In this document: positions 1 through 64,000 of the stretch, in pieces | Position numbering within the stretch: the stretch's first letter is position 1 | Layout: every line of letters starts with the position of its first letter | Source of the DNA: an uncultured Gemmatimonadaceae bacterium | Lineage (GTDB): Bacteria; Gemmatimonadota; Gemmatimonadetes; Gemmatimonadales; GWC2-71-9 | Assembly: GCA_964557115.1 (NCBI GenBank) | Contig: CAZKYO010000015.1 | Span: 1,063-65,062 of the forward strand | Length of the DNA stretch: 64,000 nt | Reading direction: 5' to 3' | The notes under the pieces: generated by a model | What the model was told of the DNA's origin: nothing | The model's database searches: none | What the model saw: only the letters and a program-made list of their open reading frames with translations | Made by a program: the position numbers and the translations under genes

Positions 1-58
1 GCACCTCGTACTGCGTGCCGGTGCGGTTGTCGGTGATGGTGAGGGTGTCGCTGGCCAC
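1..58 (-). CDS. 5' end of a CDS running off the window; product not determinable (N-terminus VASDTLTITDNRTGTQYEV is weakly reminiscent of citrate synthase N-termini)
   Basis: GTG at 58 (minus strand), AAGGA Shine-Dalgarno (rc of 65-69) 6 nt upstream, GC-rich third positions. Only 19 codons are visible. Confidence 0.3.
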   Translation of the reverse strand, partial: MASDTLTITDNRTGTQYEV

Positions 59-169
59 GGCGAATCCTTGGGGTGCAGAAGGTGGCGAAGGCGCCCCGGC
101 GGGGCATCCCGGAAGATACACGGGACGCCGCCCCTTGCGGTGGGCGGCGGACGCGGCGTTCCGTTGGGG

Positions 170-1015
170 ATGACCAGCCCCGCCACCCTCGATCCCGCCG
201 CGCGCCGCCGCGGCTTCCTGCTCGGCGCCCCGGTGGGCGTCGCCCTGGCACATCGGCGCACTGACGCCTCCCCGCCGCCGGGACGACGCGACGCCGTCGT
301 CGCCCTCGGCGACGGATTGCTGGAGGAGTTGCTGTCCGGCGGGGTCGATCTCCGGCGCCTGGCGCGGCGGTGGGTCGCGTGGTGGGAGTCCGACGGCTTC
401 GGGGCCGATCCCGCGCTGGTGGAGGCGCTCACCTGGCTGCGCGACACTGATGCGCCGCCGTCCCGGCTCGCCTCCCGCGGCCCCGCGGCGATCGTCGCCG
501 CGCTGCCGGCGGCGCTCGCGTCGGCCTCGCCACGCACGATGACCTCCGGTGCCTTCCACACCGCGCGTCTCGTCGATCCCGATCCCGACGCGTGCCTCGC
601 CGCCGTGGCGGTCGTTGTCGCCGCGGCGCGGCTCCTCGACGGCAGCCGCGACGTCATCCCGGAAGTGCTCACCCTGCTGCGCACGAACGGGGCGGGGGGG
701 GCGCTGCTCGATCGCTTCGTCGCGATCGTGCGCGATCCGCGCGACGCGCCGCCGATTCCCGAAGGCCCCGCCGTCGCCGCCGTGGATGCCGCGGTGGCGG
801 TGCTCTGGACGGTGCACCACCAGGCCGATCCGCGCGTGGCGATCGAACGGCTGCTCACGCCGCCCGCACCGAACGCGGCCGTCGTCGCCACGGCGGCGTC
901 ACTCCTCGGGGCGCGCGACGGCGTCGACCGCTGGCCGCGCGAATGGCTTGCGGCCGCCGGGGAAGAGGCCGCCCTGCGCGAGGCCCTCGCGCGCCGACTC
1001 GACGCCAGCGACTGA
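170..1015 (+). CDS. Hypothetical protein, degenerate ADP-ribosylglycohydrolase-like
   Basis: ORF 68-1015 trimmed to the ATG at 170 (MTSPATLD). Ala/Leu-rich helical protein whose C-terminal AVVATAASLLGARDGVDRWPREW resembles the ARH GGDTDT-x-AIAGALLGA-x-G-x-IP-x-W segment, but without the acidic metal ligands. Confidence 0.4.
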   Translation: MTSPATLDPAARRRGFLLGAPVGVALAHRRTDASPPPGRRDAVVALGDGLLEELLSGGVDLRRLARRWVAWWESDGFGADPALVEALTWLRDTDAPPSRLASRGPAAIVAALPAALASASPRTMTSGAFHTARLVDPDPDACLAAVAVVVAAARLLDGSRDVIPEVLTLLRTNGAGGALLDRFVAIVRDPRDAPPIPEGPAVAAVDAAVAVLWTVHHQADPRVAIERLLTPPAPNAAVVATAASLLGARDGVDRWPREWLAAAGEEAALREALARRLDASD

Positions 1016-1121
1016 GGCGGCTGCGGCCCGATCGCGGTTCGCGGGCGATTCGGGACTCTCATTCCACAACCGGAAATGCCGAGGGCAGGGTTCGGCTTTC
1101 CGAGCCCAAGATGCGCTTGCA

Positions 1122-1135
1122 CTTGTGATCACAAG
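1122..1135. promoter_or_regulatory. Perfect 14-bp palindrome CTTGTGATCACAAG upstream of the multihaem cluster
   Basis: Seen directly in the AT-richer 270-nt intergenic region. Two further TGATC-containing dyads lie at 1138-1155 and 1180-1191. Confidence 0.35.
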
Positions 1136-1285
1136 CACTTGCGTGATCGGTCAAGAAAGGGGACAAAAACCGTCCCCCATTGATCACTCAACTGCTGCTC
1201 TGGCAAGGGATTGCGGACCACCACGGGGCAGCGTACCGTAGATCTACGGAGTCGCAATCTTCGTCGTTCGCCGAGGTGAACCGTT

Positions 1286-2836
1286 ATGCTCACGACCCGT
1301 TCTGCCCTTCGCGGCCTCCTCTTCCTCCTGCCGATCCTGGCCCTTTCCGGCTGCACCGACGAACAGATCGTCTATCGCGACCGGGAGCCCTACAATCAGC
1401 CTGATGCGGCGGCGGCCGGCTTCCTCGGCTACTACACCGCCTCGGCGAAGAAGACGACGTGCGGCAACTGCCACGTCGGGCACCAGTCCGACTGGGTCGG
1501 CACCAGGCACGCGGGAGCGTGGGAGGACCTCGAGGCCTCCGGTCACGCGAACGACACCTGCCGGCAGTGCCACAGCGTCAACGCCAAGGGCAACTCGGCC
1601 GACGGCACCGTGGGCTGGGACGCCACCAAGGACTCGGTGTACCGCGACGTGCAGTGCGAGTCCTGCCACGGCCCGGGCCTCGAGCACGTGAAGAACCCGG
1701 AGGTTGCGGCGAACATCCCGCTGGCCAACGCGAACATCGCCGACGTCGACGCCAGCTGCGCCAGCTGCCACAACGGGACGCACCATCCGTTCGTCGAGCA
1801 GTGGTCGCTCTCGCGGCACGCGCAGGTCGAGGAGCACACCGTCGGCAACGCCTCGTGTGCTGGCTGCCACGACGGCAAGGCATCGCTGCTGCGGTTCTCG
1901 GGGCAGGATCCGGTGTTTGCCGACAAGGGCGACACCGAGACCTGGCCGGTGACCTGCACCGTCTGCCACGACCCGCACAGCGACCGCAACGAGGGCCAGT
2001 TGCGCAAGCCGGTCAACTCGACCGATCCCGAAGAGAACCTCTGCATGCAGTGCCACATGCGGAAGATCGAGCCCAGCGGCGGCAATTCCCGCGGCAACGC
2101 CCCGCACGCCCCGCAGGGGGCCGTGGTGATCGGCGTCGCCGGATATCGCCCGGCCAACTTTGCCTCGCCCGACGACCAGATCATCTCGACGCACGGGTCA
2201 GGCGCGAATCCGCGACTGTGCGCCGGGTGCCACGTGAACAAGTTCAACGTGACCGATGCCGCCGGCGGCTTCGTCCTCACCTCGGTCGGCCACACCTTCG
2301 GCGCGCTGCCGTGCGTCGATGCCAACGGCGCGCCGATCGGCAACAGCGGCTGCGAGTACACCACGACCGCCCGGACCTTCGTCGGCTGCGTCAACTCGGG
2401 ATGCCATGCCTCGGGGCAGGTTGCGGCCAGCGCGCTCGTGTCGCTCCGGACCCAGATGTCGACCCTGGCCAACCAGCTCTGGGTCGACGGCGACCATGAC
2501 GAGACGATCGACGCCTTCCCGACCGACCAGGGGATGCTGGCGATCATCAAGCGGGACTTCCCGACGGCGATCAACGCCAGCGACAACGTGATCACGCCCG
2601 CCGACGGCGCCGAATTCAACGTGAAGCTGTTTGGCGAGGGTCGGTATGCCAATGGCGACAAGTCCCTCGGCGTCCACAACCCGTTCCTGGCGAAGGCGCT
2701 CCTCGCGGCGAACATCGCCGAGTTGCAGCAGACCTACGGCGTGTCGATCACCGAGCCGGGCGTGGCCGAGCTGGTGCAGTCGTCGATGCAGGCCGCGCGC
2801 GCGCGGTATCCGAACCTGCTGAGCCATCAGCGTTGA
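1286..2836 (+). CDS. Multihaem c-type cytochrome lipoprotein (8 CXXCH + 1 CX4CH)
   Basis: Signal peptide with lipobox LALSGC. Motifs CGNCH, CRQCH, CESCH, CASCH, CAGCH, CTVCH, CMQCH, CAGCH plus CVNSGCH, followed by a haem-free helical C-terminal domain. Confidence 0.85.
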   Translation: MLTTRSALRGLLFLLPILALSGCTDEQIVYRDREPYNQPDAAAAGFLGYYTASAKKTTCGNCHVGHQSDWVGTRHAGAWEDLEASGHANDTCRQCHSVNAKGNSADGTVGWDATKDSVYRDVQCESCHGPGLEHVKNPEVAANIPLANANIADVDASCASCHNGTHHPFVEQWSLSRHAQVEEHTVGNASCAGCHDGKASLLRFSGQDPVFADKGDTETWPVTCTVCHDPHSDRNEGQLRKPVNSTDPEENLCMQCHMRKIEPSGGNSRGNAPHAPQGAVVIGVAGYRPANFASPDDQIISTHGSGANPRLCAGCHVNKFNVTDAAGGFVLTSVGHTFGALPCVDANGAPIGNSGCEYTTTARTFVGCVNSGCHASGQVAASALVSLRTQMSTLANQLWVDGDHDETIDAFPTDQGMLAIIKRDFPTAINASDNVITPADGAEFNVKLFGEGRYANGDKSLGVHNPFLAKALLAANIAELQQTYGVSITEPGVAELVQSSMQAARARYPNLLSHQR

Positions 2837-2837
2837 G

Positions 2838-4853
2838 TTGGCCGTCCAGGCGCCGCTGATGGTCCTGCAGGGGAATCCCCCGGACACCCTCGTCGACTCG
2901 ACGCTGGCGAGGTTCCAGCAGGGAATTCCGGCCGAGGCCTCTCCCCTTCCGGGAGGGGTCTCGGCCGTGATGCGGGTGATCTTCAACGCCCCGCTCTGGG
3001 CCTGGTTGACCGCGATCGTCGTCGGGCTGGTCGTCGCCGTCATGGTGGTCCGGCTGGCCTGGACCAACCGGGTGCGACTGCGCGGGTGGGTCACCACGCG
3101 TGACCGGGGCGCCAGGTTCGCCATGCTGGGCGCGCTGGTGGTGGTGCTTGGCCTGGTCGGCTTCACCGGGCTGTCGGGCTGGAACTACATGCAGCACGAC
3201 AACGACTTCTGCGTCAGCTGCCACGTGATGCAGGGGCCGTGGAACAAGTTCGCGGCGGACGCGGGGAAGCACAGCGACCGCAAGTGCCACGACTGCCACC
3301 AGCAGTCGCTCTACGCCTCGGCGCGCCAGCTCGTCCTCTGGGTCGCCGATCGCCCGCAGGACATCCCCAAGCACGCGCCGGTCCCCAATGCGCGCTGCGA
3401 GTCGTGCCACAACACCAACGGCGACTCGCTCTGGACCCGGATCGAGGAGACGGCGGGCCACCGGACCCATCTCGAGTCCGATTCGCTCAAGGCCCAGGGG
3501 ATCACCTGCGTGACCTGCCACGGCGCCGAGGTGCACGAGTTCCTGCCGGCCAGCCGGACCTGCGGGCAGTCGGGTTGCCACGAGGACCTGCACATCACGC
3601 TTGGCAAGATGGCGAGCCAGACCACTCTGCACTGCAACCAGTGCCACCAGTTCACCGCCGAGGTGCCCCGCCTGGCCACGCGGGACTCGGCGGCCGGGAC
3701 GCTGCGACCGGGATCGCAGCAGTGCTTCGCCTGCCACCAGATGCGCGAGCGGCTGCCGGACTTCGACCTGAGTCGCGATCCCCACGGCGGCACCTGCGGG
3801 ACGTGCCACAATCCCCACACCCAGGACCGGCCCGAGGACGCGGCGAAGACCTGCACCGATGCCGGCTGCCACGCCGACTGGCGCAACGTGTTCTTCCACA
3901 CCGGGCCTGCGCACCGGAAACAGGGGGAGAACTGCCTCACCTGCCACGCGCCGCACGCCGCAAAGGTCGACGCGAGCGACTGCGTCGGCTGCCACAGCGC
4001 GGTGCGCGAACGGGGGATCCGCCAGCTCCGGCCACCGATGCCGTTCGACACCACGGCGGCGCTCCGGCAGGTCTCGGCGCGGCCCGCGGCGCACCAGCCG
4101 CCGACCGGGGCGGCGGTGCTCGACCCGGTCGCACCGGTGGAACCGCCGCCGCGCGGGAAGGGCGACGCGCCGCCCCCGGACGAGCGACCTCCGAGCGCGA
4201 CACACGTTCCGGCCTCCGTCCAGGTTCCACCCGCCGATTCCTTTCCGCACGCCCGTCACCGATCCCTCGCCTGCATCACCTGCCACGTCTCGCCCGGCTC
4301 CCAGTCGGGCCGCCTGACGTTCGAGCGGCCCCGCGGTTGCGACATCTGCCATCACCAGGCGGCCGCGACGAACAAGTGTGAGCGGTGCCACCGGACCGAC
4401 CGGCTGGCGGTGCCCATGGACGCCACGGTGCAGGTGACGGTCGCGGGACACGCGCCGCGCAGCCGGCCCGTCGTGTTCCGGCATCCGACCCACGATTCGC
4501 TCGCGTGCACCGAGTGTCACACCACGGCGGTCTCGCTCGAACCGAGCGCCGCGACCAAGGGCTGCACGGCGTGCCATGCGTCGCACCACACCGCGAATCG
4601 TCAGTGTGCGGCGTGCCACACCGGCGAGTCGCTGCGGACCGCCCACGCGGCGGACGTGCGCGCGAGCCACCAGCGCTGCGATGCTTGCCACGCACCGGCG
4701 ACGGTCGCCCTGCTGACGCCGGACCGGTCGTTCTGCGCGACATGCCACGCCGCGCAGCGTGCCGACCACTATTCGGCGAAGCAGTGCACCACCTGCCACT
4801 TCCTCGCCGACCCATCCGACTATCGGTCCCACCTGGTCGGCGGGAAGGGATGA
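2838..4853 (+). CDS. Membrane-anchored multihaem c-type cytochrome: NapC/NirT-like N-terminus fused to a long haem-rich domain (18 CXXCH + 2 CX4CH)
   Basis: TTG start 1 nt after the preceding stop. Two hydrophobic helices, then FCVSCH and CHDCH as in NapC/NirT/NrfH-type quinol dehydrogenases. Pro-rich linker (about nt 4027-4250), then 9 more CXXCH. Confidence 0.85.
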   Translation: MAVQAPLMVLQGNPPDTLVDSTLARFQQGIPAEASPLPGGVSAVMRVIFNAPLWAWLTAIVVGLVVAVMVVRLAWTNRVRLRGWVTTRDRGARFAMLGALVVVLGLVGFTGLSGWNYMQHDNDFCVSCHVMQGPWNKFAADAGKHSDRKCHDCHQQSLYASARQLVLWVADRPQDIPKHAPVPNARCESCHNTNGDSLWTRIEETAGHRTHLESDSLKAQGITCVTCHGAEVHEFLPASRTCGQSGCHEDLHITLGKMASQTTLHCNQCHQFTAEVPRLATRDSAAGTLRPGSQQCFACHQMRERLPDFDLSRDPHGGTCGTCHNPHTQDRPEDAAKTCTDAGCHADWRNVFFHTGPAHRKQGENCLTCHAPHAAKVDASDCVGCHSAVRERGIRQLRPPMPFDTTAALRQVSARPAAHQPPTGAAVLDPVAPVEPPPRGKGDAPPPDERPPSATHVPASVQVPPADSFPHARHRSLACITCHVSPGSQSGRLTFERPRGCDICHHQAAATNKCERCHRTDRLAVPMDATVQVTVAGHAPRSRPVVFRHPTHDSLACTECHTTAVSLEPSAATKGCTACHASHHTANRQCAACHTGESLRTAHAADVRASHQRCDACHAPATVALLTPDRSFCATCHAAQRADHYSAKQCTTCHFLADPSDYRSHLVGGKG

Positions 4854-6334
4854 TGCCCCGCCGGCTCGTGCTGCCGATCGTCCTCGCCGCCGCGATCACG
4901 GCACCGCTGGCGGCCCAGGGCTACCGCCTGCGCGTCGACAGCCGGATGCAGGGCATCTCGTGGCGCGGCCTCGAACTCGACAGCATCCCGTTCGCGAATG
5001 CCGTGGCGAATGGCCATGGCGGCTACGAGACGCCGGATGGGCTCGAGGCCCGTTGCCTCGGGGCGCAGTGCCTCTACTTCCGCGCCGGCGGCGTGCAGCG
5101 CGGCGTGCCCTGGGTGACGCAAGCCGACGCCTCGCTCTGGGGCTTCGGGTTGCCGGGCCTGAGCGCGCGGGTCAATGCCCGCCTCAGCGAGGACCTGGGC
5201 AAGGACGCCACGTGGCCCGGGAGCGAGCCGGCGTTGCAGCTCTACGAGGCGTACCTCGAGTACGCCACGCCGTCGCTCACCGCCCGCGCCGGCCGTCAGT
5301 TCCTCACGGGACGCCTCGGCAGTTACGGGCTCGACGGTGGGCGGGTCACCTATCGTCTCCCGTCGCTCGGGCTCGAGGCCGGCGCCTACCTGGGCTGGGG
5401 TCTCGCGAGGGGGACGGCCCTCGTCGTCACCGATCCGGCGCTCAACCCGCTCGATGACTTCCAGCCGCGGGATCGTCAGGTCGTGGCCGGGGCCGACGTC
5501 GCGTGGAACGGGCGGTTCGCCGACCTGCGGGCCGAGTATCGCCGAGAGGTCGACCCGGCAGTGCACTATTTCGTGTCCGAGCGCGCCTCGGCGGCGCTGG
5601 CCCTGCGGCCGATGTCCCGCCTCCGCCTGAGCGGGGGCGCGGTGTACGACATGGCGTTCGGCCAGTTCGGCTCGGCCGAGGCGGCGGCGTCGTGGGTATC
5701 GCGGCTGGTCACGGTGTCGGCGGGCGCGCGTCGTTACCGTCCGCTGTTCGACCTGTGGACCATCTGGGGCGCCTTCTCGCCGGCCGGCTACGAGGCGATC
5801 CACGGCGGCGTGGACGTGACGCCCGTGCGGTTCCTCGTGCTGCACGTGCGGGGCGAGAAGTACCGCTTCGACGACACCGAGACTTCCACGCCGCTGGTCG
5901 ACGTGGAGGACCATGGCTGGCGCTACGACGCGTCCGTGACCTGGATGCCCGATGCCCATTGGACCCTCATCGCGGGACACCAGGCCGAGTTCGGTCCCGG
6001 GGCCGCGTCGCTCGGCTACGACGGGCGGGTCATGTGGGAACCGACGGCGCGGCTGGCGCTCTCGGCGCACGCGTCGCGACTGCGGCGGCCGCTCGAGCTG
6101 CGGTTCAGCGACGCGACGCTGACGGCGTTCGGCGGCGACCTGACCCTTCGGCCGGATGATCGCTGGCGGTTCGATCTCGGTGCCTCGCGGGTGCGCGAGG
6201 ATCGCGACCGTCCCGACGCCGCGGCGATCGACTGGGACCAGTGGCGGGTCACGGCACGGATGAGCTGGGTGATCGGCTCATCCGCCGATCGGTTGCCGCT
6301 CCCGCGCGCCATCCCGACCGGGAGCAACCAGTGA
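4850..6334 (+). CDS. Haem-free secreted protein, predicted outer-membrane beta-barrel (porin-like)
   Basis: ATG at 4850 overlaps the upstream TGA (ATGA). Signal peptide MMPRRLVLPIVLAAAITAPLAAQG. Many alternating hydrophobic/polar stretches of strand length (VTYRLPSLGLEAGAYLGWGL, WRYDASVTWMPDAHWTLIAGHQAEF, RWRFDLGASRV). No Cys or haem motif. ORF 4385-6334 was trimmed. Confidence 0.55.
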   Translation: MMPRRLVLPIVLAAAITAPLAAQGYRLRVDSRMQGISWRGLELDSIPFANAVANGHGGYETPDGLEARCLGAQCLYFRAGGVQRGVPWVTQADASLWGFGLPGLSARVNARLSEDLGKDATWPGSEPALQLYEAYLEYATPSLTARAGRQFLTGRLGSYGLDGGRVTYRLPSLGLEAGAYLGWGLARGTALVVTDPALNPLDDFQPRDRQVVAGADVAWNGRFADLRAEYRREVDPAVHYFVSERASAALALRPMSRLRLSGGAVYDMAFGQFGSAEAAASWVSRLVTVSAGARRYRPLFDLWTIWGAFSPAGYEAIHGGVDVTPVRFLVLHVRGEKYRFDDTETSTPLVDVEDHGWRYDASVTWMPDAHWTLIAGHQAEFGPGAASLGYDGRVMWEPTARLALSAHASRLRRPLELRFSDATLTAFGGDLTLRPDDRWRFDLGASRVREDRDRPDAAAIDWDQWRVTARMSWVIGSSADRLPLPRAIPTGSNQ

Positions 6335-7752
6335 CCCGGTTCCTGCGCCGCGTGCTCCCGGTGCTTGTCGTCGGCCTCGTCGCCTGGGGCGTCGCACAGG
6401 CGCGCAATCCCGCGCCGGTGTTCGACCACGCCAAGCACGTGCGGCTCTTCCCGGCATCGTGCGGCGCCTGCCATCTCGGTGCCGAACAGGACGGGGCACC
6501 GATCTACCCGACGGTGACGTCCTGCGCCGCCTGCCATGACGGCGTGGCCAAGTCCGCGGCCGAATGGCAACCACCCACCGCGAGCAAGCCGACCAACCTC
6601 CGCTTCACCCACGCCGCACATCGACGGGAGACCGGCGACACGGTCCGCTGTGCGAGCTGCCATGCGGGGACCGGGGCGCCCGGATCGATCCATCGAGACG
6701 ATCCGGAGCAGTGTGTCTCGTGTCACGAGCCCGGAAAGCGACACCTGACCGCCTCGGATCGCCAATGTGCCCGCTGCCACGTCCCGCTGGCGCGCGCCAC
6801 GGCGCTGTCGACCGACCGGATCGCCGCGTTCCCGACGCCGCCCAACCACCAGGCCACCGATTTCGCCACCGGTGGACACGGTACCCTGGCCGCGCAGGGG
6901 AACGGCGTGGCCGCGAGCTGTGCGACTTGCCACGCGCGGACCTTCTGCGCGGCCTGCCACGTCAACGCCCCCGAGACCGCCGCGATCCAGGCGCTGATGC
7001 CCGACGCGCGCTCGCTCGCGATCAAGGCGGAGCTCAAGGCGCCGGCCACTCACGCGAGCCCGACCTTCCTCGATGCGCACGGCAGGCAGGCCGCCGGTGA
7101 TCCGGCGCGGTGCGCGACCTGTCACGCCCAGCCGAGTTGCACCGCCTGTCACGTCGCGCCCGGCCCCAAGGCGGTGCGCGCGATGGCAAGGCCCGGCGAG
7201 GGGCGGGGCACCGGTGCGGTCGTCACGCGACACGCGCCCGCGACCCACACGGCGGCCTTCACCGAGGGGCACGGACCCGACGCCGCGGCGTCCCCCCGCA
7301 CCTGCGAGACGTGCCATCGCCGCGACCAGTGCCTCACCTGTCACCGCGGGTCGCCGACCACGGGGGCCAACTACCACCCGGCGAACTTCCTGACGCGCCA
7401 CCCGGCTGCCACCTACGCGCGCCAGACGAGTTGTGCCGACTGCCACAACGTGCAGCAGTTCTGCGTCACCTGCCACGCCTCGGCGGGTCTCAACGCCCAC
7501 AACACGCTGCGGGCGGGACCCTACCACGATGCCAAGGGTGCCTTCGTGCTGAACCACGGCCAGGCGGCGCGGCAGTCGCTCGAGTCGTGCGTCTCCTGCC
7601 ACGTCGAGCGCGACTGCACCTCCTGCCACTCGGCGCTCGGCGGACGGCGCTTCTCGCCGCATGGCCCGGGCTTCGACGCCGACCGGCTCCGTCGCCGGAA
7701 CCCCGAGATGTGCATCGCCTGCCACGGCCGGGCGATCCCGGGAGCGAGCTGA
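6331..7752 (+). CDS. Multihaem c-type cytochrome (16 CXXCH, five doubled CXXCH units)
   Basis: GTG at 6331 overlaps the upstream TGA (GTGA). N-terminal signal/anchor VTRFLRRVLPVLVVGLVAWGVAQA. 16 CXXCH, including 5 pairs spaced CXXCH-x4/5-CXXCH, each preceded by an H-x-n-C c7/c3-like context. Confidence 0.85.
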   Translation: MTRFLRRVLPVLVVGLVAWGVAQARNPAPVFDHAKHVRLFPASCGACHLGAEQDGAPIYPTVTSCAACHDGVAKSAAEWQPPTASKPTNLRFTHAAHRRETGDTVRCASCHAGTGAPGSIHRDDPEQCVSCHEPGKRHLTASDRQCARCHVPLARATALSTDRIAAFPTPPNHQATDFATGGHGTLAAQGNGVAASCATCHARTFCAACHVNAPETAAIQALMPDARSLAIKAELKAPATHASPTFLDAHGRQAAGDPARCATCHAQPSCTACHVAPGPKAVRAMARPGEGRGTGAVVTRHAPATHTAAFTEGHGPDAAASPRTCETCHRRDQCLTCHRGSPTTGANYHPANFLTRHPAATYARQTSCADCHNVQQFCVTCHASAGLNAHNTLRAGPYHDAKGAFVLNHGQAARQSLESCVSCHVERDCTSCHSALGGRRFSPHGPGFDADRLRRRNPEMCIACHGRAIPGAS

Positions 7753-7870
7753 GAAGAGCGAACAGAGAAGAGAGAACGGAGAACCGAGGTGGGGACGCGT
7801 GCACCGGGACCGGATGGTCGCGCGCCGCTGTCCTCTCTCTTCTCTCTTCTCTCTTCTCTTTTCCGTGTTC
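7751..7870. repeat. Heptad-periodic GA-rich arm / CT-rich arm imperfect inverted repeat between convergent genes
   Basis: GAGAAGA GCGAACA GAGAAGA GAGAACG GAGAACC ... TCTCTTC x3 TCTTTTC CGTGTTC. The arms are partly complementary. Confidence 0.7.
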
Positions 7871-8793
7871 TAGTGTCGCTTGTAGGTCTTCTCGCCCGCG
7901 GGGATGGCGAACGCGAACCGGTTCTCTGGTGGCGCCAGCGGGCAGGGTGACGCGTCGGTGAACGCGCAGTCGGGGTTGCGGGCGCGGTTGAAGTCCACCT
8001 CCGTCTGGCCATCCGCGCCGCGCGGCAGGTCGACATCGAGGAACCGGGCCGACGGGTAGCTCCCGGCGCCGCTGGTCGCGTCATGGATCACCACGAGCAC
8101 GTCCGTGGCGTCCTTGCCCTTCGCGTACGCCACCAGTTCGCGGTCCTCGCCCCGGATCCGGACGGCGATGCGACCCGCCACCTGTCGGGGCAGCTCGAAG
8201 CCCCGCACCGTCGGCGTGTGGGTCCACTCACCGTCGGCGGGGATGAACCGGGCGTCGAACCGCCACGCCGTGTCCACCGGCCACCGCTCGATCCCGCCGA
8301 ACGCGGTGCGCGCCTCGGCCAAGGTGTCCACGATCCAGATGGTGATGGCGCCCTCGGCCCATCGACCGCTGAACCGGACCGGCCCGAGCCAGACCCGCGC
8401 CCCGGGCAGGCCGAATTGATCGCGCAGCGCGAGGATCCGGTTGGCCGCGGCCGTGGAGTCGCCTGCCCAGGCGGCCGCACCCTCCGGCACGAAGGTCAGC
8501 GTGTCGCCGCGTGCCACGAGTTGTCCCGCCCGCGAGGCGACGCGGGGCCCGGGGATCACGCACGGAAGGGAATCCGCGCCGCCGATCGCGACGGGCAGCC
8601 GCGCTTCCTCGAGGCGGCAGAGGCCGGTCTGTGCCAGCGGTCCGTTCGCCGAGGGCACCGATGCATCGCGACGGGCGAGCCAGTCGTCGAGCCGGGCTCG
8701 GTAGGCCACGGCGTCGAGCGGTGGCCGCGGCGGCGTGGCGGCGTCGCCGGCACAGGCAGCGAGCAGCAGCAGGAGCGGGAGGCGGCGGGTCAC
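7870..8793 (-). CDS. DUF1684 family lipoprotein
   Basis: Lipobox LLLLAACAG. C-terminal NPDCAFTDASPCPLAPPENRFAFAIPAGEKTYK matches the conserved DUF1684 C-terminal signature (C-x-n-CP-x-P-x-N-x-L-x-IxAGEK). Confidence 0.7.
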   Translation of the reverse strand: MTRRLPLLLLLAACAGDAATPPRPPLDAVAYRARLDDWLARRDASVPSANGPLAQTGLCRLEEARLPVAIGGADSLPCVIPGPRVASRAGQLVARGDTLTFVPEGAAAWAGDSTAAANRILALRDQFGLPGARVWLGPVRFSGRWAEGAITIWIVDTLAEARTAFGGIERWPVDTAWRFDARFIPADGEWTHTPTVRGFELPRQVAGRIAVRIRGEDRELVAYAKGKDATDVLVVIHDATSGAGSYPSARFLDVDLPRGADGQTEVDFNRARNPDCAFTDASPCPLAPPENRFAFAIPAGEKTYKRH

Positions 8794-8906
8794 CCAGAAA
8801 GGATGGGCGGGGAGGGGCGGTCACGCCACCTCTTGCCATCGCGGCAAGGGAGCCCCACTATCGACTCCCCGATCACGGTTCCGCCTCCCCGCGCCTCGAG
8901 GACCGA

Positions 8907-10121
8907 ATGTCCCTCACCACCAAGGTGTTGCTCGGCCTCGTCGCCGGCCTGGCCTTCGGGATCGCGCTCGCCGCCGTGCTGCCGCCCGAGTGGCAGGTGC
9001 TCGCCGCCTGGATCGAGCCGATCGGCGCGCTGTGGACCCGGGCGCTGCAGATGGTCGTGCTGCCGCTGGTGGTGACGCTGCTCTTCACCGGCGTGAGCCA
9101 GGGCGGGCAGGGGCTCGGGCCCCTCGGCCTCAAGGGGGTGGTGCTCTTCGTGGTGATGCTCGCGGTGGTCGCGGCGGCGACGCTCGCGATCGCCCCGCCG
9201 ATCTTCGCCCGGATCCACATCGATCCCGTGACCGCCGCCGCGCTGCGCGAGGGGAGCACGGCGCCGGCGACCGCCCTGCCGAGCTTCCGCGACTGGCTGG
9301 TCGAGCTGATGCCGAGGAACCTCGTGGCTGCTGCGGCCGACGGCGCGATGCTGCCGATCATCGTCGCCACGCTGATGTTCGGCGCCGCCGCCACGCGGCT
9401 CCCGGAGGAGACGCGCCGACGCCTCGAGCGAGGCGCCGAGGCGATCGGATCGGTGACGATCATGGTCGTCCGGGGGATCCTGGCGCTGGCACCGATCGGC
9501 GTCTTCGCGCTCGCCGTGCCGCTGGCGCTGCGGCTCGGCACCACGGCGCTCGGCGCGGTGGCGGCGTACGTGATCGTCACCGCGGCGATCACCCTGGTTG
9601 CGATCCTGCTGTGCTACCCGCTCGCGGCGGTGCGCGGCGTCCGGATGCGCGACATGGCGCGGGCGCTCGCGCCGGCCCAGGGGATCGCCGTCTCGGCGCG
9701 CTCCTCCCTGGCGGCGCTGCCGGCGCTGATCGACGGCGCGGCGGGACTCGGGCTGTCGGAGCGCATGACCGGCTTCTTCCTGCCGTTCTCGGCCTCGCTG
9801 TTCCGGCTGGGCGGGGCGGTCGCGCTGCCGGTCGGCGTGCTCTTCATCGCCTCGCTCTACGGCGTGCAACTGGAGACCACCCAGTTCCTCACCATCGGCA
9901 TCACGTCGGTCCTGCTCACGTTCAGCGTGCCGGGGATCCCGGGCGGCTCGATCCTCATCATGGCGCCCGTGCTGCTGGCGGCGCACCTGCCGGTCGAGGG
10001 GATCGGCATCCTCCTCGGCGTCGACACGATCCCCGACATGTTCCGCACGACGGCGAACGTCACGGGGACGATGACCGCGACCGTCGTGCTGCGCGACGAC
10101 GTGCGGGGCCAGCTTGCGTAG
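8907..10121 (+). CDS. Dicarboxylate/amino acid:cation symporter (DAACS family)
   Basis: ORF 8511-10121 trimmed to the ATG at 8907 (MSLTTKVLLGLVAGLAFG). Polytopic membrane protein with typical DAACS segments (SSLAALPA, IPGGSILIMAPVL, DMFRTTANVTG). Confidence 0.85.
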   Translation: MSLTTKVLLGLVAGLAFGIALAAVLPPEWQVLAAWIEPIGALWTRALQMVVLPLVVTLLFTGVSQGGQGLGPLGLKGVVLFVVMLAVVAAATLAIAPPIFARIHIDPVTAAALREGSTAPATALPSFRDWLVELMPRNLVAAAADGAMLPIIVATLMFGAAATRLPEETRRRLERGAEAIGSVTIMVVRGILALAPIGVFALAVPLALRLGTTALGAVAAYVIVTAAITLVAILLCYPLAAVRGVRMRDMARALAPAQGIAVSARSSLAALPALIDGAAGLGLSERMTGFFLPFSASLFRLGGAVALPVGVLFIASLYGVQLETTQFLTIGITSVLLTFSVPGIPGGSILIMAPVLLAAHLPVEGIGILLGVDTIPDMFRTTANVTGTMTATVVLRDDVRGQLA

Positions 10122-10325
10122 TCCCGGGCACCGCCAGACGGGGGCCGACTGCGGGACGTTGGTGTGGCGATCGGGTGGTTGCGACGCTGCCAGTTGAGGC
10201 CCGAGATTTCTGCAGGGCCGACCCCGTACCGGAACCCTTGGGATCGTGGGTCTGCCGGGACGACAAGGCGTGCTTGAGCCACGGTTGTCCTGTCGCGCGG
10301 CGGGCCAGCCTTATATCTTTCGAAC

Positions 10326-10661
10326 ATGAAGCGATTCGCCGTCGTGCTGGCGATGTCCCTGGTCCAACTGCAGCCGCTCGCGGCCGCGGCGGCCTGCCAG
10401 CAGCATCATGCGGCGGCGGCATCGCACCACTGCACCTCCCCGGCGGACCAGCACGGCATGGCCGGCGACTCGCACCACGACCACTCGATGGCCGACGAGT
10501 GCCAGGCGTCCCAGGCATGTGCCCCGACCGTCCCTGCCGTGACCTCCGGCACCACCCCGGTGACCACCGTGGCGGAGCGGGTCGAGGCGCCGAGCCTGGC
10601 CGGCCCCGACGTGCGCGGCAGCCTCCTCGCGGTGCTTGCCTTCCACCCTCCCAAGCCCTGA
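10326..10661 (+). CDS. Small secreted His/Cys-rich protein (putative metal-binding), first gene of the RND metal-efflux operon
   Basis: Signal-like N-terminus MKRFAVVLAMSLVQLQPLAAAAA, then HHAAAASHHCTSPADQHGMAGDSHHDHSMADECQASQAC. Sits directly upstream of and co-directional with the cusCBA-like genes. Confidence 0.5.
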   Translation: MKRFAVVLAMSLVQLQPLAAAAACQQHHAAAASHHCTSPADQHGMAGDSHHDHSMADECQASQACAPTVPAVTSGTTPVTTVAERVEAPSLAGPDVRGSLLAVLAFHPPKP

Positions 10662-10751
10662 CCTCCATCCAGTCCTGAACGTGACACGTCCGTCGAGTTG
10701 ATCGGCGGGCATCACCTGACGCATCGCGGGCCACGCCCGCGGGATGAGGTC

Positions 10752-12035
10752 ATGACACAACACCTCTTCACCGGTCGGTTCCGGTGGGCCGTGCCGCTTG
10801 TGGCACTGCTCGGCGGCAGCGCACCGGTATCCCTCGCGGCGCAGGTTGCGCCGGACACCCTGCGGCTGGCCGACGCGATCGCGGCCGCCCGCGCCGACAA
10901 CCCGGCGCACCTGGCGGCGCGACTGCGGGCCGACGCGGCGGCGGAGGCGATCGCCCCGGCGGGGGCGATGCCCGATCCGGAGCTCTCGCTGGGGTTGATG
11001 AACCGTCCGATCGACGGCTTCGGCAGCGGCGAGCCGATGACGATGAACCAGGTCGGCTTGGCGCAGCTCTTCCCGTGGCCCGGCAAGCGCGCGGCGGCGG
11101 GAGACCGCGCCCGGTGGATGGCGACTTCGGCGAGTCTCACCGCCGACGAGATCGCGGCCGACGTGGCGGGGCGCCTCGCGGTGCAGTACTACGAGGCCGC
11201 CTGGCTCGATCGCGCCATTGCCATCTCGACCGACACCCGGCGACTGCTGCGCGAACTGGTGCGCGTGGCCGAGGCGCGTTACGCGGTCGGTGAGGTGCCG
11301 CAGCAGGACGTATTCCGTTCCCAGGTTGCCGTGGCGCAGCTCGGCGAACAGCTCGAGATGCTGGCGGCCGAACGCGACGCCGCCGCCGCCCGGCTCAACG
11401 CCCTGATGGGACGCGATCCCTTCCTCGCGGTGGCGGCACTGGAACTCCCCTCGCTGCCGAGCGGCCCGGCGCAGGGCGACAGCGCGATCGTCGGCGCGGT
11501 GGCCGACCGGCCGGCGATCCGGGCCGCCGAGGCGATGGCCGAGGCGGCCACTGCCGGCGCGCGCGAGGCCGACCGGGCCTTCTATCCCGACCTCCGGCTC
11601 GGCGTCGTGTATGGCCAGCGTCCCCAGTACGGCGACATGGCCACGCTCATGCTCGGGGTGCAGTTGCCGCTGCACACGGGGTCGCGCCAGGCCCCTCAAC
11701 GCGATGCGATGCTGGCGATGGCGGAGGCGGCGCGAGCCGATGCCACCGACCTCCGGCAGGCGACGCTCGCGGAGATCCGTGCCGCGCGCGCCGAGACGCT
11801 GCGCGCCCGGGAGCGGGTGTCGCTCTACGACACCGGCATCCTGCCGCAGGCGCGCGCCGCCGTCGACGCCTCGCTCGCGGCCTACCGGGTCGGGCGGGTC
11901 GACTTCGCCACGGTGCTCGACAACGAACTCACCCTCAATCGCTACACCATCGACCGGGCGCGTTTGGTGGCGCGCCATCACCAGGCGATGGCCCGCATCG
12001 CCGCCCTGCTTGGCAGGACGGGAGGTGACGCATGA
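10752..12035 (+). CDS. TolC-family outer membrane efflux protein (CusC/CzcC-like)
   Basis: ORF trimmed to the ATG at 10752 (MTQHLFTGRF, signal peptide ending LAAQ). Two-repeat helical OMF pattern. ATGA overlap with the following adaptor gene. Confidence 0.8.
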   Translation: MTQHLFTGRFRWAVPLVALLGGSAPVSLAAQVAPDTLRLADAIAAARADNPAHLAARLRADAAAEAIAPAGAMPDPELSLGLMNRPIDGFGSGEPMTMNQVGLAQLFPWPGKRAAAGDRARWMATSASLTADEIAADVAGRLAVQYYEAAWLDRAIAISTDTRRLLRELVRVAEARYAVGEVPQQDVFRSQVAVAQLGEQLEMLAAERDAAAARLNALMGRDPFLAVAALELPSLPSGPAQGDSAIVGAVADRPAIRAAEAMAEAATAGAREADRAFYPDLRLGVVYGQRPQYGDMATLMLGVQLPLHTGSRQAPQRDAMLAMAEAARADATDLRQATLAEIRAARAETLRARERVSLYDTGILPQARAAVDASLAAYRVGRVDFATVLDNELTLNRYTIDRARLVARHHQAMARIAALLGRTGGDA

Positions 12036-13276
12036 CCGCTCGGATCCTGATGCCGCTCCTCGCGGCGATCGCCGTGACCCTCGCCGCGTGCGGCAAGGAC
12101 GACGCCGGGTCGCCGATGCCCGGGATGACGGCGGCGGAACACGCCATGATGTCGAGTGGCGGGATGTCGGGGATGACCGACAGCACCGGCATGACGATGC
12201 GCCAGGCGGTGCACCTCACGCCGGCGCAGGCCCAGGCGCTCGGGGTGGTCTACACCACCGTCGGCCGCGAGACGCTCACCAGGACGGTGCGCACCGTCGG
12301 CACGATCCAGCCGTCAGAGGATCGCGTGGTTGACGTGACGCCGAAGATCGACGGCTTTGTCGAGCGGCTGTTCGTCAACACCACCGGCGCCAGCGTGCGG
12401 CGGGGCGACCCGATCCTGTCGCTCTACTCGCCGGCACTCGTCGCGGCGCAGGAGGAGTACCTCACCGCGAAGCGCCTGGTCGCGCAACTCCCCGTCGACG
12501 CCGGGGAGCCACTGGAGGCGGCGCGCTCGACACTCCGCGCCGCCGGCGACCGGCTGCGCTACTGGGACATTCCCGAGGCCCAGATCGCCCGGCTCGAGGC
12601 GAGCGGCCAGGCCACCCGCACGCTGGCGCTGGTCGCGCCGGTGTCGGGCGTGGTGCTGGTCAAGGACGTGATCGAGGGCCAGCGCGTGATGCCTGGGCAG
12701 CGGCTTTACCAGGTCGCCGACCTGAGCGTGGTGTGGGTGGAGGGGGAGGTGTTCGAGCAGGACCTGGCGCTGGTGCGCGAGGGGATGCAGGCGCACATCG
12801 AGATCGCCGCCCGGCCGGGTGAGCACCTGATGGGGCGGGTGTCGTTCGTGTACCCCACCGTCGATCCGACCAGCCGGACGGCGCGGATCCGGATCACGAT
12901 GCCGAACCCCGGCATGCAGCTCAAGCCGGGGATGTTCGCGACAATCTTCCTCGACGCGGTGGTGGGGCGCGACGTGGTGGTGGTGCCGCGCTCCGCGGTG
13001 GTGGTGACGGGCACCCGCAACCTGGTGTTCGTGCGCGACTCCAGCGGGGTGCTCCAGCCGCGCGAGGTGGTGCTCGGGGCACGGACCGCCGACCAGGTCG
13101 AGGTGCTGTCGGGGCTCGCAGCCGGCGAAGAGATCGTCGGCTCGGCCAACTTCCTGATCGACGCCGAGTCGCGGCTCGGCGGTGGCGGCGGCACGATGCC
13201 CGGGATGCAGCACGGCGCGATCGACCAGCCGATGCCCGCTGGCGACACCACGGGAGGTCACCGTCATGATCCGTGA
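12032..13276 (+). CDS. RND efflux periplasmic adaptor (CusB/CzcB family) with Met-rich N-terminus
   Basis: Lipobox TLAACG. Met-rich segment MPGMTAAEHAMMSSGGMSGMTDSTGMTM. Membrane-fusion-protein core (LVAPVSGVVL..., VVVPRSAVV). Confidence 0.85.
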   Translation: MTARILMPLLAAIAVTLAACGKDDAGSPMPGMTAAEHAMMSSGGMSGMTDSTGMTMRQAVHLTPAQAQALGVVYTTVGRETLTRTVRTVGTIQPSEDRVVDVTPKIDGFVERLFVNTTGASVRRGDPILSLYSPALVAAQEEYLTAKRLVAQLPVDAGEPLEAARSTLRAAGDRLRYWDIPEAQIARLEASGQATRTLALVAPVSGVVLVKDVIEGQRVMPGQRLYQVADLSVVWVEGEVFEQDLALVREGMQAHIEIAARPGEHLMGRVSFVYPTVDPTSRTARIRITMPNPGMQLKPGMFATIFLDAVVGRDVVVVPRSAVVVTGTRNLVFVRDSSGVLQPREVVLGARTADQVEVLSGLAAGEEIVGSANFLIDAESRLGGGGGTMPGMQHGAIDQPMPAGDTTGGHRHDP

Positions 13277-16200
13277 CCTGATCTCCTGGTCGGTGCGCAA
13301 CCGCGCCCTGGTGCTCTTCGCGACGGCGGGGATCATCGGGGCCGGCCTCTGGTCGGCGCGCACCACGCCGCTCGACGCGATCCCCGACCTGTCCGACGTG
13401 CAGGTGATCGTCCAGACCGACTACGCTGACCAGGCGCCGCAGATCGTCGAGGACCAGGTGACCTACCCGGTCACCTCAGAGATGCTCAAGGTGCCGGGCG
13501 CACGGGTCGTGCGCGGCTACTCGTTCTTCGGGCTAAGCCTGGTCTACGTGATCTTCGAGGACGGGACCGACCTCTACTGGGCGCGCTCGCGGGTGCTGGA
13601 GTACCTCAACGGCATCCGGCGCCAGTTGCCGGCCGGCGCCGAGCCGACCCTTGGTCCCGACGCAACCGGGGTGGGCTGGGTGTTCGAGTACACGCTGGAG
13701 TCGGATTCGCTCGACCTGGCCGAGCTGCGCAGCCTGCAGGACTGGAACATCCGCTACCAGCTCACGGCGGTGCCGGGGGTCTCCGAGGTGGCGTCGCTGG
13801 GCGGCTTCGTGAAGCAGTACCAGGTCGAGGTCGATCCGGAGCGGCTCCGGGCATTCGACATCCCGGTGACCCGGGTGGCCGCCGCGATCGGCGACCACAA
13901 CATGGACATCGGCGCCCGGGTGCTGGAGATGGGCGGCCGGGAGTACATGATCCGCGGCCTCGGCTACCTCGAGGGGGTGGCCGACATCGAGAACGTCTCG
14001 GTCGGGACCGCCGACAACGGCACCCCGATCCGGGTGGCCGACGTGGCGACGGTGCAGGTCGGCCCGGCGCCGCGGCGCGGCGCGGCCGACCTCGACGGCA
14101 AGGGCGAGGTGGTGGCCGGCATCGTGGTGATGCGCTACGGCTCCGACGCCCTGGCCACCATCGAGGCGGTCAAGACGCGCCTCAAGGCGGTTGAGGCGTC
14201 GCTGCCGCCCGGCGTGCGGCTGCGGGTCGCCTACGACCGCAGCGACCTGATCCACCGGGCGATCGACACGCTGCGCGACAAGCTGCTGGAGGAGTCGCTG
14301 ATCGTGGCGCTGGTGGCGATCCTCTTCCTGCTCCACGTCCGCTCGGCGCTGGTCGCGATCGTGGTGCTCCCGATCGGGATCCTCCTCGCCTTCATCGTGA
14401 TGCGATTGCTCGGCATCGATGCCAATATCATGAGTCTCGGCGGGATCGCGATCGCGATCGGCGCCATGGTCGACGGCGCCATCGTGATGATCGAGAACAT
14501 GCACAAGCATCTCGAACGCGCCGGCCCCGAGGTCGACCGCTGGGAGGTGGTGCTCCGGAGCGCCCGGCAAGTGGGCCCGCCGCTCTTCTACTCGCTGCTG
14601 ATCATCACCTGCAGCTTCCTGCCGGTCTTCGCCCTGGAGGCGCAGGAGGGACGGCTCTTCAAGCCGCTGGCGTTCACCAAGACGTTCGCGATGGCCGCCG
14701 CGGCGCTGCTGTCGGTGACGCTGGTGCCGGTGCTGATGGGCTACCTGATCCGGGGCCGGATCCGGTCGGAACGGGAGAACCCGGTCAACCGCTGGCTGCA
14801 GTGGCTCTACCGGCCGGTGATCGACTTCACCCTGCGCCGCCCGTGGCTGGTGGTGGCGGGTGGCGTGGCGGTGCTGGCGGTGACGGTGCTGCCCTGGCGG
14901 CGGCTCGGCAGCGAGTTCATGCCGCAACTGCACGAGGGATCGATCCTCTTCATGCCGACCACGGTGCCGGGGGTGTCGATCGCCGAGGCGAACGCGATCA
15001 TGCGGCACCAGGACAGCATGCTCGCGTCGTTCCCCGAGGTCGAGCGGGTGCTCGGCAAGACCGGGCGCGCGGCCACCGCGACCGACCCAGCGCCGCTCGA
15101 CATGTACGAGACCACGCTCACCCTGGCGCCGGAGTCGAAGTGGCGGCCGGGAATGACCTACGACCGCCTGCTCGCCGAGCTCGACAGCGCGGTGCGGCTG
15201 CCCGGCGTCACGAATGCCTGGACGATGCCGATCAAGGGACGGATCGACATGCTCGCCACCGGGATCCGGACCGCGGTCGGGATCAAGATCTTCGGCCCCG
15301 ATCTCGACACGCTGCAGGCACTGGGTGAGCGGGTCGAGCGGCTGATGCAGGGCGTGCCCGGGACCCGGAGTGCCTTCGCCGAGCGGGGGGTGTCGGGCTA
15401 CTACGTGGACATCGACATCGACCGCGCCGAGGCGGCACGCTACGGGCTCAACGTCGGCGAGATCCACGACGCGATCATGGCCACGGTCGGCGGGATGAAC
15501 GCGGCCACGACCGTCGAGCGGCGGGAGCGCTATCGGGTGAACGTGCGCTACCCGCGGGAGCTGCGCGACGACGTCCAGAAGCTGCGCGAGGTGGTGCTGC
15601 CGACCCGGAGCGGGGCCCAGATTCCGCTCGGCCAGGTCGCCACGGTCGCGGTCCGTCAGGGGCCGATGGCGGTGAAGACCGAGAACGCCTTCCCGGTCAC
15701 CACGGTGTTCGTGGACATCGACGCCTCCGATGTGGGCGGCTACGTGCGCACGGCCCGGCAGGTCGTCAATGCCGGTCTGGTGCTGCCCACGGGCTATTCG
15801 CTGGTCTGGAGCGGCCAGTACGAGTTCATGCAGCGGGTCGGCAGCCGGCTGCGGCTGGTGGTGCCGGTCACGCTGGCGATCATCTTCCTGCTCCTCTACC
15901 TCAATTTCCGCGGGGTGACCGAGTCGCTGATCGTGATGCTCTCGGTGCCGTTCGCGCTGGTCGGCGGGGTGTGGTACCTCTGGCTCGCGGGGTACAACAC
16001 CAGCGTGGCGGTGTGGGTCGGCTTCATCGCGCTGGCAGGCGTCGCGGCGGAGACGGGCGTGGTGATGCTGATCTACCTCGACGAGGCGTTCGCACGACGC
16101 AAGGCCGAGGGGCTGATGCGCGGCCCGCCCGACGTGGCGGAGGCGGTCCGCTCCGGCGCGGTCGACCGGCTGCGGCCCAAGGTGATGACCGTCGTGGCGA

Positions 16201-16388
16201 TCATGGCCGGGCTGGCGCCGATCCTCTGGAGCCACGGCACCGGCGCCGACGTGATGAAGCGGATCGCCGCGCCGATGGTGGGCGGCATGGTCACCTCGAC
16301 CGTGCTCACGCTGGTGGTGATTCCGGCGATCTACCTGATCTGGCGTCGGCGGGAGGTTGGACGCCAAACGCCAAACGCTGAACGCTGA
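13266..16388 (+). CDS. Heavy-metal efflux RND transporter (CusA/CzcA family)
   Basis: About 1040 aa with a 12-TM RND architecture. N-terminus MIRDLISWSVRNRALVLFATAG is typical of the HME-RND family. Overlaps the adaptor gene by 11 nt. Confidence 0.9.
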   Translation: MIRDLISWSVRNRALVLFATAGIIGAGLWSARTTPLDAIPDLSDVQVIVQTDYADQAPQIVEDQVTYPVTSEMLKVPGARVVRGYSFFGLSLVYVIFEDGTDLYWARSRVLEYLNGIRRQLPAGAEPTLGPDATGVGWVFEYTLESDSLDLAELRSLQDWNIRYQLTAVPGVSEVASLGGFVKQYQVEVDPERLRAFDIPVTRVAAAIGDHNMDIGARVLEMGGREYMIRGLGYLEGVADIENVSVGTADNGTPIRVADVATVQVGPAPRRGAADLDGKGEVVAGIVVMRYGSDALATIEAVKTRLKAVEASLPPGVRLRVAYDRSDLIHRAIDTLRDKLLEESLIVALVAILFLLHVRSALVAIVVLPIGILLAFIVMRLLGIDANIMSLGGIAIAIGAMVDGAIVMIENMHKHLERAGPEVDRWEVVLRSARQVGPPLFYSLLIITCSFLPVFALEAQEGRLFKPLAFTKTFAMAAAALLSVTLVPVLMGYLIRGRIRSERENPVNRWLQWLYRPVIDFTLRRPWLVVAGGVAVLAVTVLPWRRLGSEFMPQLHEGSILFMPTTVPGVSIAEANAIMRHQDSMLASFPEVERVLGKTGRAATATDPAPLDMYETTLTLAPESKWRPGMTYDRLLAELDSAVRLPGVTNAWTMPIKGRIDMLATGIRTAVGIKIFGPDLDTLQALGERVERLMQGVPGTRSAFAERGVSGYYVDIDIDRAEAARYGLNVGEIHDAIMATVGGMNAATTVERRERYRVNVRYPRELRDDVQKLREVVLPTRSGAQIPLGQVATVAVRQGPMAVKTENAFPVTTVFVDIDASDVGGYVRTARQVVNAGLVLPTGYSLVWSGQYEFMQRVGSRLRLVVPVTLAIIFLLLYLNFRGVTESLIVMLSVPFALVGGVWYLWLAGYNTSVAVWVGFIALAGVAAETGVVMLIYLDEAFARRKAEGLMRGPPDVAEAVRSGAVDRLRPKVMTVVAIMAGLAPILWSHGTGADVMKRIAAPMVGGMVTSTVLTLVVIPAIYLIWRRREVGRQTPNAER

Positions 16389-16409
16389 ACGAGGGACGAG
16401 AGACGAGAG
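16361..16409. repeat. Seven tandem heptads ACGCCAA x2, ACGCTGA x2, ACGAGGG, ACGAGAG x2 spanning the cusA stop codon
   Basis: Seen directly. The first four heptads encode the last residues (..RQTPNAER*) of the RND pump. Confidence 0.7.
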
Positions 16410-16458
16410 GGATGGCGGGGGCGGGTTCGACCGAGGCAACCCAACGCGATCGAGGCGC

Positions 16459-18549
16459 ATGATGCATTCAGGCAATGAACAGATGCACAGGCACGATCAC
16501 TCCCGGGGCGGCCCGCGGCAGGCCGACGGCGGAGCCGTCTCCGGCCACGACCATGCGTCGCCCGGGCACGGCGGCGGGCATGACAAGCACGCCGGCCATT
16601 CGCCGGCGATGTTTCGCGACCGGTTCTGGCTGTCGTTGTTGATGACCCTGCCGGTGGTCTACTGGTCGGAGCATGTCCAGGAGCTGCTCGGCTATCGCGC
16701 GGTCGCCGTGCCGGGCGCGGCCTGGATCGGGCCGGTGCTCGCCACGGCGGTGTTCCTGTACGGCGGCCTGGTCTTCCTGCAGGGCGCGGTGCACGAGCTT
16801 CGGAACCGGCTGCCCGGGATGATGACGCTCATTTCCCTGGCCATCACGGTCGCCTTCGTCTTCAGCTGGACCGTGCAGCTCGGGGTGATCGCCGCTGGGG
16901 CACTGTGGTGGGAGCTCGCCACGCTGGTGACGATCATGCTGCTCGGTCACTGGATCGAGATGCGATCGATCAACCAGGCCCAGGGGGCACTCAAGGAACT
17001 GGCGAAGCTGCTGCCGGACAGCGCCACCCGTCTCGTGGACGACCACGAGGAAGAGGTGCCGGTGGCCGAGCTGCGAGCCGGCGACCTGGTGCTGATCCGG
17101 CCGGGGCAGGCGATCCCCGCTGACGGGCTCGTTCGCCGGGGCACCAGCCAGGTGAACGAGGCGATGATCACCGGCGAATCACGACCGGTGACGAAGCGCG
17201 ACGGGTCTACGGTCACGGCCGGCACCGTCAATGGCGAGGGGTCACTCCGGGTCGAGGTGACGGGAGCCGGCGAACAGACCCGCCTCTCGGGCATCATGCG
17301 CCTGGTGGCCCAGGCGCAGCAATCGAAGTCTCGTGCCCAGGCGCTCGCCGATCGCGCGGCCCAGTGGCTCACCGCGATCGCCATCGTGGCGGCCCTTCTG
17401 ACGCTCGCGGCATGGCAGCTCCAGGGTGCGGCGATCGACTTTGCCGTGGTGCGGATGGTCACGGTGCTCGTCATCGCCTGCCCCCATGCCCTCGGGCTCG
17501 CGGTGCCGCTGGTGGTGGCGATCTCCACCACGCTGGGGGCCCGCAACGGCCTCCTGGTTCGTGACCGGCGCGGACTCGAGGAGGCGCGCCTCCTCGATGC
17601 GGTGATCTTCGACAAGACCGGGACGCTCACGCTGGGCGAGTTCCGGGTGGTCGATCTTGCCGTCTCCGATGGCGTTGATCCTGACGAAGCGCTGGGCGTC
17701 GCCGCGGCCATCGAGGCGGAATCCGAGCACCCGATCGCGCGCGGCATCGTGAAGACCGCCGAGGAGCGGGGCATTGCCAGGCGGGAGGCCACCAGGTTCC
17801 GGAACCTCACCGGCCGTGGCGTCACCGCGGCGGTGGAGGGGACGGCGTACCTGCTTGGCGGCCCATCGCTGCTGCGGAGCGAGACGGTCGAGGTCCCGGC
17901 CGATCTGCAGGCGGCGGGGCGCCGGGCGGAGCAGCGAGGCCAGGCCGCAATTCACCTGGTCCGGGACGGCCGCTCGATCGCCCTGTTCACCGTGGCCGAC
18001 GCCATCCGGGAGGAGAGCCGGGCAGCGGTCGAGGCGCTCCACGCGCGGGGGATCGAGGTTGCGATGCTGACCGGCGACGCCCGCGCCGTGGCCGATGCCG
18101 TGGCGGCCGAGCTGGGGATCGACACGGTGTTTGCGGAGGTCCTGCCCGAAGAGAAGGCCGCCAAGGTGCAGGAACTGCAGGCGGCCGGCAAGCGGGTGGC
18201 GATGGTCGGGGACGGGGTCAATGATGCCCCGGCGCTGGCAACCGCGGATCTCGGCATCGCGATCGGTGCCGGCGCCGATGTGGCAGTCGAGGCCGGGCAC
18301 ATCGTCCTCGTCCGGTCCGACCCGCGGGACATCCCCCGGATCGTGTCGCTGTCCCGAGCAACCTACCGCAAGATGGTCCAGAATCTCTGGTGGGCCACCG
18401 GCTACAACATCATCGCGATTCCGCTCGCCGCCGGCGTGCTCGCGAGCAGGAACGTGCTCCTCACCCCGGCGATGGGAGCGGTGCTGATGAGTCTCAGCAC
18501 AGTGGTGGTGGCGATCAACGCGCAGCTGCTGCGACGAGTGCCGCTTTGA
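16459..18549 (+). CDS. copB: Copper-translocating P1B-type ATPase, CopB-like (His-rich N-terminus, CPH motif)
   Basis: TGES, CPH (VIACPHALG), DKTGTLT and GDGVNDAPAL motifs. N-terminal HRHDHS...GHDHASPGHGGGHDKHAGH. ORF trimmed to the ATG at 16459. Confidence 0.88.
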   Translation: MMHSGNEQMHRHDHSRGGPRQADGGAVSGHDHASPGHGGGHDKHAGHSPAMFRDRFWLSLLMTLPVVYWSEHVQELLGYRAVAVPGAAWIGPVLATAVFLYGGLVFLQGAVHELRNRLPGMMTLISLAITVAFVFSWTVQLGVIAAGALWWELATLVTIMLLGHWIEMRSINQAQGALKELAKLLPDSATRLVDDHEEEVPVAELRAGDLVLIRPGQAIPADGLVRRGTSQVNEAMITGESRPVTKRDGSTVTAGTVNGEGSLRVEVTGAGEQTRLSGIMRLVAQAQQSKSRAQALADRAAQWLTAIAIVAALLTLAAWQLQGAAIDFAVVRMVTVLVIACPHALGLAVPLVVAISTTLGARNGLLVRDRRGLEEARLLDAVIFDKTGTLTLGEFRVVDLAVSDGVDPDEALGVAAAIEAESEHPIARGIVKTAEERGIARREATRFRNLTGRGVTAAVEGTAYLLGGPSLLRSETVEVPADLQAAGRRAEQRGQAAIHLVRDGRSIALFTVADAIREESRAAVEALHARGIEVAMLTGDARAVADAVAAELGIDTVFAEVLPEEKAAKVQELQAAGKRVAMVGDGVNDAPALATADLGIAIGAGADVAVEAGHIVLVRSDPRDIPRIVSLSRATYRKMVQNLWWATGYNIIAIPLAAGVLASRNVLLTPAMGAVLMSLSTVVVAINAQLLRRVPL

Positions 18550-18570
18550 CGGACGATCGGCGGTCGACCG

Positions 18571-19041
18571 TTATCCACCGGTGGTCCTGAGGGTCCGCCA
18601 CGACCAGTGGATCGCGCGGATCGTCCACCCCGTCCCCGTGCGCGACAGCACCATCAGTTCCACTCCGGCAGAGCGCACGGCCCGCCCCCGGAAGGTCCCC
18701 TCCGTGGTGCTGGTCGCGGCGGCCCATGCCACGTCGCCGACGATCGTGATCGCCGTCGGGGTGCGCACGGAGGGTATCGCCTGGACGAACGCGATGTCAC
18801 TGGCCAGGTGATGCGCACGGTACTCGGCGACGGTCTCCTGATCGCCGGACTCCAGCACGATGGCATCGGGTGCGAGCAGCGCGAGTACCGCGCTCGAGTC
18901 GCCCCGAGCGAGGCCGGCGTGGAAGGAGGCGACGGTGGCCGCCACGGCCACGGAGTCCCTGGCGTGTGACTGGGTCACCGCCGGAGCCGCGTGGAGGAAG
19001 CAACACGCAGTGAGCATCACGATGCCACGAGTGGTCATCAT
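18571..19041 (-). CDS. SnoaL-like/NTF2-fold (DUF4440-like) secreted protein
   Basis: ORF trimmed to MMTTRG (19041). Signal-like N-terminus, then a pattern typical of NTF2-like domains (FHAGLARGDSSAVLALLAPDAIVLESG...WTIRAIHWS). Confidence 0.5.
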   Translation of the reverse strand: MMTTRGIVMLTACCFLHAAPAVTQSHARDSVAVAATVASFHAGLARGDSSAVLALLAPDAIVLESGDQETVAEYRAHHLASDIAFVQAIPSVRTPTAITIVGDVAWAAATSTTEGTFRGRAVRSAGVELMVLSRTGTGWTIRAIHWSWRTLRTTGG

Positions 19042-19147
19042 CGGGTCCGGATCAGGGTGAATAGGGTGCGCCGAGCAGTGGTGCTCGGCGGGCAACACGA
19101 CGCGACCATGCACGTCTCGATCGGCGGGAGGCGCCGCGATGCGCCCG

Positions 19148-20953
19148 TCACGTCATCCCGTGCTCCAGCCACGCGTGCTCGCCCGCGAGCACGCGCTGCG
19201 CGGTCCGCCAGGTCGCCACGTCGTCGGGACCGAAGGCGTCGCGGAAGAGGTGGTCGACGCGACGTCGCGCATGGCGGCAAAAGAGGTCGGCCAGCTCCGC
19301 CGCCTCGGCGTTGCCCTCGCGGCCCAGCGCCGTGGCGCGGCTCACGGTCGCGCTCATCGCGAACAGCTCGGCGCCGATGTCCACCAGCCGGAACAGCACT
19401 GACTGCCGCTTCTCCAGCTTCGGTCCGAATCGCACCATCGCATGGAAGAGTGTCCGCGCCAGCTTGCGCGAGCGGCGGGCGACGAAGCGTAGGTGGGCGC
19501 CGTTGCGCCCGTGCGCGCCGAATCCCGACGCACGGAACGGCCACCAGAGCGCCGGGTACCAGCGCAGGTAGAACGCCGCCGACCGGAGCAGCGCCCGGCG
19601 CTTGTCGGCCGCCCCCGCCTTGGAATCGATCAGCGCCCCCGCGACCGACAGGTGGGTGTCCACCGCCTCGCGCGCGATGAAGAGCCGCATGATCTCGCTC
19701 GAGCCCTCGAAGATCCGGTTGATCCGGTTGTCGCGATACATCCGCTCCACCGGGTCCGGGCGCTCGCCGCGCCGTCGCAGCGAGTCGGCCGTCTCGTACC
19801 CGCGTCCGCCCCGGATCTGCAGGCAGTCGTCGATGATGCGATCGGCCATCTCGGTGTTCCACAGCTTGGCGATCGCCGCCTCGAGGCGGATGTCGGCGTC
19901 ACCGCGATCGGCCAGCAGCGAAGCCAGGTCGCTCACCGCCTCCATCGCGAAGGTGTCGGCGGCCATCCGGCCCAGCATCTGGGCGACGGCGTCGTGCCGC
20001 CCGATCGGCTGCCCCCATTGCACCCGTTCGGCCGCCCACGTGCGGGCGATCTGCACCGCCCGCTTGCAACCGGCCGCCGCCGAGGCGGGCAGCGTCAACC
20101 GTCCCGTGTTGAGCGTCGTGAGCGCGAGCTTGAGGCCCTTGCCCTCGCCCCAGAGGATGTTCTCGGCGGGCACCCGGACGTCGGTGAAGCGAAGCACGCC
20201 GTTCTCGATCGCACGGAGCCCCATGAACTCGAGCCGATGGACCAGCTCGACGCCGGGCCAGTCGGTCTCGACGATGAACGCCGTGATGCGCTTGCCGGTC
20301 CGCGCCATCACGACCATCACGCCGGCCACCGGTCCGTTGGTGCACCAGAGCTTCTCGCCGTTCAGGATCCAGTGGCGGCCGTCCTCGCTCGGCTCGGCCC
20401 GGGTCACCAGGCCGGCCGGGTCGGAGCCCACCCCGGTCTCGGTGAGTGCAAACGCGCTGATCTCGCCCGCGGCGATGCGGGGCAGGTAGCGTCGCTTCTG
20501 CTCCTCGGTGCCGAAGAGGAGCAGCGGCACCGAGACCCCGATCGACTGGCTCGCCGAGAGCAGCGCGGTCAGCGAGCCGTCCTGCGAGGTGACCAGGCCG
20601 ATGGCGCGCGTGTACATCAGCTGGCTCAGGCCGAGTCCGCCGTACTCGCGGGGAATCTTGATGCCGAAGGCGCCGAGGGCCCTGAGCCCCTCCACGACCG
20701 CTTCGGGCACCTTGCCGGCACGGTCGATCGCATCGCTGTCGACCTCCTCGCGCAGGAAGCGGCCGAGCGCCTCGAGGAACGGCGTCGCCCGGGCCACGTC
20801 GTCGGCCGACGGGGCGGGGAACGGATCGATCCGCTCGAGCCGGAGGCGGCCCTCGAACAGCTCGCGCACGAAGCTGGGCGCGGTCCATTCCTGTTCACGC
20901 GCCGCTTCGGCGACCGCGCGCGCCTCGGCCTCGGTGGGGGTGGTCGAGGTCAT
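19148..20953 (-). CDS. Acyl-CoA dehydrogenase (long form with C-terminal helical extension)
   Basis: Trimmed from the 749-aa ORF to the ATG at 20953, which forms an ATGA overlap with the tetR stop. ACAD segments [32 protein letters not shown] and IFEGSSEIM. Confidence 0.85.
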
Positions 20954-21597
20954 CGTGCCCCCGGGCGGCGCACCGGCAGCGCCGCCGTGAGGAGTGCCGT
21001 GATGTGGCGCTTGCGCTGGGTCAGGTACCCGGGGGATTCGGGCTCGAGGCCGAGTGCCGGCACCAGCGAGTCCTTGTGCAGCTCGGGGAACCAGGTCAGC
21101 GCGACGAGGGAGAGGACGAGGTGGCGGATCGCGGATCGGGCCGCGACGGGATAGCCGAGTTGCTCCGCGAGCGCGGCGACCGCCTCCGCGCCCAGGGCGA
21201 ACCCTTCGGGCCGGGACGGGTCGGCAGGGCCGAGTCCGAGCGCCTCCCAGTGCAGCAACCGGACGAAGTTCGGGTGCGCCGACACGAAGTCGATGTACTC
21301 GCTCACCGCGCCGGCGAGCACCTCGACCGGCGGCTTGCCGCTCCGTTCCGCGCGCAGCTTGCCGCTCCGGACCGCATCGAGGGCATCCGCGAAGCACCTG
21401 GCGATCACGGCACGGTAGAGCCCGTGCTTCGAGACGAAGAAGTAGCCGGGCGAGCCGCGGGAGAGCCCGGCGGCATGGCCGACGTCGGCCATCGTGGTGT
21501 CGGCGTAGCCGCGCTCGGCGAACATCGCTTCGGCGGCCTCGAGGATGGCGGTGCGCGAGCGCTCGGCATCGCGGGTCTTGACGGGCTTGCGGGACAC
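20950..21597 (-). CDS. TetR/AcrR family transcriptional regulator
   Basis: N-terminal [49 protein letters not shown] start with a strong GGGAGG SD. Translationally coupled to the ACAD gene. Confidence 0.85.
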
Positions 21598-21608
21598 GGA
21601 AGCCTCCC

Positions 21609-21630
21609 TAGCTTGGCTATAAGCAAGCTA
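21609..21630. promoter_or_regulatory. Near-perfect 22-bp palindrome TAGCTTGGCTATAAGCAAGCTA, candidate TetR operator
   Basis: 9 of 11 positions pair. It lies directly upstream of the tetR SD and GTG, in the most AT-rich stretch of the local region. Confidence 0.45.
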
Positions 21631-21665
21631 TTTCCGGATCGTCCAGCGCGGTAGGGCCCGGTGCC

Positions 21666-21728
21666 CCTCCAGCCTCGCCCCTCGCCTGTCGCCGGTCGCT
21701 TGTCGCCTGTCGCCTGTCGCCTGTCGCC
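21666..21728. repeat. Nine tandem heptads (CCTCCAG CCTCGCC x2 TGTCGCC GGTCGCT TGTCGCC x4) directly after the kinase stop
   Basis: Seen directly. No inverted partner is evident. Confidence 0.7.
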
Positions 21729-21729
21729 C

Positions 21730-23628
21730 CTACGCCGGCGTCGGGCTCGGCGTGCGGCCGACCAGTCCCCGGACGCCGCGATGGGCGCCGAGATCCTGGA
21801 GCAGCTCCAACTCGAGTTCGCGGGCGTCGTGCAGGTGGCGGGTGAGCTCGCCGGCGGGGGCGGCCTCGCCGGCCAGCCGGAGCAGGACGAGCCGCAGCCG
21901 TTCGAGTGCGCCGAGCGCCTGCTGGCGGTGCCGCTCGAGGCGCTCGCGGAGGTGGAGCTGCTGCTCGGCCAGCTCCGGCGTCAGTGCCTCGAGATGCGCG
22001 AGCGAGGTCCGGACCTCCTCGAGCCGGCGGCGCAATCCGTCGGCCACCATGGGGAGGTCGCCGAGTCCATGACGGGAGCCGGGTGGCAAGGCCCGCCAGA
22101 GGTCACCGATCTGGAGCCCCAGCATGACCTCGGTCGGGCGGTGCAGCGTGGTCTCGGCGCTGTGCTCCGGCAGGCCCAGTGCCGTGCAGCGGTACCACCA
22201 CTCGCCCAGCCGGCTGTGCCAGAACGCGCGCCGGAGCCGCCACCGTCGATCCACCGGCACCTGCTTGCGCCCGGGGACCACGACCCCGAGGCCGCGCAGC
22301 GTCCAGAAGCCGGCCCATGAGAGCGGCAGCACGTAGGGGATCCAACGCCAGACCAGCAGTCGCCAGCCGAACGGCAGGCCGATCGGCGTGCGTCCCTTCG
22401 CGGCAAAGAGGAGCAGTACGACGAGCAGGGCACCAAGGCCGCTGCCGAGCATCCGGATCACGCGACCGGCGGGGCGCGGGGCGATAGGTCCCGCCGCCCG
22501 GCGCTCGTCGAGGCGGCGGTCGAGGGCGAGGCGCAGGTCCTCGATCCGGTAACCGGACCGGGCGGCGCGGCGCGCCGCGCGCCACGCCATGCCGGCTTGC
22601 ACGCTGCCGACCACCAGGGAGATCGCCAGCAGCAACCGGGCACCCCAGGTGACGAACGGCACGGCGTTGCTCATTGCCGCGAGCAATCCAATCGCGCCGA
22701 CGACACCGGCCGACGTGACGGCGAGGGCGTGCAGCGGCCGCACGGATTCGCGGACGGCGACCCAGCGCTCGAGCGGCTCGGCGAGGCCCGCCTGTGCCAG
22801 CTGCCCCTCGAGCTCCGCGAGCCAGGTCTCGACGGTGTGGGGCCGACTGGCCGGGTCCTTGGCCAGCAGTCGCTCGATGGCCCGTGCCAGTCGCCTCGGC
22901 GTGGCCGCGGCGGCGCTGGCGAGCGGCGCGATCGCCTCGCTCACCTGGCGCACGAGCACCCGGGCCGGATCGTCGTCCACAAAGGGCAGCCGGCCGGTCA
23001 GGGCGGTCCAGCCCACCACCCCGAGTGCGTACAGGTCGCTCGCCGTCGACGGCGGCTCACCGTGCACCAGCTCCGGAGCCAGGTAGGCGGGCGTGCCGAC
23101 CAATGGTCCCGCCTCGCCCTCGCGCTCGACCGCGATGCCGAAGTCGCACAGCAGCGCGCGGCCGGTGCGCCGGTCGAGGAGGATGTTGTCGACCGTCACG
23201 TCGCGGTGCAGGACGCCGGCCGCATGGGCGGCGCCGAGCGCCCAGCCCACCTCGCGGAGGATCCGCTCGGCCTCGGCGGCGGGGAGCGGTCCCTCGCGGC
23301 GGAGCCGCACGCCGAGCGATTCGCCGTCGACGAGGCCCATCACGAAGAAGACCAGGTCGTCGCGTTCGACGACGTCGTAGATCGGCACGATGTGGGGATG
23401 AGTCAGTCGCGCGCCGGTCCGCGCCTCGCGGAGGAACCGCGCCCGCTGCTCGGGATCGGCCGCGAGCGCCGGATCGAGCAGCTTGATGGCGACGGGCCGG
23501 TCGAGCGCCACATCCCGGGCGAGGTAGACGGTGCCCATCCCGCCCCTGCCGATGGCGCGTTCGATCGACCACGTCCCGGCGACCGCGGCCTGCAGCGCGG
23601 CAAACGCGAGCGCGTCGGTGTCGCTCAC
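21730..23628 (-). CDS. Membrane Ser/Thr protein kinase (Hanks type, atypical HRDVTVDN loop), paralogue 2
   Basis: GRGGMGTVY, VAIK, HRDVTVDN, DFG and APE motifs, then about 4 TM helices and a helical C-terminal domain. GTG at 23628 forms a GTGA overlap with the upstream kinase stop. The 771-aa ORF was trimmed. Confidence 0.8.
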   Translation of the reverse strand: MSDTDALAFAALQAAVAGTWSIERAIGRGGMGTVYLARDVALDRPVAIKLLDPALAADPEQRARFLREARTGARLTHPHIVPIYDVVERDDLVFFVMGLVDGESLGVRLRREGPLPAAEAERILREVGWALGAAHAAGVLHRDVTVDNILLDRRTGRALLCDFGIAVEREGEAGPLVGTPAYLAPELVHGEPPSTASDLYALGVVGWTALTGRLPFVDDDPARVLVRQVSEAIAPLASAAAATPRRLARAIERLLAKDPASRPHTVETWLAELEGQLAQAGLAEPLERWVAVRESVRPLHALAVTSAGVVGAIGLLAAMSNAVPFVTWGARLLLAISLVVGSVQAGMAWRAARRAARSGYRIEDLRLALDRRLDERRAAGPIAPRPAGRVIRMLGSGLGALLVVLLLFAAKGRTPIGLPFGWRLLVWRWIPYVLPLSWAGFWTLRGLGVVVPGRKQVPVDRRWRLRRAFWHSRLGEWWYRCTALGLPEHSAETTLHRPTEVMLGLQIGDLWRALPPGSRHGLGDLPMVADGLRRRLEEVRTSLAHLEALTPELAEQQLHLRERLERHRQQALGALERLRLVLLRLAGEAAPAGELTRHLHDARELELELLQDLGAHRGVRGLVGRTPSPTPA

Positions 23629-25571
23629 GCGGTGGCCGGGGTCGGGGTGGGAGTAGGACGGCCGCGGTGCCTGGCGCGACGGTCGAGCAGGCGGCGGACG
23701 GTCGCGTGGCCGGCCAGCTCGCCGAGGAGGGCCTGCTCGAGTTCGCCGGCGCGGGCGAGGTGGCCACCGAGCTCGGCGGTCGGCGCGTGGTCGGCGAGGG
23801 TGCGGAGCAGTTGCAGGCGCAGGTGCTCGAGCGTGGCGATCGTCTCTCGCTGCCGCGCGACGATGGCGGCGTGGCTCTCGCGCACCTGACGCGCCTCGTC
23901 CGGGTCGAAGCGGTCGACATCCGCCGCGGCCTGTTCCAGCCGGTCGGCGAGGTCGCGAAGTTCCTCCGCGGATCGCTGCAGGGTGCGACCGAGGGCGGGG
24001 ACCTGGTCCATTCCCTCGCGCAGGTCGGGCGGCATCGCGCGCCACAAGTCCTCGAGGGCGAGTCCGAGCACCAGTTCAGTGTTCCGGTGGATCGTGCTCG
24101 ACGGTGCCAGCTGCTCCACCTGGCCGATGCTCGCCGCGCGACCGACGACGTTGGCGAGCCGCGAATGCCAGAAGCGCTGCGTGAGGCGCCGGAACCAGCC
24201 GTGCGGCGCCAGGCGGACGCCCGGCGCGACGAGCCCGATGCCGATCCCCGTCATGACGGCGAGGTACACGTTGCTTGCCATGCTCATCAGCACGCTGCGC
24301 GTGACGGTGTACTCGTCCGGAAGGAAGAGCGGCAAGAGTGGCCAGACGATCAGGTACAGCACCGCGAGCGCCACCGCCCCGATCACGGTGAGGTCGAAGA
24401 TCACCCGGCCGGGCAGGGGTGGCAGCCCCTCCTGGTGGTGTTCCCGCTCGAGGCGCGCGATCCAGTGCGACCAGGCGGCACGGATGTCCGCCATCCCGAA
24501 CCCGCGCCCACGCAGGCGGCGCAGCGCGCGGGCCTCGGCGACGAGGTGCAGGCCGATCGGGAGCAGCGTGAAGGTCGCCACGGTGCTCACGGCGGCGGCG
24601 CTCACGAGGCCCGCAATGCCGCTGTTGAAGTAGCCCCAGATGAACAGCCAGGTCTGCATCGCGAGCAGCGGGACCGCGACCGCGTAGATGGTGCGGAAGC
24701 GCTCCCAGCGCTGGAACCACTCGAGCAGCGGCGGGGCGATGGCGACCGGCTCGGGAGCGCGGTCGAGGGCGCCGAGGAGCGCCTGCGCATCGCGTGGCCG
24801 GGCATCGGGGTCCTTGGCGAGGCAGTCGCCGACGACGCGCGCCAGGCGCGGCGAGATTCCCGGCAACTTGCCGTGCAGGTCGGGTGCCGGTTGCACCAGG
24901 TGCTTGGCGAGCAGCTCGGCCGTGGTGTCCGCCGCGAACGGCGGGGACCCTGTCAGGGCAGTGTACGCGATCACCCCGAGCGCGTAGAGGTCGCTGGCCG
25001 GGGCGGCGCCCTCGCCACGGATCACCTCCGGTGCGAGGAAGCCGGGCGTGCCGAAGACCGGGGCGCCCTCGGCGTCGTCTCGCGGCGCCGCGAGGCCGAA
25101 GTCGGCGAGGAGGGCGCGACCACTGCCGCGCTCCAGCAGGACGTTCTCGAGCGAGAGGTCGCGGTGGACCACCCCGCTCTGGTGCGCGTATCCCAGCGCC
25201 CATCCGACCTCGCGCACCACGCGCTCGGCCGCGGCGGAGTCGAGCGGGCCGCGACGCCGGATCCGCGCCCCGAGCGTCTCGCCCTCGACGAGCGCCATCA
25301 CGATCGCGGCGAGCGGTCCCTCGGTGAGCACCGAGTAGATCGGCACGATGTGTGGATGGGCGAGGCGCGCGGCGGTCCGCGCCTCGCCGAGGAACCGCTC
25401 CCGCGCGTCCGGCCGGTCGGCGAGGTCGGCGCGCAGCACCTTGATCGCGACCGGGCGGTCGAGCCGGAGGTCGCGCGCCAGCCAGACGGTGCCCATGCCG
25501 CCGCGCCCGAGTTCGCGCTCGAGCGAGTAGCGGTCGAGCAGCGCCGTCTGCAGCGTCAGGAGGTCGGTCAC
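23625..25571 (-). CDS. Membrane Ser/Thr protein kinase (Hanks type, atypical HRDLSLEN loop), paralogue 1
   Basis: GRGGMGTVW, VAIK, HRDLSLEN, DFG and APE motifs. Same post-kinase architecture as the downstream paralogue. Confidence 0.85.
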   Translation of the reverse strand: MTDLLTLQTALLDRYSLERELGRGGMGTVWLARDLRLDRPVAIKVLRADLADRPDARERFLGEARTAARLAHPHIVPIYSVLTEGPLAAIVMALVEGETLGARIRRRGPLDSAAAERVVREVGWALGYAHQSGVVHRDLSLENVLLERGSGRALLADFGLAAPRDDAEGAPVFGTPGFLAPEVIRGEGAAPASDLYALGVIAYTALTGSPPFAADTTAELLAKHLVQPAPDLHGKLPGISPRLARVVGDCLAKDPDARPRDAQALLGALDRAPEPVAIAPPLLEWFQRWERFRTIYAVAVPLLAMQTWLFIWGYFNSGIAGLVSAAAVSTVATFTLLPIGLHLVAEARALRRLRGRGFGMADIRAAWSHWIARLEREHHQEGLPPLPGRVIFDLTVIGAVALAVLYLIVWPLLPLFLPDEYTVTRSVLMSMASNVYLAVMTGIGIGLVAPGVRLAPHGWFRRLTQRFWHSRLANVVGRAASIGQVEQLAPSSTIHRNTELVLGLALEDLWRAMPPDLREGMDQVPALGRTLQRSAEELRDLADRLEQAAADVDRFDPDEARQVRESHAAIVARQRETIATLEHLRLQLLRTLADHAPTAELGGHLARAGELEQALLGELAGHATVRRLLDRRARHRGRPTPTPTPATA

Positions 25572-25576
25572 GCGAG

Positions 25577-25662
25577 GAGACTCGAGATTCGCGATTCGTG
25601 ATTCGAGGGTGCCGGCGATCGCCCGGGCTCGTCCGCAATTCGCGAATCTCGACTCGCGAATC
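25577..25662. repeat. Heptad-periodic inverted arms (GAGACTC GAGATTC GCGATTC GTGATTC ... GCAATTC GCGAATC TCGACTC GCGAATC) flanking a GGCGATCGCC palindrome
   Basis: Seen directly between the queF stop and the kinase start. The arms are roughly reverse-complementary. Confidence 0.7.
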
Positions 25663-26046
25663 TCACGGCAGCGTCACGCTGCAGGTGGTGAGGAAGCCGC
25701 CCCGGATGTTGTAGCGCGTCGTGACGGTCAGCGTCCTGGCGCCGAGCACCCGCTGCAGGTCCTCGGCGAGCCGGGCGGTGGCGTGTTCCTGGTAGATCCC
25801 GACGTTGCGATAGCTCATCACGTAGTACTTGAGCGACTTGAGTTCGACACACCGGTCGCTCGGCACGTAGCTGAGGGTGAGCTTCGCCTGGTCGGGGAGC
25901 CCACTGAAGGGGCAGACCGCCGAGAACTCGTCGGTCTCGGTGACGATCTCCTGGGCGGGGCCCTCGTAGGGGAAGGTCTCCAGGACCGCGACGTCGATCG
26001 CCTCGGGTCCGGTGAACGGGATGGTGCGGCCTTCGGCGCTTGGCAC
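25663..26046 (-). CDS. queF: NADPH-dependent 7-cyano-7-deazaguanine (preQ0) reductase, type I
   Basis: FSAVCPFSGLPD catalytic Cys segment and the ELKSLKYY QueF motif. About 127 aa, GTG start. Confidence 0.85.
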   Translation of the reverse strand: MPSAEGRTIPFTGPEAIDVAVLETFPYEGPAQEIVTETDEFSAVCPFSGLPDQAKLTLSYVPSDRCVELKSLKYYVMSYRNVGIYQEHATARLAEDLQRVLGARTLTVTTRYNIRGGFLTTCSVTLP

Positions 26047-26077
26047 GGGGGCTCCGCGGCTCGGGGTGACCGGAAAC

Positions 26078-27292
26078 CTAGTCCCTGCGCCGGCGATCCG
26101 GGGGCTTCGCGCCGGGTCGATCGACCAGTCGTCCGGGACGGACGGCGTCGAAGCCGAAGCGGGCGCGGACGTCGTCCACGGCGCGGGTGACCGTCTCGCG
26201 GCGCACCTCCTCGGCGGCGCGGAAGAGGTCGGCCTCGGTCACCGGGGCGAGGGTGGTGGCCGCGACGCCGAGCAGGCGGACGGCCTGGCCCCGGTCGCGG
26301 GCGGCCCGGAAGGCCGGGTCGATCAGGCGTCGTGCTGCCGCGAGCAGTGGCTGGTCAAGTGCCGTGGCCGGACGGATCGTCGTCCGCCGCGTCACCGTGT
26401 GAAAGTCGCCGTGCCGGAGCTTGAGCACCACCGCGCCGGCCGCGAGCCCCTCCTCGCGCAGCTGCGCGGCCACGCGCGCCACCAGCAACAGCAGCACGCG
26501 ATCGAGTTCCGCCGGGTCCGACACGTCCCGGCGGAATGTCGTCTCGCGCGAGACCGACTTGGCCTGCGCCCGCTGGCGCAGCGACGCGCCGCCACGCCCC
26601 TCGGCACGGCGCCGCAACAGGATCGCCTCCTCCCGGCCGATGAGCGCGGCCAGTGCCGACTCCGGCATCGCCTGCACCTGCGCGATCTCCGAGAGGCCGC
26701 GCGCCTCGAGGCGACGAGCGGTGTGGGGCCCGATGCCGGGGAGCGCGGCGAGCGGCAGCCCGGCCAGGAACCCGCGTTCCCAGCCCTCGCGCACCTCGCA
26801 GATGCCGCGGGGCTTGGCGTAGTCGGAGGCGATCTTGGCGAGCATCCGGTTGGGGCCGATGCCGACGGAACAGTCGAGGCCGACCTCGGCGCGCACCGCC
26901 GTGCGCAACGCCGTCGCGAGATCCAGCAGCGACACGGGGTGCAGCAGGTCGGTGCCGCTCATGTCGAGGTAGCCCTCGTCGAGCCCGGTCATCACGACCA
27001 GCGGCGCGAAGCGCTCGAGCACCGCACGGACCTCGCCCGAGGCGCGGCGGTACTCCGCGAACTCGCCCCGGACAAACGTAGCCCCCGGACAGCGTCGCAC
27101 CGCCTCGGCGATCGGCATGCCGCTCCGCACGCCGAAGGCGCGCGCGCCGTAGCTGGCCGACTGCACGACGCCGCGCGAATCGCGGCGGCCGCCGACCACG
27201 AGCAGCTCGACCTCGCGGAGGGCGGGGTCGAGCCGGCGGCATACCTCGACGAAGAAGGCGTCGAGGTCGACGTGCATCAGGCGAATGGACAC
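26078..27292 (-). CDS. dinB: DNA polymerase IV (Y-family)
   Basis: MHVDLDAFFVEV, SASYGARAFGVRSGMP, LDEGYLDM and LPGIGPHTARRL motifs. The start could instead be the internal Met at 27277. Confidence 0.9.
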   Translation of the reverse strand: MSIRLMHVDLDAFFVEVCRRLDPALREVELLVVGGRRDSRGVVQSASYGARAFGVRSGMPIAEAVRRCPGATFVRGEFAEYRRASGEVRAVLERFAPLVVMTGLDEGYLDMSGTDLLHPVSLLDLATALRTAVRAEVGLDCSVGIGPNRMLAKIASDYAKPRGICEVREGWERGFLAGLPLAALPGIGPHTARRLEARGLSEIAQVQAMPESALAALIGREEAILLRRRAEGRGGASLRQRAQAKSVSRETTFRRDVSDPAELDRVLLLLVARVAAQLREEGLAAGAVVLKLRHGDFHTVTRRTTIRPATALDQPLLAAARRLIDPAFRAARDRGQAVRLLGVAATTLAPVTEADLFRAAEEVRRETVTRAVDDVRARFGFDAVRPGRLVDRPGAKPPDRRRRD

Positions 27293-27339
27293 GCGGTCGG
27301 ACTCGGCGAAGGACGTCGCAATCTATCGCCCCGCGCCGG

Positions 27340-28260
27340 TCACTCGACGGGGAGGCCGAGCTCCCTCGCGAAGAACGCGGCCCGGTCGCGCGCGGCGGCA
27401 GGAAAAAGGGCGAGTCCGTGGCCGGCATCGTACCACGCGACCTCCTTCGGGTCGCCGGCGGCCCGCTGGAGCGCCTCGGCGTCGTCGCGATCGACCAGCT
27501 GGTCCTGCCTCGCGCTCTGGATCAGCAGCGGCGTGGGCGACGAGCGCCCCACGAACCGGATCGGCTCGATCGGGTCCATGGCCGCGATCCAGCGGGCCTG
27601 TGCGTCGGCGGAGAGGCCGGCGAGCGGCCCGTTCGGCGTACCGTCCGCGTCGGTGAAATGCGCCAGGAGTCCGCCATCGGGCACGAAGAGGTTCGCCGCC
27701 CGGAGGCGTCGCTCGATGCCGACGAAGAGTGCGCCCATCGCGCCGCCGTAGCTGCCGCCGATGTAGCCGATCCTTGCGGCATCGACGTCGCCTCGCGCGA
27801 CGAGCACGTCGACGGCGCGCTGGAGATCGCGGATCAATTGCACCTGCTCGACGCTGTCGCGCACGGTGAAGTCCGGCAGGCCGCCACGGCGGACCCAGGG
27901 CGCGTCGATCGCGAGCGCCACGGCGCCGCGTCGCGCGGCCGGCAGGCCGAGCGCGGCCATCGCGCCTTGCGCGTTGCCGGGGAGGCCGTGCAGCAGGAGC
28001 AGCGCCGGGTGGCGCCCACCGCCCGGCGGCACGGCCAGCACCCCCGTCACGCGTCCGCCGTCCGGCGAGGCGTAGCTGATGGCGTACATCCGGATGTCGC
28101 CGCGATCCGGCTGGCGGACGGTGTCGACCGCCAGCGGGGCGGCACGGTCATACCCGAATGGTGTCGGACCGGTCCCCTGTGCCGCGGTCGGCGCGGCGCG
28201 TCCGCAGCCGGCGATCAGCAAGGCGAGGATGGCGCGAGGCGAGGGACGGTGCACCAGCAC
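27340..28260 (-). CDS. Alpha/beta hydrolase (dienelactone hydrolase/S9-like) lipoprotein
   Basis: Lipobox LLIAGCG, nucleophile elbow GGSYGG, and a C-terminal Asp/His pattern (D...AGHG). Confidence 0.65.
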   Translation of the reverse strand: MLVHRPSPRAILALLIAGCGRAAPTAAQGTGPTPFGYDRAAPLAVDTVRQPDRGDIRMYAISYASPDGGRVTGVLAVPPGGGRHPALLLLHGLPGNAQGAMAALGLPAARRGAVALAIDAPWVRRGGLPDFTVRDSVEQVQLIRDLQRAVDVLVARGDVDAARIGYIGGSYGGAMGALFVGIERRLRAANLFVPDGGLLAHFTDADGTPNGPLAGLSADAQARWIAAMDPIEPIRFVGRSSPTPLLIQSARQDQLVDRDDAEALQRAAGDPKEVAWYDAGHGLALFPAAARDRAAFFARELGLPVE

Positions 28261-28420
28261 TCCTTGGGGGATCGCGGTCGGGTGAGACTCGCTTCCCGGA
28301 CGCGTGGCGCGCCCGGCAGGTTTCCGCTGCTTCGTGCGGGTGCGGTGGCGTGTTCACGCCGAGGGGGCCACCACCCGCCGCTATCTTTCCCGTGTCCCCC
28401 AATGGAAGGTGGCTTCCCGC

Positions 28421-29311
28421 ATGCGCATCGGCTTCATCGGCCTCGGCGCGATCGGCACGCCGATGGCGGCGCGCCTCCCCGTCGCCCACCAGCTCGCCGT
28501 GTGGAACCGGACGGCGTCGCGTGCCGTGACCTTCAGCGCCGAGCACGGCGGCGTCCGCGCGGCGACCTCGCCGCGGGACCTGGCCGAGGGCGCCGAGGCG
28601 ATCGTCACCTGCCTCCCCACCAGCGTCGAGGTCGAGGCGCTGCTGGACGGCCCGGACGGCCTGCTGGCCGGGATGGCCGAGGGGACGCTGCTCATCGATT
28701 GCACCTCCGGCGATCCCGCCACCTCGCGACGGATCGCCGACCGGCTCCGCGAACGGGGCATCGGCTTCGTGGACGCCCCCGTCAGCGGTGGACCTCCGCT
28801 CGCGAAGACCGGCCAGCTGACGGTGATGTGCGGCGGCAGCGACGTCGACGTCGCGCAGGCGGAACAGGTCGTCGCCGCGTTCGCGGCGAAGGTCGTGCGG
28901 ATGGGGCCGGTCGGGGCGGGGCACGCGATGAAGGCGGTCAACAACGCGCTCCTCGCCGTCAACATCCTGGCCGTGGGCGAGGGGATGGTCGCCCTGGCCA
29001 AGGCGGGGATCGCCCCGGCCAAGGCGATCGAGGTGCTGAACGCCTCCAGCGGGCGGTCGTTCGTGACCGAGACCCTGGTGCCGGAGCGGGTGCTCTCGGG
29101 AAGCTGGCCGCGGCTCTTCCGGCTGGCGCTGCTGGAAAAGGACGTCGGCATCGCCCACGAGGTGACCAAAGATGCCGGCACCGACGATCCGGTGCTCGAG
29201 TTCGTCCGCGAACGGTACCGCCGGCTCCGTGGCGAGCTGGGCGAGGCGGCGGACTACATGGACCCGATCGCGGCGGCGGAGCAGGCGGCCGGGGTGGAGC
29301 TTCGCGGGTGA
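28421..29311 (+). CDS. NAD(P)-dependent 3-hydroxyisobutyrate dehydrogenase-family oxidoreductase
   Basis: MRIGFIGLGAIGTPMA Rossmann motif, DAPVSGG, GAGHAMKAVNN. ORF trimmed to the ATG at 28421. Confidence 0.8.
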   Translation: MRIGFIGLGAIGTPMAARLPVAHQLAVWNRTASRAVTFSAEHGGVRAATSPRDLAEGAEAIVTCLPTSVEVEALLDGPDGLLAGMAEGTLLIDCTSGDPATSRRIADRLRERGIGFVDAPVSGGPPLAKTGQLTVMCGGSDVDVAQAEQVVAAFAAKVVRMGPVGAGHAMKAVNNALLAVNILAVGEGMVALAKAGIAPAKAIEVLNASSGRSFVTETLVPERVLSGSWPRLFRLALLEKDVGIAHEVTKDAGTDDPVLEFVRERYRRLRGELGEAADYMDPIAAAEQAAGVELRG

Positions 29312-30144
29312 AGGGAGGGCCGGATCCCGAGACGGCCCCGGTACTCGTGCTGGTGGCGGTGCAGGACCTCGTCAACCTGGCCTCCTGCATCCGGGTGGCG
29401 AAGAACTTCGGGATCACCGAGATCCGGCTGGTGCGGCCGGAGTGTCCCCTCGACCCGGTGCGGCTCGAGGGGATCGCCCACCACGCCGGCGACGTCATTG
29501 CGGCGTTGCAGGTCTTCGACGATCTCGATGCGGCGATGGCGGACCTCACCTACGTCCAGGCGCTCACCGGGCGGGAGCGGACCGCGAAGCGCACCATGCT
29601 CCGTCCCCGCGCGGGCGCCGCGGCGCTCCTCGAGCGGGCGGCCAGCGGACGGGTCGGGATCCTGGCGGGCCGGGAGGACCACGGCCTGCAGAACGAGGAA
29701 ATCGACCGCTGCGACGCGCTGGTCACGATCAGCGCCAATCCTGGCTATACCTCGCTGAACCTCGCCCAGGCGACCGGGATCTACGCCTACGAGACGTGGC
29801 TGGCCCGCGGCGGCGACGGGATCGCGTTCAAGGCCCCGCGCCGCAAGGCGCCGCTGGCTTCCCACGAGGAGCTGGAGGCCACCTTCCGCGACTGGGAGGC
29901 CTCGATGCACGCCATCGAGTTCTTCAAGAAGCGCGAGACGGAACTGGTGATGCGCGGATTCCGGGAGATCCTGTTCCGGGCCCGGCTGGATCGGCGCGAG
30001 GTGGGGCTCTTCCGGGCCATCGGACTGGAGATCGGCCACTTCCTCCGCCGCAAGGGGGTCCTCCCGCCGCTGCCGCCCCGCCATGGCCGGCGGGAGGACG
30101 CGGGGCCGGACGCCCCGGTTGAACCGACCCGCCGGAGGGACTAA
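29308..30144 (+). CDS. SpoU/TrmH-family RNA 2'-O-methyltransferase (TrmJ-like)
   Basis: GTG at 29308 forms a GTGA overlap with the preceding stop. NLASCIRVAKNFGI, GREDHGL and SLNLAQA SPOUT motifs. It is the only convincing part of the 908-aa ORF 27418-30144. Confidence 0.7.
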   Translation: MKGGPDPETAPVLVLVAVQDLVNLASCIRVAKNFGITEIRLVRPECPLDPVRLEGIAHHAGDVIAALQVFDDLDAAMADLTYVQALTGRERTAKRTMLRPRAGAAALLERAASGRVGILAGREDHGLQNEEIDRCDALVTISANPGYTSLNLAQATGIYAYETWLARGGDGIAFKAPRRKAPLASHEELEATFRDWEASMHAIEFFKKRETELVMRGFREILFRARLDRREVGLFRAIGLEIGHFLRRKGVLPPLPPRHGRREDAGPDAPVEPTRRRD

Positions 30145-30159
30145 GTTTGCGCCCGGCAA

Positions 30160-30187
30160 GGGAGTCGCGGCCTCGGCTCCCTCTTTT
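30160..30187 (+). terminator. Putative intrinsic terminator after the methyltransferase gene
   Basis: GGGAGTCG-loop-CGGCTCCC stem followed by TCTTTT. Confidence 0.45.
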
Positions 30188-30205
30188 CGCGGGACACGCG
30201 CGTTC

Positions 30206-30219
30206 GTGAATTCGTTCAC
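30206..30219. promoter_or_regulatory. CRP/FNR-family-like dyad GTGA-N6-TCAC upstream of actA
   Basis: cGTGAattcgtTCACa lies about 30 nt upstream of the actA ATG in a locally AT-richer stretch. Confidence 0.3.
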
Positions 30220-30250
30220 AAGCACGGATCCTCTTCGGCGGTCAGCAGAT

Positions 30251-30826
30251 ATGCGCAAGCGGTTCTTCGTCGGGGTGCTCGCAGTGGCAGCGGCGGTGAC
30301 GGTGATGCTGGCCGTCAGCCGGCCGGGTGACGCGCAGCAGCCCGCCCCTCCTCCGTCGGTCCTCAGCGCGGCGGACAGTGCCGGGCTCCCTGGCCCCCGC
30401 CAGCCGATCTTCTTCCGGCACGATCTGCATGCCGGCCAGTTCAAGATCAATTGCCAGTATTGCCACTCGACGGTCTCGGTCTCCTCGGAGCCGGGGATCC
30501 CGAGCATGCAGACGTGCATGGGGTGCCACGCGATGGTGGCCGGCAGCGACTCGACCAACCGCGCCGAGATCAAGAAGCTCAAGGATGCGTGGGCCGCGGG
30601 GACGCCGATCGAGTGGACCCGGGTCCACGCCGTGGCGCGCCACGTGAAGTTTCCGCACATGATGCACATCAACGCGCTGGGCGACAACGCGTGCGCCACC
30701 TGCCACGGCAACGTCGCGCGGATGCCGCAGGTCTACCGGGTCAACAACGTGACGAACATGGGGTTCTGCATCAACTGCCATCTCGAGCGCAACGTCACCC
30801 GCGACTGCACCGCGTGCCACTACTGA
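30251..30826 (+). CDS. actA: Alternative Complex III subunit ActA (pentahaem cytochrome c)
   Basis: N-terminal anchor and 5 CXXCH (CQYCH, CMGCH, CATCH, CINCH, CTACH). Position and size are typical of ActA. Confidence 0.85.
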   Translation: MRKRFFVGVLAVAAAVTVMLAVSRPGDAQQPAPPPSVLSAADSAGLPGPRQPIFFRHDLHAGQFKINCQYCHSTVSVSSEPGIPSMQTCMGCHAMVAGSDSTNRAEIKKLKDAWAAGTPIEWTRVHAVARHVKFPHMMHINALGDNACATCHGNVARMPQVYRVNNVTNMGFCINCHLERNVTRDCTACHY

Positions 30827-30827
30827 C

Positions 30828-33800
30828 ATGACGACGCGACCCATCGACCCCGCCGCCGAGGAGACGCCGCAGGGCGTCGGCCGCCGCCAGTTCCTGAAGG
30901 TCCTCGGGGTGACGGGAGCCGGCACCGCCGCGCTCACCGGCTGCTCGAGTGACCGGATCAGCAAGCTGGTCCCCTACATGGTGCAGTCCGAGCAGCAGGT
31001 GCCCGGGGTGCCGACCTGGTACGCCTCGACCTGCACCGAGTGCAGCACGGGCTGCGGCGTCCACGTCAAGACGCGCGAGGGCCGCGCGATCAAGCTCGAG
31101 GGGAATCCCGACCACCCGACCAACGCCGGCCGCCTCTGCAGCCGCGGCCAGGCCGGGCTCCAGTCGCTGTACAACCCCGACCGCATCGGCGCCCCGCTGG
31201 CCCGGAACGCGAGCGGCAGCTTCGACGAGATCACCTGGGACGACGCGATCGCGCGGCTCGCCGCCAAGCTCGGCACCGCCAACGGCCGCGTGGTCGCGCT
31301 GAACGGCTACGGGCCGTCGACGTTCTCGACGCTCCTCGGCGACGTGATGACCGCCGCGGGCGGGCGGGCCGTCGCGTGGCAGGCCTTCAACCGCGACGCC
31401 GAGCGGATCGCCAACCAGCGTACCTGGGGCCGCGACGACCTGCCGCACTACGACTTCGCCTCGGCGCGGCACATCGTCTCGTTCGGCGCCGACTTCCTCG
31501 ACACGTGGGGCGACACGGTCCGGCAGCAGCGCGGCTTCGCCGAGTCGCACGGGTTCAACGGCGGGACGATGGCGAAGCACGTCTACGTCGGGCCGCGGAT
31601 GAACCTGACCGGCCTGAACGCCGACGAATGGCTGGAGGTGCCCGCCGGCACCGAGGTGCAGGTGGCGCTCTGCTTCGCGCGCGCCGCGGCCCAGCATCAC
31701 GGGTCGGCGCTGGCGGGGAGCCTCGGCAGCTACACCCCGGAGGCCGTCGCGGCCGCCACCGGCCTCGACGCCGGCCGGCTCGGACGGCTGGCCGACGAGT
31801 TCGCCCAGGCGGCGCCCTCGCTGGCGGTGGCCGGCGGCATCGGCGCGCAGCACCGCGGTGCGATCGAGCTCTGCCGCGCGGTGAACCTGCTCAACGATGC
31901 CGCGGGCAACGTCGGCCGGACGGTGACCTTCGGCGAGGGCGCCGCGGCGGGCGATGGCTACGGCACGATCAACGACGCCTTCCAGGCGATGCAGCGCGGC
32001 GAGATCGCCCTGGTGCTGGTGCACGAGGCGAACCCGCTCTACGCGCTCCCGAAGCAGGGGGCCTTCGCCGACGCATTCGCGAAGGTGGCCTACAAGGTCT
32101 CGACCGCCAACGTGCTGGACGAGACCGCGATGGCATGCGACCTGGTGCTGCCGAACCTGCACGCGCTGGAGCGCTGGGACGACCTCGCCCCGCGTCCCGG
32201 CGTGCGCGACCTGCTGCAGCCGGTGATGGAGCCGGTGCGGCCCGGGATGCACACCGGTGACGTCTTGCTGCGCGCGGCGAAGGCCGCCGGCCTTACGGTT
32301 GCGGCCGCGACCACCGCCTCAACGTTCGAGAATCACCTCCGGGCCACTTGGGAAGCCGCGGCGCCGGCCGGCGCCACGGCCGACGCGTGGTGGCGCGAGC
32401 GGCTGGCGGGCGGCGGCAGCTTCACTGCACAGGCCGGGGTCGCGCCGGCGCTCGCCGCGGGTGCCACGGCCGCGATCGACGCCGCGCTGCCGAGCTTCGA
32501 CGGCGACGGCGAGTTCACCTTCCTGCCGTACCCCTCGATGATGTACTTCGACGGGCGCGGGGCCAACAAGCCGTGGCTGCTCGAGAACCCCGATCCGGTC
32601 ACCAAGGTGACGTGGCAGTCGTGGGTCGAGCTGCACCCGGCGACGGCCAGGCGGGTGGACGTGCGCGAGGGCGAGATCGTCGAGGTCGTCTCGCCGCACG
32701 GCAGCGTGCGCGCGCAGGTGCTGGTCTATCCCGGGATCCGCGAGGACAGCGTCGCCATGCCGCTCGGCCTGGGGCACACCGCCTACGGGCGCTACGCCAA
32801 GGACCGCGGCGTCAACGCCCTCGACCTCCTCGGTGCGGCCGACGGGCAGGGCTTCCTGCCCTATGTCGCGACCAGGGTCGCCCTCCGCAAGACCGGCGAC
32901 TACCGCCAGGTCGCGAAGACCGAGGGCAACCCCCGGCAGCTCGGTCGCGGGATCATCGAGTACATGCCGGTGGCGCACGCCGCGGCCGGGATGACGCCCG
33001 AGGAGTCCTACAAGGCGGCGGGCCACGAGCCCCACGAGGTCAACACCGAGCGCGAGGTCGAGGCGCTCGACGGATGGGCCGAAAAGGTCCACGAGCGGAC
33101 CCTGCTGGGCGACTACGACCGCGAGGGGACCCCCAAGTGGGGGATGGCGGTCGACTTGTCGCGCTGCACCGGCTGCTCCGCCTGCGTGACGGCGTGCTAC
33201 GCCGAGAACAACATCGCCACCGTCGGCGAGGCGCAGGTGTTCAAGGGTCGCGAGATGAGCTGGATGCGGATCGAACGCTACTGGGAGGGCGGCGAGGACG
33301 GCGAGCCGATCTCGGCCGGCTTCGCCCCGGTGATGTGCCAGCACTGCAACAACGCCCCGTGCGAGCCGGTGTGCCCGGTCTACGCCGCGTACCACACCGC
33401 CGACGGGCTGAACGGGCAGGTCTACAACCGCTGCGTCGGGACCCGCTACTGCAGCAACAACTGCCCGTACAAGGTGCGCTACTACAACTGGCTCAAGTAC
33501 AACGAGATGGCGTGGCCGGAGCCGCTCAACCTGCAGCTCAACCCCGACGTGACGGTGCGGGCCCGCGGCGTGATGGAGAAGTGCACCTTCTGCGTGCAGC
33601 GCATCCGCGGCGCCCAGCACACGGCCCGGCTCGAGAACCGGCCGGTGCGCGACGGCGAGGTCGTGCCAGCCTGCGCCCAGGCCTGCCCCTCGGGCGCGAT
33701 CGCGTTCGGCAACGTCCGCGACCCGGACGCCGCGGTGCTCAAGTGGAAGGCCGACCCGCGCGGCTATACCATGCTGGAGGAGACCAACGTGCAGTCCTCG

Positions 33801-33863
33801 GTGACGTACCTGGCGAAGGTGCTGCACCGCGACGCGGCCGCGTCGACGGCGGGGGGGCACTGA
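30828..33863 (+). CDS. actB: Alternative Complex III subunit ActB (molybdopterin-oxidoreductase-like domain fused to a 4Fe-4S domain)
   Basis: Tat motif GRRQFLK. Complex-iron-sulfur-molybdoenzyme-like N-half. C-half has ferredoxin Cys clusters (CTGCSACVTACYAENN, CQHCNNAPCEPVCP, CVGTRYCSNNCPY, CTFC...CAQACP). Confidence 0.9.
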   Translation: MTTRPIDPAAEETPQGVGRRQFLKVLGVTGAGTAALTGCSSDRISKLVPYMVQSEQQVPGVPTWYASTCTECSTGCGVHVKTREGRAIKLEGNPDHPTNAGRLCSRGQAGLQSLYNPDRIGAPLARNASGSFDEITWDDAIARLAAKLGTANGRVVALNGYGPSTFSTLLGDVMTAAGGRAVAWQAFNRDAERIANQRTWGRDDLPHYDFASARHIVSFGADFLDTWGDTVRQQRGFAESHGFNGGTMAKHVYVGPRMNLTGLNADEWLEVPAGTEVQVALCFARAAAQHHGSALAGSLGSYTPEAVAAATGLDAGRLGRLADEFAQAAPSLAVAGGIGAQHRGAIELCRAVNLLNDAAGNVGRTVTFGEGAAAGDGYGTINDAFQAMQRGEIALVLVHEANPLYALPKQGAFADAFAKVAYKVSTANVLDETAMACDLVLPNLHALERWDDLAPRPGVRDLLQPVMEPVRPGMHTGDVLLRAAKAAGLTVAAATTASTFENHLRATWEAAAPAGATADAWWRERLAGGGSFTAQAGVAPALAAGATAAIDAALPSFDGDGEFTFLPYPSMMYFDGRGANKPWLLENPDPVTKVTWQSWVELHPATARRVDVREGEIVEVVSPHGSVRAQVLVYPGIREDSVAMPLGLGHTAYGRYAKDRGVNALDLLGAADGQGFLPYVATRVALRKTGDYRQVAKTEGNPRQLGRGIIEYMPVAHAAAGMTPEESYKAAGHEPHEVNTEREVEALDGWAEKVHERTLLGDYDREGTPKWGMAVDLSRCTGCSACVTACYAENNIATVGEAQVFKGREMSWMRIERYWEGGEDGEPISAGFAPVMCQHCNNAPCEPVCPVYAAYHTADGLNGQVYNRCVGTRYCSNNCPYKVRYYNWLKYNEMAWPEPLNLQLNPDVTVRARGVMEKCTFCVQRIRGAQHTARLENRPVRDGEVVPACAQACPSGAIAFGNVRDPDAAVLKWKADPRGYTMLEETNVQSSVTYLAKVLHRDAAASTAGGH

Positions 33864-33864
33864 G

Positions 33865-35225
<1,361 letters not shown>

Positions 35226-35226
<1 letters not shown>

Positions 35227-35738
35227 TGGCCGTCCGCACCGTCCCCGGCGTCCTCGGCCAGTTCGTCCACGTGGACGGCGCCTGCGACGCGATCCGCGAG
35301 CTCAAGTCGACGGGGTTCCAGGACCTCACCGTCTACTCGGCCGCGCCGAACCACGAGCTCGAGGCCGCCATCGGCGACCCGATCTCGCCGGTCCGCTGGT
35401 TCACGCTGGTGGGCGGCCTGACCGGCTGCGCCGCCGGCTTCGGGATGACGATCTGGATGTCGCGCGACTGGCCGCTGCTGGTGGGCGGCAAGGCGATCGC
35501 CGCGATCCCGCCCTACGTGGTGATCGGCTTCGAGCTGACGATCCTGACCGCCTCGCTCCTCAGCGTGCTCGCCGTGATCTTCCTCTCGGCCCGCAAGTCG
35601 CTCTCGGGGCGGGCCTACGACCCGCGCTTCAGCGACGACCGGATCGGGATCTTCGTCCCCTGCGGCGCCGACCGCGCGGCCGGGGTCCAGTCGCTCCTCG
35701 AACGGCACGGCTCGGTGGAGGTGTCGCGTGACGCGTAG
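35226..35738 (+). CDS. actD: Alternative Complex III subunit ActD (DUF3341-like)
   Basis: The ATG shares 1 nt with the actC stop (TGATG). Soluble N-domain plus 2 TM helices, in the canonical position. Confidence 0.7.
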
Positions 35739-36306
35739 GCTGCTGCTCGCCGGCGTGCTGCTGCTGGGCACCGCCGGCTGCAACTTCTGGTACAACGAGG
35801 TCCCGTCGCCGGACGACCTGATGCACGCGGTGCCGTGGTTCGACCACATGATCGGGTCGCGGGCCGTGTTCCCCTACCAGAGCGCGGCGGTGCCGCGCAA
35901 CACGCCGCACGGCATCGTCCCGATCGGTGGCGCCGAGGCCGACTGGGGCACCGGCGACCCGACGGCGAAGCCGCTGCCGCGCTACGGCTTCGACCAGGCC
36001 TACGCCAACCAGCTCGCCCGGCCGACCGACCTGCCGCCGGTGGCGGCCGACCGCGGCCAGAAGCTGTTCGGCACCTACTGCTCGGCGTGCCATGGCCCGG
36101 TCGGGGCCGGCGGGGGCACCGTCCCGGTGCCCGCCACGCCACTCACGTCGGCCCAGGTGGTCGCGCGGACCGACGGCTTCATCTACAGCTACATCCGCTA
36201 TGGCGGGGTCCTGATGCCGCAATACGGCGACAAGATCACCCGGCGCGAGGATCGCTGGGCGGTGGTCGACTACGTCCGGTCGCTCCAGCGCGGGAGCCAG
36301 CCGTGA
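35728..36306 (+). CDS. actE: Alternative Complex III subunit ActE (monohaem cytochrome c lipoprotein)
   Basis: Lipobox LLGTAGC and a single CSACH with a downstream Met ligand context (GGVLMPQYG). Confidence 0.75.
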   Translation: MTRRLLLAGVLLLGTAGCNFWYNEVPSPDDLMHAVPWFDHMIGSRAVFPYQSAAVPRNTPHGIVPIGGAEADWGTGDPTAKPLPRYGFDQAYANQLARPTDLPPVAADRGQKLFGTYCSACHGPVGAGGGTVPVPATPLTSAQVVARTDGFIYSYIRYGGVLMPQYGDKITRREDRWAVVDYVRSLQRGSQP

Positions 36307-37577
36307 GCCACCACTTCGACGGCACGGCGGTCTCTGCCCGGCTCGCCGACAAGAGCATCCAGGGCGACTACAAGATCTTCGTGCCGATCGGCGCGGTGCT
36401 CGCGCTTGCGGGGCTGGCACTCTTCGTCATCGCCCTGATGGGCGACGGCTCCCATCGCGCCTGGCAGAACTTCCACGTCAACTGGCTGTTCTGGACCGGC
36501 CTCACCGCCGGATCGATCGCGATCACCGCCGTCTACAAGGTCGCCAACGCCAAGTGGAGCGGCGTGATCCTGCGCTTCTCCCAGGCGGTCTCGGCGATGA
36601 TCCCGGTCACGCTCGTCGGCCTGGTCTTGACGCTGACGCTGGGCTACGACGACGTGTTCGGCCACATGCAGGAGGAGCTGCACACGCTCTCCCCCGGCAA
36701 GCAGCTCTGGCTCTCGCGCCCCTGGATGAGCGCCCGCCTGCTGCTCGGCCTCGGCCTGCTCTACGCCATCGGGATGGCGCTGATCCGCTGCGACCTGCTG
36801 CCCGACCTCGCCCTGGTGCGCGACAAGGTCACCGGTGCCCGCAAGGCCCGCTACGACCGCATGCTGCAGCGGTTCGACCCGGCCGCGACCCTGACGCGGA
36901 CCTACCGCCTCGCCCCGATCTACGCCGTCACCTATGCCCTGGTGATGACGATCGTCGCCTTCGACGGGATCATGGCGCTCCAGCCGCACTGGTTCAGCAA
37001 CCTCTTCGGCGGCTCGTTCTTCATGGCCTCGTTCCTCGGTGGCCACACCCTGCTGGCATTGCTGATCCTGCACGGCACCAGGGCCGTCGGCCTGGAGGAA
37101 TACGTCACTCCCAAGCAGCGGCACGACCTCGGCAAGATGATCTTCGGCTTCACCGTGTTCTGGACCTACCTGATGTGGGCCCAGTTCCTGGTGATCTGGT
37201 ACGGCAACATGCCCGAGGAGACCGGCTTCATCTTCGCGCGGCTCTGGGGCCCGTGGCGGCCGATCGGCGGTGCCGTGTTCCTGGGGATGTTCGTGGTGCC
37301 GTTCGCCGGGCTGCTCTCGGTCGGGGCCAAGAAGACCCGCTTCACGCTGGGGCTGTTCACCGCGATCTCCCTCACCGCCCTCTGGCTCGAGCGCTACCTG
37401 ATGGTGACGCCGACGGTCACGCCGGAGGCCGGGCCGGTCTTCGGCCTTCCCGAGGCGGGACCGACGCTGCTCTTCGCGGGCCTGTTCTTCCTGAGCTACG
37501 CCTGGTTCACGAGGACCTACCCGATGGTGTCGCCCCGGATGTCGCTGATCACGCTGGAGCGCGAGGCGAGCCACTAG
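36303..37577 (+). CDS. actF: Alternative Complex III subunit ActF (second NrfD-like membrane subunit)
   Basis: GTG at 36303 forms a GTGA overlap. Polytopic membrane protein paralogous in style to ActC. Confidence 0.75.
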   Translation: MSHHFDGTAVSARLADKSIQGDYKIFVPIGAVLALAGLALFVIALMGDGSHRAWQNFHVNWLFWTGLTAGSIAITAVYKVANAKWSGVILRFSQAVSAMIPVTLVGLVLTLTLGYDDVFGHMQEELHTLSPGKQLWLSRPWMSARLLLGLGLLYAIGMALIRCDLLPDLALVRDKVTGARKARYDRMLQRFDPAATLTRTYRLAPIYAVTYALVMTIVAFDGIMALQPHWFSNLFGGSFFMASFLGGHTLLALLILHGTRAVGLEEYVTPKQRHDLGKMIFGFTVFWTYLMWAQFLVIWYGNMPEETGFIFARLWGPWRPIGGAVFLGMFVVPFAGLLSVGAKKTRFTLGLFTAISLTALWLERYLMVTPTVTPEAGPVFGLPEAGPTLLFAGLFFLSYAWFTRTYPMVSPRMSLITLEREASH

Positions 37578-37580
37578 CAG

Positions 37581-37690
37581 GCGAGAAGAGAGAAAGAGGG
37601 AAGAGAAAGCGCAGAGGCCGGCCCCGAATATCGGGCGCCGGCCTCTCTTCTTGTTCTCCGTCCTCCGCTCCCTGTTCCCTCTTCCCTCGC
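37581..37690. repeat. Heptad-periodic GA-rich arm / CT-rich arm inverted repeat with a strong GC core hairpin (37613-37646), between convergent genes
   Basis: GAGAAGA GAGAAAG AGGGAAG AGAAAGC ... core AGAGGCCGGCCCCGA-ATA-TCGGGCGCCGGCCTCT (15 bp, one bulge) ... CTGTTCC CTCTTCC CTCGCC. Confidence 0.75.
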
Positions 37691-38650
37691 CTACTCCACC
37701 CGCAGCCGGCTGCCGGCCAGCGCCTCGAGGGAGTCGATCGGCAGGTAGCCGGCGACGGTGACCATCCGCACGGTCCGAATCGGGCTGGCATCGGTGCCGA
37801 CGTAGTCGGGGCGGGCGCGGCGGGCGGCGGCGAGGGTGAGGCCGCTCGCCTCGAGCATCTCGGTGACCGGCCCGATCTCGTCGGTCGAGCCCTCGACGAC
37901 CCAGACGGCGCGTCCATCGGGGAGGACCTGTCGCACCATCGCCGTCGGGCGGCCGCCCTGCCGGCTCGGCTGCAGGCGGACGGCGTTGACCGGGATCCCG
38001 TCGAGGTGCGCGATGGTGCCGGCGGTCTCGCGGGCCTGCTGCATCGAGGTGGTCTGCCAGCTGGCGCCGCCGTTGCCGGGATCGACCTCGACCATCGGGT
38101 CGACCATCCGGAGCCTCGCGCCGCCGCCGTCGCTCACCTGGTTCACCGTCATCACCCGCGGGGCCATCGTGGCGCGCGAGGCGAGCGTGAGGGTGCGCGC
38201 GGTGGCCGAACGCCGCGCCGCGGCGGCGCCGCCGACGGGCAGCAGGGCCGCCTCGCGCTCCACCGGCGCGACGACGCGGGCGAGGATCGCCGGGGCGACG
38301 AAGGCACTGGCGAGCACCGGGCCGCCGGTCGCATCCGTGGCGCCGCGGTTCATCGTCAGGGTGGTGACGGCAAGGATCAGCCCCGCCGCGACCGCCGCCG
38401 CCGGGCCGAGGCGTCGACGGCGCGGTGTCGCGGCCGGGAGCTCGAGTCCCCGGATGCTGCGGGGCGACGCCAGGGCGAGCAGGTCGCGGCTGCGGGACTG
38501 CAGCGCCCGCACCTCTGCCTCGAGCGCGCGGCAGATGAGGCACGCCAGCAGGTGCTCGGCGATCTCCGCGCGCTGGACACGCGAGAGCTCGCCGTCGAGG
38601 TAGGCGTGGAGTTCCTCTTCAGGAAGATGCGGCCGCACGCTGCTCCTCAC
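37691..38650 (-). CDS. Anti-sigma factor (zf-HC2 type) with a single TM helix and a periplasmic domain
   Basis: N-terminal LHAYLDGELS...HLLACLICRALEAE zinc-finger anti-sigma motif, TM segment AAAVAAGLILAVTTL. Overlaps the sigma gene 3' end (start uncertain, 38638-38650). Confidence 0.65.
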   Translation of the reverse strand: MRSSVRPHLPEEELHAYLDGELSRVQRAEIAEHLLACLICRALEAEVRALQSRSRDLLALASPRSIRGLELPAATPRRRRLGPAAAVAAGLILAVTTLTMNRGATDATGGPVLASAFVAPAILARVVAPVEREAALLPVGGAAAARRSATARTLTLASRATMAPRVMTVNQVSDGGGARLRMVDPMVEVDPGNGGASWQTTSMQQARETAGTIAHLDGIPVNAVRLQPSRQGGRPTAMVRQVLPDGRAVWVVEGSTDEIGPVTEMLEASGLTLAAARRARPDYVGTDASPIRTVRMVTVAGYLPIDSLEALAGSRLRVE

Positions 38651-39143
38651 GCTGCTGCTCCATCAGGTCATGCGCGGCGACGAGCCGCTTGCGGGCCCGC
38701 GCCAGGGTGGTGCCGACCGCGCCGACGGCGAGGCCGGTCTGCTCGGCGATCTCCGGGTACGAGAGGCCGGCGTCCCACAGCAGCAGGACCTCGCGATCAC
38801 GCGGCGTCAGGGTCGCCAGGGCCCGCTTGACTTCCGCCTCCCGTTCCTCGTGCTCGAGATCGTCCTGCACGTCGGACAGGGGCGACGGCGACGCGATCGG
38901 CTCGTGGGTGAGGAGGGTCAGGTGCTTGCGTCGGCGGATCGCCGAACGGGCCTCGTCGCGGGCGATGTTCGCCGCCACGGCGAAGACCCAGGACCGCGGC
39001 TTCTCGGGCTGGTGCTGCAGCGCCCGCATGAAGACCTCCTGCGCAAGATCCTCGGCGCGATCGGCATCCCAGACCTTGCGGTACAGGAAGCGGACGACCG
39101 CGTCATACGTCGTCTTGTAGAGGTCTTCGAGGTCAAACGCCAT
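38619..39143 (-). CDS. ECF (group 4) RNA polymerase sigma-70 factor
   Basis: Region 2 (DAEDLAQEVFMRAL) and region 4 HTH (LSYPEIAEQTGLAVGAVGTTLARARKRL). Confidence 0.85.
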   Translation of the reverse strand: MAFDLEDLYKTTYDAVVRFLYRKVWDADRAEDLAQEVFMRALQHQPEKPRSWVFAVAANIARDEARSAIRRRKHLTLLTHEPIASPSPLSDVQDDLEHEEREAEVKRALATLTPRDREVLLLWDAGLSYPEIAEQTGLAVGAVGTTLARARKRLVAAHDLMEQQREEQRAAASS

Positions 39144-39233
39144 CTGCCCTCCAAGGCAGGGGTGCGTCGGTCTGGAGACGCACGGGGCGGGCCGGAGTGC
39201 ACACGACGCCGCAACTCCCTGCCATGCAACGAC

Positions 39234-40076
39234 TTAGAGCGGTATCCGCCGGTTCCGGAAGGCACACCCCGGATGCAGACCTGTCCTCTTTTCTGGCCAC
39301 TTTGAACACAATTCCGGCTTCGCCGGACGGCCGTCGTCGCGCGTCCTCCCGTGCAGGCCGCAATGAAGGCCGTCCTCCAGCAGGTAGGCGCAGGCCGAGA
39401 GGATCTCGGCGTTGACCACCGTGGCGTCGTCGTCCTCGCGCTCGACCTTGCAGAGGTAGGGCGACTGCCGGTGCCGGAGGAGTGCCTCGAGCAGCTCCTG
39501 CTCCTCGGTACACCGGATCTCCACCTGGAGGTCCCGACAGCAGGCGGCCCCGCGGCGATTGTCGGCGGTGCGGCAGGGCGCCTTGGCGCACGGATTGGCG
39601 TCCGGGGCGGGAGGATGGACCGGCAGCGCACGGTGCCGCGTCGGCGGGGCAAGCGGCAGTCGCCGGGTCACCAACCGGCGGCGCTCCATCAACCGGAAGC
39701 GATCGCCCCCGAGCCGCCGCGGCTGTTCGGTCCGCTCGACGTCCGGCACGCGCCCGGTGAAGCCGTGCGCCCGGCAGCGCACCGACCCGTCGGGGCGCGC
39801 CTGGAGGTGCCGGCAGGGCACGTGCACCCGGGTCTCCGCCCACAGCTCGTCGTGCTCCTCGAAGAGCCTTCCGAACTCGATCCGCTCGACGTGCCCGAGG
39901 AGCCAGGTGCCGTCGTGATCCTCCTGGCCCTCGAGGACCGCGACGCGCATGGTGACGTCGAGGGCGCGGCATTGGCGGCCGAGCTTGCGGCAATCGGGAG
40001 GCGACATCGGGGTCCGGGCGAGGGGTTGGGGATCGGGAACCGGCCTCAAGGTAGCAGCGGCCGGCGGAACCGTCAT
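39234..40076 (-). CDS. Cysteine-rich protein, YkgJ/UPF0153-like (CxxCxxCC-type Zn/Fe-chelating domain)
   Basis: ATG at 40076 forms an ATGA overlap with the PAP2 stop. About 16 Cys, including C-x4-C-x9-ACC and CAYLLEDGLHCGLHG...P..C..WP, reminiscent of PF03692-type cysteine-cluster proteins. Confidence 0.45.
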   Translation of the reverse strand: MTVPPAAATLRPVPDPQPLARTPMSPPDCRKLGRQCRALDVTMRVAVLEGQEDHDGTWLLGHVERIEFGRLFEEHDELWAETRVHVPCRHLQARPDGSVRCRAHGFTGRVPDVERTEQPRRLGGDRFRLMERRRLVTRRLPLAPPTRHRALPVHPPAPDANPCAKAPCRTADNRRGAACCRDLQVEIRCTEEQELLEALLRHRQSPYLCKVEREDDDATVVNAEILSACAYLLEDGLHCGLHGRTRDDGRPAKPELCSKWPEKRTGLHPGCAFRNRRIPL

Positions 40077-40927
40077 CCCGTGGTGCGGTCCGGGCGGGGC
40101 TGCACGCGCGCGAGCGCCAGCGGCACCGCGACGCCGACTGCCAGTCCGGCCGCCGAGTCGACGACGTAGTGCATCTGGCAGTAGACCACGCCGACGGCGA
40201 GGAGGGCCGTCGGAATGGCGAGCAGCAGCCCGAGGCGCGGGATGGCGAGCCAGGCACCGATCGTCGCCGCGACGGTGGCCGCGACGTGCGAGGACGGGAA
40301 CGCCGCGCCGTAGGCGCTGCCGCCGGCCAAGGCGCCGTAGACCATCCTGGCGGGCAGGTTGGCCACGAACGGGCCGGTCGGACGCGGGAACTCGTAGTAC
40401 GGCCCCGCCACCGGGTACAGCACGTACACGAGGTAGCAGCAGAGGAATGTCCCGATCACGCCCGCGAGGTAGCGCTCGATGTCGGCGTGCCGGTGTCGGG
40501 CCAGCAGCACGAGCACGGGAAGCGGCACGATCAGGTAGTAGGAGAAGTAGACCGCGTGGAGCACGGTCGACCAGAAGGCCGAGGGGGACGCGCGCCACCA
40601 GTCGCGCGAGGGCTGCATCCCGAACAGGGCCTGCTCGACGGCGAGGAGGCCGCCGTCGTGGGTCGTCGCGGCCCCGAACCCGTTCAGGGCGTCGATCGCC
40701 GAGTAGAGACCGGCGAGGAGCATCACGGGATACGCGGCATGGAGGAACCGGCCGAACCCCCGGTCGGGGAGGCGGGTCGCCAGCCACGCGAGCAGCGGCA
40801 GCAGCGCGTGGGCCAGGGCGAGCGGCACCATGCCCCGCTGGTCGAGCCGGGTGAGCGCGATCACCGCGATCACGACGCCGTAACCGGCGATCATCCGGTC
40901 GACGAGCCGCCACGGATGGCGGTTCAC
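40073..40927 (-). CDS. PAP2-superfamily membrane protein (Aur1/IPC-synthase-like, PAP2_3-type)
   Basis: GTG at 40927 forms a GTGA overlap with the upstream stop. 6-7 TM helices. C2/C3 phosphatase motifs FPSSHVAA and MHYVVD. Confidence 0.7.
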   Translation of the reverse strand: MNRHPWRLVDRMIAGYGVVIAVIALTRLDQRGMVPLALAHALLPLLAWLATRLPDRGFGRFLHAAYPVMLLAGLYSAIDALNGFGAATTHDGGLLAVEQALFGMQPSRDWWRASPSAFWSTVLHAVYFSYYLIVPLPVLVLLARHRHADIERYLAGVIGTFLCCYLVYVLYPVAGPYYEFPRPTGPFVANLPARMVYGALAGGSAYGAAFPSSHVAATVAATIGAWLAIPRLGLLLAIPTALLAVGVVYCQMHYVVDSAAGLAVGVAVPLALARVQPRPDRTTG

Positions 40928-41898
40928 AGCAGGCCCTCGCCGTGATACCAGGCGGCGGCGTCGGCGAGGCCCGTCGCGAGGTCCCAGGCCGGTTGCCACC
41001 CGGTGTCGCGGATGAAGGCGGTGGGATCGCCGGTCCAGGCGGGCGCGAGGAATTCGTTCACCTTGTCGCCCTGCAGGATCGTCTTCTTGCCGGTGAGCGC
41101 GGCGAGTCGGCCGCTCACCGCCACCGCGCCGCGCGCCACCCAGGGTGGCAGCGGGAACACCCGCACGTCGCGGCCCACCGCGCGCCCCACGGCCCGCGCG
41201 AACTCGGCGCTCGTCACGACCTCGGGATGATTGACGTAGTAGGTCCGGCCGATCGTGGCCGGCGCGGTGGCGGCCGCCACGCAGGCGGCAGCGAGGTCGG
41301 CGGCATGGACGAGCGAGAGCTCCTGCGTGCCATCGCCGAAGACCGGGGCGAGACCGAGTCGTCGCGCGGCGCGGAACACGGGGAGGAAGCCGTCGAGGTC
41401 GCGCGGACCGTACACCGCGGGCGGTCGCAGGATCGTCCACGGGACGGTCGCATCGCGCACCACCGCCTCGGCGGCCAGCTTGCTGCGGCCATACATCGTC
41501 ACCGGGTGGTCGGCCTCGTCGCCGCTGCGCGGCGCGCCCTTGGCGGCCGGGCCGCCGGCGGCGCCCGAGGACAGCAGCACCAGGCGCTCGACCCCGGCGT
41601 GTTCGGCGGCCTCGACGACGTTGGCGGTGCCGTCCCGGTTGGCCGCGAGGAAGACGGCGTCACTCGGCGCGCCGGTGACGGCAGCGGCATGGATCACGAC
41701 CCGCCGGCCCTCGGTGGCGTCGCGGAGGGCGTCGCGCGCGGCCAGGTCGCCCTCGACCAGCCGCACGCCCCGGGCGGCGAGCGGCGCGGCGCGCGCGGGC
41801 GAGCGCACCAGCGCGGTCACCTCGTCGCCGCGGGCCAGCAGGTTGTCGATGAGGTGCGACCCGACGAAGCCGGTCGCCCCTGTGACCAGCACCTTCAT
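40924..41898 (-). CDS. NAD-dependent epimerase/dehydratase-family (extended SDR) reductase; candidate ceramide/3-keto reductase
   Basis: MKVLVTGATGFVGSHL Rossmann motif and the YGRSK catalytic Y-x3-K. ATGA overlap with the upstream gene. Confidence 0.8.
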   Translation of the reverse strand: MKVLVTGATGFVGSHLIDNLLARGDEVTALVRSPARAAPLAARGVRLVEGDLAARDALRDATEGRRVVIHAAAVTGAPSDAVFLAANRDGTANVVEAAEHAGVERLVLLSSGAAGGPAAKGAPRSGDEADHPVTMYGRSKLAAEAVVRDATVPWTILRPPAVYGPRDLDGFLPVFRAARRLGLAPVFGDGTQELSLVHAADLAAACVAAATAPATIGRTYYVNHPEVVTSAEFARAVGRAVGRDVRVFPLPPWVARGAVAVSGRLAALTGKKTILQGDKVNEFLAPAWTGDPTAFIRDTGWQPAWDLATGLADAAAWYHGEGLL

Positions 41899-43019
41899 GC
41901 CGGCCGGTCGAGGACCCGGTAGGTCTTGTACGGCGTGAAGTTCGCCTTGGAGAGGCCCTGGATGATGCCGGCGTTGTCCTCCAGCAGCCAGCCGGCCTCG
42001 CCCCAGCCGATGCCGATCTCGGCCGCCTTGCTCCAGATCCAGTGGTAGAGCGCCGCGTCGATGCCGCGGCCGCGCCACTCGGGCAGGATGCCGAGGAGGA
42101 GGACGCGGGCGCGGGTGATCCGCCGGGTCTTGAGCTTCCAGAGCATCGTGAGCGCGGCGGGGAACATCGCGCCGCCGCGGTTGTTCCGCAGCGCCTCGTT
42201 GAGGTCGGGGAGGGCGAGGCCGAAGGCGATCGGGGTGCCGTCCTCCTGCTCCACGAACGGCACGATGCGCGGGATGACGACCGGGCGGAACTGCTTCGCG
42301 AGGTTGTCGATCTCCGCGTCGGTCATCGGCACGAAGCCCCAGTTCTTCTCCCAGCAGGCGTTGTAGAGCCGCTTGACGAGCTCGACCTCCTCGGTGAACC
42401 GGCGCATGTCGAGCGGGCGCATCCGCAGCCGGTATCGCTTCATGATCAGGTCGACGGCGCGCGCGGTCCGCTCGGGCGGGGTCACCGGGGCCGCGAGCGA
42501 GCCGCCCTGCAGGCAGACCAGGTCCTTCGCCTTGGTGAAGCCGGCCGCCTCGAGCAGCGTGAGGTACCAGGGCGGGTTGTGCGGCATCATCAGCGTGTTC
42601 GGCGTGTCGAACCCGTCGATGAGCAGGCCGCACTCGTCGTTGGTGCTGAAGGACATCGGGCCGCGGAGGACGTCGAGCCCGCGCTCCCGGATCCAGGCGG
42701 CGGCGGTGTCGAGCAGCGGCGCCGCGACGGTGAAGTCGTTGACGCACTCGAAGAAGCCGAAGAAGCCGACCCGGTCCTCGTGGACCTCGTTGTGCAGCCG
42801 GTTGTGGATCGCGGCGATGCGCCCGACCACCTGGCCGTCACGCTCGGCGAGGAAGTAGTCGGCCTCGGCATGGTCGAAGAACGGATTGGCGCGGCGGTCG
42901 AGGAGCTTGGCGACCTCCGCCTTGAACGGCGGGATCCAGTTGCGGTCCTCGCGGTGCAACCGGTAGGGGAGGTCGACGAACCGGGCGAGGTCCGCCCGGG
43001 ACTCGACGCGCCGGATCAC
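41895..43019 (-). CDS. GNAT-fold N-acyltransferase (about 374 aa); candidate bacterial ceramide synthase
   Basis: GTG at 43019, 14 nt after the Spt-like stop. C-terminal acyl-CoA N-acyltransferase-like segment LLGILPEWRGRGIDAALY. Position is between the Spt-like and SDR genes. Confidence 0.55.
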   Translation of the reverse strand: MIRRVESRADLARFVDLPYRLHREDRNWIPPFKAEVAKLLDRRANPFFDHAEADYFLAERDGQVVGRIAAIHNRLHNEVHEDRVGFFGFFECVNDFTVAAPLLDTAAAWIRERGLDVLRGPMSFSTNDECGLLIDGFDTPNTLMMPHNPPWYLTLLEAAGFTKAKDLVCLQGGSLAAPVTPPERTARAVDLIMKRYRLRMRPLDMRRFTEEVELVKRLYNACWEKNWGFVPMTDAEIDNLAKQFRPVVIPRIVPFVEQEDGTPIAFGLALPDLNEALRNNRGGAMFPAALTMLWKLKTRRITRARVLLLGILPEWRGRGIDAALYHWIWSKAAEIGIGWGEAGWLLEDNAGIIQGLSKANFTPYKTYRVLDRPA

Positions 43020-43033
43020 CGGCGCGCGTGCGG

Positions 43034-44242
43034 TCAGATGACCCCCAGCTCCTTGCCGATGCGGCCGAAGGCCTCGAGGGCGAAGTCGATCTGCTCGGCG
43101 GTGTGCGTGGCCATGACGCTGGTGCGCAGCCGGCACTGCGACGGCGGCACCGCGGGCGGCACGACCGGGTTGGTGAAGACGCCGGCATCGTAGAGCTTGC
43201 GCCAGAACACGAACGTCGTCTCCAGCGGCCCGATGAGCACCGGGACGATCGGCGTCTCGGTCGGCCCGATGTCGAAGCCGAGCGAGGTGAAGCCCTGCTG
43301 CAGCCGACGGGCGTTGGCCCAGAGCTGGTCGCGCCGCTCGGGCTCCTGCTGCATCACCTCGAGCGCCGCGAGGACGCCGGCGGTGTTGGCCGGCGGCAGC
43401 GAGGCGGTGAAGATGAACGGCCGCGACTTGTGCTTCAGGTAGTGGATCACCTGCTCCTCGCCGGCCACGAAGCCGCCGACCGAGGCGAGCGACTTCGAGA
43501 ACGTGCCGGCGATGATGTCCACCTCGTGCTGCAGGCCGAAGTGGGCGCCGGTGCCGTCGCCGCGGGGGCCGAGCACGCCGAGGGCGTGGGCGTCGTCGAC
43601 GGCGAGCGCCGCGCCGTGGCGACGGGCGAGCTTGACCAGCTCGGGCACGTCGGCGATGTCGCCTTCCATCGAGTAGACGCCGTCGACCACGATCAGGGTG
43701 CCCTTGCCGCTCGTGTTCCGCTCGAGCAGGCGGGCGAGGCCGTCGAGGTCGCCGTGGTTGAAGCGCTGCGTCTCGCCGAAGGCGAGCTTCGCGCCGTCGA
43801 CGATGCAGGCATGGTCGAGCTTGTCGAGGTAGACCGTCTCGCCGCGGCCGACCAGCCCCGAGATCATCCCGAGGTTCGCCCCGTAGCCGGTCGAGAAGAC
43901 GAGGCACGCCTCCTTGCCGAGGAACTCGGCGAGCGACGCCTCGAGCTTCTCGTGGAGGTCGAGCGAGCCGTTGAGGAAGCGCGACCCGGTGCACCCGGAG
44001 CCGTAGCGCTTGAGGGCCGAACCGGCCGCCTCGAGCACCTTCGGATGATGGGTCAGGCCGAGGTAGTTGTTCGAGCCCAGCATGATCCGCTGCTGGCCCT
44101 CGATGACGACCACCGTATCCTCGGACTCCGAGATCGGCTTGAAATAGGGATACAGGCCGGCGGCCTGGATCTCGCGCGCCTGAGTGAACTGACGGCACTT
44201 CTCGAAGAGTGCCACCGGAGTCTGGAGCGTCTCGATCGGCAC
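43034..44242 (-). CDS. spt: Alpha-oxoamine synthase, serine palmitoyltransferase-like (PLP-dependent)
   Basis: GLYPYFKPI, GSNNYLGL, GSGCTGSRFLNGS, FSTGYGANLG, VVDGVYSMEGD, DDAHALG, GTFSKSLASVGGF (PLP Lys) and FTASLPP. The C-terminus ...GKELGVI closely parallels Sphingomonas SPT as I remember it. The start is uncertain: GTG at 44242, or the ORF start at 44347. Confidence 0.75.
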   Translation of the reverse strand: MPIETLQTPVALFEKCRQFTQAREIQAAGLYPYFKPISESEDTVVVIEGQQRIMLGSNNYLGLTHHPKVLEAAGSALKRYGSGCTGSRFLNGSLDLHEKLEASLAEFLGKEACLVFSTGYGANLGMISGLVGRGETVYLDKLDHACIVDGAKLAFGETQRFNHGDLDGLARLLERNTSGKGTLIVVDGVYSMEGDIADVPELVKLARRHGAALAVDDAHALGVLGPRGDGTGAHFGLQHEVDIIAGTFSKSLASVGGFVAGEEQVIHYLKHKSRPFIFTASLPPANTAGVLAALEVMQQEPERRDQLWANARRLQQGFTSLGFDIGPTETPIVPVLIGPLETTFVFWRKLYDAGVFTNPVVPPAVPPSQCRLRTSVMATHTAEQIDFALEAFGRIGKELGVI

Positions 44243-44338
44243 GGGCCCTCGCGCAGCTCGGGGATGATCGGTGCCCACGGGGGACGGGGAGGTCTTGGCC
44301 AAGAGGAAAAGGTAGAAACCGCAACGGATTGACACAAG

Positions 44339-44358
44339 CTGAAACACCCTGAAACGCC
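44339..44358. promoter_or_regulatory. Tandem 10-bp direct repeat CTGAAACACC/CTGAAACGCC in the divergent spt/hemY intergenic region
   Basis: Seen directly. AAACACC is also inverted at 44373-44379 (GGTGTTT). The region is locally AT-richer, with TTGACA at 44329-44334. Confidence 0.3.
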
Positions 44359-44488
44359 ATTGTCACGATCGGGGTGTTTGACCCGAACTCCTTCACCAGC
44401 CTATCGTTGCACCGACCCGGACCAAGGTCGAGCCCCTCCCCGTGATCCGCTCCACCGCGTTCAAGTCTCCGAATCCAGCAGCCTGCCG

Positions 44489-45868
44489 GTGACCGGTCCC
44501 CGGCACCTTGCCGTCGTCGGTGGCGGGCTGGGTGGCCTGCTCGCGGCCCACGAGGCCCTCCGCCGCGGCTGCCGGGTGACCGTCCTGGAGGCGTCCGACC
44601 GCCCGGGCGGGATGGTCGAGTCGGCGCGCCCGGACGGCTGGGTGGTGGACACCGGTGCCACGACGATCGGCGGCGCCCACCCCAGGGTCATGGCGCTGCT
44701 CGATGCCCTCGGGATGGCCGAGTGCCGGGTCGTCGCCGACCCGCGCGGTCGCCGCCGGTACCTCGTGCATCGGGGACGCCTGGCCCCCGTGCCGGAGACA
44801 CCGGCGGAGATGGTCGCGTCGCCCCTCCTCTCGGTCGCGGGTCGGCTCCGGATGCTCAAGGAGCCGTTCGTCGCCCGCGGTGGCGACCCCGACGAGACGG
44901 TCGCGGCGTTCGCCCGTCGGCGCTTCGGGGAGGAAGCGGCGGCGCACTTCTTCGATCCCCTCGTCGTCGGCACCTCGGGGGGCGACCCGGAGCAACTGCT
45001 CGCCTCGGCGGCGTTTCCCCAGCTGGTGCGATTCGAGCGCACGGCCGGCTCGATCCTGAAGGGTCGGATGCGGGCCGCGCGCACCGCCCGGCGTGAGGGC
45101 AAGCCCTCGGTCGGCGCATGGAGCTGCCGGGAGGGTCTCGACACGCTCCCGGCGCGACTCGCCGCCGCGCTCGGCTCCTCCTGGCGGCCGGGTGCCCGGG
45201 TGGACCGGGTCGCCTCCGCTGGCGATGTGGTGCAGATCGGTCTGGCGTCGGGGGAGACCGTGGAGGCGGACGCCGCGGTGGTGACGGTGCCGGCCACCGC
45301 CCTCGCGGCGATCCGCTGGACGCTCGACGGCGCCGACGCGCTCGGGGCACTGGGGGCGATGCCGCACGCCTCGCTGGCCACGGTGTCGCTCGGCTTTCCC
45401 CGCGACGCGGTGGCGCACCCGCTGGACGGCCACGGCCTCTTGGCCGCGAGTGGCGAGCGGCGCCGGTTCCTCACGGTGCTGTTCACCAGCACGCTGTTCC
45501 CCCACCGGGCCCCGGCGGATCAGGTGCTGCTCACCGCGACGTTCGGCGGGGTGCGGCATCCGACCGACGCCGCGCTCGATGACGATGCCCTCGTGGCGCT
45601 CGCCCTCGAGGAACTCCGGCCGCTGCTTGGCGTGGGCGGCGTGCCGTCGCTCCGGATCGTCCGCCGCTGGCCGGCCGCGCTCCCGCTCGCGATGGCGGGT
45701 CATCGCGAGCGGTGTGCCGCGGTGGATGCGGTGGAGGAGTCGAGCCGGCGCGTCGCATTCAGCGGTGCCTGGCGGGACGGGCTGGCACTGGCCGACGTGA
45801 TGCGCGGCGCCATCGCCGCGGTGGACCGGCTGCTGGGCACGGAGCCGGCGCCGCCAGGGGAGGAATGA
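44489..45868 (+). CDS. hemY: FAD-dependent protoporphyrinogen oxidase-like (HemY/PPOX family)
   Basis: Dinucleotide fold LAVVGGGLGGLLAA...VTVLEASDRPGGMV and a C-terminal GAWRDGLALADVMRGA pattern. The start is uncertain (GTG at 44489, or the upstream TTG at 44360). Confidence 0.6.
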   Translation: MTGPRHLAVVGGGLGGLLAAHEALRRGCRVTVLEASDRPGGMVESARPDGWVVDTGATTIGGAHPRVMALLDALGMAECRVVADPRGRRRYLVHRGRLAPVPETPAEMVASPLLSVAGRLRMLKEPFVARGGDPDETVAAFARRRFGEEAAAHFFDPLVVGTSGGDPEQLLASAAFPQLVRFERTAGSILKGRMRAARTARREGKPSVGAWSCREGLDTLPARLAAALGSSWRPGARVDRVASAGDVVQIGLASGETVEADAAVVTVPATALAAIRWTLDGADALGALGAMPHASLATVSLGFPRDAVAHPLDGHGLLAASGERRRFLTVLFTSTLFPHRAPADQVLLTATFGGVRHPTDAALDDDALVALALEELRPLLGVGGVPSLRIVRRWPAALPLAMAGHRERCAAVDAVEESSRRVAFSGAWRDGLALADVMRGAIAAVDRLLGTEPAPPGEE

Positions 45869-45869
45869 C

Positions 45870-47234
45870 ATGTATCCCGTGATCAATCCGGCCACCGGGC
45901 ACGAGATTGCCCGGCACCCCGGCCACGACGCGACCGCCGTCCGCCGCCTGGCGACCGGGGCGACGGCCGCGTTCCCGCGGTGGTCGCGCCGCGACTTCGC
46001 CGCGCGCGGCGACGTGCTGCGGGCCGTCGCCGCCGGGCTGCGGCAGGAGTCGGATGCGCTGGCGCTGCTGATGACTCGCGAGATGGGGAAGCCGATCGCG
46101 CAGGGGCGCGCCGAGGTGGAGAAGTGCGCCTGGGTGGCGGAGCACTATGCCGAGCACGGGGCGGGGTACCTCGCCGACGCGTCGGTGGCGACCGAGCATC
46201 GCGAGGCGTTCGTCGCCTGCCGGCCGCTCGGTTGCGTGCTCGCGGTGATGCCCTGGAACTTCCCGCTGTGGCAGGTCTTCCGGGCCGCCGCCCCGGCGCT
46301 GATGGCCGGCAACGTGATGCTGCTCAAGCATGCCTCGAACGTGCCGGGGACGGCGCTCGCGATCGAGCGGCTCTTTCGCCAGGCCGGCGCGCCCGAGGGG
46401 ACGTTCACGACGCTGCTCGTGGACAGCGACGCGGTGCGTCGCCTGATCCGGTCGCGCGACGTGCAGGCGGTGACGCTCACCGGCAGCACCGCCGCGGGGC
46501 GGGCGGTCGGGCGCGAGGCCGGCGCCCGCCTCAAGAAGACGGTGCTCGAGCTCGGCGGCAGCGATCCCTACGTCGTGCTCGCCGATGCCGACGTCGCCCT
46601 GGCCGCCGAGACGTGCGCGCGCTCCCGGTTGATCAACAGCGGGCAGAGCTGCATCGCCGCGAAGCGCTTCATCGTGGTGGACGCGGTGCGCGAGGCGTTC
46701 ACGGATCGCTTCGTCGCCGCGATGGCCGCGGCGCGGGTCGGCGATCCCGAGGTCGAGGCCACGCAGGTCGGCCCGCTGGCGCGCGTCGACCTGCGCGACC
46801 AACTGCACGACCAGGTGGTGCGCAGCGTGGCGAAGGGGGCGCGGCTGCTGCTGGGCGGCACGGTGCCGCCGCGGCCCGGCGCGTGGTATCCGCCGACGGT
46901 GCTCGACCAGGTGTCGCGCGCGTCGCCGGCCTGGCGCGAGGAGCTGTTCGGCCCGGTCGCGGCGATCATTCCGGTGCGCGACGAGCGCGCCGCCATCCGC
47001 GCCGCGAACGCGACGACGTTCGGGCTCGGCGCGGCGGTCTTCACGCGCGATGCGGCGCGCGGCCGCCGCATCGCGCGCGACGAGCTGCGCGCCGGGAGCT
47101 GCGCGGTGAACGGCCTGGTGGCCTCCGATCCCCGGTTGCCGTTCGGCGGGATCGGCGAGAGCGGCCACGGTCGCGAGCTGGGACGCGAGGGCATCCGCGA
47201 GTTCGTCAACGTGAAGAGCATCGTCGTGGCGTGA
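45870..47234 (+). CDS. NAD(P)-dependent aldehyde dehydrogenase (succinate-semialdehyde dehydrogenase-like)
   Basis: VMPWNFPLWQ, ELGGSDP and NSGQSCIAAKRF (catalytic Cys), PFGGIGESG. Confidence 0.85.
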   Translation: MYPVINPATGHEIARHPGHDATAVRRLATGATAAFPRWSRRDFAARGDVLRAVAAGLRQESDALALLMTREMGKPIAQGRAEVEKCAWVAEHYAEHGAGYLADASVATEHREAFVACRPLGCVLAVMPWNFPLWQVFRAAAPALMAGNVMLLKHASNVPGTALAIERLFRQAGAPEGTFTTLLVDSDAVRRLIRSRDVQAVTLTGSTAAGRAVGREAGARLKKTVLELGGSDPYVVLADADVALAAETCARSRLINSGQSCIAAKRFIVVDAVREAFTDRFVAAMAAARVGDPEVEATQVGPLARVDLRDQLHDQVVRSVAKGARLLLGGTVPPRPGAWYPPTVLDQVSRASPAWREELFGPVAAIIPVRDERAAIRAANATTFGLGAAVFTRDAARGRRIARDELRAGSCAVNGLVASDPRLPFGGIGESGHGRELGREGIREFVNVKSIVVA

Positions 47235-47250
47235 ACGCGACGCCCGCGGG

Positions 47251-49542
47251 TTGCCCTCGGGGGACATCGGCCTAGGTTGCGATTCGCCCCTGACGTCCCT
47301 CGCGGGGAGGATCGCCATCGTCACGCTGCTCGCCACCGACCTCGACGGAACCTTTCTCGGCGGCCGCCAGGCCGACCGCCTCGCCCTGTACCGCGCGCTC
47401 CGAGCGCGCGACGACGTGCGGCTCGTGTTCGTCACCGGGCGCGGCGTCGAGACCGTCCTGCCGCTCCTCGGCGATCCGCTGATCCCCGATCCCGAGTTCA
47501 TCATCGCCGACGTCGGCGCGACGATCGTCGCCGCGGAGGGATTGCGGCCGGTCCCCGAGATCCAGTGGCCGATCGATCGCGCCTGGGTCGGCGCGGATGC
47601 GGTGCTCGACGCGGTCGGCCACCTCGAGGGGCTCGAGCGACAGCCGGTGCCGCAGGAGCGTCGGGTGTCGTTCTACGTGACGGACGACGCGATGGAGGCC
47701 GAGGTGCGGCGCCGGGTCGCGGGGCTCGAGGTGGACGTGCTGCGCTCCGCGGACCGGTATCTCGACGTGCTGCCGCGCGGCGTGAGCAAGGGAAGCACGC
47801 TGCGGCACCTCGTCGCCCACCTCGGGACGCCCGACGCGGCCGTCCTCGTCGCGGGCGACACGCTGAACGACCTCTCGCTCTACGAGACGGGATTCCCCGG
47901 CGTGGTCGTCGGCCAGGCCGAGCCGGCGCTTGTCGCGGCGACGCGGGACCGCGCCACGGTGCACCAGGCCAGCGCGGCGGGCGCGGGCGGGATCCTCGAG
48001 GCGCTCCGGCTGCGGACCCCGGGCGATCGGTTCGCCGCGTCCCGACGGCTGCCGCCGTCGGGTGATGCGCAGCTGGTCGTCGTGTACCATCGACTGCCGT
48101 TCGAGGAGCGGTTGGAGGACGGCGTCGTGACGCGCCGGGCCCACACCTCCCCGAACGGGATCATCCCGACCCTGCTGGGCTGCTTCGAGGGCGGCCGCCC
48201 GGGGTCGTGGGTCGCCTGGTCGACCCACCACGCGCCGCACGCGACCGCGCCGACACACGCGCTGGTCGACGAGGAGCGTTTTCCCAACCTCGTGGCGGCC
48301 AAGGTCCCGCTCGAGCCGGACGACGTGGAGCGCTTCTACAAGAAGTTCTCCAAGGAGGCGTTCTGGCCGGTGATCTTCTCGTTCGTCGACCGGGCGCAGT
48401 TCCGCGCGGCGGACTGGGAGCACTTCGTGGGGGTCAACCGGCGCTTCGCCGAGGCGGCCGCCGCGGAGGCCGACGAGGGCGCGCTGGTGTGGATCCACGA
48501 CTACAACCTCTGGATGGTGCCCGGCTTCCTGCGGCTGATCCGGCCGGACGTCCGGATCGGCTTCTTCCATCACACCGCGTTCCCCGCCGCCGACGTGTTC
48601 AACGTGATCCCCTGGGCGAGCCAGATCATCGGGTCGCTCGCGCAGTGCGACCACGTCGGGTTCCACGTCCCGCGCTACGCCGCGAACTTCCTCGACGCGC
48701 TGCGGTCGCACGTGCCGACGGAGGTGCTCGAGGCCGAGCCGTGCGCGCCGCGCTTCCGGGTGCACGGCGTGGCGCTGTCGATCCCGCGGATGCCGACGCG
48801 GCTCCGGACCGGCGAGCGGGAGCTCACGCTGGGGGCGCACCCGGTGGGGGTGAACGTCCGCGCGGTGCGCGCGGTGCTCGCGAGCCCGGCACGGCGGGAG
48901 CGCGTGACCGCGGTCGCCGGACGGTTGCGGGGGACCCGGATGGTGCTCTCGGTCGAGCGCCTCGACTACGTGAAGGGTCCGCTGCAGAAGCTGGAGGCGT
49001 TCGAGCGGCTGCTCGAGCGGCATCCCGGGCACCGCGGGGCGGTCTCGCTGGTGTTCGTCACGACCCCGCCGGCGCCGGGCATGGAGATCTACGACGAGGT
49101 GCGCGAGGCGGTGGACCAGGCGGTCGGCCGGATCAACGGGCGCTTCGGCTCGATCGAGTGGACGCCGATCCACTACCTCTTCCGCACCCTGCCGTTCGAC
49201 GAGGTCGTGATCCAGTGCGCGGCGGCCGACGTGGCGTGGATCACGCCGCTCCGTGACGGGCTGAACCTCGTGGCCAAGGAATTCGTGATGGCCCAGGGCG
49301 CGGTGGACGGCGCCGGCGTGCTGCTGCTCAGCGAGTTCGCGGGCGCCGCGGTGGAACTGCACGGCGCGCTGCTCACCAACCCGTACGACCTCGAGGGGAT
49401 GGCCGAGGGACTCCACCAGGCGCTGACGCTGCCGGAGGAGGAGCGGCGCCAGCGGATGCGGCGGCTGGTCGAGGTGGTCGAGGGCCACGACGTCGACGAC
49501 TGGAGCCGCGGGTTCCTGGAGGCGCTGGCCGGGCACGGGTGA
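47251..49542 (+). CDS. Bifunctional HAD-IIB phosphatase / GT20 glycosyltransferase (glucosylglycerol-phosphate synthase/phosphatase-like; trehalose-6-P synthase family)
   Basis: N-terminal LLATDLDGTF...VFVTGR...VAGDTLNDL HAD motifs. The GT20 part has YHRLPFEE, SPNGIIPTL, SKEAFWPV, WIHDYNLWMVPG, FFHHTAFP, GFHVPRY, VERLDYVKG and ITPLRDGLNLVAKEF. TTG start. Confidence 0.75.
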   Translation: MPSGDIGLGCDSPLTSLAGRIAIVTLLATDLDGTFLGGRQADRLALYRALRARDDVRLVFVTGRGVETVLPLLGDPLIPDPEFIIADVGATIVAAEGLRPVPEIQWPIDRAWVGADAVLDAVGHLEGLERQPVPQERRVSFYVTDDAMEAEVRRRVAGLEVDVLRSADRYLDVLPRGVSKGSTLRHLVAHLGTPDAAVLVAGDTLNDLSLYETGFPGVVVGQAEPALVAATRDRATVHQASAAGAGGILEALRLRTPGDRFAASRRLPPSGDAQLVVVYHRLPFEERLEDGVVTRRAHTSPNGIIPTLLGCFEGGRPGSWVAWSTHHAPHATAPTHALVDEERFPNLVAAKVPLEPDDVERFYKKFSKEAFWPVIFSFVDRAQFRAADWEHFVGVNRRFAEAAAAEADEGALVWIHDYNLWMVPGFLRLIRPDVRIGFFHHTAFPAADVFNVIPWASQIIGSLAQCDHVGFHVPRYAANFLDALRSHVPTEVLEAEPCAPRFRVHGVALSIPRMPTRLRTGERELTLGAHPVGVNVRAVRAVLASPARRERVTAVAGRLRGTRMVLSVERLDYVKGPLQKLEAFERLLERHPGHRGAVSLVFVTTPPAPGMEIYDEVREAVDQAVGRINGRFGSIEWTPIHYLFRTLPFDEVVIQCAAADVAWITPLRDGLNLVAKEFVMAQGAVDGAGVLLLSEFAGAAVELHGALLTNPYDLEGMAEGLHQALTLPEEERRQRMRRLVEVVEGHDVDDWSRGFLEALAGHG

Positions 49543-49655
49543 ACCGGGCACTGAATCGGAAGCGCGGCGCTCGGGTTTGCGTCGCGTCGCGGCTGCCCCG
49601 CATGCCGTCTGCACCATAGATTTCGGTTCCCAGGCCCATCCTCCCGGAGACCCCG

Positions 49656-50141
49656 ATGAACGGCGCGCACCTGCATCTCGCGGTCAACCATCTCCCGCTG
49701 TTCGCGATCCTCTTCGCGCTGGCGTGCTTCGTCGTCGCGCTGTTGCGCCCGGCGCTGCCGGTGGTGCGGCGTGCCGGCCTGGTGCTGCTTGTCGTCGGCG
49801 GCCTGGGTGCCGGCGCCTCGTACCTCACCGGGGAGCCGGCGGAGGACGTGGTGGAGGACCTGCCGGTGGTGACGCGCGGCTTGATCCACGAGCACGAGGA
49901 GAGCGCGGAATGGGCGCTGATCGTGTGCGGCGCGGCGGGCGTGCTGGCGCTGGGGATGCTGTGGCGACGTCGCGGCCAGGCGATCGATCGCGGGACGACG
50001 CTCGCGGGCACCGCGCTCGCCGTATTCGCGTTCGCGGTGCTGGCGCGGACGGCGCTGCTCGGCGGCTACATCCACCACCAGGAGCTGCGGCCCGCCGGCA
50101 TGGCGGCGGAGGCGGGCGGCGGCGCGCCGGACGTCGACTAG
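49656..50141 (+). CDS. Hypothetical membrane protein (4 predicted TM helices)
   Basis: MNGAHLHLAVNHLPLFAILFALACFVV and three further hydrophobic helices. High GC3. Confidence 0.5.
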   Translation: MNGAHLHLAVNHLPLFAILFALACFVVALLRPALPVVRRAGLVLLVVGGLGAGASYLTGEPAEDVVEDLPVVTRGLIHEHEESAEWALIVCGAAGVLALGMLWRRRGQAIDRGTTLAGTALAVFAFAVLARTALLGGYIHHQELRPAGMAAEAGGGAPDVD

Positions 50142-50175
50142 GCGTCACCCGCGCACCGGCGCCCCGGACCCGGCA

Positions 50176-50379
50176 TCAGTCGTCGAGAACGAAGGTGACT
50201 TTCAGGATCACCCGGTACTTCACGATCTTGCCCTTCTCGATGACGAGCTTCTGGCTCTCGATCCAGGCCCCCGACACGTTGCGCAGCGTCTTGTCGGCGC
50301 GCTGGATCCCCTGGGTGATTGCGTCATCAAAGGACATCTTGGAATCGCAGATGAGCTCGGTGACCTTGGCGACGGACAT
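50176..50379 (-). CDS. Dodecin family flavin-binding protein
   Basis: The 67-aa MSVAKVTELICDSKMSFDDAITQGIQRADKTLRNVSGAWIESQKLVIEKGKIVKYRVILKVTFVLDD matches the dodecin fold pattern. ORF trimmed to the ATG at 50379. Confidence 0.75.
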   Translation of the reverse strand: MSVAKVTELICDSKMSFDDAITQGIQRADKTLRNVSGAWIESQKLVIEKGKIVKYRVILKVTFVLDD

Positions 50380-50531
50380 GAGGCTGCCTCCATGCAGGTT
50401 GAGTCCAGGGAACCTGCGGCATGACACCCATCAGGGCAACGAAGGGTCCCGCCCGTCCCGTCGCCTGCCGGCGCGTTAGTTTGGGGCGGTCCCCGATCGC
50501 TGCCTCCCTCCACTCGACTCCCCGGTGTCCC

Positions 50532-51830
50532 ATGCGACCTGACCTCCGTGCCTTCCGACCCGGCGCCCGGTGCGCCGTCCTCTCCGCCCTGATGGTGGTG
50601 GTCGCCGCGCGCGGCGCCGCCGCGCAGTCCGACGCCGCCCTCGAGGCGAAGGCCCGGGCGATCCACGGCCGCGTGCTGACCCTCGACACGCACGTGGACA
50701 TCTCGCCGGCCAATTTCCGGCTCGGGGAGGCGAACTACGCCGACCGGCTGCCGCGGACCCAGGTGGACCTGGCCAAGATGGAGGCCGGCGGCCTGGACGC
50801 CGCGTTCCTGATCGTCTACACGGGCCAGTCGGAGGACCTCACGGAGGCGGGCTTCGCCCGGGCGCACGCGCAGGCGATGGAGAAGTTCGCCGCGATCCAC
50901 CGGCTGGTGGACTCGATCGCGCCGGATCGTGCCGGACTGGCGCTCACGTCGGCCGATGCCCGCCGGATCCACGCCGCGGGGAAGCGGGTGATCTTCATCG
51001 GGGTCGAGAACGGCTACCCGATCGGGACCGACATCACCAACGTCGCGAAGTTCCAGGCGATGGGCGCCCGGTACATGTCGCTCGCGCACAACGGCCATTC
51101 CCAGCTCAGCGACTCCAACACCGGCGAGGCCGACGGCGTGTGGCTCCACCACGGCCTCTCGCCGCTGGGGCGCCAGGTGATCGCCGAGATGAACCGGGTC
51201 GGGATCATGATCGACATCTCGCATCCGTCGAAGGAGTCGATGATGCAGACGCTGGCGCTCACGAAGGCGCCGATCATCGCGTCGCACAGCGGCGTCCGCG
51301 CGATCTGCAACCATTCGCGGAACCTCGACGACGAGCAGCTGCGCGCCCTCGCGCAGAACGGCGGGGTGGCCCAGCTGGTGGCGTTCACCGGCTACGTGAA
51401 GTGCGACCCCGCCGTCGACGCGGCCCGCAACGCGGCACTGGACTCGCTCCGGACCGCGTACGGCGTCACCGGCCGCGGGCGCGGCGCGGCCCAGGCGGCC
51501 GTGGCCGCGCTGCCGGAGGAGCGGCGCGCGGCCTACCTCGCGGCGCAGGCGGCGATCCAGGCGCGCTACCCCGTCGCCACGGTGGCCGACTTCGTCGACC
51601 ACATCGACTACGCCGTCAAGCTGATCGGGATCGACCACGTGGGGATCGCCTCCGACTTCGACGGCGGCGGCGGGGTCGAGGGCTGGCGCTCCGCGGAGGA
51701 GACGCTGAACGTGACGAAGGAGCTGGTGCGCCGCGGCTACACCGAGGAGCAGATCGGCAAGCTGTGGAGCGGCAACCTGCTGCGGGTGCTCGACCAGGTC
51801 CAGCGGGTCGCGCAGCAGATGCAGAGCTAG
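50532..51830 (+). CDS. Membrane dipeptidase (peptidase M19, renal dipeptidase family)
   Basis: Signal peptide. Motifs HVDIS, SLAHNGHSQLSDS, IDISHPS, ASHSG and GIASDFDGGGG. Confidence 0.85.
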   Translation: MRPDLRAFRPGARCAVLSALMVVVAARGAAAQSDAALEAKARAIHGRVLTLDTHVDISPANFRLGEANYADRLPRTQVDLAKMEAGGLDAAFLIVYTGQSEDLTEAGFARAHAQAMEKFAAIHRLVDSIAPDRAGLALTSADARRIHAAGKRVIFIGVENGYPIGTDITNVAKFQAMGARYMSLAHNGHSQLSDSNTGEADGVWLHHGLSPLGRQVIAEMNRVGIMIDISHPSKESMMQTLALTKAPIIASHSGVRAICNHSRNLDDEQLRALAQNGGVAQLVAFTGYVKCDPAVDAARNAALDSLRTAYGVTGRGRGAAQAAVAALPEERRAAYLAAQAAIQARYPVATVADFVDHIDYAVKLIGIDHVGIASDFDGGGGVEGWRSAEETLNVTKELVRRGYTEEQIGKLWSGNLLRVLDQVQRVAQQMQS

Positions 51831-51841
51831 CCGGCGGGACA

Positions 51842-51901
51842 CCGGGAAGGCGACGGCCCCGGGAGCGACGCAGCTCGCCCCCGGGGCCGTCGCCTTCCCG
51901 G
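51842..51901. terminator. Bidirectional hairpin between convergent genes (perfect 22-bp inverted repeat)
   Basis: CCGGGAAGGCGACGGCCCCGGG (51842-51863) and its exact reverse complement (51880-51901), with a 16-nt loop. Confidence 0.6.
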
Positions 51902-51902
51902 T

Positions 51903-53423
51903 TCACCGCTTGCGGAGGCTGCGCTCCAGCACGCCCATCGCGCTCCGCACCAGCTGGGTGCCGATGTTCGAGATCGCCCGCGACTTGAGGACCTTCTCCA
52001 GCATCGTCGGCGGCGCCTTCGCGGAACGGCGCCCGCGGGGGGCGGGGCCGTCCTCGACCCCGACCGGCGCCTCGGCCCGGGCCTTGGCCTCGAGCGCCTC
52101 GAGGCGTTCCCTGGCGCTGTCGCGGTCGATTGCCTGCGCGTAGCGACGCACCTGCGGCGACAATCCGACCCTCCGGGCGAGCTCGGCCTCGTCCAGCGGC
52201 TGCATGCTCGCCGACGGCGCGAGGAGGTGGGTCGCGAACGGCGGCGTCGGGTTGCCCTTGGGCGTCAGGACCGTGATGATCGCCTGGCCCGTGCCGACGG
52301 TGGTCAGCAGCTCCTCGACGTCGTACCACGGCGTCTTCGGGAAGGTGCGCGCCGCCGCCCGCATCGCCTTCTCGTCGTCGGGCGTGAACGCCCGCAGCGC
52401 GTGCTGCACCCGGTTGCCGAGCTGGCCCAGGATGTCGGGCGGTACGTCGCGCGGGCTCTGGGTGCAGAAGAAGACCCCGACCCCCTTGGAGCGGATCAGC
52501 CGGATGATCTTCTCGACCTCCTCGCGGAACGCCTTGCTGGCGCCGTCGAACAGGAGGTGCGCCTCGTCGAGGAAGAAGACGAGCTTCGGCTTCGGGAGGT
52601 CGCCGACCTCGGGCAGGTCGAGGTAGAGCCGCGCGAGCATCCACATCATGAAGGTCGAGAAGAGCGCGGGCCGGTCCTGGCAGTCGCCGAGTTCGAGCAC
52701 CGAGATCACGCCGCGGCCGTCGCGGTCCAGCAGCAGGAGGTCGTCGAGGTCGAACTGCGGCTCGCCGAAGAACGCGGCGGCGCCCTGCTGCTCGAGCTCC
52801 ACCAATTCGCGGAGCAGCACCCCGACGGTCTGGCGGGACATCCCGCCGTAGTCCTTGAGCTCGTCGGCCCCCTCGCCGGTGAGGTACTGCAGCACCGCGC
52901 GCAGGTCGCCGAGGTCGAGCAGCAGCAGGCCGTGGTCGTCGCAGTACTTGAACACCATCGCGAGGACGCTCGACTGCGTCTCGTTGAGGCCGAGCACCCG
53001 GGCGAGCAGCAGCGGGCCGAACGAGGCCACCGTGGCGCGGAGCTGCGCCCCGCGCGCGCCGGTGAGCGAGAGGAACTCGACCGGGAAGCCGGCGGGCTGC
53101 CACGGCTGGCCGGTCGCCTTGGCGCGTTCGTCGATCTTCGGGTGGGGGGTGCCGGGTATCGCGAGCCCCGAGAGGTCGCCCTTGATGTCGGCGATGAAGA
53201 CCGGCACGCCGGCTGCCGAGAGCTGCTCGGCGATCAGCTGGAGGGTGCGGGTCTTGCCGGTCCCGGTCGCGCCGGCGACCAGCCCGTGGCGATTGAGCAT
53301 CGCCAGCGGCAGCCGCACCAGCGGCTCGGGGTCGATCTCGCCCTGCCGCATCGGCGCGCCGAGGGTGATCCCCTCGGTCGCGCCGAACGCGGCGCGGACG
53401 TCGTCGAGAAACCCCGCGTCCAT
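51903..53423 (-). CDS. DUF853 family (HerA/FtsK-like) P-loop NTPase
   Basis: Trimmed to the ATG at 53423 (MDAGFLDD). Walker A GATGTGKT, Walker B-like LVFFLDEAHLLF, conserved GVGVFFCTQSPRD. Confidence 0.8.
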   Translation of the reverse strand: MDAGFLDDVRAAFGATEGITLGAPMRQGEIDPEPLVRLPLAMLNRHGLVAGATGTGKTRTLQLIAEQLSAAGVPVFIADIKGDLSGLAIPGTPHPKIDERAKATGQPWQPAGFPVEFLSLTGARGAQLRATVASFGPLLLARVLGLNETQSSVLAMVFKYCDDHGLLLLDLGDLRAVLQYLTGEGADELKDYGGMSRQTVGVLLRELVELEQQGAAAFFGEPQFDLDDLLLLDRDGRGVISVLELGDCQDRPALFSTFMMWMLARLYLDLPEVGDLPKPKLVFFLDEAHLLFDGASKAFREEVEKIIRLIRSKGVGVFFCTQSPRDVPPDILGQLGNRVQHALRAFTPDDEKAMRAAARTFPKTPWYDVEELLTTVGTGQAIITVLTPKGNPTPPFATHLLAPSASMQPLDEAELARRVGLSPQVRRYAQAIDRDSARERLEALEAKARAEAPVGVEDGPAPRGRRSAKAPPTMLEKVLKSRAISNIGTQLVRSAMGVLERSLRKR

Positions 53424-53425
53424 GC

Positions 53426-53908
53426 TCAGTACGTCACGCTGAAGCTGCCGCTGCTCACCGACTTCTGGCCGGTGCCGGCCGTGCCGGGCTTGAACTGGCC
53501 GGTGAACTGGAACGTCCCCTCGATCCGGTTGCCCGACAGGGAGGTGAGCACGACCGTGCCGCTGCCCGGCGAGAGCGTGGTCGTCCAGCCGGAGGCCGCG
53601 CCGCCCTGCGACTGGATCACCTCGGCGTACTGGGTGGCGTTGTTCGGGTTGAGCGGGAAGGTCCCGGCGCCGACCACGTTCAGCAGGTTGAGGGTGATCG
53701 ACGTGGTCGTGTTGCCGGACGTCGCGGTGCCCTTGATGTTGAGGACGCCGCCGTTGAAGTGGACCTCGACGTCGCTGCTGCGCGGCGCGAAGCTGCCGCC
53801 ATCGACGGTGGCGGTCATGGTGCCTCCGCCACCCCCGTTCGAACCGGTGGAACTGCTGCTGCACGCGAAGAGGGCCAGGCCGGCGGAGAGGGCGAGGAAG
53901 CGCTTCAT
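53426..53908 (-). CDS. Hypothetical lipoprotein (all-beta, Gly/Thr/Ser-rich)
   Basis: Lipobox LALFACSS. Trimmed to the ATG at 53908. Its stop lies 2 nt from the DUF853 start. Confidence 0.55.
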   Translation of the reverse strand: MKRFLALSAGLALFACSSSSTGSNGGGGGTMTATVDGGSFAPRSSDVEVHFNGGVLNIKGTATSGNTTTSITLNLLNVVGAGTFPLNPNNATQYAEVIQSQGGAASGWTTTLSPGSGTVVLTSLSGNRIEGTFQFTGQFKPGTAGTGQKSVSSGSFSVTY

Positions 53909-54060
53909 GGGGTGCCTCGGGCTTGCGGGGGAGGTCGGTGGCGCACGCGCCATGGACGGAACCGAACCCCTTGATAGTTTCGCGAACGCCTTCCGGGGGC
54001 AAGCCCGGGATGGGTTCCGCGTTCCCGCCTCGGGGGCCCGCCCGTTATCTTCCGGCCTCC

Positions 54061-54133
54061 GGGGCGGTAGCTCAGCTGGGAGAGCACCTGCTTTGCAAGC
54101 AGGGGGTCGTGGGTTCGAGCCCCATCCGCTCCA
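54061..54133 (+). tRNA. tRNA-Ala (anticodon TGC)
   Basis: GGGGCGGTAGCTCAGCTGGGAGAGCACCTGCTTTGCAAGCAGGGGGTCGTGGGTTCGAGCCCCATCCGCTCCA. Cloverleaf with a 7-bp acceptor stem including the G3:U70 Ala identity pair and a CT-TGC-AA anticodon loop. CCA is not encoded. Confidence 0.95.
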
Positions 54134-54177
54134 TTGCCTCGCCCGGTCCTGCCACACCCCGAGCCCCGAGAGCGCCA

Positions 54178-55548
54178 ATGCCCATTCGTCGAGCCCCGAT
54201 TGCGCTCCTGACGCTGCTGTTCGCCGCCGCCTGCGGGGGCGGCATGTCGCCCGACGCCGCGCGTCAGGCCGTCATCGTGAACGTCAACGGCACCACCCTC
54301 GACGGCGCGACCTTCGAGGAGCTGCTGCTCAAGGCGCCGCCCCAGTTCCCGCCGAGCCTGCAGAGCGCCGCCGTCTTCACCTCCGCGTTCATCGACGCCG
54401 CGCTGCTCCGTCGCGCCATCGTGCGCGCCGAGCCCCTCGCCGATTCCGCGATGGTCAGCGAGGCGATCACGGCCGACGCGATCCGGGGCACGGTGCTGGA
54501 GGCGTTGCAGGCGCGCGCGGCCACGATGCCGCCGATCTCGGAGGCGCAGGCCGACTCGGTCAGCCGGCTCGGGGCGGTGCGCGTCTTCCAGGACCTTTAC
54601 GTGCGGGTGCCCCCGAACGCCGACTCGGCCCAGCGCATCGCGGCCGTCCGGCGGATGCAGGGGCTCGACGAGCAGGTGCGCAACGGCGCCGACTTCACCG
54701 CGCTCGTGCGTCGATCCTCGGAGGACTCGCTCGCCGCGGCGACCGGTGGGTTCATGCCGGCGCTCACCCGGGAGCAGCTTGGCGACAGCCGGATGGCCAC
54801 CGCCGCCTGGCGGCTGCAGCCGGGCGAGGCGACGGAAGTGATCAGCGCGCCGAACGGCTTCCACATCTTCCGGCGCGCCACGATCGCCGAGTCTCGCCCG
54901 GGGGTCAGCCAGTGGCTGATGCCGCGCCTGGCCGAACGGATGGATTCGGCCTGGGTCGACTCGCTCGTCGCCGCCCGGAAGCTCACGCTTGCGAATGACG
55001 CCTTGTCGCGGCTGCGCGACCTGGTGGTGGAGCCCTATTCCGGTGGCGGGACGGCTCCCTTCGCCACCTGGGACGGTGGCGATCTCTCGCCGGACGAGGT
55101 GCGGATGTGGGTCCTCGTGCGGCCGGCCGTCGAGCGCTCGACGCTGCCGACGGCGCCGGACACCGTGCTGACGATCCTCGCGCGCCAGCTGGCGCGCCGG
55201 GAGCTGGCGTGGGAAGGCGCCGCGCCGGGCGCGCCGCGGGTCTCCCCGAGGGCCTGGGAGGCGCTGGCGCCGCTCTATCGCAAGGCGCTCGACGACATGA
55301 CCACGTTCTACCGGCCGGTGCTGACCAACGGAGACAGCATCACGGCGGTGCGCAACTACATGCTCCAGATCATCGGCGGGCAGGTGCCCTACCGTCCGCT
55401 CCCGGGCGCGCTCGGATGGATCCTGCGCCGCGATGCCGAGGTCACGATCAACCACGCGGCGATCGAGGCGCTGGTGAACGCGGCCTCCGCCAAGTGGCAG
55501 CCGGATACCGCGGCGCCCGCCCCGGCGACCGCCCCCGACAGCCAATGA
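54178..55548 (+). CDS. Peptidyl-prolyl cis-trans isomerase, SurA/PpiD-like (parvulin domain) lipoprotein
   Basis: Lipobox LFAAACG. Parvulin-like segment GGFMPALTREQLGD...ISAPNGFHIFRR. Trimmed to the ATG at 54178. Confidence 0.7.
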   Translation: MPIRRAPIALLTLLFAAACGGGMSPDAARQAVIVNVNGTTLDGATFEELLLKAPPQFPPSLQSAAVFTSAFIDAALLRRAIVRAEPLADSAMVSEAITADAIRGTVLEALQARAATMPPISEAQADSVSRLGAVRVFQDLYVRVPPNADSAQRIAAVRRMQGLDEQVRNGADFTALVRRSSEDSLAAATGGFMPALTREQLGDSRMATAAWRLQPGEATEVISAPNGFHIFRRATIAESRPGVSQWLMPRLAERMDSAWVDSLVAARKLTLANDALSRLRDLVVEPYSGGGTAPFATWDGGDLSPDEVRMWVLVRPAVERSTLPTAPDTVLTILARQLARRELAWEGAAPGAPRVSPRAWEALAPLYRKALDDMTTFYRPVLTNGDSITAVRNYMLQIIGGQVPYRPLPGALGWILRRDAEVTINHAAIEALVNAASAKWQPDTAAPAPATAPDSQ

Positions 55549-55829
55549 CCCTGTCGGCGATCCCCGGCGGGGTTCGCCTCCAGCTCCACGTGCAGCCCGG
55601 CGCCTCGCGAAGCGAGGTTGCCGGGCTGCATGGCGACCGCCTCAAGGTGCGCCTCGCGGCCGTGGCGGTCGACGGACGCGCCAATGACGCGCTGATCGAC
55701 TTCCTGGCCGATCGCCTCGGGGTGGCGCGCCACGCCATCACGATCGTGCGCGGCGCGCATGCGCGGCAGAAGGTGGTCGAGGTGGTCGGGGTGGACGAGG
55801 CGACGGTGCGAGGGGTGATGCTGGGGTAG
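55545..55829 (+). CDS. DUF167 (YggU) family protein
   Basis: LQLHVQPGASRSEVAGLHGDRLKVRLAAVAVDGRANDALIDFLA is the YggU signature. ATGA overlap with the PPIase gene. Confidence 0.75.
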   Translation: MTLSAIPGGVRLQLHVQPGASRSEVAGLHGDRLKVRLAAVAVDGRANDALIDFLADRLGVARHAITIVRGAHARQKVVEVVGVDEATVRGVMLG

Positions 55830-55838
55830 GACGCCTGG

Positions 55839-56339
55839 TCAGCCGCCCGCGGCCTTGCGCTCCGCGTCGCGGCGCGACTGCACGGCGAGGAGTTGCTGCA
55901 GCCGGCGGCGCTCGGGGATCGGGAACGGGTGCTTGGGCGAGAGCCGGCGCCAGCCGTCCGGACCATGTCCCACCCAGAGCACGTCGAGCACGAGCACCAG
56001 TTCGCGCGCCAGCGCGCCGAGCGGGCAGGCGAGCGCGGCCGAACGTTCCTGCGACAGCGTCATGTCCGCATGCCCGCTCCGCCGGTCGGCCCAGCTGTGG
56101 ACGCGCAGGTGGACGAGCTCGTCGTCGCGCTCCAGGGACCACTCGTGGACGCCCGGGGCGTCCTCGAGCACCAGCGATGCATGGTCGGCGCCCTCCATCA
56201 GCGCGATCACGGCGCGCGCGAGGTCGCCGAGGGCATCGGTCTCGTCGGTTGCCTGCATGGCGACGCGCAGGTCGTCGGCCTCGAGGGCGACGACGGCCCG
56301 TCCCGGGGTGGTGAGCGAATAGCGGAGCGAGAAGGCCAT
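55839..56339 (-). CDS. Hypothetical cytoplasmic protein (166 aa)
   Basis: Trimmed to the ATG at 56339 (MAFSLRYSL). High GC3 and non-repetitive composition. No motif recognised. Confidence 0.45.
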   Translation of the reverse strand: MAFSLRYSLTTPGRAVVALEADDLRVAMQATDETDALGDLARAVIALMEGADHASLVLEDAPGVHEWSLERDDELVHLRVHSWADRRSGHADMTLSQERSAALACPLGALARELVLVLDVLWVGHGPDGWRRLSPKHPFPIPERRRLQQLLAVQSRRDAERKAAGG

Positions 56340-56483
56340 GCGATCTGCGGTCAGGGGAACAAGGGAGCCAGCCGTCCCCGAAGTATCGTCCCGTCGGGAC
56401 CGCCGAGACAGGGGGTGTGCTCGCCGCGAGGTTGCAGGCCCATCGGAGGGCGACGAGATTCGGCGGTCGTGCTTCCCGCTCCG

Positions 56484-57710
56484 ATGACCTGGCTGCTCCT
56501 CCCGCCGCTGGCGGCGATCCTCGCGGTGCCCCGCGACGCGCGCGGCGTCGCGGCCGCGCGCCTGGTCCTGGCCACGTTCGCGGTCGCCACGCTGGCCGTC
56601 GCCGTGGGCGAGGCCGCGATGCCTGCAGTCGAGGCGTTCGGTGCCGCCGGGCCCGGCAACCCCCTCTTCCTCTCGATCACCGCCGGCCTGGTCCTCGGCG
56701 CGGCGTGGCCATGGCCGAGAGCCACGCGACGGAGTGCCGTCGCGCTGGTGCCGCTGCTTGCCTGCATGCTCTGGGCGATTCGTGGCGCACTGCACCTTCC
56801 CGGGCTCGCCCTGGGGACGGTCTTCGGCGCGTTGCCGTTGGTGGTCGGATGGGTGGCGCCGCGTCGCGCACCACTGGCGGCCTCGGGTGTTGTCCATCGG
56901 TCGACATGGGTCGCGCTTGGCGTCACGCTGCTCGCGGCCGGTCTCGCCATGCTCGAACCGATGGCGATCGCGTTGCTCGCGCCGGCCGTTCCGATCGCCT
57001 GGCGCCTCGGCGCCGGCCGCCACGAGCACCTTTCCGCCCGCCGCCTGGTGCTGCCGGTCGTCGCGACCCTCGCCGCGGCTGCCCTCGGCTGGTTCGCCTT
57101 CACCATCGCCGGCGATCCACTGGCCCGGCTGGTCAGCTTCTTCAGCGTGGAGCCGGTCTCGCCGGCGGCCGAAGGCTGGCTGGGCGTGCTGGCGCTGGCG
57201 CTCGTCGCGGCGATGCAGGCGCCGTGGCCGCTGCACCGGTTCGGACCGGGGGTGCTGCTGGCGCCGGCGGCGTCGCTCCTCGCCTGGCGGATGTCCGCCT
57301 CGGTGGCGCCTGAGGTCCTCGCCGGTTGGCAGCCCGTGGTCGGGATGGTGCTCGTCCCCTCGGCCATCATTGCCGCCTGGCGCGGGCACTGGCCGACGGC
57401 GCTGGGGAGCGCCGGATTGGTGGTTGCGTTCCGGCCCGAGCCGCTCGCGATGGCCGGGATCCTCCTCGCGAGCGCGGGCGCCGTCGCACTGGCGATTGAT
57501 GGTGCAACCCGGAACCTCGTGGCCCCCGACCGGGTTACCTTCTCGGGGACCAATTGGGCCGCGCTCCTCGCGGGCGCCGGGATGGCGGCGACTGCCGGCG
57601 CCCTGCTGCACCATGAGGTGGTCCTGGCCTCCGTGCTCGCCTGGGGACTGTCGTCCGCGGCGGCGCGCGTCGTGCGCGCGGCGGCGATCCCCGCTGACCC
57701 TTCATCCTGA
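56484..57710 (+). CDS. Hypothetical polytopic membrane protein (about 10-12 TM, Ala/Leu-rich)
   Basis: Trimmed to the ATG at 56484 ([13 protein letters not shown]). High GC3. Followed after 20 nt by the SOD gene. Confidence 0.5.
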
Positions 57711-57730
57711 CGTCCCGGGGATTGCATCCG

Positions 57731-58342
57731 ATGGCCTACTCCGTCCCGCCCCTCCCGTACGACTACAACGCGCTGGAACCGCACATCGACGAACAGACGA
57801 TGCGGATCCACCACGACAAGCACCACGCCGCGTACGTCGCCAAGCTGAACGCCGCGCTGGAAGGCCTCGATGCCCTGTCGGCGATGCCGGTGGAGCAGTT
57901 GATCGCCAACCTTTCGCAGGTGCCCGAGGCGAAGCGCGGCGCCGTCCGCAACAACGGCGGCGGCCACGCCAACCACACGCTCTTCTGGGAGGTCATGGCC
58001 CCCGGCGGCGCCGGCGCGCCCGAGGGCGACCTGGCGGCCGCCATCGACCAGTCGTTCGGATCGTTCGCGGCCTTCCAGGAGAAGTTTGCCGATGCGTGCG
58101 CCACGCGATTCGGTTCGGGTTGGGGCTGGTTGAGCGTCGGGGCGAACGGATCGCTCGTCGTCGAGAGCACGCCCAACCAGGACTCCCCGCTGATGGAGGG
58201 GCGCACGCCGATCCTCGGCTGCGACGTCTGGGAGCACGCCTACTACCTCAAGTACCAGAACCGCCGGCCCGACTATGTCGGCGCCTGGTGGAACGTGGTG
58301 AACTGGACCGAGGTCGCCCGACGCTTCAAGGCCGCTCGGTGA
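57731..58342 (+). CDS. Fe/Mn superoxide dismutase
   Basis: [32 protein letters not shown] and the C-terminal D-VWEHAYYL metal-ligand motif. Confidence 0.9.
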
Positions 58343-58803
58343 GCGACGCGCCAGCGGCCGGCGCGCCGGCGCCCGACTTCACGCTGCCGTCCACCGGCGG
58401 CGGCACGGTGACGCTGTCGTCGTTCCGCGGGCAGCAACCGGTGCTGCTCGCCTTCGTGCCCGCGGCGTTCACCAGCACCTGCACGGCCGAGCTCTGCGAG
58501 ATGAGCGAGGATTACGGACGCTACGCGGCGCTCGGCGCGGCGGTGCTGCCGATCTCGGTGGACCTGATCCCGAGCCAGAAGGCGTGGCAGGCGCAGGCGG
58601 GGATCTCGGTCGACCTGCTGAGCGACGCGCGGCGCGAGGTGACGCGACGCTACGGGGTGCTCGAGGAGGAGCGGTTCCAGGCGCGGCGCGCCTACTTCCT
58701 CGTCGATCGCGACGGCGTGGTCCGATGGTCGCATGTCGAGGCGAAGGGCGCCGAGAAACGCTCGACCGACGAATTGATCGCGCAACTGGAGGCGCTTGCC
58801 TGA
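58339..58803 (+). CDS. Peroxiredoxin (AhpC/TSA, Bcp/AhpE-like)
   Basis: GTG at 58339 forms a GTGA overlap with the SOD stop. APDFTLPS...[17 protein letters not shown] peroxidatic Cys motif. Confidence 0.85.
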
Positions 58804-60283
58804 CCATGCGCCCGCCGCTCCAGCGGACCGGGTGACCCCGGTGGCAAAGGCGGGCGTCGTGCCGCCACCCTTGGCGGTGATCAGCGCCGCGGCCCGGGCG
58901 CTGGCGGGTGAGGGCGCGCCGGCCGAGCGCTTCCAGCGACTCTGCGACCAGCTGCGCACCATGCTGCCGGCCGAGGCGGTGCGGCTCCACGCCGGCCAGC
59001 GACGCGGCGACCGCCTCGCGGCGGGTGACGGCACGCCCGCCTCGGCCGCGTGCCTGGTGGACGTGCCCTGGGGGGCGGGTCGCCACGCGGTGCTCGAGGC
59101 GGTCGGCTCGCCCCGGGCGCCCGCCGAGCTGCGGCCGGTGCTGGAGACGGTGGCCGAGCTGCTCGCGGCGGTCATGCCGGCGATCGAGGAATCGAGCGAC
59201 GGCGCAATCCTCGAGCGGTCGCTCCACCGTCTCACCGTCGATTCGCTCCCCGTGGGCCTCTACGTGGTGGATCGCGACTACCGGATCGTGGTCTGGAACC
59301 GGAAGCGCGAGACCGGCACCCAGGGGCTGCGGCGCGCCGAGGTCCTCGGCCGGCCGGTGTTCGAGGTGCTGCACCGCCATCCGGCGGCCCTGCTGCGCGA
59401 CGAGTTCGAGCGGGTCTTCACCACCGGCGAGACGATGGAGAGCGAGCAGGACGTGCCGGGCGAGGCGGGGACGCGCACCTATCGCACCACCCGCCTGCCG
59501 ATGCGCCTGGACGGCGACCAGATCAGCCACGTGATCACGATCGGCGAGGACGTCACCGAGACCCGCGCGATCCAGGTGGCGATGCACCAGACCGAGAAGC
59601 TCGCCGCAGTGGGCCAGCTGGCCGCCGGCGTGATGCACGAGATCAACAACCCGCTCGCCACGATCGGCGCCTGCGTCGCGGCCATCTCGTCCCGCCTCGG
59701 CGGCACCGCCGAGCCGGTGGTGCGCGAGTACCTCGACATCATCGAGTCCGAAGTCTCGCGTTGCACCAACATCGTGGACGGCCTGCTCGACTTTTCCCGT
59801 GCGGGACGGAGCGGCGACGGCGTGGAGCCGACGGACCTCAACGCGCTGCTCGAGCGGACGCTCTTCCTGCTCAAGCACCACCAGCGGTTCCGGCGCCTCG
59901 AGGTGGTGCGCGACCTCGACGCCGACCTGCCGCCGGTCCGCGGCAACGAGGAGCGCCTGATCCAGGCGGCGATGGCGATCCTCCTCAACGCGGCCGACGC
60001 GACCGGCGGGCGGGGGACCGTGACGATCCGGACCCGGCACGAGCCGCCGTGGATCGTGGCCGAGCTGTCGGACGACGGCCCGGGGATCCCGCCGGAAGTG
60101 CTGCCGAAGATCTTCGAGCCGTTCTTCACCACGAAGGGACCGAGCCGCGGCACCGGCCTCGGGCTGGCGATCTGCTACGGCATCATCGCCGACCACCATG
60201 GCCGGCTGGATGTCCGCAGCGAGCCCGGGCTGACCACCTTCCGCATCGCCCTGCCGCCCGCGCGGCAGGCGGGGGTCGCATGA
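58796..60283 (+). CDS. Cytoplasmic sensor histidine kinase (N-terminal GAF-like region, PAS, HisKA, HATPase_c)
   Basis: PAS LPVGLYVVDRDYRIVVWN, H-box GVMHEINNPL, N/G boxes LLNAADA and DDGPGI...GTGLGL. No TM helix seen. The start is uncertain (TTG at 58796, or GTG at 58832/58841). Confidence 0.8.
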   Translation: MPDHAPAAPADRVTPVAKAGVVPPPLAVISAAARALAGEGAPAERFQRLCDQLRTMLPAEAVRLHAGQRRGDRLAAGDGTPASAACLVDVPWGAGRHAVLEAVGSPRAPAELRPVLETVAELLAAVMPAIEESSDGAILERSLHRLTVDSLPVGLYVVDRDYRIVVWNRKRETGTQGLRRAEVLGRPVFEVLHRHPAALLRDEFERVFTTGETMESEQDVPGEAGTRTYRTTRLPMRLDGDQISHVITIGEDVTETRAIQVAMHQTEKLAAVGQLAAGVMHEINNPLATIGACVAAISSRLGGTAEPVVREYLDIIESEVSRCTNIVDGLLDFSRAGRSGDGVEPTDLNALLERTLFLLKHHQRFRRLEVVRDLDADLPPVRGNEERLIQAAMAILLNAADATGGRGTVTIRTRHEPPWIVAELSDDGPGIPPEVLPKIFEPFFTTKGPSRGTGLGLAICYGIIADHHGRLDVRSEPGLTTFRIALPPARQAGVA

Positions 60284-60948
60284 AGCTCCTGGTGGTGGAG
60301 GACGACCGCACGGTCGGGCAATACGTCAAGCGCGGCCTCGAGGAGGCGCAGTACAACGCCGACTGGGTCGCCGACGGCGGCGAGGCGCTCGAGGTGATCG
60401 CCGCGGCGCCGTACGACCTCGTGATCCTCGACCTGCGGCTGCCGGGACTGACCGGGCTCGAGGTGCTCCGCACCCTGCGTGATCGCGGCCACGCGATGCC
60501 GATCCTGGTGCTCACGGCGCAGGACAGCGTCGACTTCAAGGTCGACGCCCTGCGGGCCGGCGCCGACGACTATGTCACCAAGCCGTTCGCCTTCGAGGAA
60601 CTGCTGGCCCGGATCGAGGCGCTGTCGCGCCGGCCGCGCGCGCTGGCGACCCGGGTGCTCGCGGTGGCCGACCTGGAGGTCGACCTCGACGCGCGCGAGG
60701 TGCGCCGCGCCGGCACGCTGATCGACCTGACGCCCAAGGAATACACGGTGCTCGAGTACCTGATGCGCCACGCCGGCCGGGTGATGTCGCGCACGCTGAT
60801 CACCGAGTACGCGTGGGACTATCACTTCGACCCGGGAACCAACATCGTCGACGTGGTGATCAACCGGCTGCGCAAGAAGGTCGACGCCAACTTCCCGCGC
60901 AAGCTGGTCCACACCGTGCGCGGGGTCGGGTACGTGGTGAAGGGCTAG
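60280..60948 (+). CDS. OmpR/PhoB-family response regulator
   Basis: Receiver domain (DLVILDLRLPG, K-P-F) plus a winged-helix C-terminus (LTPKEYTVLEYLM...VRGVGY). ATGA overlap with the upstream kinase. Confidence 0.9.
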   Translation: MKLLVVEDDRTVGQYVKRGLEEAQYNADWVADGGEALEVIAAAPYDLVILDLRLPGLTGLEVLRTLRDRGHAMPILVLTAQDSVDFKVDALRAGADDYVTKPFAFEELLARIEALSRRPRALATRVLAVADLEVDLDAREVRRAGTLIDLTPKEYTVLEYLMRHAGRVMSRTLITEYAWDYHFDPGTNIVDVVINRLRKKVDANFPRKLVHTVRGVGYVVKG

Positions 60949-62445
60949 ATGCAGAGCATCCGGTGGCGGCTCACCCTGTTCTACGGGGCCGCGCTGATCA
61001 TGACGATCCTGGTCTTCGGCGTGGCGCTCTACGTCGAGCGTCGCACCTCGGCCCAGCGCGAGCGGCAGGCCGCGCTGGAGGGACGGATCCAGGGCGAGGC
61101 CCAGCTGATCCGCCGCACCATGGAGGAGCGGGCCCGGGTGCTGCCCCGCATCGTCCTCGCGACCGCCTCGTCGACCCGTCCCTCCGACACCACCTACGAG
61201 CTGCTGCAGGAGTTCCGCGCCTTCCTCGACGGCTTCAGCGACCTGCTGTTCGTGATGGACCCGGGTGGTCGGCTGCTGTACGTCTCGCCCGCCGCCGCCT
61301 CGATCGAGGCCGCCGACCTCACCCAGATCCGCCGCGTGATGCTCAGGCAGCCGATCGAGCCGCGGCTCGGCCGGATCCGGCTCAGCGAGGAGCCGGTGCC
61401 GCACTGGTTCACCCTCGACACGCTGGGCGGCGCGGCACAGCGCGAGGTGCGGAGCCTGCTGATCGCCGCCGCGCCGACCACGGCCCTCTACGGCCCCTCG
61501 CAGTTGCTCGTCTCGATGCTGCTGGTGGCGCCGTTCATCCTGATCGCGTCGGGGCTGCTCGGCTACTGGCTCGCGGGGAAGTCGCTGGCGCCGCTCGAGC
61601 AGCTGATCCAGGAGGTGGAGGCGATCCAGGACGGCCGCTCGCTGCACCGCCGCGTCGCGGTCGCCACCGGCAGCGACGAGCTGGCGCGCCTGGGGGCCAA
61701 CCTCAACGCGATGCTGAGCCGGGTGGAGCGCAGCTTCGTGGCACTCCGTCGCTTCACCGCCGATGCGTCCCACGAGCTGAAGACGCCGCTGATGGTGCTG
61801 CGCGCCGGGGTCGAGCGGTCGCTCACCCACCCGGAAACGCCCGGCGAGGTGGTGCACACGCTGGATGAGACGCTGCGTCAGGTCAACGAGATGACCGAAT
61901 TGGTGACCAACCTCCTCACCCTCGCGCGAGTGGACGAGGGACGCAGCACCCTGGTCCTGGCCGAGACGGACCTGGTCGCGCTGGTGGGCGAGGCGGTGGA
62001 GACGGCCGAGCTCCTCGGCGAGCAGCAGGGGATCATCGTGGCCTTCGACCTCCCTGCCAAGCCGGTGATGGTGATGGCCGAGCCGGGCCGCCTCCGCCAG
62101 CTGCTGATGAACCTCCTCACCAACGCGATCAAGTACACGCCGCAAGGTGGCGCGGTCGAGGTGGCGCTCGGCTTGGCGGACGGCGCCGCGGTGCTCCAGG
62201 TCCGCGACACCGGGATCGGGATCGCCCCGGGCGACCTCGAGCACGTCTTCGAGCGGTTCTGGCGGGCCGACCCGGCCCGCTCGCGGACCGGGGAGCGGCC
62301 GGGGGCCGGACTCGGCCTCGCGATCGCCAAGTGGATCACCGAGGCGCACGGGGGTACCATCGAGGTGCAGAGCCGGCCGGGGCGGGGGACGACGTTCACG
62401 GTGCGGCTGCCGCTGGCCGGGGGGCCGGACCTCCAGCCCGCCTGA
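60949..62445 (+). CDS. Membrane sensor histidine kinase (2 TM + periplasmic domain, HAMP, HisKA, HATPase_c)
   Basis: FTADASHELKTPL H-box, NLLTNAIKYT N-box, DTGIGI and GAGLGLAI G-boxes. The ATG directly follows the response regulator's TAG stop. Confidence 0.85.
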   Translation: MQSIRWRLTLFYGAALIMTILVFGVALYVERRTSAQRERQAALEGRIQGEAQLIRRTMEERARVLPRIVLATASSTRPSDTTYELLQEFRAFLDGFSDLLFVMDPGGRLLYVSPAAASIEAADLTQIRRVMLRQPIEPRLGRIRLSEEPVPHWFTLDTLGGAAQREVRSLLIAAAPTTALYGPSQLLVSMLLVAPFILIASGLLGYWLAGKSLAPLEQLIQEVEAIQDGRSLHRRVAVATGSDELARLGANLNAMLSRVERSFVALRRFTADASHELKTPLMVLRAGVERSLTHPETPGEVVHTLDETLRQVNEMTELVTNLLTLARVDEGRSTLVLAETDLVALVGEAVETAELLGEQQGIIVAFDLPAKPVMVMAEPGRLRQLLMNLLTNAIKYTPQGGAVEVALGLADGAAVLQVRDTGIGIAPGDLEHVFERFWRADPARSRTGERPGAGLGLAIAKWITEAHGGTIEVQSRPGRGTTFTVRLPLAGGPDLQPA

Positions 62446-62450
62446 TCCCG

Positions 62451-62483
62451 ATTGTTCATCGACTTGTCATCGAATTGTCATCC
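62451..62483. promoter_or_regulatory. Three tandem 11-bp direct repeats (ATTGTTCATCG / ACTTGTCATCG / AATTGTCATCC) upstream of tonB
   Basis: Seen directly, immediately after the kinase stop and about 85 nt upstream of the tonB GTG. The helical-turn periodicity is typical of OmpR/PhoB-family binding sites. Confidence 0.4.
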
Positions 62484-62566
62484 GGCGGTGAGGCGAGTGC
62501 GAACTCCGCCCGACAGATTCTCCCCCAGGTAACCCGTCCACCTCCATCTCGCGGAGGACCGTCGTA

Positions 62567-63289
62567 GTGTTCGAGAACCTGATCGAGTCCAAGCCGAAGA
62601 AGGAGCGCACCCTCGGGCAGACCGCGCTGTCGATGGTCCTGCACGTGGCGCTCATCTTCCTGGCGGTGAAGGCGACCGCGGGCGTGGCCGAGCAGGCGGC
62701 GAAGATCGTGCAGCAGGAGACGTCGTTCCTGCTGCCGCCGCCGCCCCCGCCGCCGCCCCCGCCGCCGGACGTGCCGCCCCCCGACGCGGTGGTGACCAAC
62801 AACCCGCCGCCGCAGGGCTTCCAGACGATCGTGCCGCCCAAGAATCTGCCGACGGAGATCCCGCCGGTGAACCTGAACGAGAAGTTCGACGCGCGCGACT
62901 TCTCGGGCCGGGGCGTGGCGGGCGGCGTGGCGACCGGCGTGATCGGCGGCACCGGGCCGGTGATCACCGACGCGGTGGCGGCCGGCGAGACGTACACGCA
63001 GGACGAGGTGGACGACCCGGTGCAGCGCACCGGCGGCCCCGAGCCGGTCTATCCGCAGGTGATGCGGAGCGTCGGCATCGAGGGCGTGGTGCGGCTGCGG
63101 TACGTGGTGGGGACCAACGGCAAGGCCGAGCCGTCCTCGATCCAGGTGCTCAGCTCGACCAACAAGGCGTTCGAGGCCCCGGCCATCGACGCGATTCGCA
63201 AGTCGACGTTCAAGCCGGCGAAGATGCGCGGCCAGGCCGTGCGCCAGCTGGTGGAGCAAGTCATCCGGTTCTCGCTGAACGCAGGCTGA
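62567..63289 (+). CDS. tonB: Energy transducer TonB
   Basis: GTG start with a GGAGGA SD. N-terminal TM helix, poly-Pro spacer (PPPPPPPPPPPDVPPPD), C-terminal TonB domain (YPQVMRSVGIEGVVRLRYVV...G). Confidence 0.85.
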   Translation: MFENLIESKPKKERTLGQTALSMVLHVALIFLAVKATAGVAEQAAKIVQQETSFLLPPPPPPPPPPPDVPPPDAVVTNNPPPQGFQTIVPPKNLPTEIPPVNLNEKFDARDFSGRGVAGGVATGVIGGTGPVITDAVAAGETYTQDEVDDPVQRTGGPEPVYPQVMRSVGIEGVVRLRYVVGTNGKAEPSSIQVLSSTNKAFEAPAIDAIRKSTFKPAKMRGQAVRQLVEQVIRFSLNAG

Positions 63290-63349
63290 GGACGACCGCG
63301 GACCGCGGCGTCGCGGTCGAGACCCATCATCACGAAAGGCAGCACCGCA

Positions 63350-64000
63350 ATGGATCTACTCAAGCTTTGGTCGGACGCCGGGCTCTTCGCCCGCTCGATC
63401 GTGGTCGTGCTCGCGATCATGTCGGTCTGGTCGCTCACCGTGGCGCTCCAGAAGTGGCTGAAGATCCGCAAGAGCGAGGCGGCGACCCGCAAGTTCGCGC
63501 CGCAGTTCTCGCGCGCCATCCAGGAGGAGAACCTGGACCAGGCGATCGCGCTGGCCGAGAAGAACAAGGACTCGCACGTGTCGCGGGTGCTCGGGGGCGC
63601 GCTCTCCGAGGTCAAGCCGCTGCTGCGTGACCGCGCCACCATCACCGCCGCCGACATCAACTCGGCCGAGCGCGCGGTGGAGCGCCAGATGATGATCGTC
63701 CTCTCCGAGTTCAAGCGCGGCTCGGGCATCCTGGGCACGGTCGGCGCCACGGCGCCGTTCGTCGGCCTCCTCGGCACCACGATGGGCATCGTGAACGCGT
63801 TCCAGGCGATGTCGGCCGGCGGCGCGTCGGGCGGCCTCGCCGGCATCGGCGCCGGCATCGCCGAGGCGCTCATCACGACCGCCTTCGGCCTCCTCGTCGC
63901 GATCCCGGCGGTGTGGTTCTACAACTACTTCACCACCAAGACCGAGAACCTCTCCGTCGAGATGACCTACACCTCGAAGGAGCTGATCGACTACCTGATC
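63350..64000 (+). CDS. exbB: MotA/TolQ/ExbB proton-channel protein (3' end beyond the window)
   Basis: The ATG at 63350 stays open to the window end and is absent from the ORF track because no stop is reached. TAPFVGLLGTTMGIVNAF and EALITTAFGLLVAIPAV are ExbB/TolQ signatures. Confidence 0.85.
   Translation, partial: MDLLKLWSDAGLFARSIVVVLAIMSVWSLTVALQKWLKIRKSEAATRKFAPQFSRAIQEENLDQAIALAEKNKDSHVSRVLGGALSEVKPLLRDRATITAADINSAERAVERQMMIVLSEFKRGSGILGTVGATAPFVGLLGTTMGIVNAFQAMSAGGASGGLAGIGAGIAEALITTAFGLLVAIPAVWFYNYFTTKTENLSVEMTYTSKELIDYLI

Follow-up and report, generated by a model that had tools for sequence, protein, structure and literature searches.

What might a Gemmatimonadales bacterium do with four co-directional, overlapping genes, three of which encode multihaem cytochromes and one of which encodes a protein with no haem motif? 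The genes, g1 to g4, lie at positions 1286-7752 on the forward strand of the window, by which we mean the whole 64-kb stretch of DNA that was analysed. We consider it fairly probable, at roughly two chances in three, that they form one operon whose products would lead electrons from the quinone pool of the inner membrane all the way out of the cell, a porin-cytochrome conduit of new composition, and this reading is supported in silico. The cluster would then most likely represent electron wiring of the respiratory quinone pool to the exterior in Gemmatimonadales, members of a major soil phylum for which mineral or electrode respiration has, to our knowledge, not been established. We likewise know of no metal respiration in the host.

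Organization and haem content of the gene cluster

Together, g1, g2, and g4 carry 42 CXXCH and 3 CX4CH motifs (45 haem sites), and 90 of their 93 cysteines fall inside these motifs. Only one other ORF in the six frames of the whole window has at least two CXXCH motifs, so the haem motif density of the cluster is far above chance. The ORFs and motif counts given in an earlier note on this DNA were reproduced exactly. The letters at the junctions are also as described there (TGAgTTG at g1/g2, ATGATG at g2/g3, and GTGA at g3/g4), but the 1-nt gap claimed between g1 and g2 holds only with a TTG start and is start dependent, since public gene calls place the start of g2 at Met8 (ATG 2859, 664 aa). 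The same calls start g3 at its second ATG (4853, 493 aa). The GTGA overlap couples g4 translationally to g3.

An inverted repeat, ACCGTAgatcTACGG, lies at 1235..1249 on the forward strand, 37-51 nt 5' of the g1 start, and is a candidate operator or 5'-UTR hairpin. It is the sole exact site within the window, and the pattern CGTA-N2-6-TACG occurs within -200..+20 of the g1 start at 12 of 52 loci (background density, 0.003 per 220 nt). Downstream of g4, at 7812..7843 on the forward strand, a weak hairpin of terminator type precedes a T-rich tail. It is the only such site on both strands of 900-8000, which is no more than chance expectation; the same scan found no terminator-like sites inside the cluster.

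The inner-membrane cytochrome g2

The second gene (2838..4853, forward strand) encodes an inner-membrane cytochrome of 671 aa from the TTG, or from the alternative start at 2859, with 18 CXXCH and 2 CX4CH motifs, a haem count kept in 59 of 62 homologues. Its modules are arranged in the order N-out two-helix hairpin, NrfH/NapC-like start, 11-haem module, Pro-rich tether, and 9-haem module. Hydropathy places the hairpin at 2994..3173 (forward strand), with helix 1 at residues 53-71, an Arg-rich loop at 74-92, and helix 2 at 94-112; the loop is predicted to be cytoplasmic by the positive-inside rule, as it holds five K/R against one D/E. P52, W54, R78, and W84 of the hairpin are invariant, and because conservation begins at about residue 36, translation starts upstream of both helices.

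Residues 96-155 (3123..3302, forward strand), which comprise helix 2 and haem sites 1 and 2, make up a NapC/NirT/NrfH-like quinol-dehydrogenase segment. g2 passes the gathering threshold of PF03264 (26.7 bits; cut-off, 24.1), and its profile matches NrfH 2j7a_C (E 2.7e-6) in the region of helix 2 and haems 1-2, so the fused inner-membrane quinol module proposed from the letters of the DNA holds; the match to TIGR03153 NrfH (E 3.6e-9) is below the family cut-off. The first haem motif, CVSCHVM, has the CXXCHXM form of NrfH. Met131, the NrfH-type residue behind haem 1, is invariant in close relatives, and the wider set has Met 35 times and Phe 28 times; a Phe share of about 45% at this position counts against the conduit reading. 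As in NrfH, NapC, CymA, and ImcH, a transmembrane helix leads directly into haem sites 1-2, and g2, like ImcH, has additional N-terminal helices and a haem count above four (PMC6295460). It matches, however, only about the first third of the NapC/NirT model, has 20 haems where NrfH, CymA, and ImcH have 4, 4, and 7, has two helices where NrfH and ImcH have one and three, and lacks the CX3CH motif of ImcH (PMC6295460).

The tether (residues 391-470; 4008..4247, forward strand) is 25% Pro, lies between haem 11 and haem 12, and opens with a conserved PPxPFDTTxAL in which P400, F403, D404, T405, and A408 are invariant. The spacing between haems 11 and 12 is the only variable one (62-127 aa), while the other 18 are nearly fixed. 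By profile, the C-terminal part of g2 resembles the periplasmic wires GSU1996, NhcA, and Hmc. In the proposed conduit, g2 would be held in the inner membrane by its two-helix hairpin, would exchange electrons with (mena)quinol at the NrfH/NapC-like first haem, and would carry them over the periplasm through its 11-haem module and the tethered 9-haem module.

The barrel g3 and its partner g4

The product of g3 (4850..6334, forward strand; 494 aa) has a signal peptide (residues 1-22) and no haem motif. Its AF2 model (pLDDT 83, pTM 0.74) is all-beta with 24 DSSP strand elements, and the hydrophobicity alternation of the strands (2.06 vs 1.40+/-0.21 in shuffles) marks them as amphipathic. Foldseek returned 360 PDB matches at E<=1e-3, the best 50 of which are all outer-membrane or S-layer barrels; the 24-strand pilus usher FimD ranked best (TMq 0.51) and MtrB ranked 11, with substrate channels (Occ/OpdK porins, AlgE, and chitoporin) among the matches listed. 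Because the TM-scores are moderate (0.4-0.5) and the best match is an usher rather than MtrB, the model establishes the class of large outer-membrane barrel and nothing finer. The window protein has no match in Pfam or NCBIfam, 14 of 54 relatives weakly match OMP_b-brl, which is a generic outer-membrane barrel family, and neither g3 nor any of these relatives matches MtrB_PioB (PF11854). The barrel that the earlier note suspected is therefore borne out by AF2 and Foldseek, but its description of g3 as free of cysteine was wrong, as C69 and C74 are present and both are invariant in the 54 relatives.

Two motifs stand out in g3. NPLDDFQPRDRQ (residues 199-210; 5444..5479, forward strand), one of the best-conserved segments of the family, served as a search pattern; it falls in a low-confidence AF2 loop (188-204) that, by strand parity, may be extracellular or fold into the lumen. 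The hallmark motif FDLWTIWGAFSP (residues 300-311; 5747..5782, forward strand), in which positions 300 and 302-311 vary little or not at all, lies in another low-confidence loop (301-309) and is kept in two distant members of the family (~200-bit; P0473 and P0491), both of whose sequences were inspected.

The adjoining g4 (6331..7752, forward strand) encodes a secreted cytochrome of 473 aa with a signal peptide and 16 CXXCH motifs, or about one haem per 28 aa. An ActA/Hmc-like N-terminal part is followed by five paired CXXCH-x4/5-CXXCH repeats. The count of 16 holds for 56 of 64 homologues, a shorter subclade has 14, and the spacings are fixed. The protein matches PF22113, the MtrC/MtrF domain II/IV family, at 50.8 bits (cut-off, 30), and its PDB profile matches include ActA 6lod (1.7e-8) and HmcA (1.9e-6).

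Relatives of g3 are encoded in 430 GTDB species genomes, and we fetched 80 loci as a synteny sample. Whether homologues of the barrel are syntenic with cytochromes can be answered affirmatively: g4 comes immediately after g3 in all 78 loci where the contig is informative, and the g1-g2-g3-g4 order is complete in 64 of 80, the remainder mostly being cut by contig ends. Four variant loci (L020, L024, L053, and L074) retain g3-g4 and replace g1-g2 with other upstream genes, which encode cytochrome b modules and other multihaem cytochromes. Upstream genes of L020, the one variant locus scanned against Pfam, include a petB-type cytochrome b (164 bits), a NapC/NirT-type 22-haem protein (PF03264, 41 bits), 9- and 11-haem cytochromes, and a b561/HydC-like cytochrome b. 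Since these loci swap g1-g2 and keep g3-g4, the barrel and 16-haem pair is repeatedly tied to quinone-reactive modules. The barrel fold and the strict g3-g4 pairing lead us to propose that g4 inserts into the ~24-strand barrel, as MtrA does in MtrB, and would so cross the outer membrane.

The lipoprotein cytochrome g1

The first gene (1286..2836, forward strand) encodes a lipoprotein of 516 aa (lipobox LALSGC, Cys23) with 8 CXXCH and 1 CX4CH, a count kept in 32 of 33 full-length homologues. Its strongest PDB profile matches are OmhA 6qvm (4.7e-13) and OcwA 6i5b (1.9e-11), followed by MtrA 6r2q_A (5.3e-9) and c554 (1.9e-5); the identities of structures 6I5B and 6QVM were taken from PMC6703420 and 10.1101/2022.02.24.481543. 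Nine haems in about 520 aa and a C-terminal bundle of helices (residues 377-507 in g1) with G-[VI]-H-N are features that g1 shares with OcwA of Thermincola potens and OmhA of Carboxydothermus ferrireducens. Long C-terminal helices also appear in its AF2 model (pLDDT 78.6), for which Foldseek returned no matches, a result that we count against the conduit reading. The similarity to OcwA and OmhA is patchy and low, and those proteins belong to Gram-positive hosts, in the wall or S-layer, whereas g1 is a diderm lipoprotein encoded beside a barrel.

OcwA and OmhA are terminal reductases at the cell surface (PMC6703420, PMC7829351, 10.1101/2022.02.24.481543), and their His-His pairs flank five-coordinate haems (10.1101/2022.02.24.481543). 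g1 retains one such pair, H165-H166, which makes a substrate-binding haem possible, and the second catalytic pair of OcwA is His-Ala in g1. On the strength of this kinship to surface Fe(III) reductases, we propose that g1 is a terminal reductase or oxidase, possibly surface-exposed, and would be the module that faces the substrate, be it mineral Fe/Mn oxides, humics, shuttles, or electrodes. A lipoprotein that faces the periplasm is equally possible.

Comparison with known porin-cytochrome systems

The earlier note had described an analogous conduit of different composition, and this description is supported: the cluster is an analogue of the MtrCAB, Geobacter Pcc, and PCC3/4 families but lies outside them, since it fails the membership tests for each. 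With MtrCAB of Shewanella (and MtoAB/PioAB) it shares a large barrel gene beside a haem-dense periplasmic cytochrome, a lipoprotein multihaem cytochrome, the MtrB and MtrA matches of g3 and g1, and the MtrC/MtrF-type pentahaem domain of g4. PF11854 matches, however, are lacking in g3 and all 54 relatives, none of the cluster's proteins reaches the NCBIfam DmsE/MtrA or OmcA/MtrC cut-offs, haem counts are 9, 20, and 16 here and 10 and 10 there, and MtrB has 26 strands against ~24 in g3. CymA is a separate protein, whereas the operon here encodes its own quinol dehydrogenase as a fusion with a 20-haem wire, and the staggered-cross fold of MtrC differs from the OcwA/NrfA-type fold of g1.

The Geobacter OmaB-OmbB-OmcB (Pcc) and Ext clusters have the same outer-membrane module of three parts, in which a porin-like protein is grouped with two multihaem cytochromes, one periplasmic and one a lipoprotein. 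They are set apart by description, not by sequence: haem counts there are 8 and 12, OmbB is predicted to have ~20 strands (~24 in g3), and the inner-membrane component is neither fused nor co-encoded. The genome-mined PCC3 and PCC4 clusters (He et al. 2017, PMC5566968) bring together a porin, repetitive cytochromes that are very rich in haem, and a redox partner in the inner membrane, and are proposed to cover the whole envelope (PMC5566968). The membrane protein that defines them, with five helices and two HX13H motifs (b-haems), has no counterpart here, where a c-type NrfH/NapC-like fusion serves as the membrane module. In PCC3, the porins reach 42 strands and the cytochromes have median haem counts of 21-34, and PCC3/4 hosts are mostly Proteobacteria. 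The variant Gemmatimonadales clusters with cytochrome b recall the petB/petC-associated PCCs (PMC13264449).

Direction of electron flow and alternative explanations

Conserved His/Met residues in the three cytochromes suffice for a sixth ligand on every haem: invariant His/Met outside the motifs number 8-9 in g1 (9 haems), 21+2 in g2 (20 haems), and 14-16 in g4 (16 haems). Catalytic-haem motifs, whether CXXCK, CX15CH, or another, are absent from g1, g2, and g4. This supply of ligands and the absence of CXXCK suggest wires rather than enzymes. None of the three refuting conditions named in the earlier note overturned the conduit reading; those on the barrel and on synteny came out clean, and the one on a catalytic-haem signature only in part. 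g1 belongs to the wider NrfA/c554/MccA/OcwA superfamily, by sequence, and that superfamily also holds enzymes.

Sequence does not fix the direction of flow, but we lean towards outward flow, with quinol oxidation and extracellular reduction, as menaquinol is the usual electron donor of NrfH/NapC/CymA-type modules, and g1 has its nearest solved relatives among reductases. The same hardware could run inward: extracellular Fe(II), Mn(II), reduced humics, or a cathode would then supply the electrons, which would pass to the quinone pool or to periplasmic carriers for Alternative Complex III or oxidases. We regard this as unlikely, though deserving real weight, because porin-cytochrome systems run both ways in nature (MtoAB/PioAB; PMC5566968) and reverse NapC/CymA-type modules have been proposed for Fe(II) oxidisers (PMC6295460). 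The variant clusters carry bc-type cytochrome b, and PMC13264449 likens clusters with this co-occurrence to PCC4-type clusters, which PMC5566968 proposed for Fe(II) oxidisers. Alternative Complex III is encoded within the window, which provides an aerobic chain to take up the electrons; it also makes the host probably an aerobe, which counts against the conduit reading. The kinship of g1 to reductases weighs against inward flow, no carbon-fixation or Cyc2 context is seen near the cluster, and the quinone of Gemmatimonas is menaquinone, whose reduction by Fe(II) is energetically unfavourable. In addition, ImcH and NrfH-type quinol dehydrogenases are mostly tied to outward flow (PMC6295460).

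Two further explanations do without a wire through g3. The cluster could be a periplasmic respiratory or detoxifying enzyme system in which g1 is a catalytic OcwA/NrfA-superfamily reductase on the periplasm-facing leaflet, g2 its NrfH-like quinol dehydrogenase, g4 an electron store or wire, and g3 a porin selective for its substrate, a soluble oxyanion or metal chelate. The superfamily of g1, its weaker profile matches to octahaem nitrite reductases and HAO, its retained His-His pair, and the in vitro reduction of nitrite and hydroxylamine by OcwA (PMC6703420) are consistent with such a system, as are the Occ/OpdK, AlgE, and chitoporin matches of g3 and the adjacency of g1 to the NrfH-like g2, which resembles an nrfHA pair and speaks against the conduit reading. 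We nonetheless find it improbable: catalytic-haem motifs are missing, the conserved His of g1 suffice for nine six-coordinate haems, the two wire-like proteins add 36 haems, well beyond the needs of a periplasmic enzyme, the unit constant over variants is the barrel and 16-haem cytochrome rather than g1 and g2, and ~24 strands are much larger than the 16-18-strand substrate porins. That g3 is mainly an export or assembly device, usher-like or Slam-like, which places g1 or g4 on the surface while electrons cross by another route or by shuttles, seems very improbable. Its best fold match is indeed the 24-strand FimD pore, and MtrB is required for the right placement of surface cytochromes. Yet g3 is a barrel only, with no usher plug, N-terminal domain, or C-terminal domain (494 aa vs ~800 aa in FimD), no chaperone gene is present in the cluster, and the strict pairing with a haem-dense cytochrome follows the MtrAB-type pattern.

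Organization of the cytochrome-barrel operon

The operon at 1286-7752 on the forward strand consists of four genes, three for multihaem cytochromes and one for a protein without haem motifs. Gene g1 (1286-2836, +) encodes a lipoprotein cytochrome of 516 residues with the lipobox LALSGC and nine haem motifs (8 CXXCH and 1 CX4CH). It is followed by g2 (2838-4853, +), the gene for an inner-membrane cytochrome of 671 residues with a TTG start and 18 CXXCH plus 2 CX4CH motifs, by the barrel gene g3 (4850-6334, +; 494 residues, haem motif absent), and by g4 (6331-7752, +), which encodes a secreted cytochrome of 473 residues with 16 CXXCH motifs. In public gene calls, g2 begins at Met8 and g3 at its second ATG. 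ORF listing and motif counting reproduced the gene layout, motif counts and junction overlaps of the earlier note, but its description of g3 as cysteine-free was wrong: C69 and C74 are present, are invariant in 54 relatives, and probably form a loop disulfide. The G+C content of the window is approximately 72%. Because 90 of the 93 cysteines across g1, g2, and g4 fall within haem motifs, and only one ORF outside the cluster carries two or more CXXCH (six frames, whole window), the haem motifs are not a composition effect.

g3 as an outer-membrane barrel

The AlphaFold2 model of g3, built from 54 sequences, is all-beta with 24 strand elements (pLDDT 83, pTM 0.74), the strand count and loop orientation being read from the DSSP string alone. 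Foldseek comparison of this model with the PDB gave 360 matches at E<=1e-3, and the top 50 listed were all outer-membrane or S-layer barrels. FimD, a 24-strand usher pore, was the best match (TMq 0.51); MtrB from the Mtr complex came 11th, as a generic fold match only (TMq 0.39). Hydrophobicity alternation in the modelled strands was 2.06 versus 1.40±0.21 in shuffles (z about 3). A Pfam scan of 54 relatives returned weak matches, mostly to generic outer-membrane barrel families (PF13505, OMP_b-brl, in 14/54) and otherwise to a few domains of unknown function. With its signal peptide and this model, g3 has the general properties of an outer-membrane beta-barrel, which supports the assignment that had been proposed from strand-length segments.

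For g3 itself, no Pfam match was found, the only NCBIfam match was negligible (Opr porin, E 0.14), and phmmer against the PDB gave nothing meaningful, leaving fold comparison as the one informative approach. Judged by its sequence, the barrel family appears to be new and unclassified. More than 1,100 homologues occur in a set of 5.8 billion proteins, nearly throughout from Gemmatimonadota, and those with names are all "hypothetical." An exhaustive profile search yielded 510 clusters at 50% identity, 183 of them at E<=1e-30; among the clusters looked up, one distant one had Candidatus Eisenbacteria members. The two most conserved motifs of g3, NPLDDFQPRDRQ and FDLWTIWGAFSP, both lie within long low-confidence loops of the model, which by strand parity may be extracellular or fold into the lumen.

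Conservation of the barrel-cytochrome pair

Scanning one genome for each GTDB species turned up g3 relatives in 430 genomes, and the best 80 loci were fetched, all but two of which are labelled Gemmatimonadota; the locus counts cover these 80. Using tblastn with the four proteins, we found the order g1-g2-g3-g4 in 64 of the 80. Most of the remaining loci end at contig ends, and four have variant upstream genes. In every locus having downstream sequence (78/78), g4 lies directly after g3, so the synteny between barrel and cytochrome on which the conduit proposal depended is borne out. Haem counts are conserved as well, with 8+1 motifs in 32/33 g1 and 18+2 in 59/62 g2 sequences; 56/64 g4 homologues have 16, and a shorter subclade has 14. 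Inter-haem spacings are nearly fixed. The sole exception is the stretch between haems 11 and 12 of g2: its length ranges over 62-127 residues, and in the g2 of the window it is 25% proline.

Four loci (L020, L024, L074, and L053) retain g3-g4 next to different upstream genes. Of these variant clusters, L020 was the one examined in detail. Its cluster (L020 1-9434), upstream of g3-g4, encodes a g1-like protein, a Rieske-like ORF (weak match), a petB-type cytochrome b (PF00033, 164 bits), a 9-haem cytochrome, a NapC/NirT-type 22-haem cytochrome (PF03264, 41 bits), an 11-haem cytochrome, and a b561/HydC-type cytochrome b (PF01292, 31 bits), and may represent a larger, bc-complex-coupled form of the conduit. 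Since g3-g4 is kept in the variant loci when other genes lie upstream, the invariant core is the barrel plus the 16-haem cytochrome, and this core is repeatedly joined to quinone-reactive membrane modules.

Two public database proteins that look like g3-g4 fusions, P0404 and P0411, were considered as Rosetta-stone evidence and rejected. They are artefacts of read-through or frameshifting between neighbouring g3- and g4-like genes: a separate signal peptide is still present on the g4-like portion, and the P0404 sequence is garbled. As P0411 belongs to a lower-GC lineage, the g3-g4 pairing extends beyond the high-GC clade.

Family resemblances of the three cytochromes

Hydropathy analysis of g2 shows two helices, at residues 53-71 and at 94-112, with an Arg-rich loop between them; under the positive-inside rule, this loop is cytoplasmic and the haem domain periplasmic. 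The NapC/NirT model PF03264 matches residues 96-155 at 26.7 bits, above its gathering score of 24.1, and the match covers only profile positions 10-73 of 174. The NrfH model TIGR03153 gives E 3.6e-9 and 36.8 bits against a cut-off of 134.2, below the level of a full tetrahaem equivalog. Over helix 2 and haems 1-2, a 34-sequence g2 profile matches chain C of the NrfH structure 2J7A at E 2.7e-6. The quinol-oxidising module suspected at the N terminus is recognizable in the PF03264 and 2J7A matches. In a profile search, the C-terminal part of g2 resembles GSU1996, nine-haem cytochrome c, and Hmc. The first haem motif, CVSCHVM, is NrfH-like, and its Met is invariant among relatives of at least 50% identity; a wider set (n=63) has Met in 35 sequences and Phe in 28 (about 45%) at this position, and the NrfH-type Met ligand is a partial family signature that is not taken as proof. 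The Pro-rich tether of g2, variable elsewhere, opens with the invariant PPxPFDTTxAL (residues 399-408; window 4032-4061), which could be a docking peptide for a partner.

The AlphaFold2 model of g1 (pLDDT 78.6) ends in long C-terminal helices (377-507, pLDDT >90). Foldseek found no PDB match to it at E<0.6; absent fold matches are typical of coil-rich multihaem folds, and profile-sequence search was therefore used. With phmmer, g1 matches 6I5B (OcwA) at E 5.8e-8, and a 60-sequence profile matches 6QVM (OmhA; 4.7e-13), 6I5B (1.9e-11), MtrA (6R2Q chain A; 5.3e-9), and cytochrome c554 (1.9e-5), with marginal matches to octahaem nitrite reductase (ONR) and HAO (E 1e-3 to 0.06). OcwA is a nine-haem cell-surface terminal reductase of Thermincola potens with a C-terminal three-helix bundle (PMC6703420), and OmhA is an S-layer undecahaem Fe(III) reductase of Carboxydothermus ferrireducens (10.1101/2022.02.24.481543; PMC7829351). 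A G-V-H-N motif in the helical bundle of g1 aligns with both. Its nine haems, C-terminal helical bundle, and significant similarity place g1 in the OcwA/OmhA clade of the NrfA/c554 superfamily, and its lipobox is conserved.

Proteins of the OcwA/OmhA type carry two His-His pairs beside two five-coordinate haems (10.1101/2022.02.24.481543). In g1, H165-H166 is kept, aligned to the GAHH of OmhA, and H274-A275 stands where OcwA has HH. A motif scan of g1 found no catalytic-haem signature of the NrfA, ONR, HAO, or MccA enzymes (CXXCK, or a CX15CH/long-spacer motif), and its ONR and HAO matches stay marginal. The operon proteins score far under the cut-offs of the NrfB and NrfH NCBIfam equivalogs.

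The N-terminal ~150 residues of g4 resemble ActA (Alternative Complex III) and HmcA in a profile search, and the remainder is made up of five paired CXXCH-x4/5-CXXCH repeats. PF22113 (MtrC/MtrF domain II/IV) matches g4 at 50.8 bits against a cut-off of 30. Invariant His/Met residues outside the motifs number 8-9 for the 9 haems of g1, 21+2 for the 20 of g2, and 14-16 for the 16 of g4, which would be enough for a sixth ligand on every haem. The motif scan found no CXXCK in any of the three cytochromes. The proposal that these are electron carriers and not enzymes with an active-site haem therefore holds as far as CXXCK and ligand supply are concerned, but only in part, given the H165-H166 pair kept in g1. 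There are about 28 residues per haem in the periplasmic part of g2 and in mature g4, a density that looks wire-like, and 57 in g1.

Comparison with known porin-cytochrome systems

The cluster would work like MtrCAB, Geobacter Pcc, and the candidate systems PCC3 and PCC4 (PMC5566968), yet it lacks the defining features of each, in agreement with its original description as an analogous conduit with a different gene order and different haem counts. Unlike MtrCAB, MtoAB, and PioAB, it has no PF11854 (MtrB/PioB) match in g3 (E<=1) or in any of 54 relatives. Against the MtrA/DmsE model (TIGR03508, cut-off 192.2), g1 scores 52 bits and g2 18.8 bits, and no protein of the cluster has the 10 haems of an MtrA-type decahaem cytochrome; the g1 profile does match MtrA at E 5.3e-9, and their relationship is therefore distant. 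Only g4 matches the OmcA/MtrC model TIGR03507, at E 0.56. It has the MtrC/MtrF-type PF22113 segment but, unlike MtrC, is no lipoprotein; the lipoprotein here is g1, of the OcwA type. The Geobacter OmaB-OmbB-OmcB complex combines an octahaem cytochrome, a ~20-strand porin-like protein, and a dodecahaem lipoprotein, whereas this cluster has 9 (lipoprotein), 20, and 16 haems and ~24 strands. For the GSU2203-family model the score is 45 bits (cut-off 325), and the haem and strand counts set the two apart. PCC3 and PCC4 include a five-helix inner-membrane protein with two HX13H motifs (PMC5566968) that is absent from the four-gene operon; here g2 is the only membrane protein, and it combines two helices with c-type haems.

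Genome mining now regularly turns up porin-cytochrome clusters. Full-text searches, which covered the subscription literature in part, found no paper on this cluster in Gemmatimonadota and returned generic porin-cytochrome or multihaem surveys only. A 2018 survey lists two ImcH homologues and one CbcL homologue in this phylum, and a 2026 MAG survey describes generic porin-cytochrome cluster groups, some with NapC/NirT-like or petBC genes. The porin-cytochrome kind of system is thus already known; what appears new here is the barrel family, the combination of modules, and the tethered fusion of quinol dehydrogenase and wire.

Proposed electron path and alternatives

The in silico results support the porin-cytochrome interpretation of the earlier note and confirm the observation behind it. 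With its folds, family resemblances, topology signals, conserved pairing, and haem-site stoichiometry in evidence, the operon is best read as a complete envelope-spanning electron conduit. In this scheme, quinol would be oxidised at the NrfH-like site of g2, and electrons would run along its 11-haem module and then its tethered 9-haem module. They would pass next to g4, proposed to sit inside the g3 barrel as MtrA does inside MtrB, and end at the OcwA/OmhA-like lipoprotein g1 at the cell surface. That a cytochrome inserts into the barrel, and that g1 is surface exposed, we infer; the inserted cytochrome could be g4 or the C-terminal module of g2. We lean towards outward electron flow because NrfH/NapC/CymA-type modules normally oxidise menaquinol and the nearest characterised relatives of g1 are reductases. 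The rival to this view is a conduit that runs inwards for Fe(II) or cathode oxidation.

Alternatively, g1 could be a periplasmic OcwA/NrfA-type enzyme and g3 its substrate porin. Such an arrangement would suit the superfamily of g1, the retained H165-H166 pair, and the nrfHA-like adjacency of g1 and g2, but it leaves 36 extra haems over, the catalytic signature is absent, and the invariant unit is g3-g4, not g1-g2. A further rival has the g3 barrel act in export only. Within the conduit reading, a bolder form would make the operon a self-sufficient, shuttle-free 45-haem wire across the whole envelope, to which we would give roughly three chances in ten. Here, the inner-membrane quinol dehydrogenase would be covalently fused to its own periplasmic wire, whose nine-haem "swinging arm" on the 62-127-residue Pro-rich tether would dock to the outer-membrane module. 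The invariant Trp/Phe-rich g3 loops FDLWTIWGAFSP and NPLDDFQPRDRQ, in a new barrel family, would grip or gate the 16-haem cytochrome g4.

Gemmatimonadota, a poorly understood phylum, are among the most abundant in soil and sludge, and the few members in culture are considered to be aerobic heterotrophs or phototrophs. Clusters of this conduit type, as judged by g3 relatives, occur in at least 430 species-level genomes. If the conduit is real, Gemmatimonadota would count among the organisms that take part in Fe, Mn, and humics cycling and may be electroactive; if the shuttle-free form is true, Gemmatimonadales, an order abundant in soil, and relatives such as Candidatus Eisenbacteria would gain a lineage-specific way of respiring minerals, humics, or electrodes. 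A real conduit would also be a fourth or fifth independent solution for moving electrons across the outer membrane, by way of a new barrel family, and would supply a natural fusion of quinol dehydrogenase and periplasmic wire. With it, the OcwA/OmhA terminal reductases, to our knowledge characterised so far in Gram-positive thermophiles only, would gain a lipoprotein counterpart in Gram-negative bacteria. FeGenie-type tools probably miss the cluster at present; the hallmark motifs of g3 and the fixed 9/20/16 haem pattern would be ready markers for metagenome surveys.

Upstream region and neighbouring genes

An inverted repeat, ACCGTAGATCTACGG, lies at window 1235-1249, 37-51 nt upstream of g1. 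The pattern CGTA-N2-6-TACG occurs upstream of g1 in 12/52 loci (background density 0.003 per 220 nt), and the element probably binds a regulator or forms an RNA hairpin. A perfect 12-bp palindrome, TTGTGATCACAA (window 1123-1134), is flanked (1113-1150) by GCACTTG direct repeats and a further GTGATC; it is not conserved in related loci. An FNR/CRP-type box upstream of g1 was rejected, there being no site in that region and the nearest match lying inside g4. Matches to the FNR-like TTGATNNNNATCAA with up to 2 mismatches number 15 in the whole window versus 2.7±1.6 in shuffles, with 0 upstream of g1. Since most of them contain GATC and lie inside genes, this excess may reflect codons or composition rather than a regulon.

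The operon is flanked by genes for an ADP-ribosylglycohydrolase (window 68-1015, +), a neighbour also found in near-identical contigs, and a DUF1684 protein (window 7870-8793, -), neither with an evident link to it. An Alternative Complex III-like run (window 29951-35226, +) encodes an ActA-like five-CXXCH cytochrome, an ActB-like molybdopterin/4Fe-4S fusion of 1011 residues, and an ActC-like NrfD-family membrane protein, and points to a respiratory chain of aerobic type in this bacterium. An RND efflux operon of the heavy-metal type (window 10326-16388, +) encodes an outer-membrane factor (PF02321), an adaptor of CusB/HlyD type (PF16576, 260 bits), and a pump of AcrB/CusA type (PF00873, 760 bits). 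Ahead of these RND genes lies a small secreted ORF rich in His and Met (10326-10661); it has no match in Pfam and, going by its composition, could be a metal-binding periplasmic protein.

Follow-up and report, generated by a model that had tools for sequence, protein, structure and literature searches.

A four-gene operon in the genome of an uncultured Gemmatimonadaceae bacterium appears to encode a route, not previously described, for electrons from the cell membrane to the surface of the cell. The balance of the evidence leans modestly towards a four-protein porin-cytochrome conduit for electrons, conserved across Gemmatimonadales, whose inner-membrane end is encoded by one of these genes, designated B. 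The product of gene B is one polypeptide held in the membrane by a two-helix hairpin. Gene B is translationally coupled to the gene for a large predicted outer-membrane barrel (C), and two further multihaem cytochrome genes, A and D, belong to the same operon. The operon lies within a stretch of 64,000 nucleotides, hereafter the window, and consists of the following elements, the cellular locations of the A and D products being read from sequence:

1286..2836, forward strand: gene A, a multihaem lipoprotein of 516 aa that has a signal peptide and the lipobox LSGC
2838..4853, forward strand: gene B, a cytochrome of 671 aa, anchored in the membrane and carrying 20 haem motifs
4850..6334, forward strand: gene C, a predicted outer-membrane beta-barrel of about 24 strands; its 494 aa include a signal peptide but no haem motif
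6331..7752, forward strand: gene D, about 473 aa, a secreted cytochrome whose signal peptide ends in AQA and which holds 16 CXXCH motifs
7812..7833, forward strand: a weak terminator-like stem-loop 60 nt past gene D, of a kind no more numerous here than in shuffled sequence

Gene B and Its Membrane Anchor

The gene B reading frame is open and yields 671 amino acids from a TTG start codon, while an alternative ATG at position 2859 yields a product of 664 amino acids identical to database protein P0001. The first-pass annotation of this DNA counted 20 haem motifs, and exactly that number is present: 18 CXXCH (at amino acids 125, 150, 187, 224, 266, 296, 320, 366, 382, 479, 501, 514, 557, 576, 590, 614, 633, and 650) and two CX4CH (at amino acids 242 and 339). 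All 40 cysteines of the protein fall within these motifs, and shuffled versions of the protein (n = 2,000) hold a mean of 0.48 motifs and a maximum of 5. Alignments of relatives, profile matches, and modeling divide the polypeptide as follows:

2976..3191, forward strand: aa 47-118, helix 1, an Arg-rich loop, and helix 2, together a helical hairpin anchor (hydropathy, AlphaFold2, and charges)
2838..2975, forward strand: aa 1-46, an N-terminal tail with a conserved PPLPGGV..LR.xFN motif, predicted to be periplasmic (alignments and charge count)
3192..3662, forward strand: aa 119-275, a conserved six-haem head (matches to PF03264, TIGR03153, and NrfH 2J7A_C, and superfamily alignment)
3663..4028, forward strand: aa 276-397, haems 7-11, the end of an 11-haem N-module (Pfam Cytochrome_C7 at aa 262-325)
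4029..4232, forward strand: aa 398-465, a linker (alignments of relatives, pLDDT <50)
4233..4850, forward strand: aa 466-671, a 9-haem C-module of c7/c3 type built of FxHxxH...CxxCH units, with about 23 aa per haem

Two N-terminal hydrophobic helices had also been proposed, and both are evident by hydropathy (approximately aa 47-76 and 94-118); AlphaFold2 models them as a hairpin with pLDDT 80-96 over aa 40-115. Helix 2 stops seven residues ahead of C125, where the first haem motif begins, and helix 1 is an additional element upstream of it. Alignments of relatives reveal no invariant His within either helix. The N-terminal tail carries charges of +2/-3 against +6/-1 for the loop between the helices, which is predicted to be cytoplasmic. 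Because c-type haem is attached only in the periplasm and the inter-helix loop is strongly positive, the tail and the haem domain are both predicted to be periplasmic. The AlphaFold2 model of the full protein, built from a 72-sequence alignment, has a mean pLDDT of 55; the hairpin alone is confident, the haem region is unreliable, and Foldseek searches with this model returned no meaningful structural match.

Conservation and Integrity of Gene B

Database searching recovered more than 1,364 relatives of gene B, over 1,300 of them full-length, and a relative is present in 454 GTDB species genomes. The 80 best-matching of these 454 genomes are nearly all Gemmatimonadales, and every one of the 80 is a metagenome-assembled genome. 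None of the 20 motifs varies among 72 relatives at 50-66% identity, nor do a further 21-22 His residues that are available as distal ligands. Gene B is thus a real, conserved Gemmatimonadales gene and not an artefact. The alternative, in which two genes have been joined at the Pro-rich region by a frameshift or by mis-assembly, draws on the existence of a separate 11-haem N-module gene in another lineage. It can safely be set aside, and the description of B as a single gene stands: single co-linear reading frames span aa ~35-667 in at least 80 independent genomes and hundreds of metagenome contigs, GC3 is uniform at 0.91 across the entire reading frame and like that of adjacent genes, and the linker occurs in all 23 aligned relatives and could be delimited in 87 of 120.

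Fusions of this length were initially regarded as unusual, a view that holds for characterised systems only and fails among metagenome relatives that carry the head. Among the 150 best cluster representatives with a B-type head, 86 have at least 10 haem motifs and 39 at least 18, with a maximum of 34. Long NrfH-headed cytochromes of 10-34 haems are common in metagenomes.

Relationship of the Head to the NapC/NirT/NrfH Family

The N-terminal part of gene B had been described as a NapC/NirT-like head with a tetrahaem layout. The family assignment is sound for the region that follows helix 2, which belongs to the NapC/NirT/NrfH superfamily, although this region is not a plain tetrahaem unit. PF03264 scores 26.7 bits against the full protein and 31.4 bits against the head alone (gathering cut-off 24.1), and it is matched by 13 of 14 relatives, with coverage of model positions 10-73 of 174 only. 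Three profiles match NrfH 2J7A_C (E=2.5e-6, 3.2e-9, and 4.6e-13), and the NrfH equivalog model TIGR03153 gives 36.8 bits, far short of its cut-off of 134.2. Haem 1 of the head is of the NrfH type, FCxxCHxM, seen in B as CVSCHVM at aa 125-131; M131 is invariant.

The tetrahaem description does not hold, since there are six haems in the conserved head and eleven in the fused unit, and firm alignment with NrfH is restricted to the helix and haems 1-2. NrfH haems 3-4 are aligned with head haem 3 by one profile and with head haems 5-6 by another. Four CXXCH motifs in ~150-200 aa, the pattern of a compact tetrahaem domain, do not describe a protein with 20 motifs. Head haem 5 is bound by CX4CH in B and by CX2CH in distant relatives within the superfamily alignment. 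PDB entry 6QVM ("multiheme cytochrome cf", 681 aa) was considered as a full-length relative and rejected; the head profile matched its haems 1-2 only (E=1e-5), and the full-length profile did not match it.

Like NrfH of Desulfovibrio vulgaris (2J7A/2VR0) and NapC, NirT, and CymA, gene B has a helix directly before haem 1, the CXXCHxM motif, homologous haems 1-2, and a periplasmic haem domain. It differs from NrfH in bearing 20 haems rather than 4, in its additional N-terminal helix and tail, and in its setting, a porin-cytochrome operon without an NrfA-type partner. In NrfH the Met of CXXCHxM is the proximal ligand of haem 1, and Lys82 and Asp89 (D. vulgaris numbering) are quinol-site residues. 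Comparison of these residues did not bear out conservation of the site: in the HMMER alignment, which is weak in this stretch, Asp89 corresponds to Gln164 of B (invariant or near-invariant), Arg88 to Arg163, and Lys82 falls in an 8-residue gap. With neither Asp89 nor Lys82 kept, we only infer quinol chemistry for B.

This lack of conservation, together with the confinement of NrfH homology to the helix and haems 1-2, counts in favour of a different role for B. The protein could be a membrane-tethered periplasmic wire or relay without quinone chemistry of its own, in which the NrfH-like part supplies an anchor and an entry haem and electrons come from another respiratory complex, for example one of the Alternative Complex III or bc type. 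Genes of the Alternative Complex III type do occur at 30083-35226 in the same window, and short relatives with a B-type head cluster with NrfD/FeS and Rieske/cytochrome b genes. We consider such a relay unlikely. The membrane-proximal CXXCHxM, a hallmark of the NrfH quinol site, is found in 120/120 relatives (there as FCxxCHxM) and in 113/150 of the wider representatives with a B-type head, and no quinol-oxidising partner gene is conserved beside the operon, the flanks of which vary among loci.

Two Haem Modules Joined by a Proline-Rich Linker

Haems 7-11 follow the head at about 25 aa per haem and complete the N-module. The stand-alone 11-haem protein noted above (P0263), a complete gene from another lineage, aligns with B aa 31-402 (E=4e-88) and ends at the linker. 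The evolutionary unit is therefore the 11-haem membrane module, and the linker joins it to the 9-haem c7/c3-type module. The Pro-rich segment had been correctly placed from the start (nt ~4029-4232), and it proves to be a genuine linker of variable length at this module boundary. It opens with a conserved PPxPFDTTxALR and continues as a hypervariable Pro/Ala-rich stretch with a semi-conserved RGKGDxPPP; in B the variable core comprises 55 aa, including 16 Pro and 9 Ala. Among relatives the linker ranges over 34-107 aa with 21% Pro and hypervariable sequence. A disordered Pro-rich spacer is unable to conduct electrons and can only tether the haem modules or loop between them.

Arrangements of this kind have parallels elsewhere. 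Cytochrome c_y of Rhodobacter is tethered to the membrane through a flexible linker, and TonB has a Pro-rich periplasmic spacer. Gene B shares with both a membrane anchor and an Ala/Pro-rich flexible linker that allows a redox or interaction domain to work far from the membrane. It differs from cytochrome c_y in that its linker connects two multihaem modules instead of joining an anchor to a single-haem domain.

The C-module also has cytochrome c3 matches, and the B profile matches the dodecahaem c7-repeat protein GSU1996 (3OV0) at E=1e-7, in addition to HmcA, nine-haem cytochrome c, and c7 (E to 3e-5). GSU1996, HmcA, and nine-haem cytochrome c resemble the C-module in being built of c7/c3-type units with similarly few residues per haem. 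Those proteins are soluble and periplasmic, whereas the C-module of B is tethered by its linker to a membrane-anchored cytochrome.

The Porin-Cytochrome Operon

The operon comprises genes A-D only, with a gap of 270 nt upstream and a DUF1684 gene converging on its other end, and accounts for 45 haem sites in total. The ATG of gene C overlaps the TGA stop of gene B (ATGA), and the GTG start of gene D at 6331 overlaps the stop of gene C (GTGA). A promoter scan of the operon found none. Wherever the contig extends far enough, essentially all of the 82 loci keep the order A-B-C-D, with gene A upstream of B in nearly all loci and gene D downstream of C. A distant B-C-D core adjoins CcmF/G/H genes.

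The barrel gene stands beside multihaem cytochrome genes, and the cluster includes both secreted and lipoprotein multihaem cytochromes. Gene A encodes eight CXXCH and one CX4CH motif and a non-haem C-terminal region of ~190 aa; it matches the Pfam families Paired_CXXCH, c7, and c554, and the DmsE/MtrA-type model weakly (52 bits, cut-off 192). Gene C has no Pfam or NCBIfam family match, and its 1,178 relatives are all unnamed. Its structural model is of good quality (pLDDT 82, pTM 0.73), and its Foldseek matches are all outer-membrane barrels, among them FimD/PapC (TMq 0.46-0.49) and MtrB (TMq 0.40). Gene D matches Pfam MtrC/MtrF domain II/IV (49.4 bits, cut-off 30) and Cytochrome_C7. The first-pass annotation left out this operon, the strongest evidence for a trans-envelope role.

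The neighborhood of the operon raises a further possibility. Genes for a P-type ATPase and a Cus-type RND efflux system lie 3-11 kb downstream. B might be a periplasmic multi-electron reductase, or a capacitor that stores electrons, for soluble substrates or for detoxifying metals, outside any path across the outer membrane. A P-type ATPase lies near the operon in 4/82 loci and RND genes in 0/82, and the link to metal efflux was dropped, the association being missing from 78/82 loci. A motif scan of the B protein found no CXXCK or other catalytic-haem motif, and the barrel gene is both translationally coupled to B and conserved with it. A reductase or storage role is accordingly very improbable.

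Comparison with Known Systems

Several characterised systems share features with the operon, and each differs from it in defined ways. ImcH of Geobacter sulfurreducens (GSU3259) has three helices, an atypical CX3CH first motif, 6-10 haems in ~500 aa, and no adjacent porin gene (PMC6295460). Like B, it is a multihaem cytochrome of the inner membrane that has more than a single helix as well as a NapC/NirT-similar region, and it has been proposed as a quinol oxidase for extracellular electron transfer (PMC6295460). Judged from this description, B is set apart by its two helices, its CXXCHxM and lack of CX3CH, its 20 haems, and the adjacent barrel. CbcL, MtrH, and MtoC are anchored by a six-helix dihaem b domain of the HydC/FdnI type and carry 3-23 haem motifs, some of them being encoded beside mtrAB or mtoAB (PMC6295460). 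They are quinone-pool proteins that, like B, carry many c-type haems; B has only a two-helix hairpin and no conserved His in its helices.

With MtrCAB (6R2Q) and the Geobacter Pcc complex (OmaB-OmbB-OmcB) the operon has in common a large barrel together with secreted and lipoprotein multihaem cytochromes. D scores above the cut-off for MtrC/MtrF domain II/IV, and the modelled fold of C bears some resemblance to that of MtrB. Unlike the barrels of these systems, C belongs to no sequence family, and A and D fall under the MtrA/DmsE cut-offs. The arrangement also departs from a simple Mtr layout at the level of sequence: the lipoprotein, A, looks MtrA-like and the protein with the MtrC-type domain, D, is not a lipoprotein, the reverse of Mtr. 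In Shewanella, CymA and the soluble shuttles are separate proteins, whereas here the inner-membrane component is encoded within the operon and is 20 haems long.

The PCC3 clusters described by He et al. (2017, PMC5566968) encode an extracellular cytochrome alongside a porin, as well as a long cytochrome of the periplasm, with a median of 21 haems, that is proposed to bridge this compartment. They were reported mostly in Proteobacteria and include a separate inner-membrane protein of five helices and ~300 aa with a WX3HX13H motif (PMC5566968). The A-D operon is similar in combining a porin with extracellular and long cytochromes and in having its inner-membrane component within the cluster. It differs from PCC3 in that the long cytochrome, B, bears its own NrfH-type anchor, and the A-D operon contains no 5-helix protein of the PCC3 type.

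Proposed Pathway and Direction of Electron Flow

In the conduit that we favour, haem 1, adjacent to the membrane and held by CXXCHxM, would trade electrons with the pool of quinones, and electrons would then pass along the 11-haem module. The 9-haem module may dock onto the N-module, leaving the linker to form a loop, or it may serve as a tethered arm; in the latter case it would carry electrons to D and A at the barrel. The pathway would then have no need of a soluble periplasmic shuttle. A more far-reaching form of this proposal, in which one polypeptide oxidises quinol and passes electrons directly to the porin-cytochrome complex via a swinging 9-haem arm on its Pro-rich tether, is possible but doubtful.

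Cultured Gemmatimonadota are mostly aerobes, a background that lends some weight to reading the same conduit in the inward direction. Extracellular Fe(II), Mn(II), or a partner cell would then supply the electrons, with B acting as a quinone reductase or feeding the aerobic chain, comparable to the CymA/ImoA proposal in Sideroxydans. NapC/NirT and CbcL-type proteins are found in metal reducers and metal oxidisers alike (PMC6295460), and PCC3 and PCC4 clusters with long periplasmic cytochromes occur in Fe(II) oxidisers (PMC5566968). Nothing in the sequence fixes the direction, however, and no Cyc2, carbon-fixation, or other oxidiser marker is present beside the operon; we regard inward flow as quite unlikely. 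The favoured conduit as such could carry electrons either outward, to Fe/Mn oxides, humics, or partner cells, or inward from these.

Significance for the Gemmatimonadota

Soils, sediments, and activated sludge hold abundant Gemmatimonadota. Literature searches returned no paper tying the phylum to extracellular electron transfer and no description of this Gemmatimonadales cluster, the nearest being general surveys. If the proposed conduit is correct, a four-gene, 45-haem module with an NrfH-type entry and a family-less barrel would constitute a new type of porin-cytochrome pathway. The operon could serve as a marker in genome surveys, where tools based on Mtr, Pcc, and Cyc2 models would probably miss it because barrel C has no family match. 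The two-module, linker-joined architecture of B offers a natural test of whether electrons cross the periplasm along a continuous wire or through a tethered shuttle. The broader family that combines an NrfH-type head with 10 to 34 haems represents a common and largely unstudied design of membrane-anchored "long" cytochrome. Should the swinging-arm reading be true, an abundant phylum of soil and wastewater would possess extracellular electron transfer as a core trait that has so far escaped recognition, since hundreds of Gemmatimonadales species conserve the operon.

Operon context and conservation

In a tight operon of four genes, the second encodes the 20-haem-motif membrane cytochrome B:

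1286..2836, A, lipoprotein with lipobox LSGC and 9 haem motifs
2838..4853 (+), B, 20-haem protein
4850..6334, C, 494 aa, signal peptide, no haem motif
6331..7752, D, secreted cytochrome with 16 CXXCH motifs

Start and stop codons overlap at both downstream junctions: the TGA ending B with the ATG of C, and the stop of C with the GTG of D. The A-B-C-D order is kept on two long metagenome contigs and at essentially all 80 genome loci, where the contig reaches, with no conservation of the outer flanks across loci. B is inherited together with, and translationally coupled to, an outer-membrane barrel and two further multihaem cytochromes. The barrel protein, C, has no match in Pfam or NCBIfam, and its AlphaFold2 model, a confident one, comprises approximately 24 beta strands (pLDDT 82, pTM 0.73). 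Foldseek matches of this model are exclusively outer-membrane barrels, the best being the 24-strand ushers FimD and PapC (TMq 0.46-0.49), with MtrB of the Mtr complex also matched (TMq 0.40). C has 1,178 relatives; those with a name come almost entirely from Gemmatimonadota, and all are annotated as 'hypothetical'. D matches the Pfam MtrC/MtrF domain II/IV model (49.4 bits, threshold 30), while the DmsE/MtrA-type match of A is sub-threshold only. A distant version of B (34% identity, one helix, 20 haems) keeps the B-C-D core and adjoins CcmF/G/H haem-maturation genes. At one locus, L042, C-like (31% identity) and D-like genes are found upstream of B, elsewhere downstream; these may belong to a further copy of the module that has diverged.

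Translation of the B reading frame, which is open throughout, gives 671 aa if initiated at a TTG; the ATG at 2859, the start called in the identical database protein P0001, would give 664 aa. The window has a G+C content of about 72%, and GC3 is 0.91 throughout the ORF. B contains 18 CXXCH and two CX4CH motifs, positioned as the first-pass annotation implied, and 40 of its 40 cysteines lie within them; shuffled versions (2,000 shuffles) contain a mean of 0.48 motifs and a maximum of 5. Two hydrophobic helices (approximately aa 47-76 and aa 94-118) precede a Pro/Ala-rich stretch at aa 398-465 (nt 4029-4232). ORF, motif count and hydrophobicity thus bear out the earlier description of a 20-haem-motif ORF with two N-terminal helices and a Pro/Ala-rich segment.

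A protein search returns over 1,364 relatives, of which nearly all are full length and 50-66% identical to B; 454 of the genomes scanned, each standing for one GTDB species, encode such a relative. Among the best 80 of the 454, all are MAGs, almost all from Gemmatimonadales or Gemmatimonadaceae, and the closest relative has 73% identity. The few named relatives are labelled Gemmatimonadota or Gemmatimonadales and annotated as 'hypothetical', 'cytochrome c3 family' or 'nitrate/TMAO reductase-like tetraheme cytochrome c subunit'. Whether 23 or 72 members are aligned, none of the 20 haem motifs varies, nor do 21-22 further His and three Met, which would be sufficient distal ligands for mostly bis-His haems; the 18+2 motif count is kept in 110/120 relatives. 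The abundance of mostly full-length relatives with invariant motifs excludes a frameshift, two adjoining genes or an assembly artefact, and B is a single, real and conserved gene.

Membrane anchor and topology

AlphaFold2 predicts a helical hairpin at aa 40-115 (pLDDT 80-96), the remainder of the model being unreliable (mean pLDDT 55 for the protein). The inter-helix loop carries charges of +6/-1 and the N-tail +2/-3. Because attachment of c-type haem is confined to the periplasm, these charges indicate that B must be oriented with its N-terminus out, the loop in the cytoplasm and the haem domain out. The N-tail contains a conserved motif, PPLPGGV..LR.xFN, indicating that it is translated and under selection. 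The helices have no conserved His, making b-haem in the anchor unlikely.

A divergent NapC/NirT/NrfH-like head

The first six haems of B constitute a head whose likeness to NapC/NirT/NrfH proteins, proposed in the first-pass annotation, is upheld. The Pfam NapC/NirT model (PF03264, cut-off 24.1) scores 26.7 bits on the whole protein and 31.4 on the head alone, and is matched by 13/14 relatives. The match extends over model positions 10-73 of 174 alone, corresponding to the helix and haems 1-2. Among solved structures, each of three profiles ranks NrfH of D. vulgaris (2J7A_C) first (family head, E=2.5e-6; full length, 3.2e-9; head of distant relatives, 4.6e-13), and the NrfH-type CXXCHxM at haem 1 is present in 120/120 relatives. 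The NrfH equivalog model scores 36.8 bits, under its cut-off of 134. NrfH haem 3 falls on head haem 3 in the family profile; in the broader profile of distant relatives, NrfH haems 3-4 fall on head haems 5-6. The family-profile alignment pairs NrfH Arg88 with Arg163 of B; of the NrfH quinol-site residues, it places Asp89 opposite an invariant Gln164 and Lys82 in a gap. The head is thus a divergent member of the superfamily and not an NrfH orthologue, with a quinol site recognisable only in part.

Modular architecture

The six-haem head is conserved in the alignment of distant members. A 414-aa relative with 11 haems and two helices, P0263, is encoded by a complete mid-contig gene and aligns with B aa 31-402 (38% identity, E=4e-88), ending where the linker starts. 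B is therefore best described, from these comparisons, as an 11-haem membrane cytochrome (N-module, to aa 397) joined by a linker to a 9-haem c7/c3-type module (C-module). The earlier reading of B as a fusion holds, but the fused unit is larger than the tetrahaem NapC head then proposed. P0263 (L087, 2830-4074) lacks linker, C-module and porin neighbour and adjoins Hpt/response-regulator genes; its first motif, CLSCHTLH, has lost the CXXCHxM methionine.

The Pro-rich segment is a real linker, with a conserved start (PPxPFDTTxALR), hypervariable length and composition thereafter, and the stand-alone P0263 ending at that point. Its length among relatives is 34-107 aa (median 41; 58 in B with the same delimiters), with 21% Pro and 14% Ala. 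A G[KR]G[DE] motif, mostly RGKGDxPPP, is semi-conserved in 50/87 relatives with a delimited linker, hinting that it may be a docking site; in B, RGKGDxPPP(D/E)(L/R)PP is found at window 4140-4170 (aa ~435-445). Seven relatives (P0043, P0047, P0049, P0051, P0053, P0054 and P0055) have a 21st CXXCH inside the linker, which can thus gain a haem site. The C-module (aa 466-671) carries nine haems in FxHxxH...CxxCH units, and it is over this region that the full-length profile matches the dodecahaem c7-repeat cytochrome GSU1996 (3OV0, E=1e-7), HmcA, nine-haem cytochrome c and c7. The N-module has about 25 residues per haem and the C-module about 23, a density as high as in known wire-like cytochromes.

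A search with the head profile (aa 86-262) against 1.84 billion cluster representatives gives 437 matches at E<=1e-3 and 74 at E<=1e-30. Among the best 150 of the 437, the helix-plus-CXXCHxM head recurs on proteins of various sizes:

Haem motifs in the best 150 head representatives
10-12: 38
13-17: 9
18-21: 27
22-30: 8
more than 30 (maximum 34): 4

Names exist for ten representatives, from Gemmatimonadota, Myxococcales ('NapC/NirT family cytochrome c') and Chloroflexota. The earlier remark that such long fusions are unusual is valid for characterised proteins only; in sequence databases long head-bearing cytochromes are common, though none seems to be characterised so far. L086 (1507-5702) encodes a relative of 667 aa that has the same head and 30 CXXCH motifs, and after it a 731-aa protein with collagen-like repeats (PF01391) and an MtrC/MtrF-type cytochrome domain. 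L084 and L085, whose G+C of 45% indicates a very different organism, encode 290-aa relatives with the same head and 12 haems, in clusters with NrfD/4Fe-4S genes, more NapC/NirT-type cytochromes and Rieske/cytochrome b genes.

Other genes in the window

Alternative Complex III-type genes (30083-35226, possibly to 37577) could give this genome a second route for quinol oxidation. A heavy-metal efflux block (10326-18549) beside the cytochrome operon is not conserved there in other genomes. The last two genes listed appear to have no relation to the B operon.

10326-10661, small His-rich secreted protein, no Pfam match
10698-12035, likely outer-membrane factor (from sequence only)
12032-13276, CusB/HlyD-type adaptor
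13182-16388, AcrB/CusA-type RND pump
16357-18549, P-type ATPase
30083-30826, 247-aa c3/c7-type multihaem protein
30828-33863, 1,011-aa fused molybdopterin-like and 4Fe-4S protein
33865-35226, NrfD-type membrane protein
47251-49542, fused sucrose-6F-phosphate-phosphohydrolase-type (S6PP) and glycosyltransferase family 20 (trehalose-6-phosphate synthase type) protein
51903-54002, minus strand, HerA-like helicase

Comparison with known systems and proposed electron path

NrfH, NapC and CymA have the entry module alone in common with B. ImcH differs in its 3 helices, CX3CH motif, 6-10 haems and absence of an adjacent porin, and CbcL, MtrH and MtoC have a six-helix b-type anchor in place of the two-helix hairpin (PMC6295460). 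MtrCAB and Pcc are without an inner-membrane component of this kind. PCC3, reported mostly in Proteobacteria, has a separate five-helix inner-membrane protein (PMC5566968). A 20-haem putative quinol oxidase with another type of anchor is reported from the Gram-positive Carboxydothermus ferrireducens. No description of the Gemmatimonadales A-B-C-D operon was found in the literature covered, which includes only a minority of subscription journals.

B is a periplasmic protein held at the membrane by its anchor; it has 20 haem sites, and its membrane-proximal end is related to NrfH. It may carry out quinol chemistry and span the periplasm, with the Pro-rich stretch possibly in the 'spacer' role earlier proposed. 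Electrons would be exchanged between the quinone pool and haem 1, pass along the 11-haem module, and be delivered by the 9-haem module to D and A at barrel C. As the disordered Pro-rich segment is non-conducting, either the two modules would pack together, with the linker a mere loop, or the C-module would be a tethered arm shuttling from the N-module to the outer-membrane complex and back. A tether is consistent with the hypervariable length of the linker. In GSU1996 and MtrA, 10-12 haems span roughly 80-120 A. A like span is given for MtrA in PMC5566968. By analogy, the 20 haems of B could near the width of the periplasm only if arranged linearly. The operon is rated as a putative porin-cytochrome conduit that comes with its own inner-membrane component, a 20-haem protein with an NrfH-type head.

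Follow-up and report, generated by a model that had tools for sequence, protein, structure and literature searches.

In the 64,000-nt stretch of an uncultured Gemmatimonadaceae contig analyzed here (the window), the 117 nt that separate convergent genes for a multi-haem c-type cytochrome and a DUF1684 protein represent one long hairpin, the arms of which consist of tandem 7-nt repeats. This element may be a hairpin that two convergent transcripts have in common at their 3' ends, that is, a putative bidirectional terminator and/or exonuclease block with arms derived from 7-nt slippage, a reading that we give about an even chance of being correct; marking or protecting transcript ends is the role it would most likely have. 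Genes were called with a self-trained codon model, which reproduces the database gene calls, and both arms were detected by Tandem Repeats Finder; the parts are as follows.

6331-7752, plus strand: multi-haem c-type cytochrome gene (Pfam Cytochrome_C7, MtrC/MtrF, Paired_CXXCH)
7751-7785, plus strand: GA arm, five heptads (GAGAAGA, GCGAACA, GAGAAGA, GAGAACG, GAGAACC)
7786-7835, no strand assigned: GC-rich core that lacks the periodicity and has a separate stem-loop (50 nt, 76% GC)
7836-7870, plus strand: CT arm, five heptads (TCTCTTC three times, TCTTTTC, CGTGTTC)
7870-8793, minus strand: DUF1684 gene (Pfam PF07920), the exact protein being found on nine contigs

A preliminary description had placed the GA heptads right after the cytochrome stop and the end of the CT arm at the DUF1684 stop, and both arms do share bases with these codons; the first heptad begins within the cytochrome TGA (7750-7752), while the C at the end of the CT arm also opens the triplet CTA (7870-7872), which is the minus-strand stop of the DUF1684 gene. 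The spacer reported between the arms is present and GC-rich, but measures 50 nt and not about 45 nt. The GA arm forms the 5' arm of the plus-strand hairpin, where the core is followed by a U/C-rich tail, and the CT arm, read on the minus strand, represents the purine-rich 5' arm after the DUF1684 stop. The composition of the arms is indeed unlike that of the window (GC of 0.51 in the GA arm and 0.43 in the CT arm versus 0.717; purine fractions of 0.86 and 0.06, respectively).

The intergenic region has a period-7 autocorrelation of 0.95, which was reached by none of 2000 dinucleotide-preserving shuffles (shuffle maximum 0.76); in the whole window, among periods not divisible by 3, strong arrays were found at period 7 only. 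The arms show 73, 76, 77 and 91% Watson-Crick pairing in four registers that lie 7 nt apart, in agreement with the imperfect complementarity in several registers proposed previously. RNA folding predicted the long imperfect hairpin suggested for this convergent region on both strands, with -67.3 kcal/mol (z -5.3) on the plus strand and -61.7 kcal/mol (z -4.9) on the minus strand; the core stem-loop (RNA fold of 7786-7850) has -30.4 kcal/mol. The element sequence recurs in nine independent assemblies, which represent essentially one strain, and an assembly artefact is therefore excluded. The number of heptads, which under slippage would be expected to vary between strains, is constant and the arms are identical among these nine; L009 has one SNP in the core.

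If the element acts at transcript ends, the GC-rich core stem-loop would form as either RNA is made, and would then extend as the purine-rich (A/G) 5' arm pairs with the pyrimidine-rich (U/C) 3' arm. Because the layout is symmetrical, both transcripts meet purine arm, core and pyrimidine arm in this order, which could represent, recast for a genome with 72% GC, the A-tract, hairpin and U-tract arrangement of intrinsic terminators that act in both directions. The same hairpin would also stop 3'-to-5' exonucleases, and a role in termination or stabilization is plausible. Bidirectional intrinsic terminators between convergent genes, as relayed in PMC13613805 (citing Ju et al. 2019), consist of a GC-rich stem-loop with complementary A-rich 5' and U-rich 3' tracts. 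The element resembles these terminators, as relayed, in its convergent position, in its GC-rich stem-loop and in showing the same polarity on both strands; by comparison, its tails are mixed C/U (about 45-57% U) with no proper U-tract, its stem of about 45 pairs is far longer and its arms are heptad repeats. High-GC species have been reported to tend to longer terminator stems and shorter U-tracts (PMC13613805). A simple terminator scan identified a terminator-like site on the plus strand at 7812-7833, with the tail TCTCTCTTCT, and no terminator-like site on the minus strand, where the tail is GGTTCTCCGTTCTC. The other long convergent intergenic region in the window, 51831-51902, is filled by a plain hairpin (-74.3 kcal/mol), so that long hairpins at convergent junctions are normal in this genome.

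A terminator or stabilizer would probably work without the 7-nt periodicity, which may rather be a record of how the arms were built, most likely through repeated 7-nt slipped-strand duplications. Complementarity of the arms would then have been kept by selection on the stem or by copying of one arm from the other. Similar neighboring units, unequal unit numbers in the two arms of one relative (L014) and a single 7-nt duplication in another (L017) suggest such slippage.

Four companion heptad loci had been proposed in the window; all four are real arrays, but only two of them (37583 and 25577) are hairpins, the other two being unstructured.

37583-37690, no strand assigned: second GA/CT heptad-armed hairpin, between convergent genes with stops at 37575-37577 and 37691-37693
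25577-25662, no strand assigned: heptad-armed hairpin (GAGATTC/GCGATTC/GTGATTC ... GAATCNC), fold -47.8/-46.0 kcal/mol, z -2.2/-2.7
16361-16409, plus strand: single array (ACGCCAA twice, ACGCTGA twice, ACGAGGG, ACGAGAG twice) without a hairpin, z +0.2
21675-21729, minus strand: single unstructured array of about eight GGCGACA units (minus-strand reading), z +0.7 minus, +3.1 plus

The 37583 element folds with -61.2/-73.9 kcal/mol (z -5.0/-6.2) around a GC-rich stem-loop, GAGGCCGGCCCCGAATATCGGGCGCCGGCCTC, and here too the terminator scan flagged the core plus the pyrimidine tail. On one side, the 25577 hairpin borders on the stop of a QueF-like gene (25663-25665 on the minus strand); on the other side begins the next kinase gene. 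The 16361 array contains the final 28 nt of an RND-transporter coding sequence plus its stop (16386-16388), and the 21675 array directly follows the stop of a Ser/Thr kinase gene (21730-21732), upstream of a TetR promoter and operator. All five heptad loci lie in the approximately 5% of the window that is intergenic, or overlap just the last codons, with stop-codon-to-array distances that range from -28 to +16 nt and are between 0 and 5 nt in most cases. As proposed previously, the element belongs to a set of heptad arrays, and this set is far above chance expectation. The units differ among these loci (GAGAAGA, GAGATTC, ACGNNNN and GGCGACA), and in the 16361 and 21675 arrays neighboring units are more alike than distant ones. 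By eye, a GNGA or GANTC core seemed to be shared among units; a GANTC methyltransferase is absent from the Gemmatirosa methylome listing (PMC3974934).

The heptad elements had been considered genome-specific, which is contradicted by the presence of the same architecture in other Gemmatimonadales MAGs and in the cultured Gemmatirosa kalamazoonensis. These relatives were found from an alignment-based query, a single DUF1684 protein query of the genome collection having found none; a metagenome scan returned three loci. In four distant relatives the same gene junction measures only about 5-20 nt and carries no element or hairpin, while L042 (77% protein identity) has heptad arrays of a different unit at the orthologous junction, with no significant hairpin. 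Conservation of the hairpin at this junction was therefore rejected, and the element is a recent, fast-changing gain, since the distant relatives lack it and the L042 arrays have a different unit and no strong hairpin. Moreover, as two of the five window loci are unstructured and the L042 arrays lack a significant hairpin, the recurrent feature is the periodicity and not the hairpin.

Strong hairpins were found in other relatives, including one with AGGGTGA arms after the orthologous DUF1684 gene of L014 (-84.7 kcal/mol, z -8.6; arms of 3 and 8 units) and one with GCGAGAA arms in L024 (-71.8 kcal/mol, z -9.7), which differs from that of L026 by one arm SNP, fitting the 1% background divergence of the two. 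The heptad-armed architecture was also found in L021, L025 and L017, the latter being a small terminator-like hairpin with the 7-nt duplication in one arm, and single unstructured arrays in L013, L044 and L019. Heptad arrays in relatives usually abut or overlap stop codons, and some members are found in divergent regions or in frame within ORFs (L025; Gemmatirosa 246607 and 339454). Unit sequences are unrelated between lineages, including at orthologous sites, and unit number differs too. In Gemmatirosa, palindromes have GGGACTC or GAGCGTG arms, the former not U-rich, and perfect palindromes with mirrored variant units are found in frame within ORFs.

It is possible, if somewhat doubtful, that the hairpin is in itself functionless and a neutral by-product of a slippage bias in this lineage, with arrays piling up where selection allows, mostly past stop codons, and inverted pairs arising by fold-back (template-switch) copying. 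Such an origin would account for the single unstructured arrays in the window (16361 and 21675) and in L013, L044 and L019, the L042 arrays without a hairpin, the complete change of unit among relatives and the absence of the element from distant ones, as well as for arrays that extend into the ends of coding sequences, the in-frame palindromes of Gemmatirosa ORFs and the unequal unit numbers of paired arms. Copying does not, however, predict the strong purine-first polarity that was observed; of 61 arrays with an inverted partner, about 57 have the G-/purine-rich arm on the 5' side, as does every independent MAG hairpin. The frequency of pairing also argues against a neutral origin, as 10 of 17 heptad arrays in MAGs have an inverted partner versus 0 for distant-region controls (18 matches in 21 nt required), and all six Gemmatirosa GGGACTC arrays of at least 3 units in the 700 kb examined are inverted pairs. 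A modest excess of heptad arrays in convergent regions points in the same direction.

Recurrence of the same Gemmatirosa units (GGGACTC, GAGCGTG and GGCTGCGT) at unlinked loci, with variable loops and flanks that are not conserved, could indicate that the units are repeated sites for a DNA- or RNA-binding protein, arranged in inverted sets. Paired sites of Geobacter metallireducens, read as "global regulator binding sites" (PMC2700814), provide a precedent, yet units differ from locus to locus within the window and are unrelated between lineages at orthologous sites, and no candidate protein is known, which makes this explanation unlikely. What returns from case to case is the architecture, with inverted arms, a leading purine arm and arrays that touch stop codons, while the unit sequence changes freely, which argues against a single sequence-specific binding protein and points to structure plus mutational bias.

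The difference between a junction of about 5-20 nt in relatives and 117 nt here could also reflect insertion of a small mobile palindromic element (MITE- or REPIN-like) between both genes. Truly dispersed families whose arms consist of repeats are present in Gemmatirosa; one, about 150 nt long, carries terminal inverted repeats (CTCCACGTACG) together with 11-nt subterminal repeats, and another is a nested 9/10-nt composite. Some copies are found in frame inside ORFs, as are Rickettsia palindromic elements. The element itself lacks terminal inverted repeats, a target-site duplication and a conserved core, a pattern search found no further copy in the 64-kb window and the Gemmatirosa heptad palindromes have unrelated flanks and loops. 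Likeness between the arms at 7751-7870 and those of the 37583 element, considered as a sign of a mobile family, was rejected, as their 27 of 39 identities are not significant when compared to unit-order shuffles (P = 0.09). A mobile origin is thus improbable, slightly more so than protein binding.

The arms could alternatively act as DNA, by forming a triplex (H-DNA) or by extrusion of the palindrome as a cruciform, with effects on supercoiling or replication. The all-pyrimidine run at 7831-7864, which spans into the CT arm, is 34 nt long with mirror-symmetric units and exceeds the 15 bp of homopurine/homopyrimidine mirror repeat expected of H-DNA; the DNA hairpin has a predicted -34.5 kcal/mol (z -4.5). 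The triplex suggested in the preliminary description is therefore permitted by the sequence at this locus, but is not a general property of the class, since most members have mixed-sequence arms. Only the two GA/CT elements have such a composition, C residues interrupt the GA arm and nothing links the whole class to triplex formation; we regard a role as DNA structure as highly improbable.

With regard to known repeats, the exclusion of REP/BIME, MITE and CRISPR made previously is supported by the features of these families. REP/BIME/REPIN sequences of proteobacteria are palindromes outside genes, about 100 nt long and typically placed right after gene 3' ends, that can stabilize upstream mRNA; they form many-copy sequence families with a conserved head and are mobilized by RAYT transposases. 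The element is likewise an extragenic palindrome of about 100 nt just 3' of genes, but no sequence is conserved between loci as would be expected of a multi-copy palindrome family, and its arms are internally periodic. Near-identical copies, which along with terminal inverted repeats and target-site duplications characterize MITEs, were not found in the window; the 11-nt family of Gemmatirosa differs from the window element in having conserved terminal inverted repeats. CRISPR arrays have repeats of 23-50 nt and unique spacers, while the units here are contiguous, 7 nt long and in two inverted sets. At the gathering score, Rfam matched nothing in the window except a tRNA away from the element, and at a lenient threshold the matches in the element region were confined to sub-threshold ones with eukaryotic miRNA hairpins.

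By comparison, the statement that the element matches no known family did not hold, as heptamer repeats of Xanthomonas and paired sites of Geobacter metallireducens are comparable. Among described repeats, the element comes nearest to the paired GGGAATC repeats of Xanthomonas, the heptanucleotide repeats of Mrazek and the paired sites of G. metallireducens. The Xanthomonas GGGAATC (GGGANTN) repeats are tandem 7-nt units, mostly intergenic and of unknown function (Rehm et al. 2015, PMC4692102); their mean distance is 28 nt from the upstream ORF and 160 nt from the following one, convergent inverted pairs with potential stem-loops make up about 70 of the 186 sites, and unit numbers vary between species (PMC4692102). 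The arrays described here are similarly tandem, mostly intergenic, much nearer to where the upstream ORF ends than to the ORF that follows and, in part, inverted pairs of two convergent arrays close together. While Xanthomonas has a single conserved G-rich unit genome-wide, with G-quadruplex potential, units here vary by locus and lineage in a different phylum. GAGAAGA and GAGAACN do not fit GGGANTN and provide no G3 tracts, four or more of which would be expected, although GGGAGTC of L021 and GGGACTC of Gemmatirosa do match this unit. A non-periodic GC-rich core and arms that overlap stop codons further distinguish the element from the Xanthomonas repeats.

Heptanucleotide simple repeats have been reported to be over-represented, mostly outside genes, in scattered bacterial lineages, and polymerase slippage has been proposed as their cause (Mrazek, Guo and Shah 2007, as cited in PMC4679880 and PMC4692102). 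Long simple sequence repeats (LSSRs) are defined by head-to-tail units of 5-11 nt in arrays that exceed the length expected by chance in the genome. Consistent with this account, and with heptanucleotide LSSRs, the arrays here are head-to-tail 7-nt units found beyond chance and mainly outside coding sequence, with period 7 dominating among periods not divisible by 3. The description by Mrazek, as relayed in these two papers, is statistical and does not include inverted pairing, purine-first polarity or stop-codon contact, nor do these papers mention Gemmatimonadota. In G. metallireducens, 3-5 tandem units of 5-9 nt are found on opposite strands with variable separation (Aklujkar et al. 2009, PMC2700814), between and within genes, and include GGGACCG x4 elements; within each class a single unit is conserved over tens of copies, and some sites are targets of IS element insertion (PMC2700814). 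Like Gemmatirosa, this organism carries several unit families per genome; no link to 3' ends was reported for its sites, unlike the stop-adjoining arrays found here. Cyanobacterial STRR heptamers and the Beggiatoaceae TAACTGA repeats are also tandem intergenic heptanucleotide arrays, of unknown function, the latter just upstream of start codons (PMC4679880); they have fixed units and nearly always form direct arrays, whereas units vary and inverted pairs are found here.

A literature search found no published description of such repeats in Gemmatimonadota. The window and its relatives extend heptad repeats to a new phylum. As a tentative and doubtful generalization, these may be undescribed Gemmatimonadales-wide palindromes (units of 7 nt in MAGs and of 7-8 nt, possibly longer, in Gemmatirosa) that arise afresh at gene 3' ends with the purine arm kept first and that would act as bidirectional terminators or transcript-end protectors without a U-tract, their arms being derived from specific 7-nt slippage or from fold-back copying. 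Among long simple repeats, heptanucleotides have been known since 2007, according to the papers relaying that work, to show the strongest over-representation in many bacteria, with their origin and function unsettled, and the sole detailed study, on Xanthomonas, offered no explanation for the inverted pairs (PMC4692102). The orthologous junction analyzed here carries the element in some lineages and lacks it in others, and in the cultured G. kalamazoonensis termination, RNA stability and +/-7-nt mutation rates are directly measurable. If the lineage-wide class is real, Gemmatirosa would provide an experimental handle on bacterial heptanucleotide over-representation. Heptad arms also break short-read assemblies, with three of the nine contigs breaking within the low-complexity arm, and draw gene calls through stop-free repeats, which calls for caution in the annotation of Gemmatimonadota genomes.

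The cytochrome and DUF1684 genes of the window (GC 71.7%) converge on a 117-nt spacer made up of three parts, namely GA-rich heptads, a core and CT-rich heptads:

6331-7752, plus strand, cytochrome gene, converging with the DUF1684 gene
7751-7785, GA-rich arm of five heptads, the first overlapping the cytochrome TGA stop (7750-7752)
7786-7835, non-periodic core of 50 nt, 76% GC
7836-7870, CT-rich arm of five heptads, its final base shared with the DUF1684 stop codon, as base 1 of CTA (7870-7872)
7870-8793, minus strand, DUF1684 gene, converging with the cytochrome gene

This element (the 7751 element) is real, statistically solid and far beyond chance. The period-7 autocorrelation of the intergenic region was 0.95, with none of 2000 dinucleotide shuffles above 0.76, and both arms were reported by Tandem Repeats Finder, which bears out the arms in 7-nt register of the preliminary description. 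The long imperfect hairpin proposed there was also recovered; Watson-Crick complementarity between the arms was 73-91% in four registers, 7 nt apart, and the element folded end to end as a single hairpin, both as RNA (plus strand, -67.3 kcal/mol, z -5.3; minus strand, -61.7 kcal/mol, z -4.9) and as DNA (-34.5 kcal/mol, z -4.5). The element was identical in nine independent assemblies (L001-L009) bar one core SNP. Three of these nine short-read contigs (L006-L008) stop 38-39 nt past the DUF1684 stop, inside the low-complexity arm; heptad-armed elements break metagenome assemblies. Upstream, four consecutive same-strand genes (1286-7752) include several multi-haem c-type cytochromes (MtrC/MtrF-like and Cytochrome_C7 matches), a cluster kept beside DUF1684 in several Gemmatimonadales MAGs, and the relatives of the DUF1684 protein are all Gemmatimonadales, which places the window in an uncultured member of this order.

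Among strong arrays in the 64-kb window, 7 was the sole period not divisible by 3. The four further heptad loci listed previously stand, giving five in total with period 7 dominant, all within the intergenic ~5% of the window, each either overlapping a stop codon or with one only a few nt from its start. Inverted heptad arms form hairpins at three of the five (7751, 25577 and 37583), and the other two are single unstructured arrays, one (16361) enclosing the final 28 nt of an RND-transporter gene, stop included, and one (21675) separating the stop codon of a kinase gene from the promoter and operator region of a TetR gene. Just downstream of this GGCGACA array, and directly upstream of the TetR-family gene (20950-21597, minus strand), are an operator-like palindrome (CTAGCTTGGCTATAAGCAAGCTAT) and a TATAAG box (21600-21640). 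Units vary by locus (GAGAAGA at two loci, GAGATTC, ACGNNNN and GGCGACA), and the two GA-type elements (7751 and 37583) were no more alike than with unit order shuffled. The other long convergent intergenic region of the window (51831-51902) is occupied over its full length by a plain, GC-rich and almost perfect hairpin (RNA, -74.3 kcal/mol, z -9.4) with neither heptad periodicity nor a T-tract; the source genome seems to make a habit of long hairpins where genes converge. A canonical stem-plus-T-tract terminator is present at ~30160-30190.

These elements had been thought genome-specific, but the same architecture, with unrelated units, recurs in the cultured relative Gemmatirosa kalamazoonensis and in other Gemmatimonadales MAGs, whose loci were fetched around DUF1684 homologues:

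L014, AGGGTGA x3 ... TCACCCK x8, directly 3' of the orthologous DUF1684 gene; -84.7 kcal/mol, z -8.6
L024, GCGAGAA x4, 7-nt loop, TTCTCGC x4; -71.8 kcal/mol, z -9.7
L021, arms of GGAAGTC/GGGAGTC
L025, TAAAGGG arms in a divergent region
L017, small hairpin, one arm with a single 7-nt duplication

Across ~280 kb of MAG DNA, 10 of 17 heptad arrays had an inverted partner at most 200 nt away, compared to none for periods 5, 6 and 8-11 and 1 of 31 for period 12; control regions 3 kb away held no inverted partners. Coding sequences were seen to enter the arrays (window 16361-16388; L014 6390-6407 and 6480-6501; L017 6586-6625; Gemmatirosa plasmid 1 171869-171926) and to take their stop codons from repeat units or the loop, and several proteins therefore owe their present C-termini to the arrays.

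Four relatives with 44-47% protein identity (L019, L022, L023, L024/L026) share the DUF1684-cytochrome convergence; their stops are only ~5-20 nt apart, and the junction lacks an element. In L042 (77% identity), the spacer is 146 nt long and has heptads beyond both stops, ACGATNN on the cytochrome side and AGACGNN on the DUF1684 side, but as a whole it gave no significant hairpin (z +0.4 and -0.8), and L044 has four GGGGGAC-type units (GGACGGG in another register) at the stop codon. Heptad periodicity recurs at this junction, but the unit sequence does not, and the hairpin does not always. Since relatives lack the element and L042 has other units, the 7751 element represents a lineage-specific gain. 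In the suggested comparison of orthologous junctions, unit sequence and spacer length varied among relatives, and the arms of the nine assemblies, which are essentially one strain, were identical. The final 135 nt of the L042 contig (1342-1476, cytochrome 3' end) are 100% identical to window 7608-7742, and the adjacent DUF1684 is only 77% identical at the protein level; the contig is either a short-read chimera, joined within a conserved stretch, or the product of recombination at the spacer that bears the repeats.

In 700 kb of Gemmatirosa plasmid 1 (NZ_CP007129), repeats were more varied than in the MAG loci. Palindromes of the (GGGACTC)n ... (GAGTCCC)n type occur at six loci, all six as inverted pairs with variable loops and non-conserved flanks; GAGCGTG palindromes occur at four loci, and there is an analogous 8-nt type (GGCTGCGT). 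Two perfect GGGACTC/GAGTCCC palindromes (246607-246692 and 339454-339526) lie in frame inside long ORFs, with no stop codon and the same GC3 phase (coding-frame signal) on either side, and seem to have been inserted within the genes without disrupting the frame. In these palindromes each variant unit of one arm has its mirror in the opposite arm, which suggests that one arm was copied from the other. True dispersed families with repeat arms are also present:

183399-183498, 442969-443069 and 668328-668427 (examples; L028-L041), MITE-like family of ~150 nt, at least 15 copies in 700 kb
187555-187728 and 389493-389678 (examples), nested composite palindrome of ~170-190 nt, at least 6 copies

The first, for which no description was found in the literature searched, is bounded by conserved terminal inverted repeats (G-CTCCACGTACG ... 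CGTACGTGGAG-C), with 3-4 subterminal repeats of 11 nt (GGACTGAAGRR) per arm. The second has 10-nt repeats (CCGCAGAGGG) in its outer arms and 9-nt repeats (CRGAGGACA) in its inner arms, its copies have conserved non-repeat parts in common, and the 9-nt unit is similar to TCTCCGTS, the class 2 unit of Geobacter metallireducens.

The most economical account, one in two layers in which a 7-nt slippage bias builds the arms and the hairpin acts as a bidirectional terminator or exonuclease block, has in our judgment an even chance of being correct. Heptanucleotide repeats have been described as over-represented and attributed to polymerase slippage by Mrazek and colleagues (as cited in PMC4679880 and PMC4692102), and these lineages would have a mutational bias to 7-nt tandem duplication. 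Such a bias is suggested by adjacent units being more alike than distant ones, by unequal unit numbers between the two arms, by the one-step duplication in L017 and by arrays that extend to the ends of coding sequences and in some cases take their place. Complementary arrays around a GC-rich stem-loop would then give, on either strand, a highly stable hairpin whose 5' arm is rich in A/G and whose 3' arm is rich in U/C, a layout expected of a bidirectional intrinsic terminator fitted to high GC; the same hairpin would also block 3' exonucleases.

For the 7751 element, a terminator or stability role is plausible given the purine arm coming first, the position at gene ends, the terminator-like core and tail, the plain long hairpin filling another convergent junction, and the general trend in high-GC bacteria to longer stems and shorter U-tracts (PMC13613805). 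The G- or purine-rich arm came first in ~57 of 61 arrays when all elements, including family copies that are not mutually independent, were pooled, and in all independent MAG hairpins; the exceptions were three Gemmatirosa GAGCGTG palindromes and one doubtful 11-nt array. Gemmatirosa elements (25 tandem, 11 convergent, 7 divergent and 5 within ORFs, against intergenic DNA that is 58% tandem, 14% convergent and 27% divergent) are modestly shifted toward 3' ends, a shift whose weight is limited by the use of our own gene calls. The main grounds for caution over the slippage and terminator account are the unstructured single arrays, the copies inside ORFs, L042 and the relatives that lack an element altogether. 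That arrays and hairpins are by-products without function is the less probable reading, and protein-binding arrays, a mobile element or a DNA-structure role jointly share what likelihood is left. Triplex formation at the 7751 element is, judging from its sequence, a local possibility at most. The finding would gain in interest were Gemmatirosa transcripts to terminate at these hairpins with no need of a U-tract, or were the heptads traced to a specific mechanism of 7-nt copying.

As previously proposed, the 7751 element does not qualify as a REP/REPIN, MITE or CRISPR by the features that define them, nor does it match any Rfam family. The claim that it has no known counterpart has to be withdrawn; the element belongs to a known, poorly understood kind, heptanucleotide arrays in inverted pairs at gene 3' ends. 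The closest described case is that of the paired GGGAATC heptamer repeats of Xanthomonas, which have no known function (186 sites, ~70 inverted pairs, on average 28 nt after the upstream ORF; PMC4692102). In Geobacter metallireducens, paired sites of several classes have their tandem repeats on opposite strands, and GGGACCG x4 elements occur between and within genes (PMC2700814). Unlike these repeats, the 7751 element is from a different phylum, has units not conserved across loci or lineages, has no G-quadruplex potential, and combines a GC-rich non-periodic core with direct overlap of both stop codons. The phylum Gemmatimonadota is what is new here for inverted-pair heptanucleotide arrays, and our literature search found no paper on such repeats in this phylum.

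Several unrelated heptad units contain GANTC, as GATTC, GAGTC, GACTC or GAATC (window 25577-25662; L021 13262-13299; the Gemmatirosa GGGACTC loci; Xanthomonas GGGAATC in the literature). The Gemmatirosa methylome paper lists no GANTC methyltransferase, and the motif may be a coincidence. Separately, an 11-nt direct repeat (ATTGTCATCGA) of ~2.8 copies at 62451-62482, unusually AT-rich for the source genome, lies in an intergenic region of 121 nt that precedes the gene at 62567, and may be a regulator-binding site.
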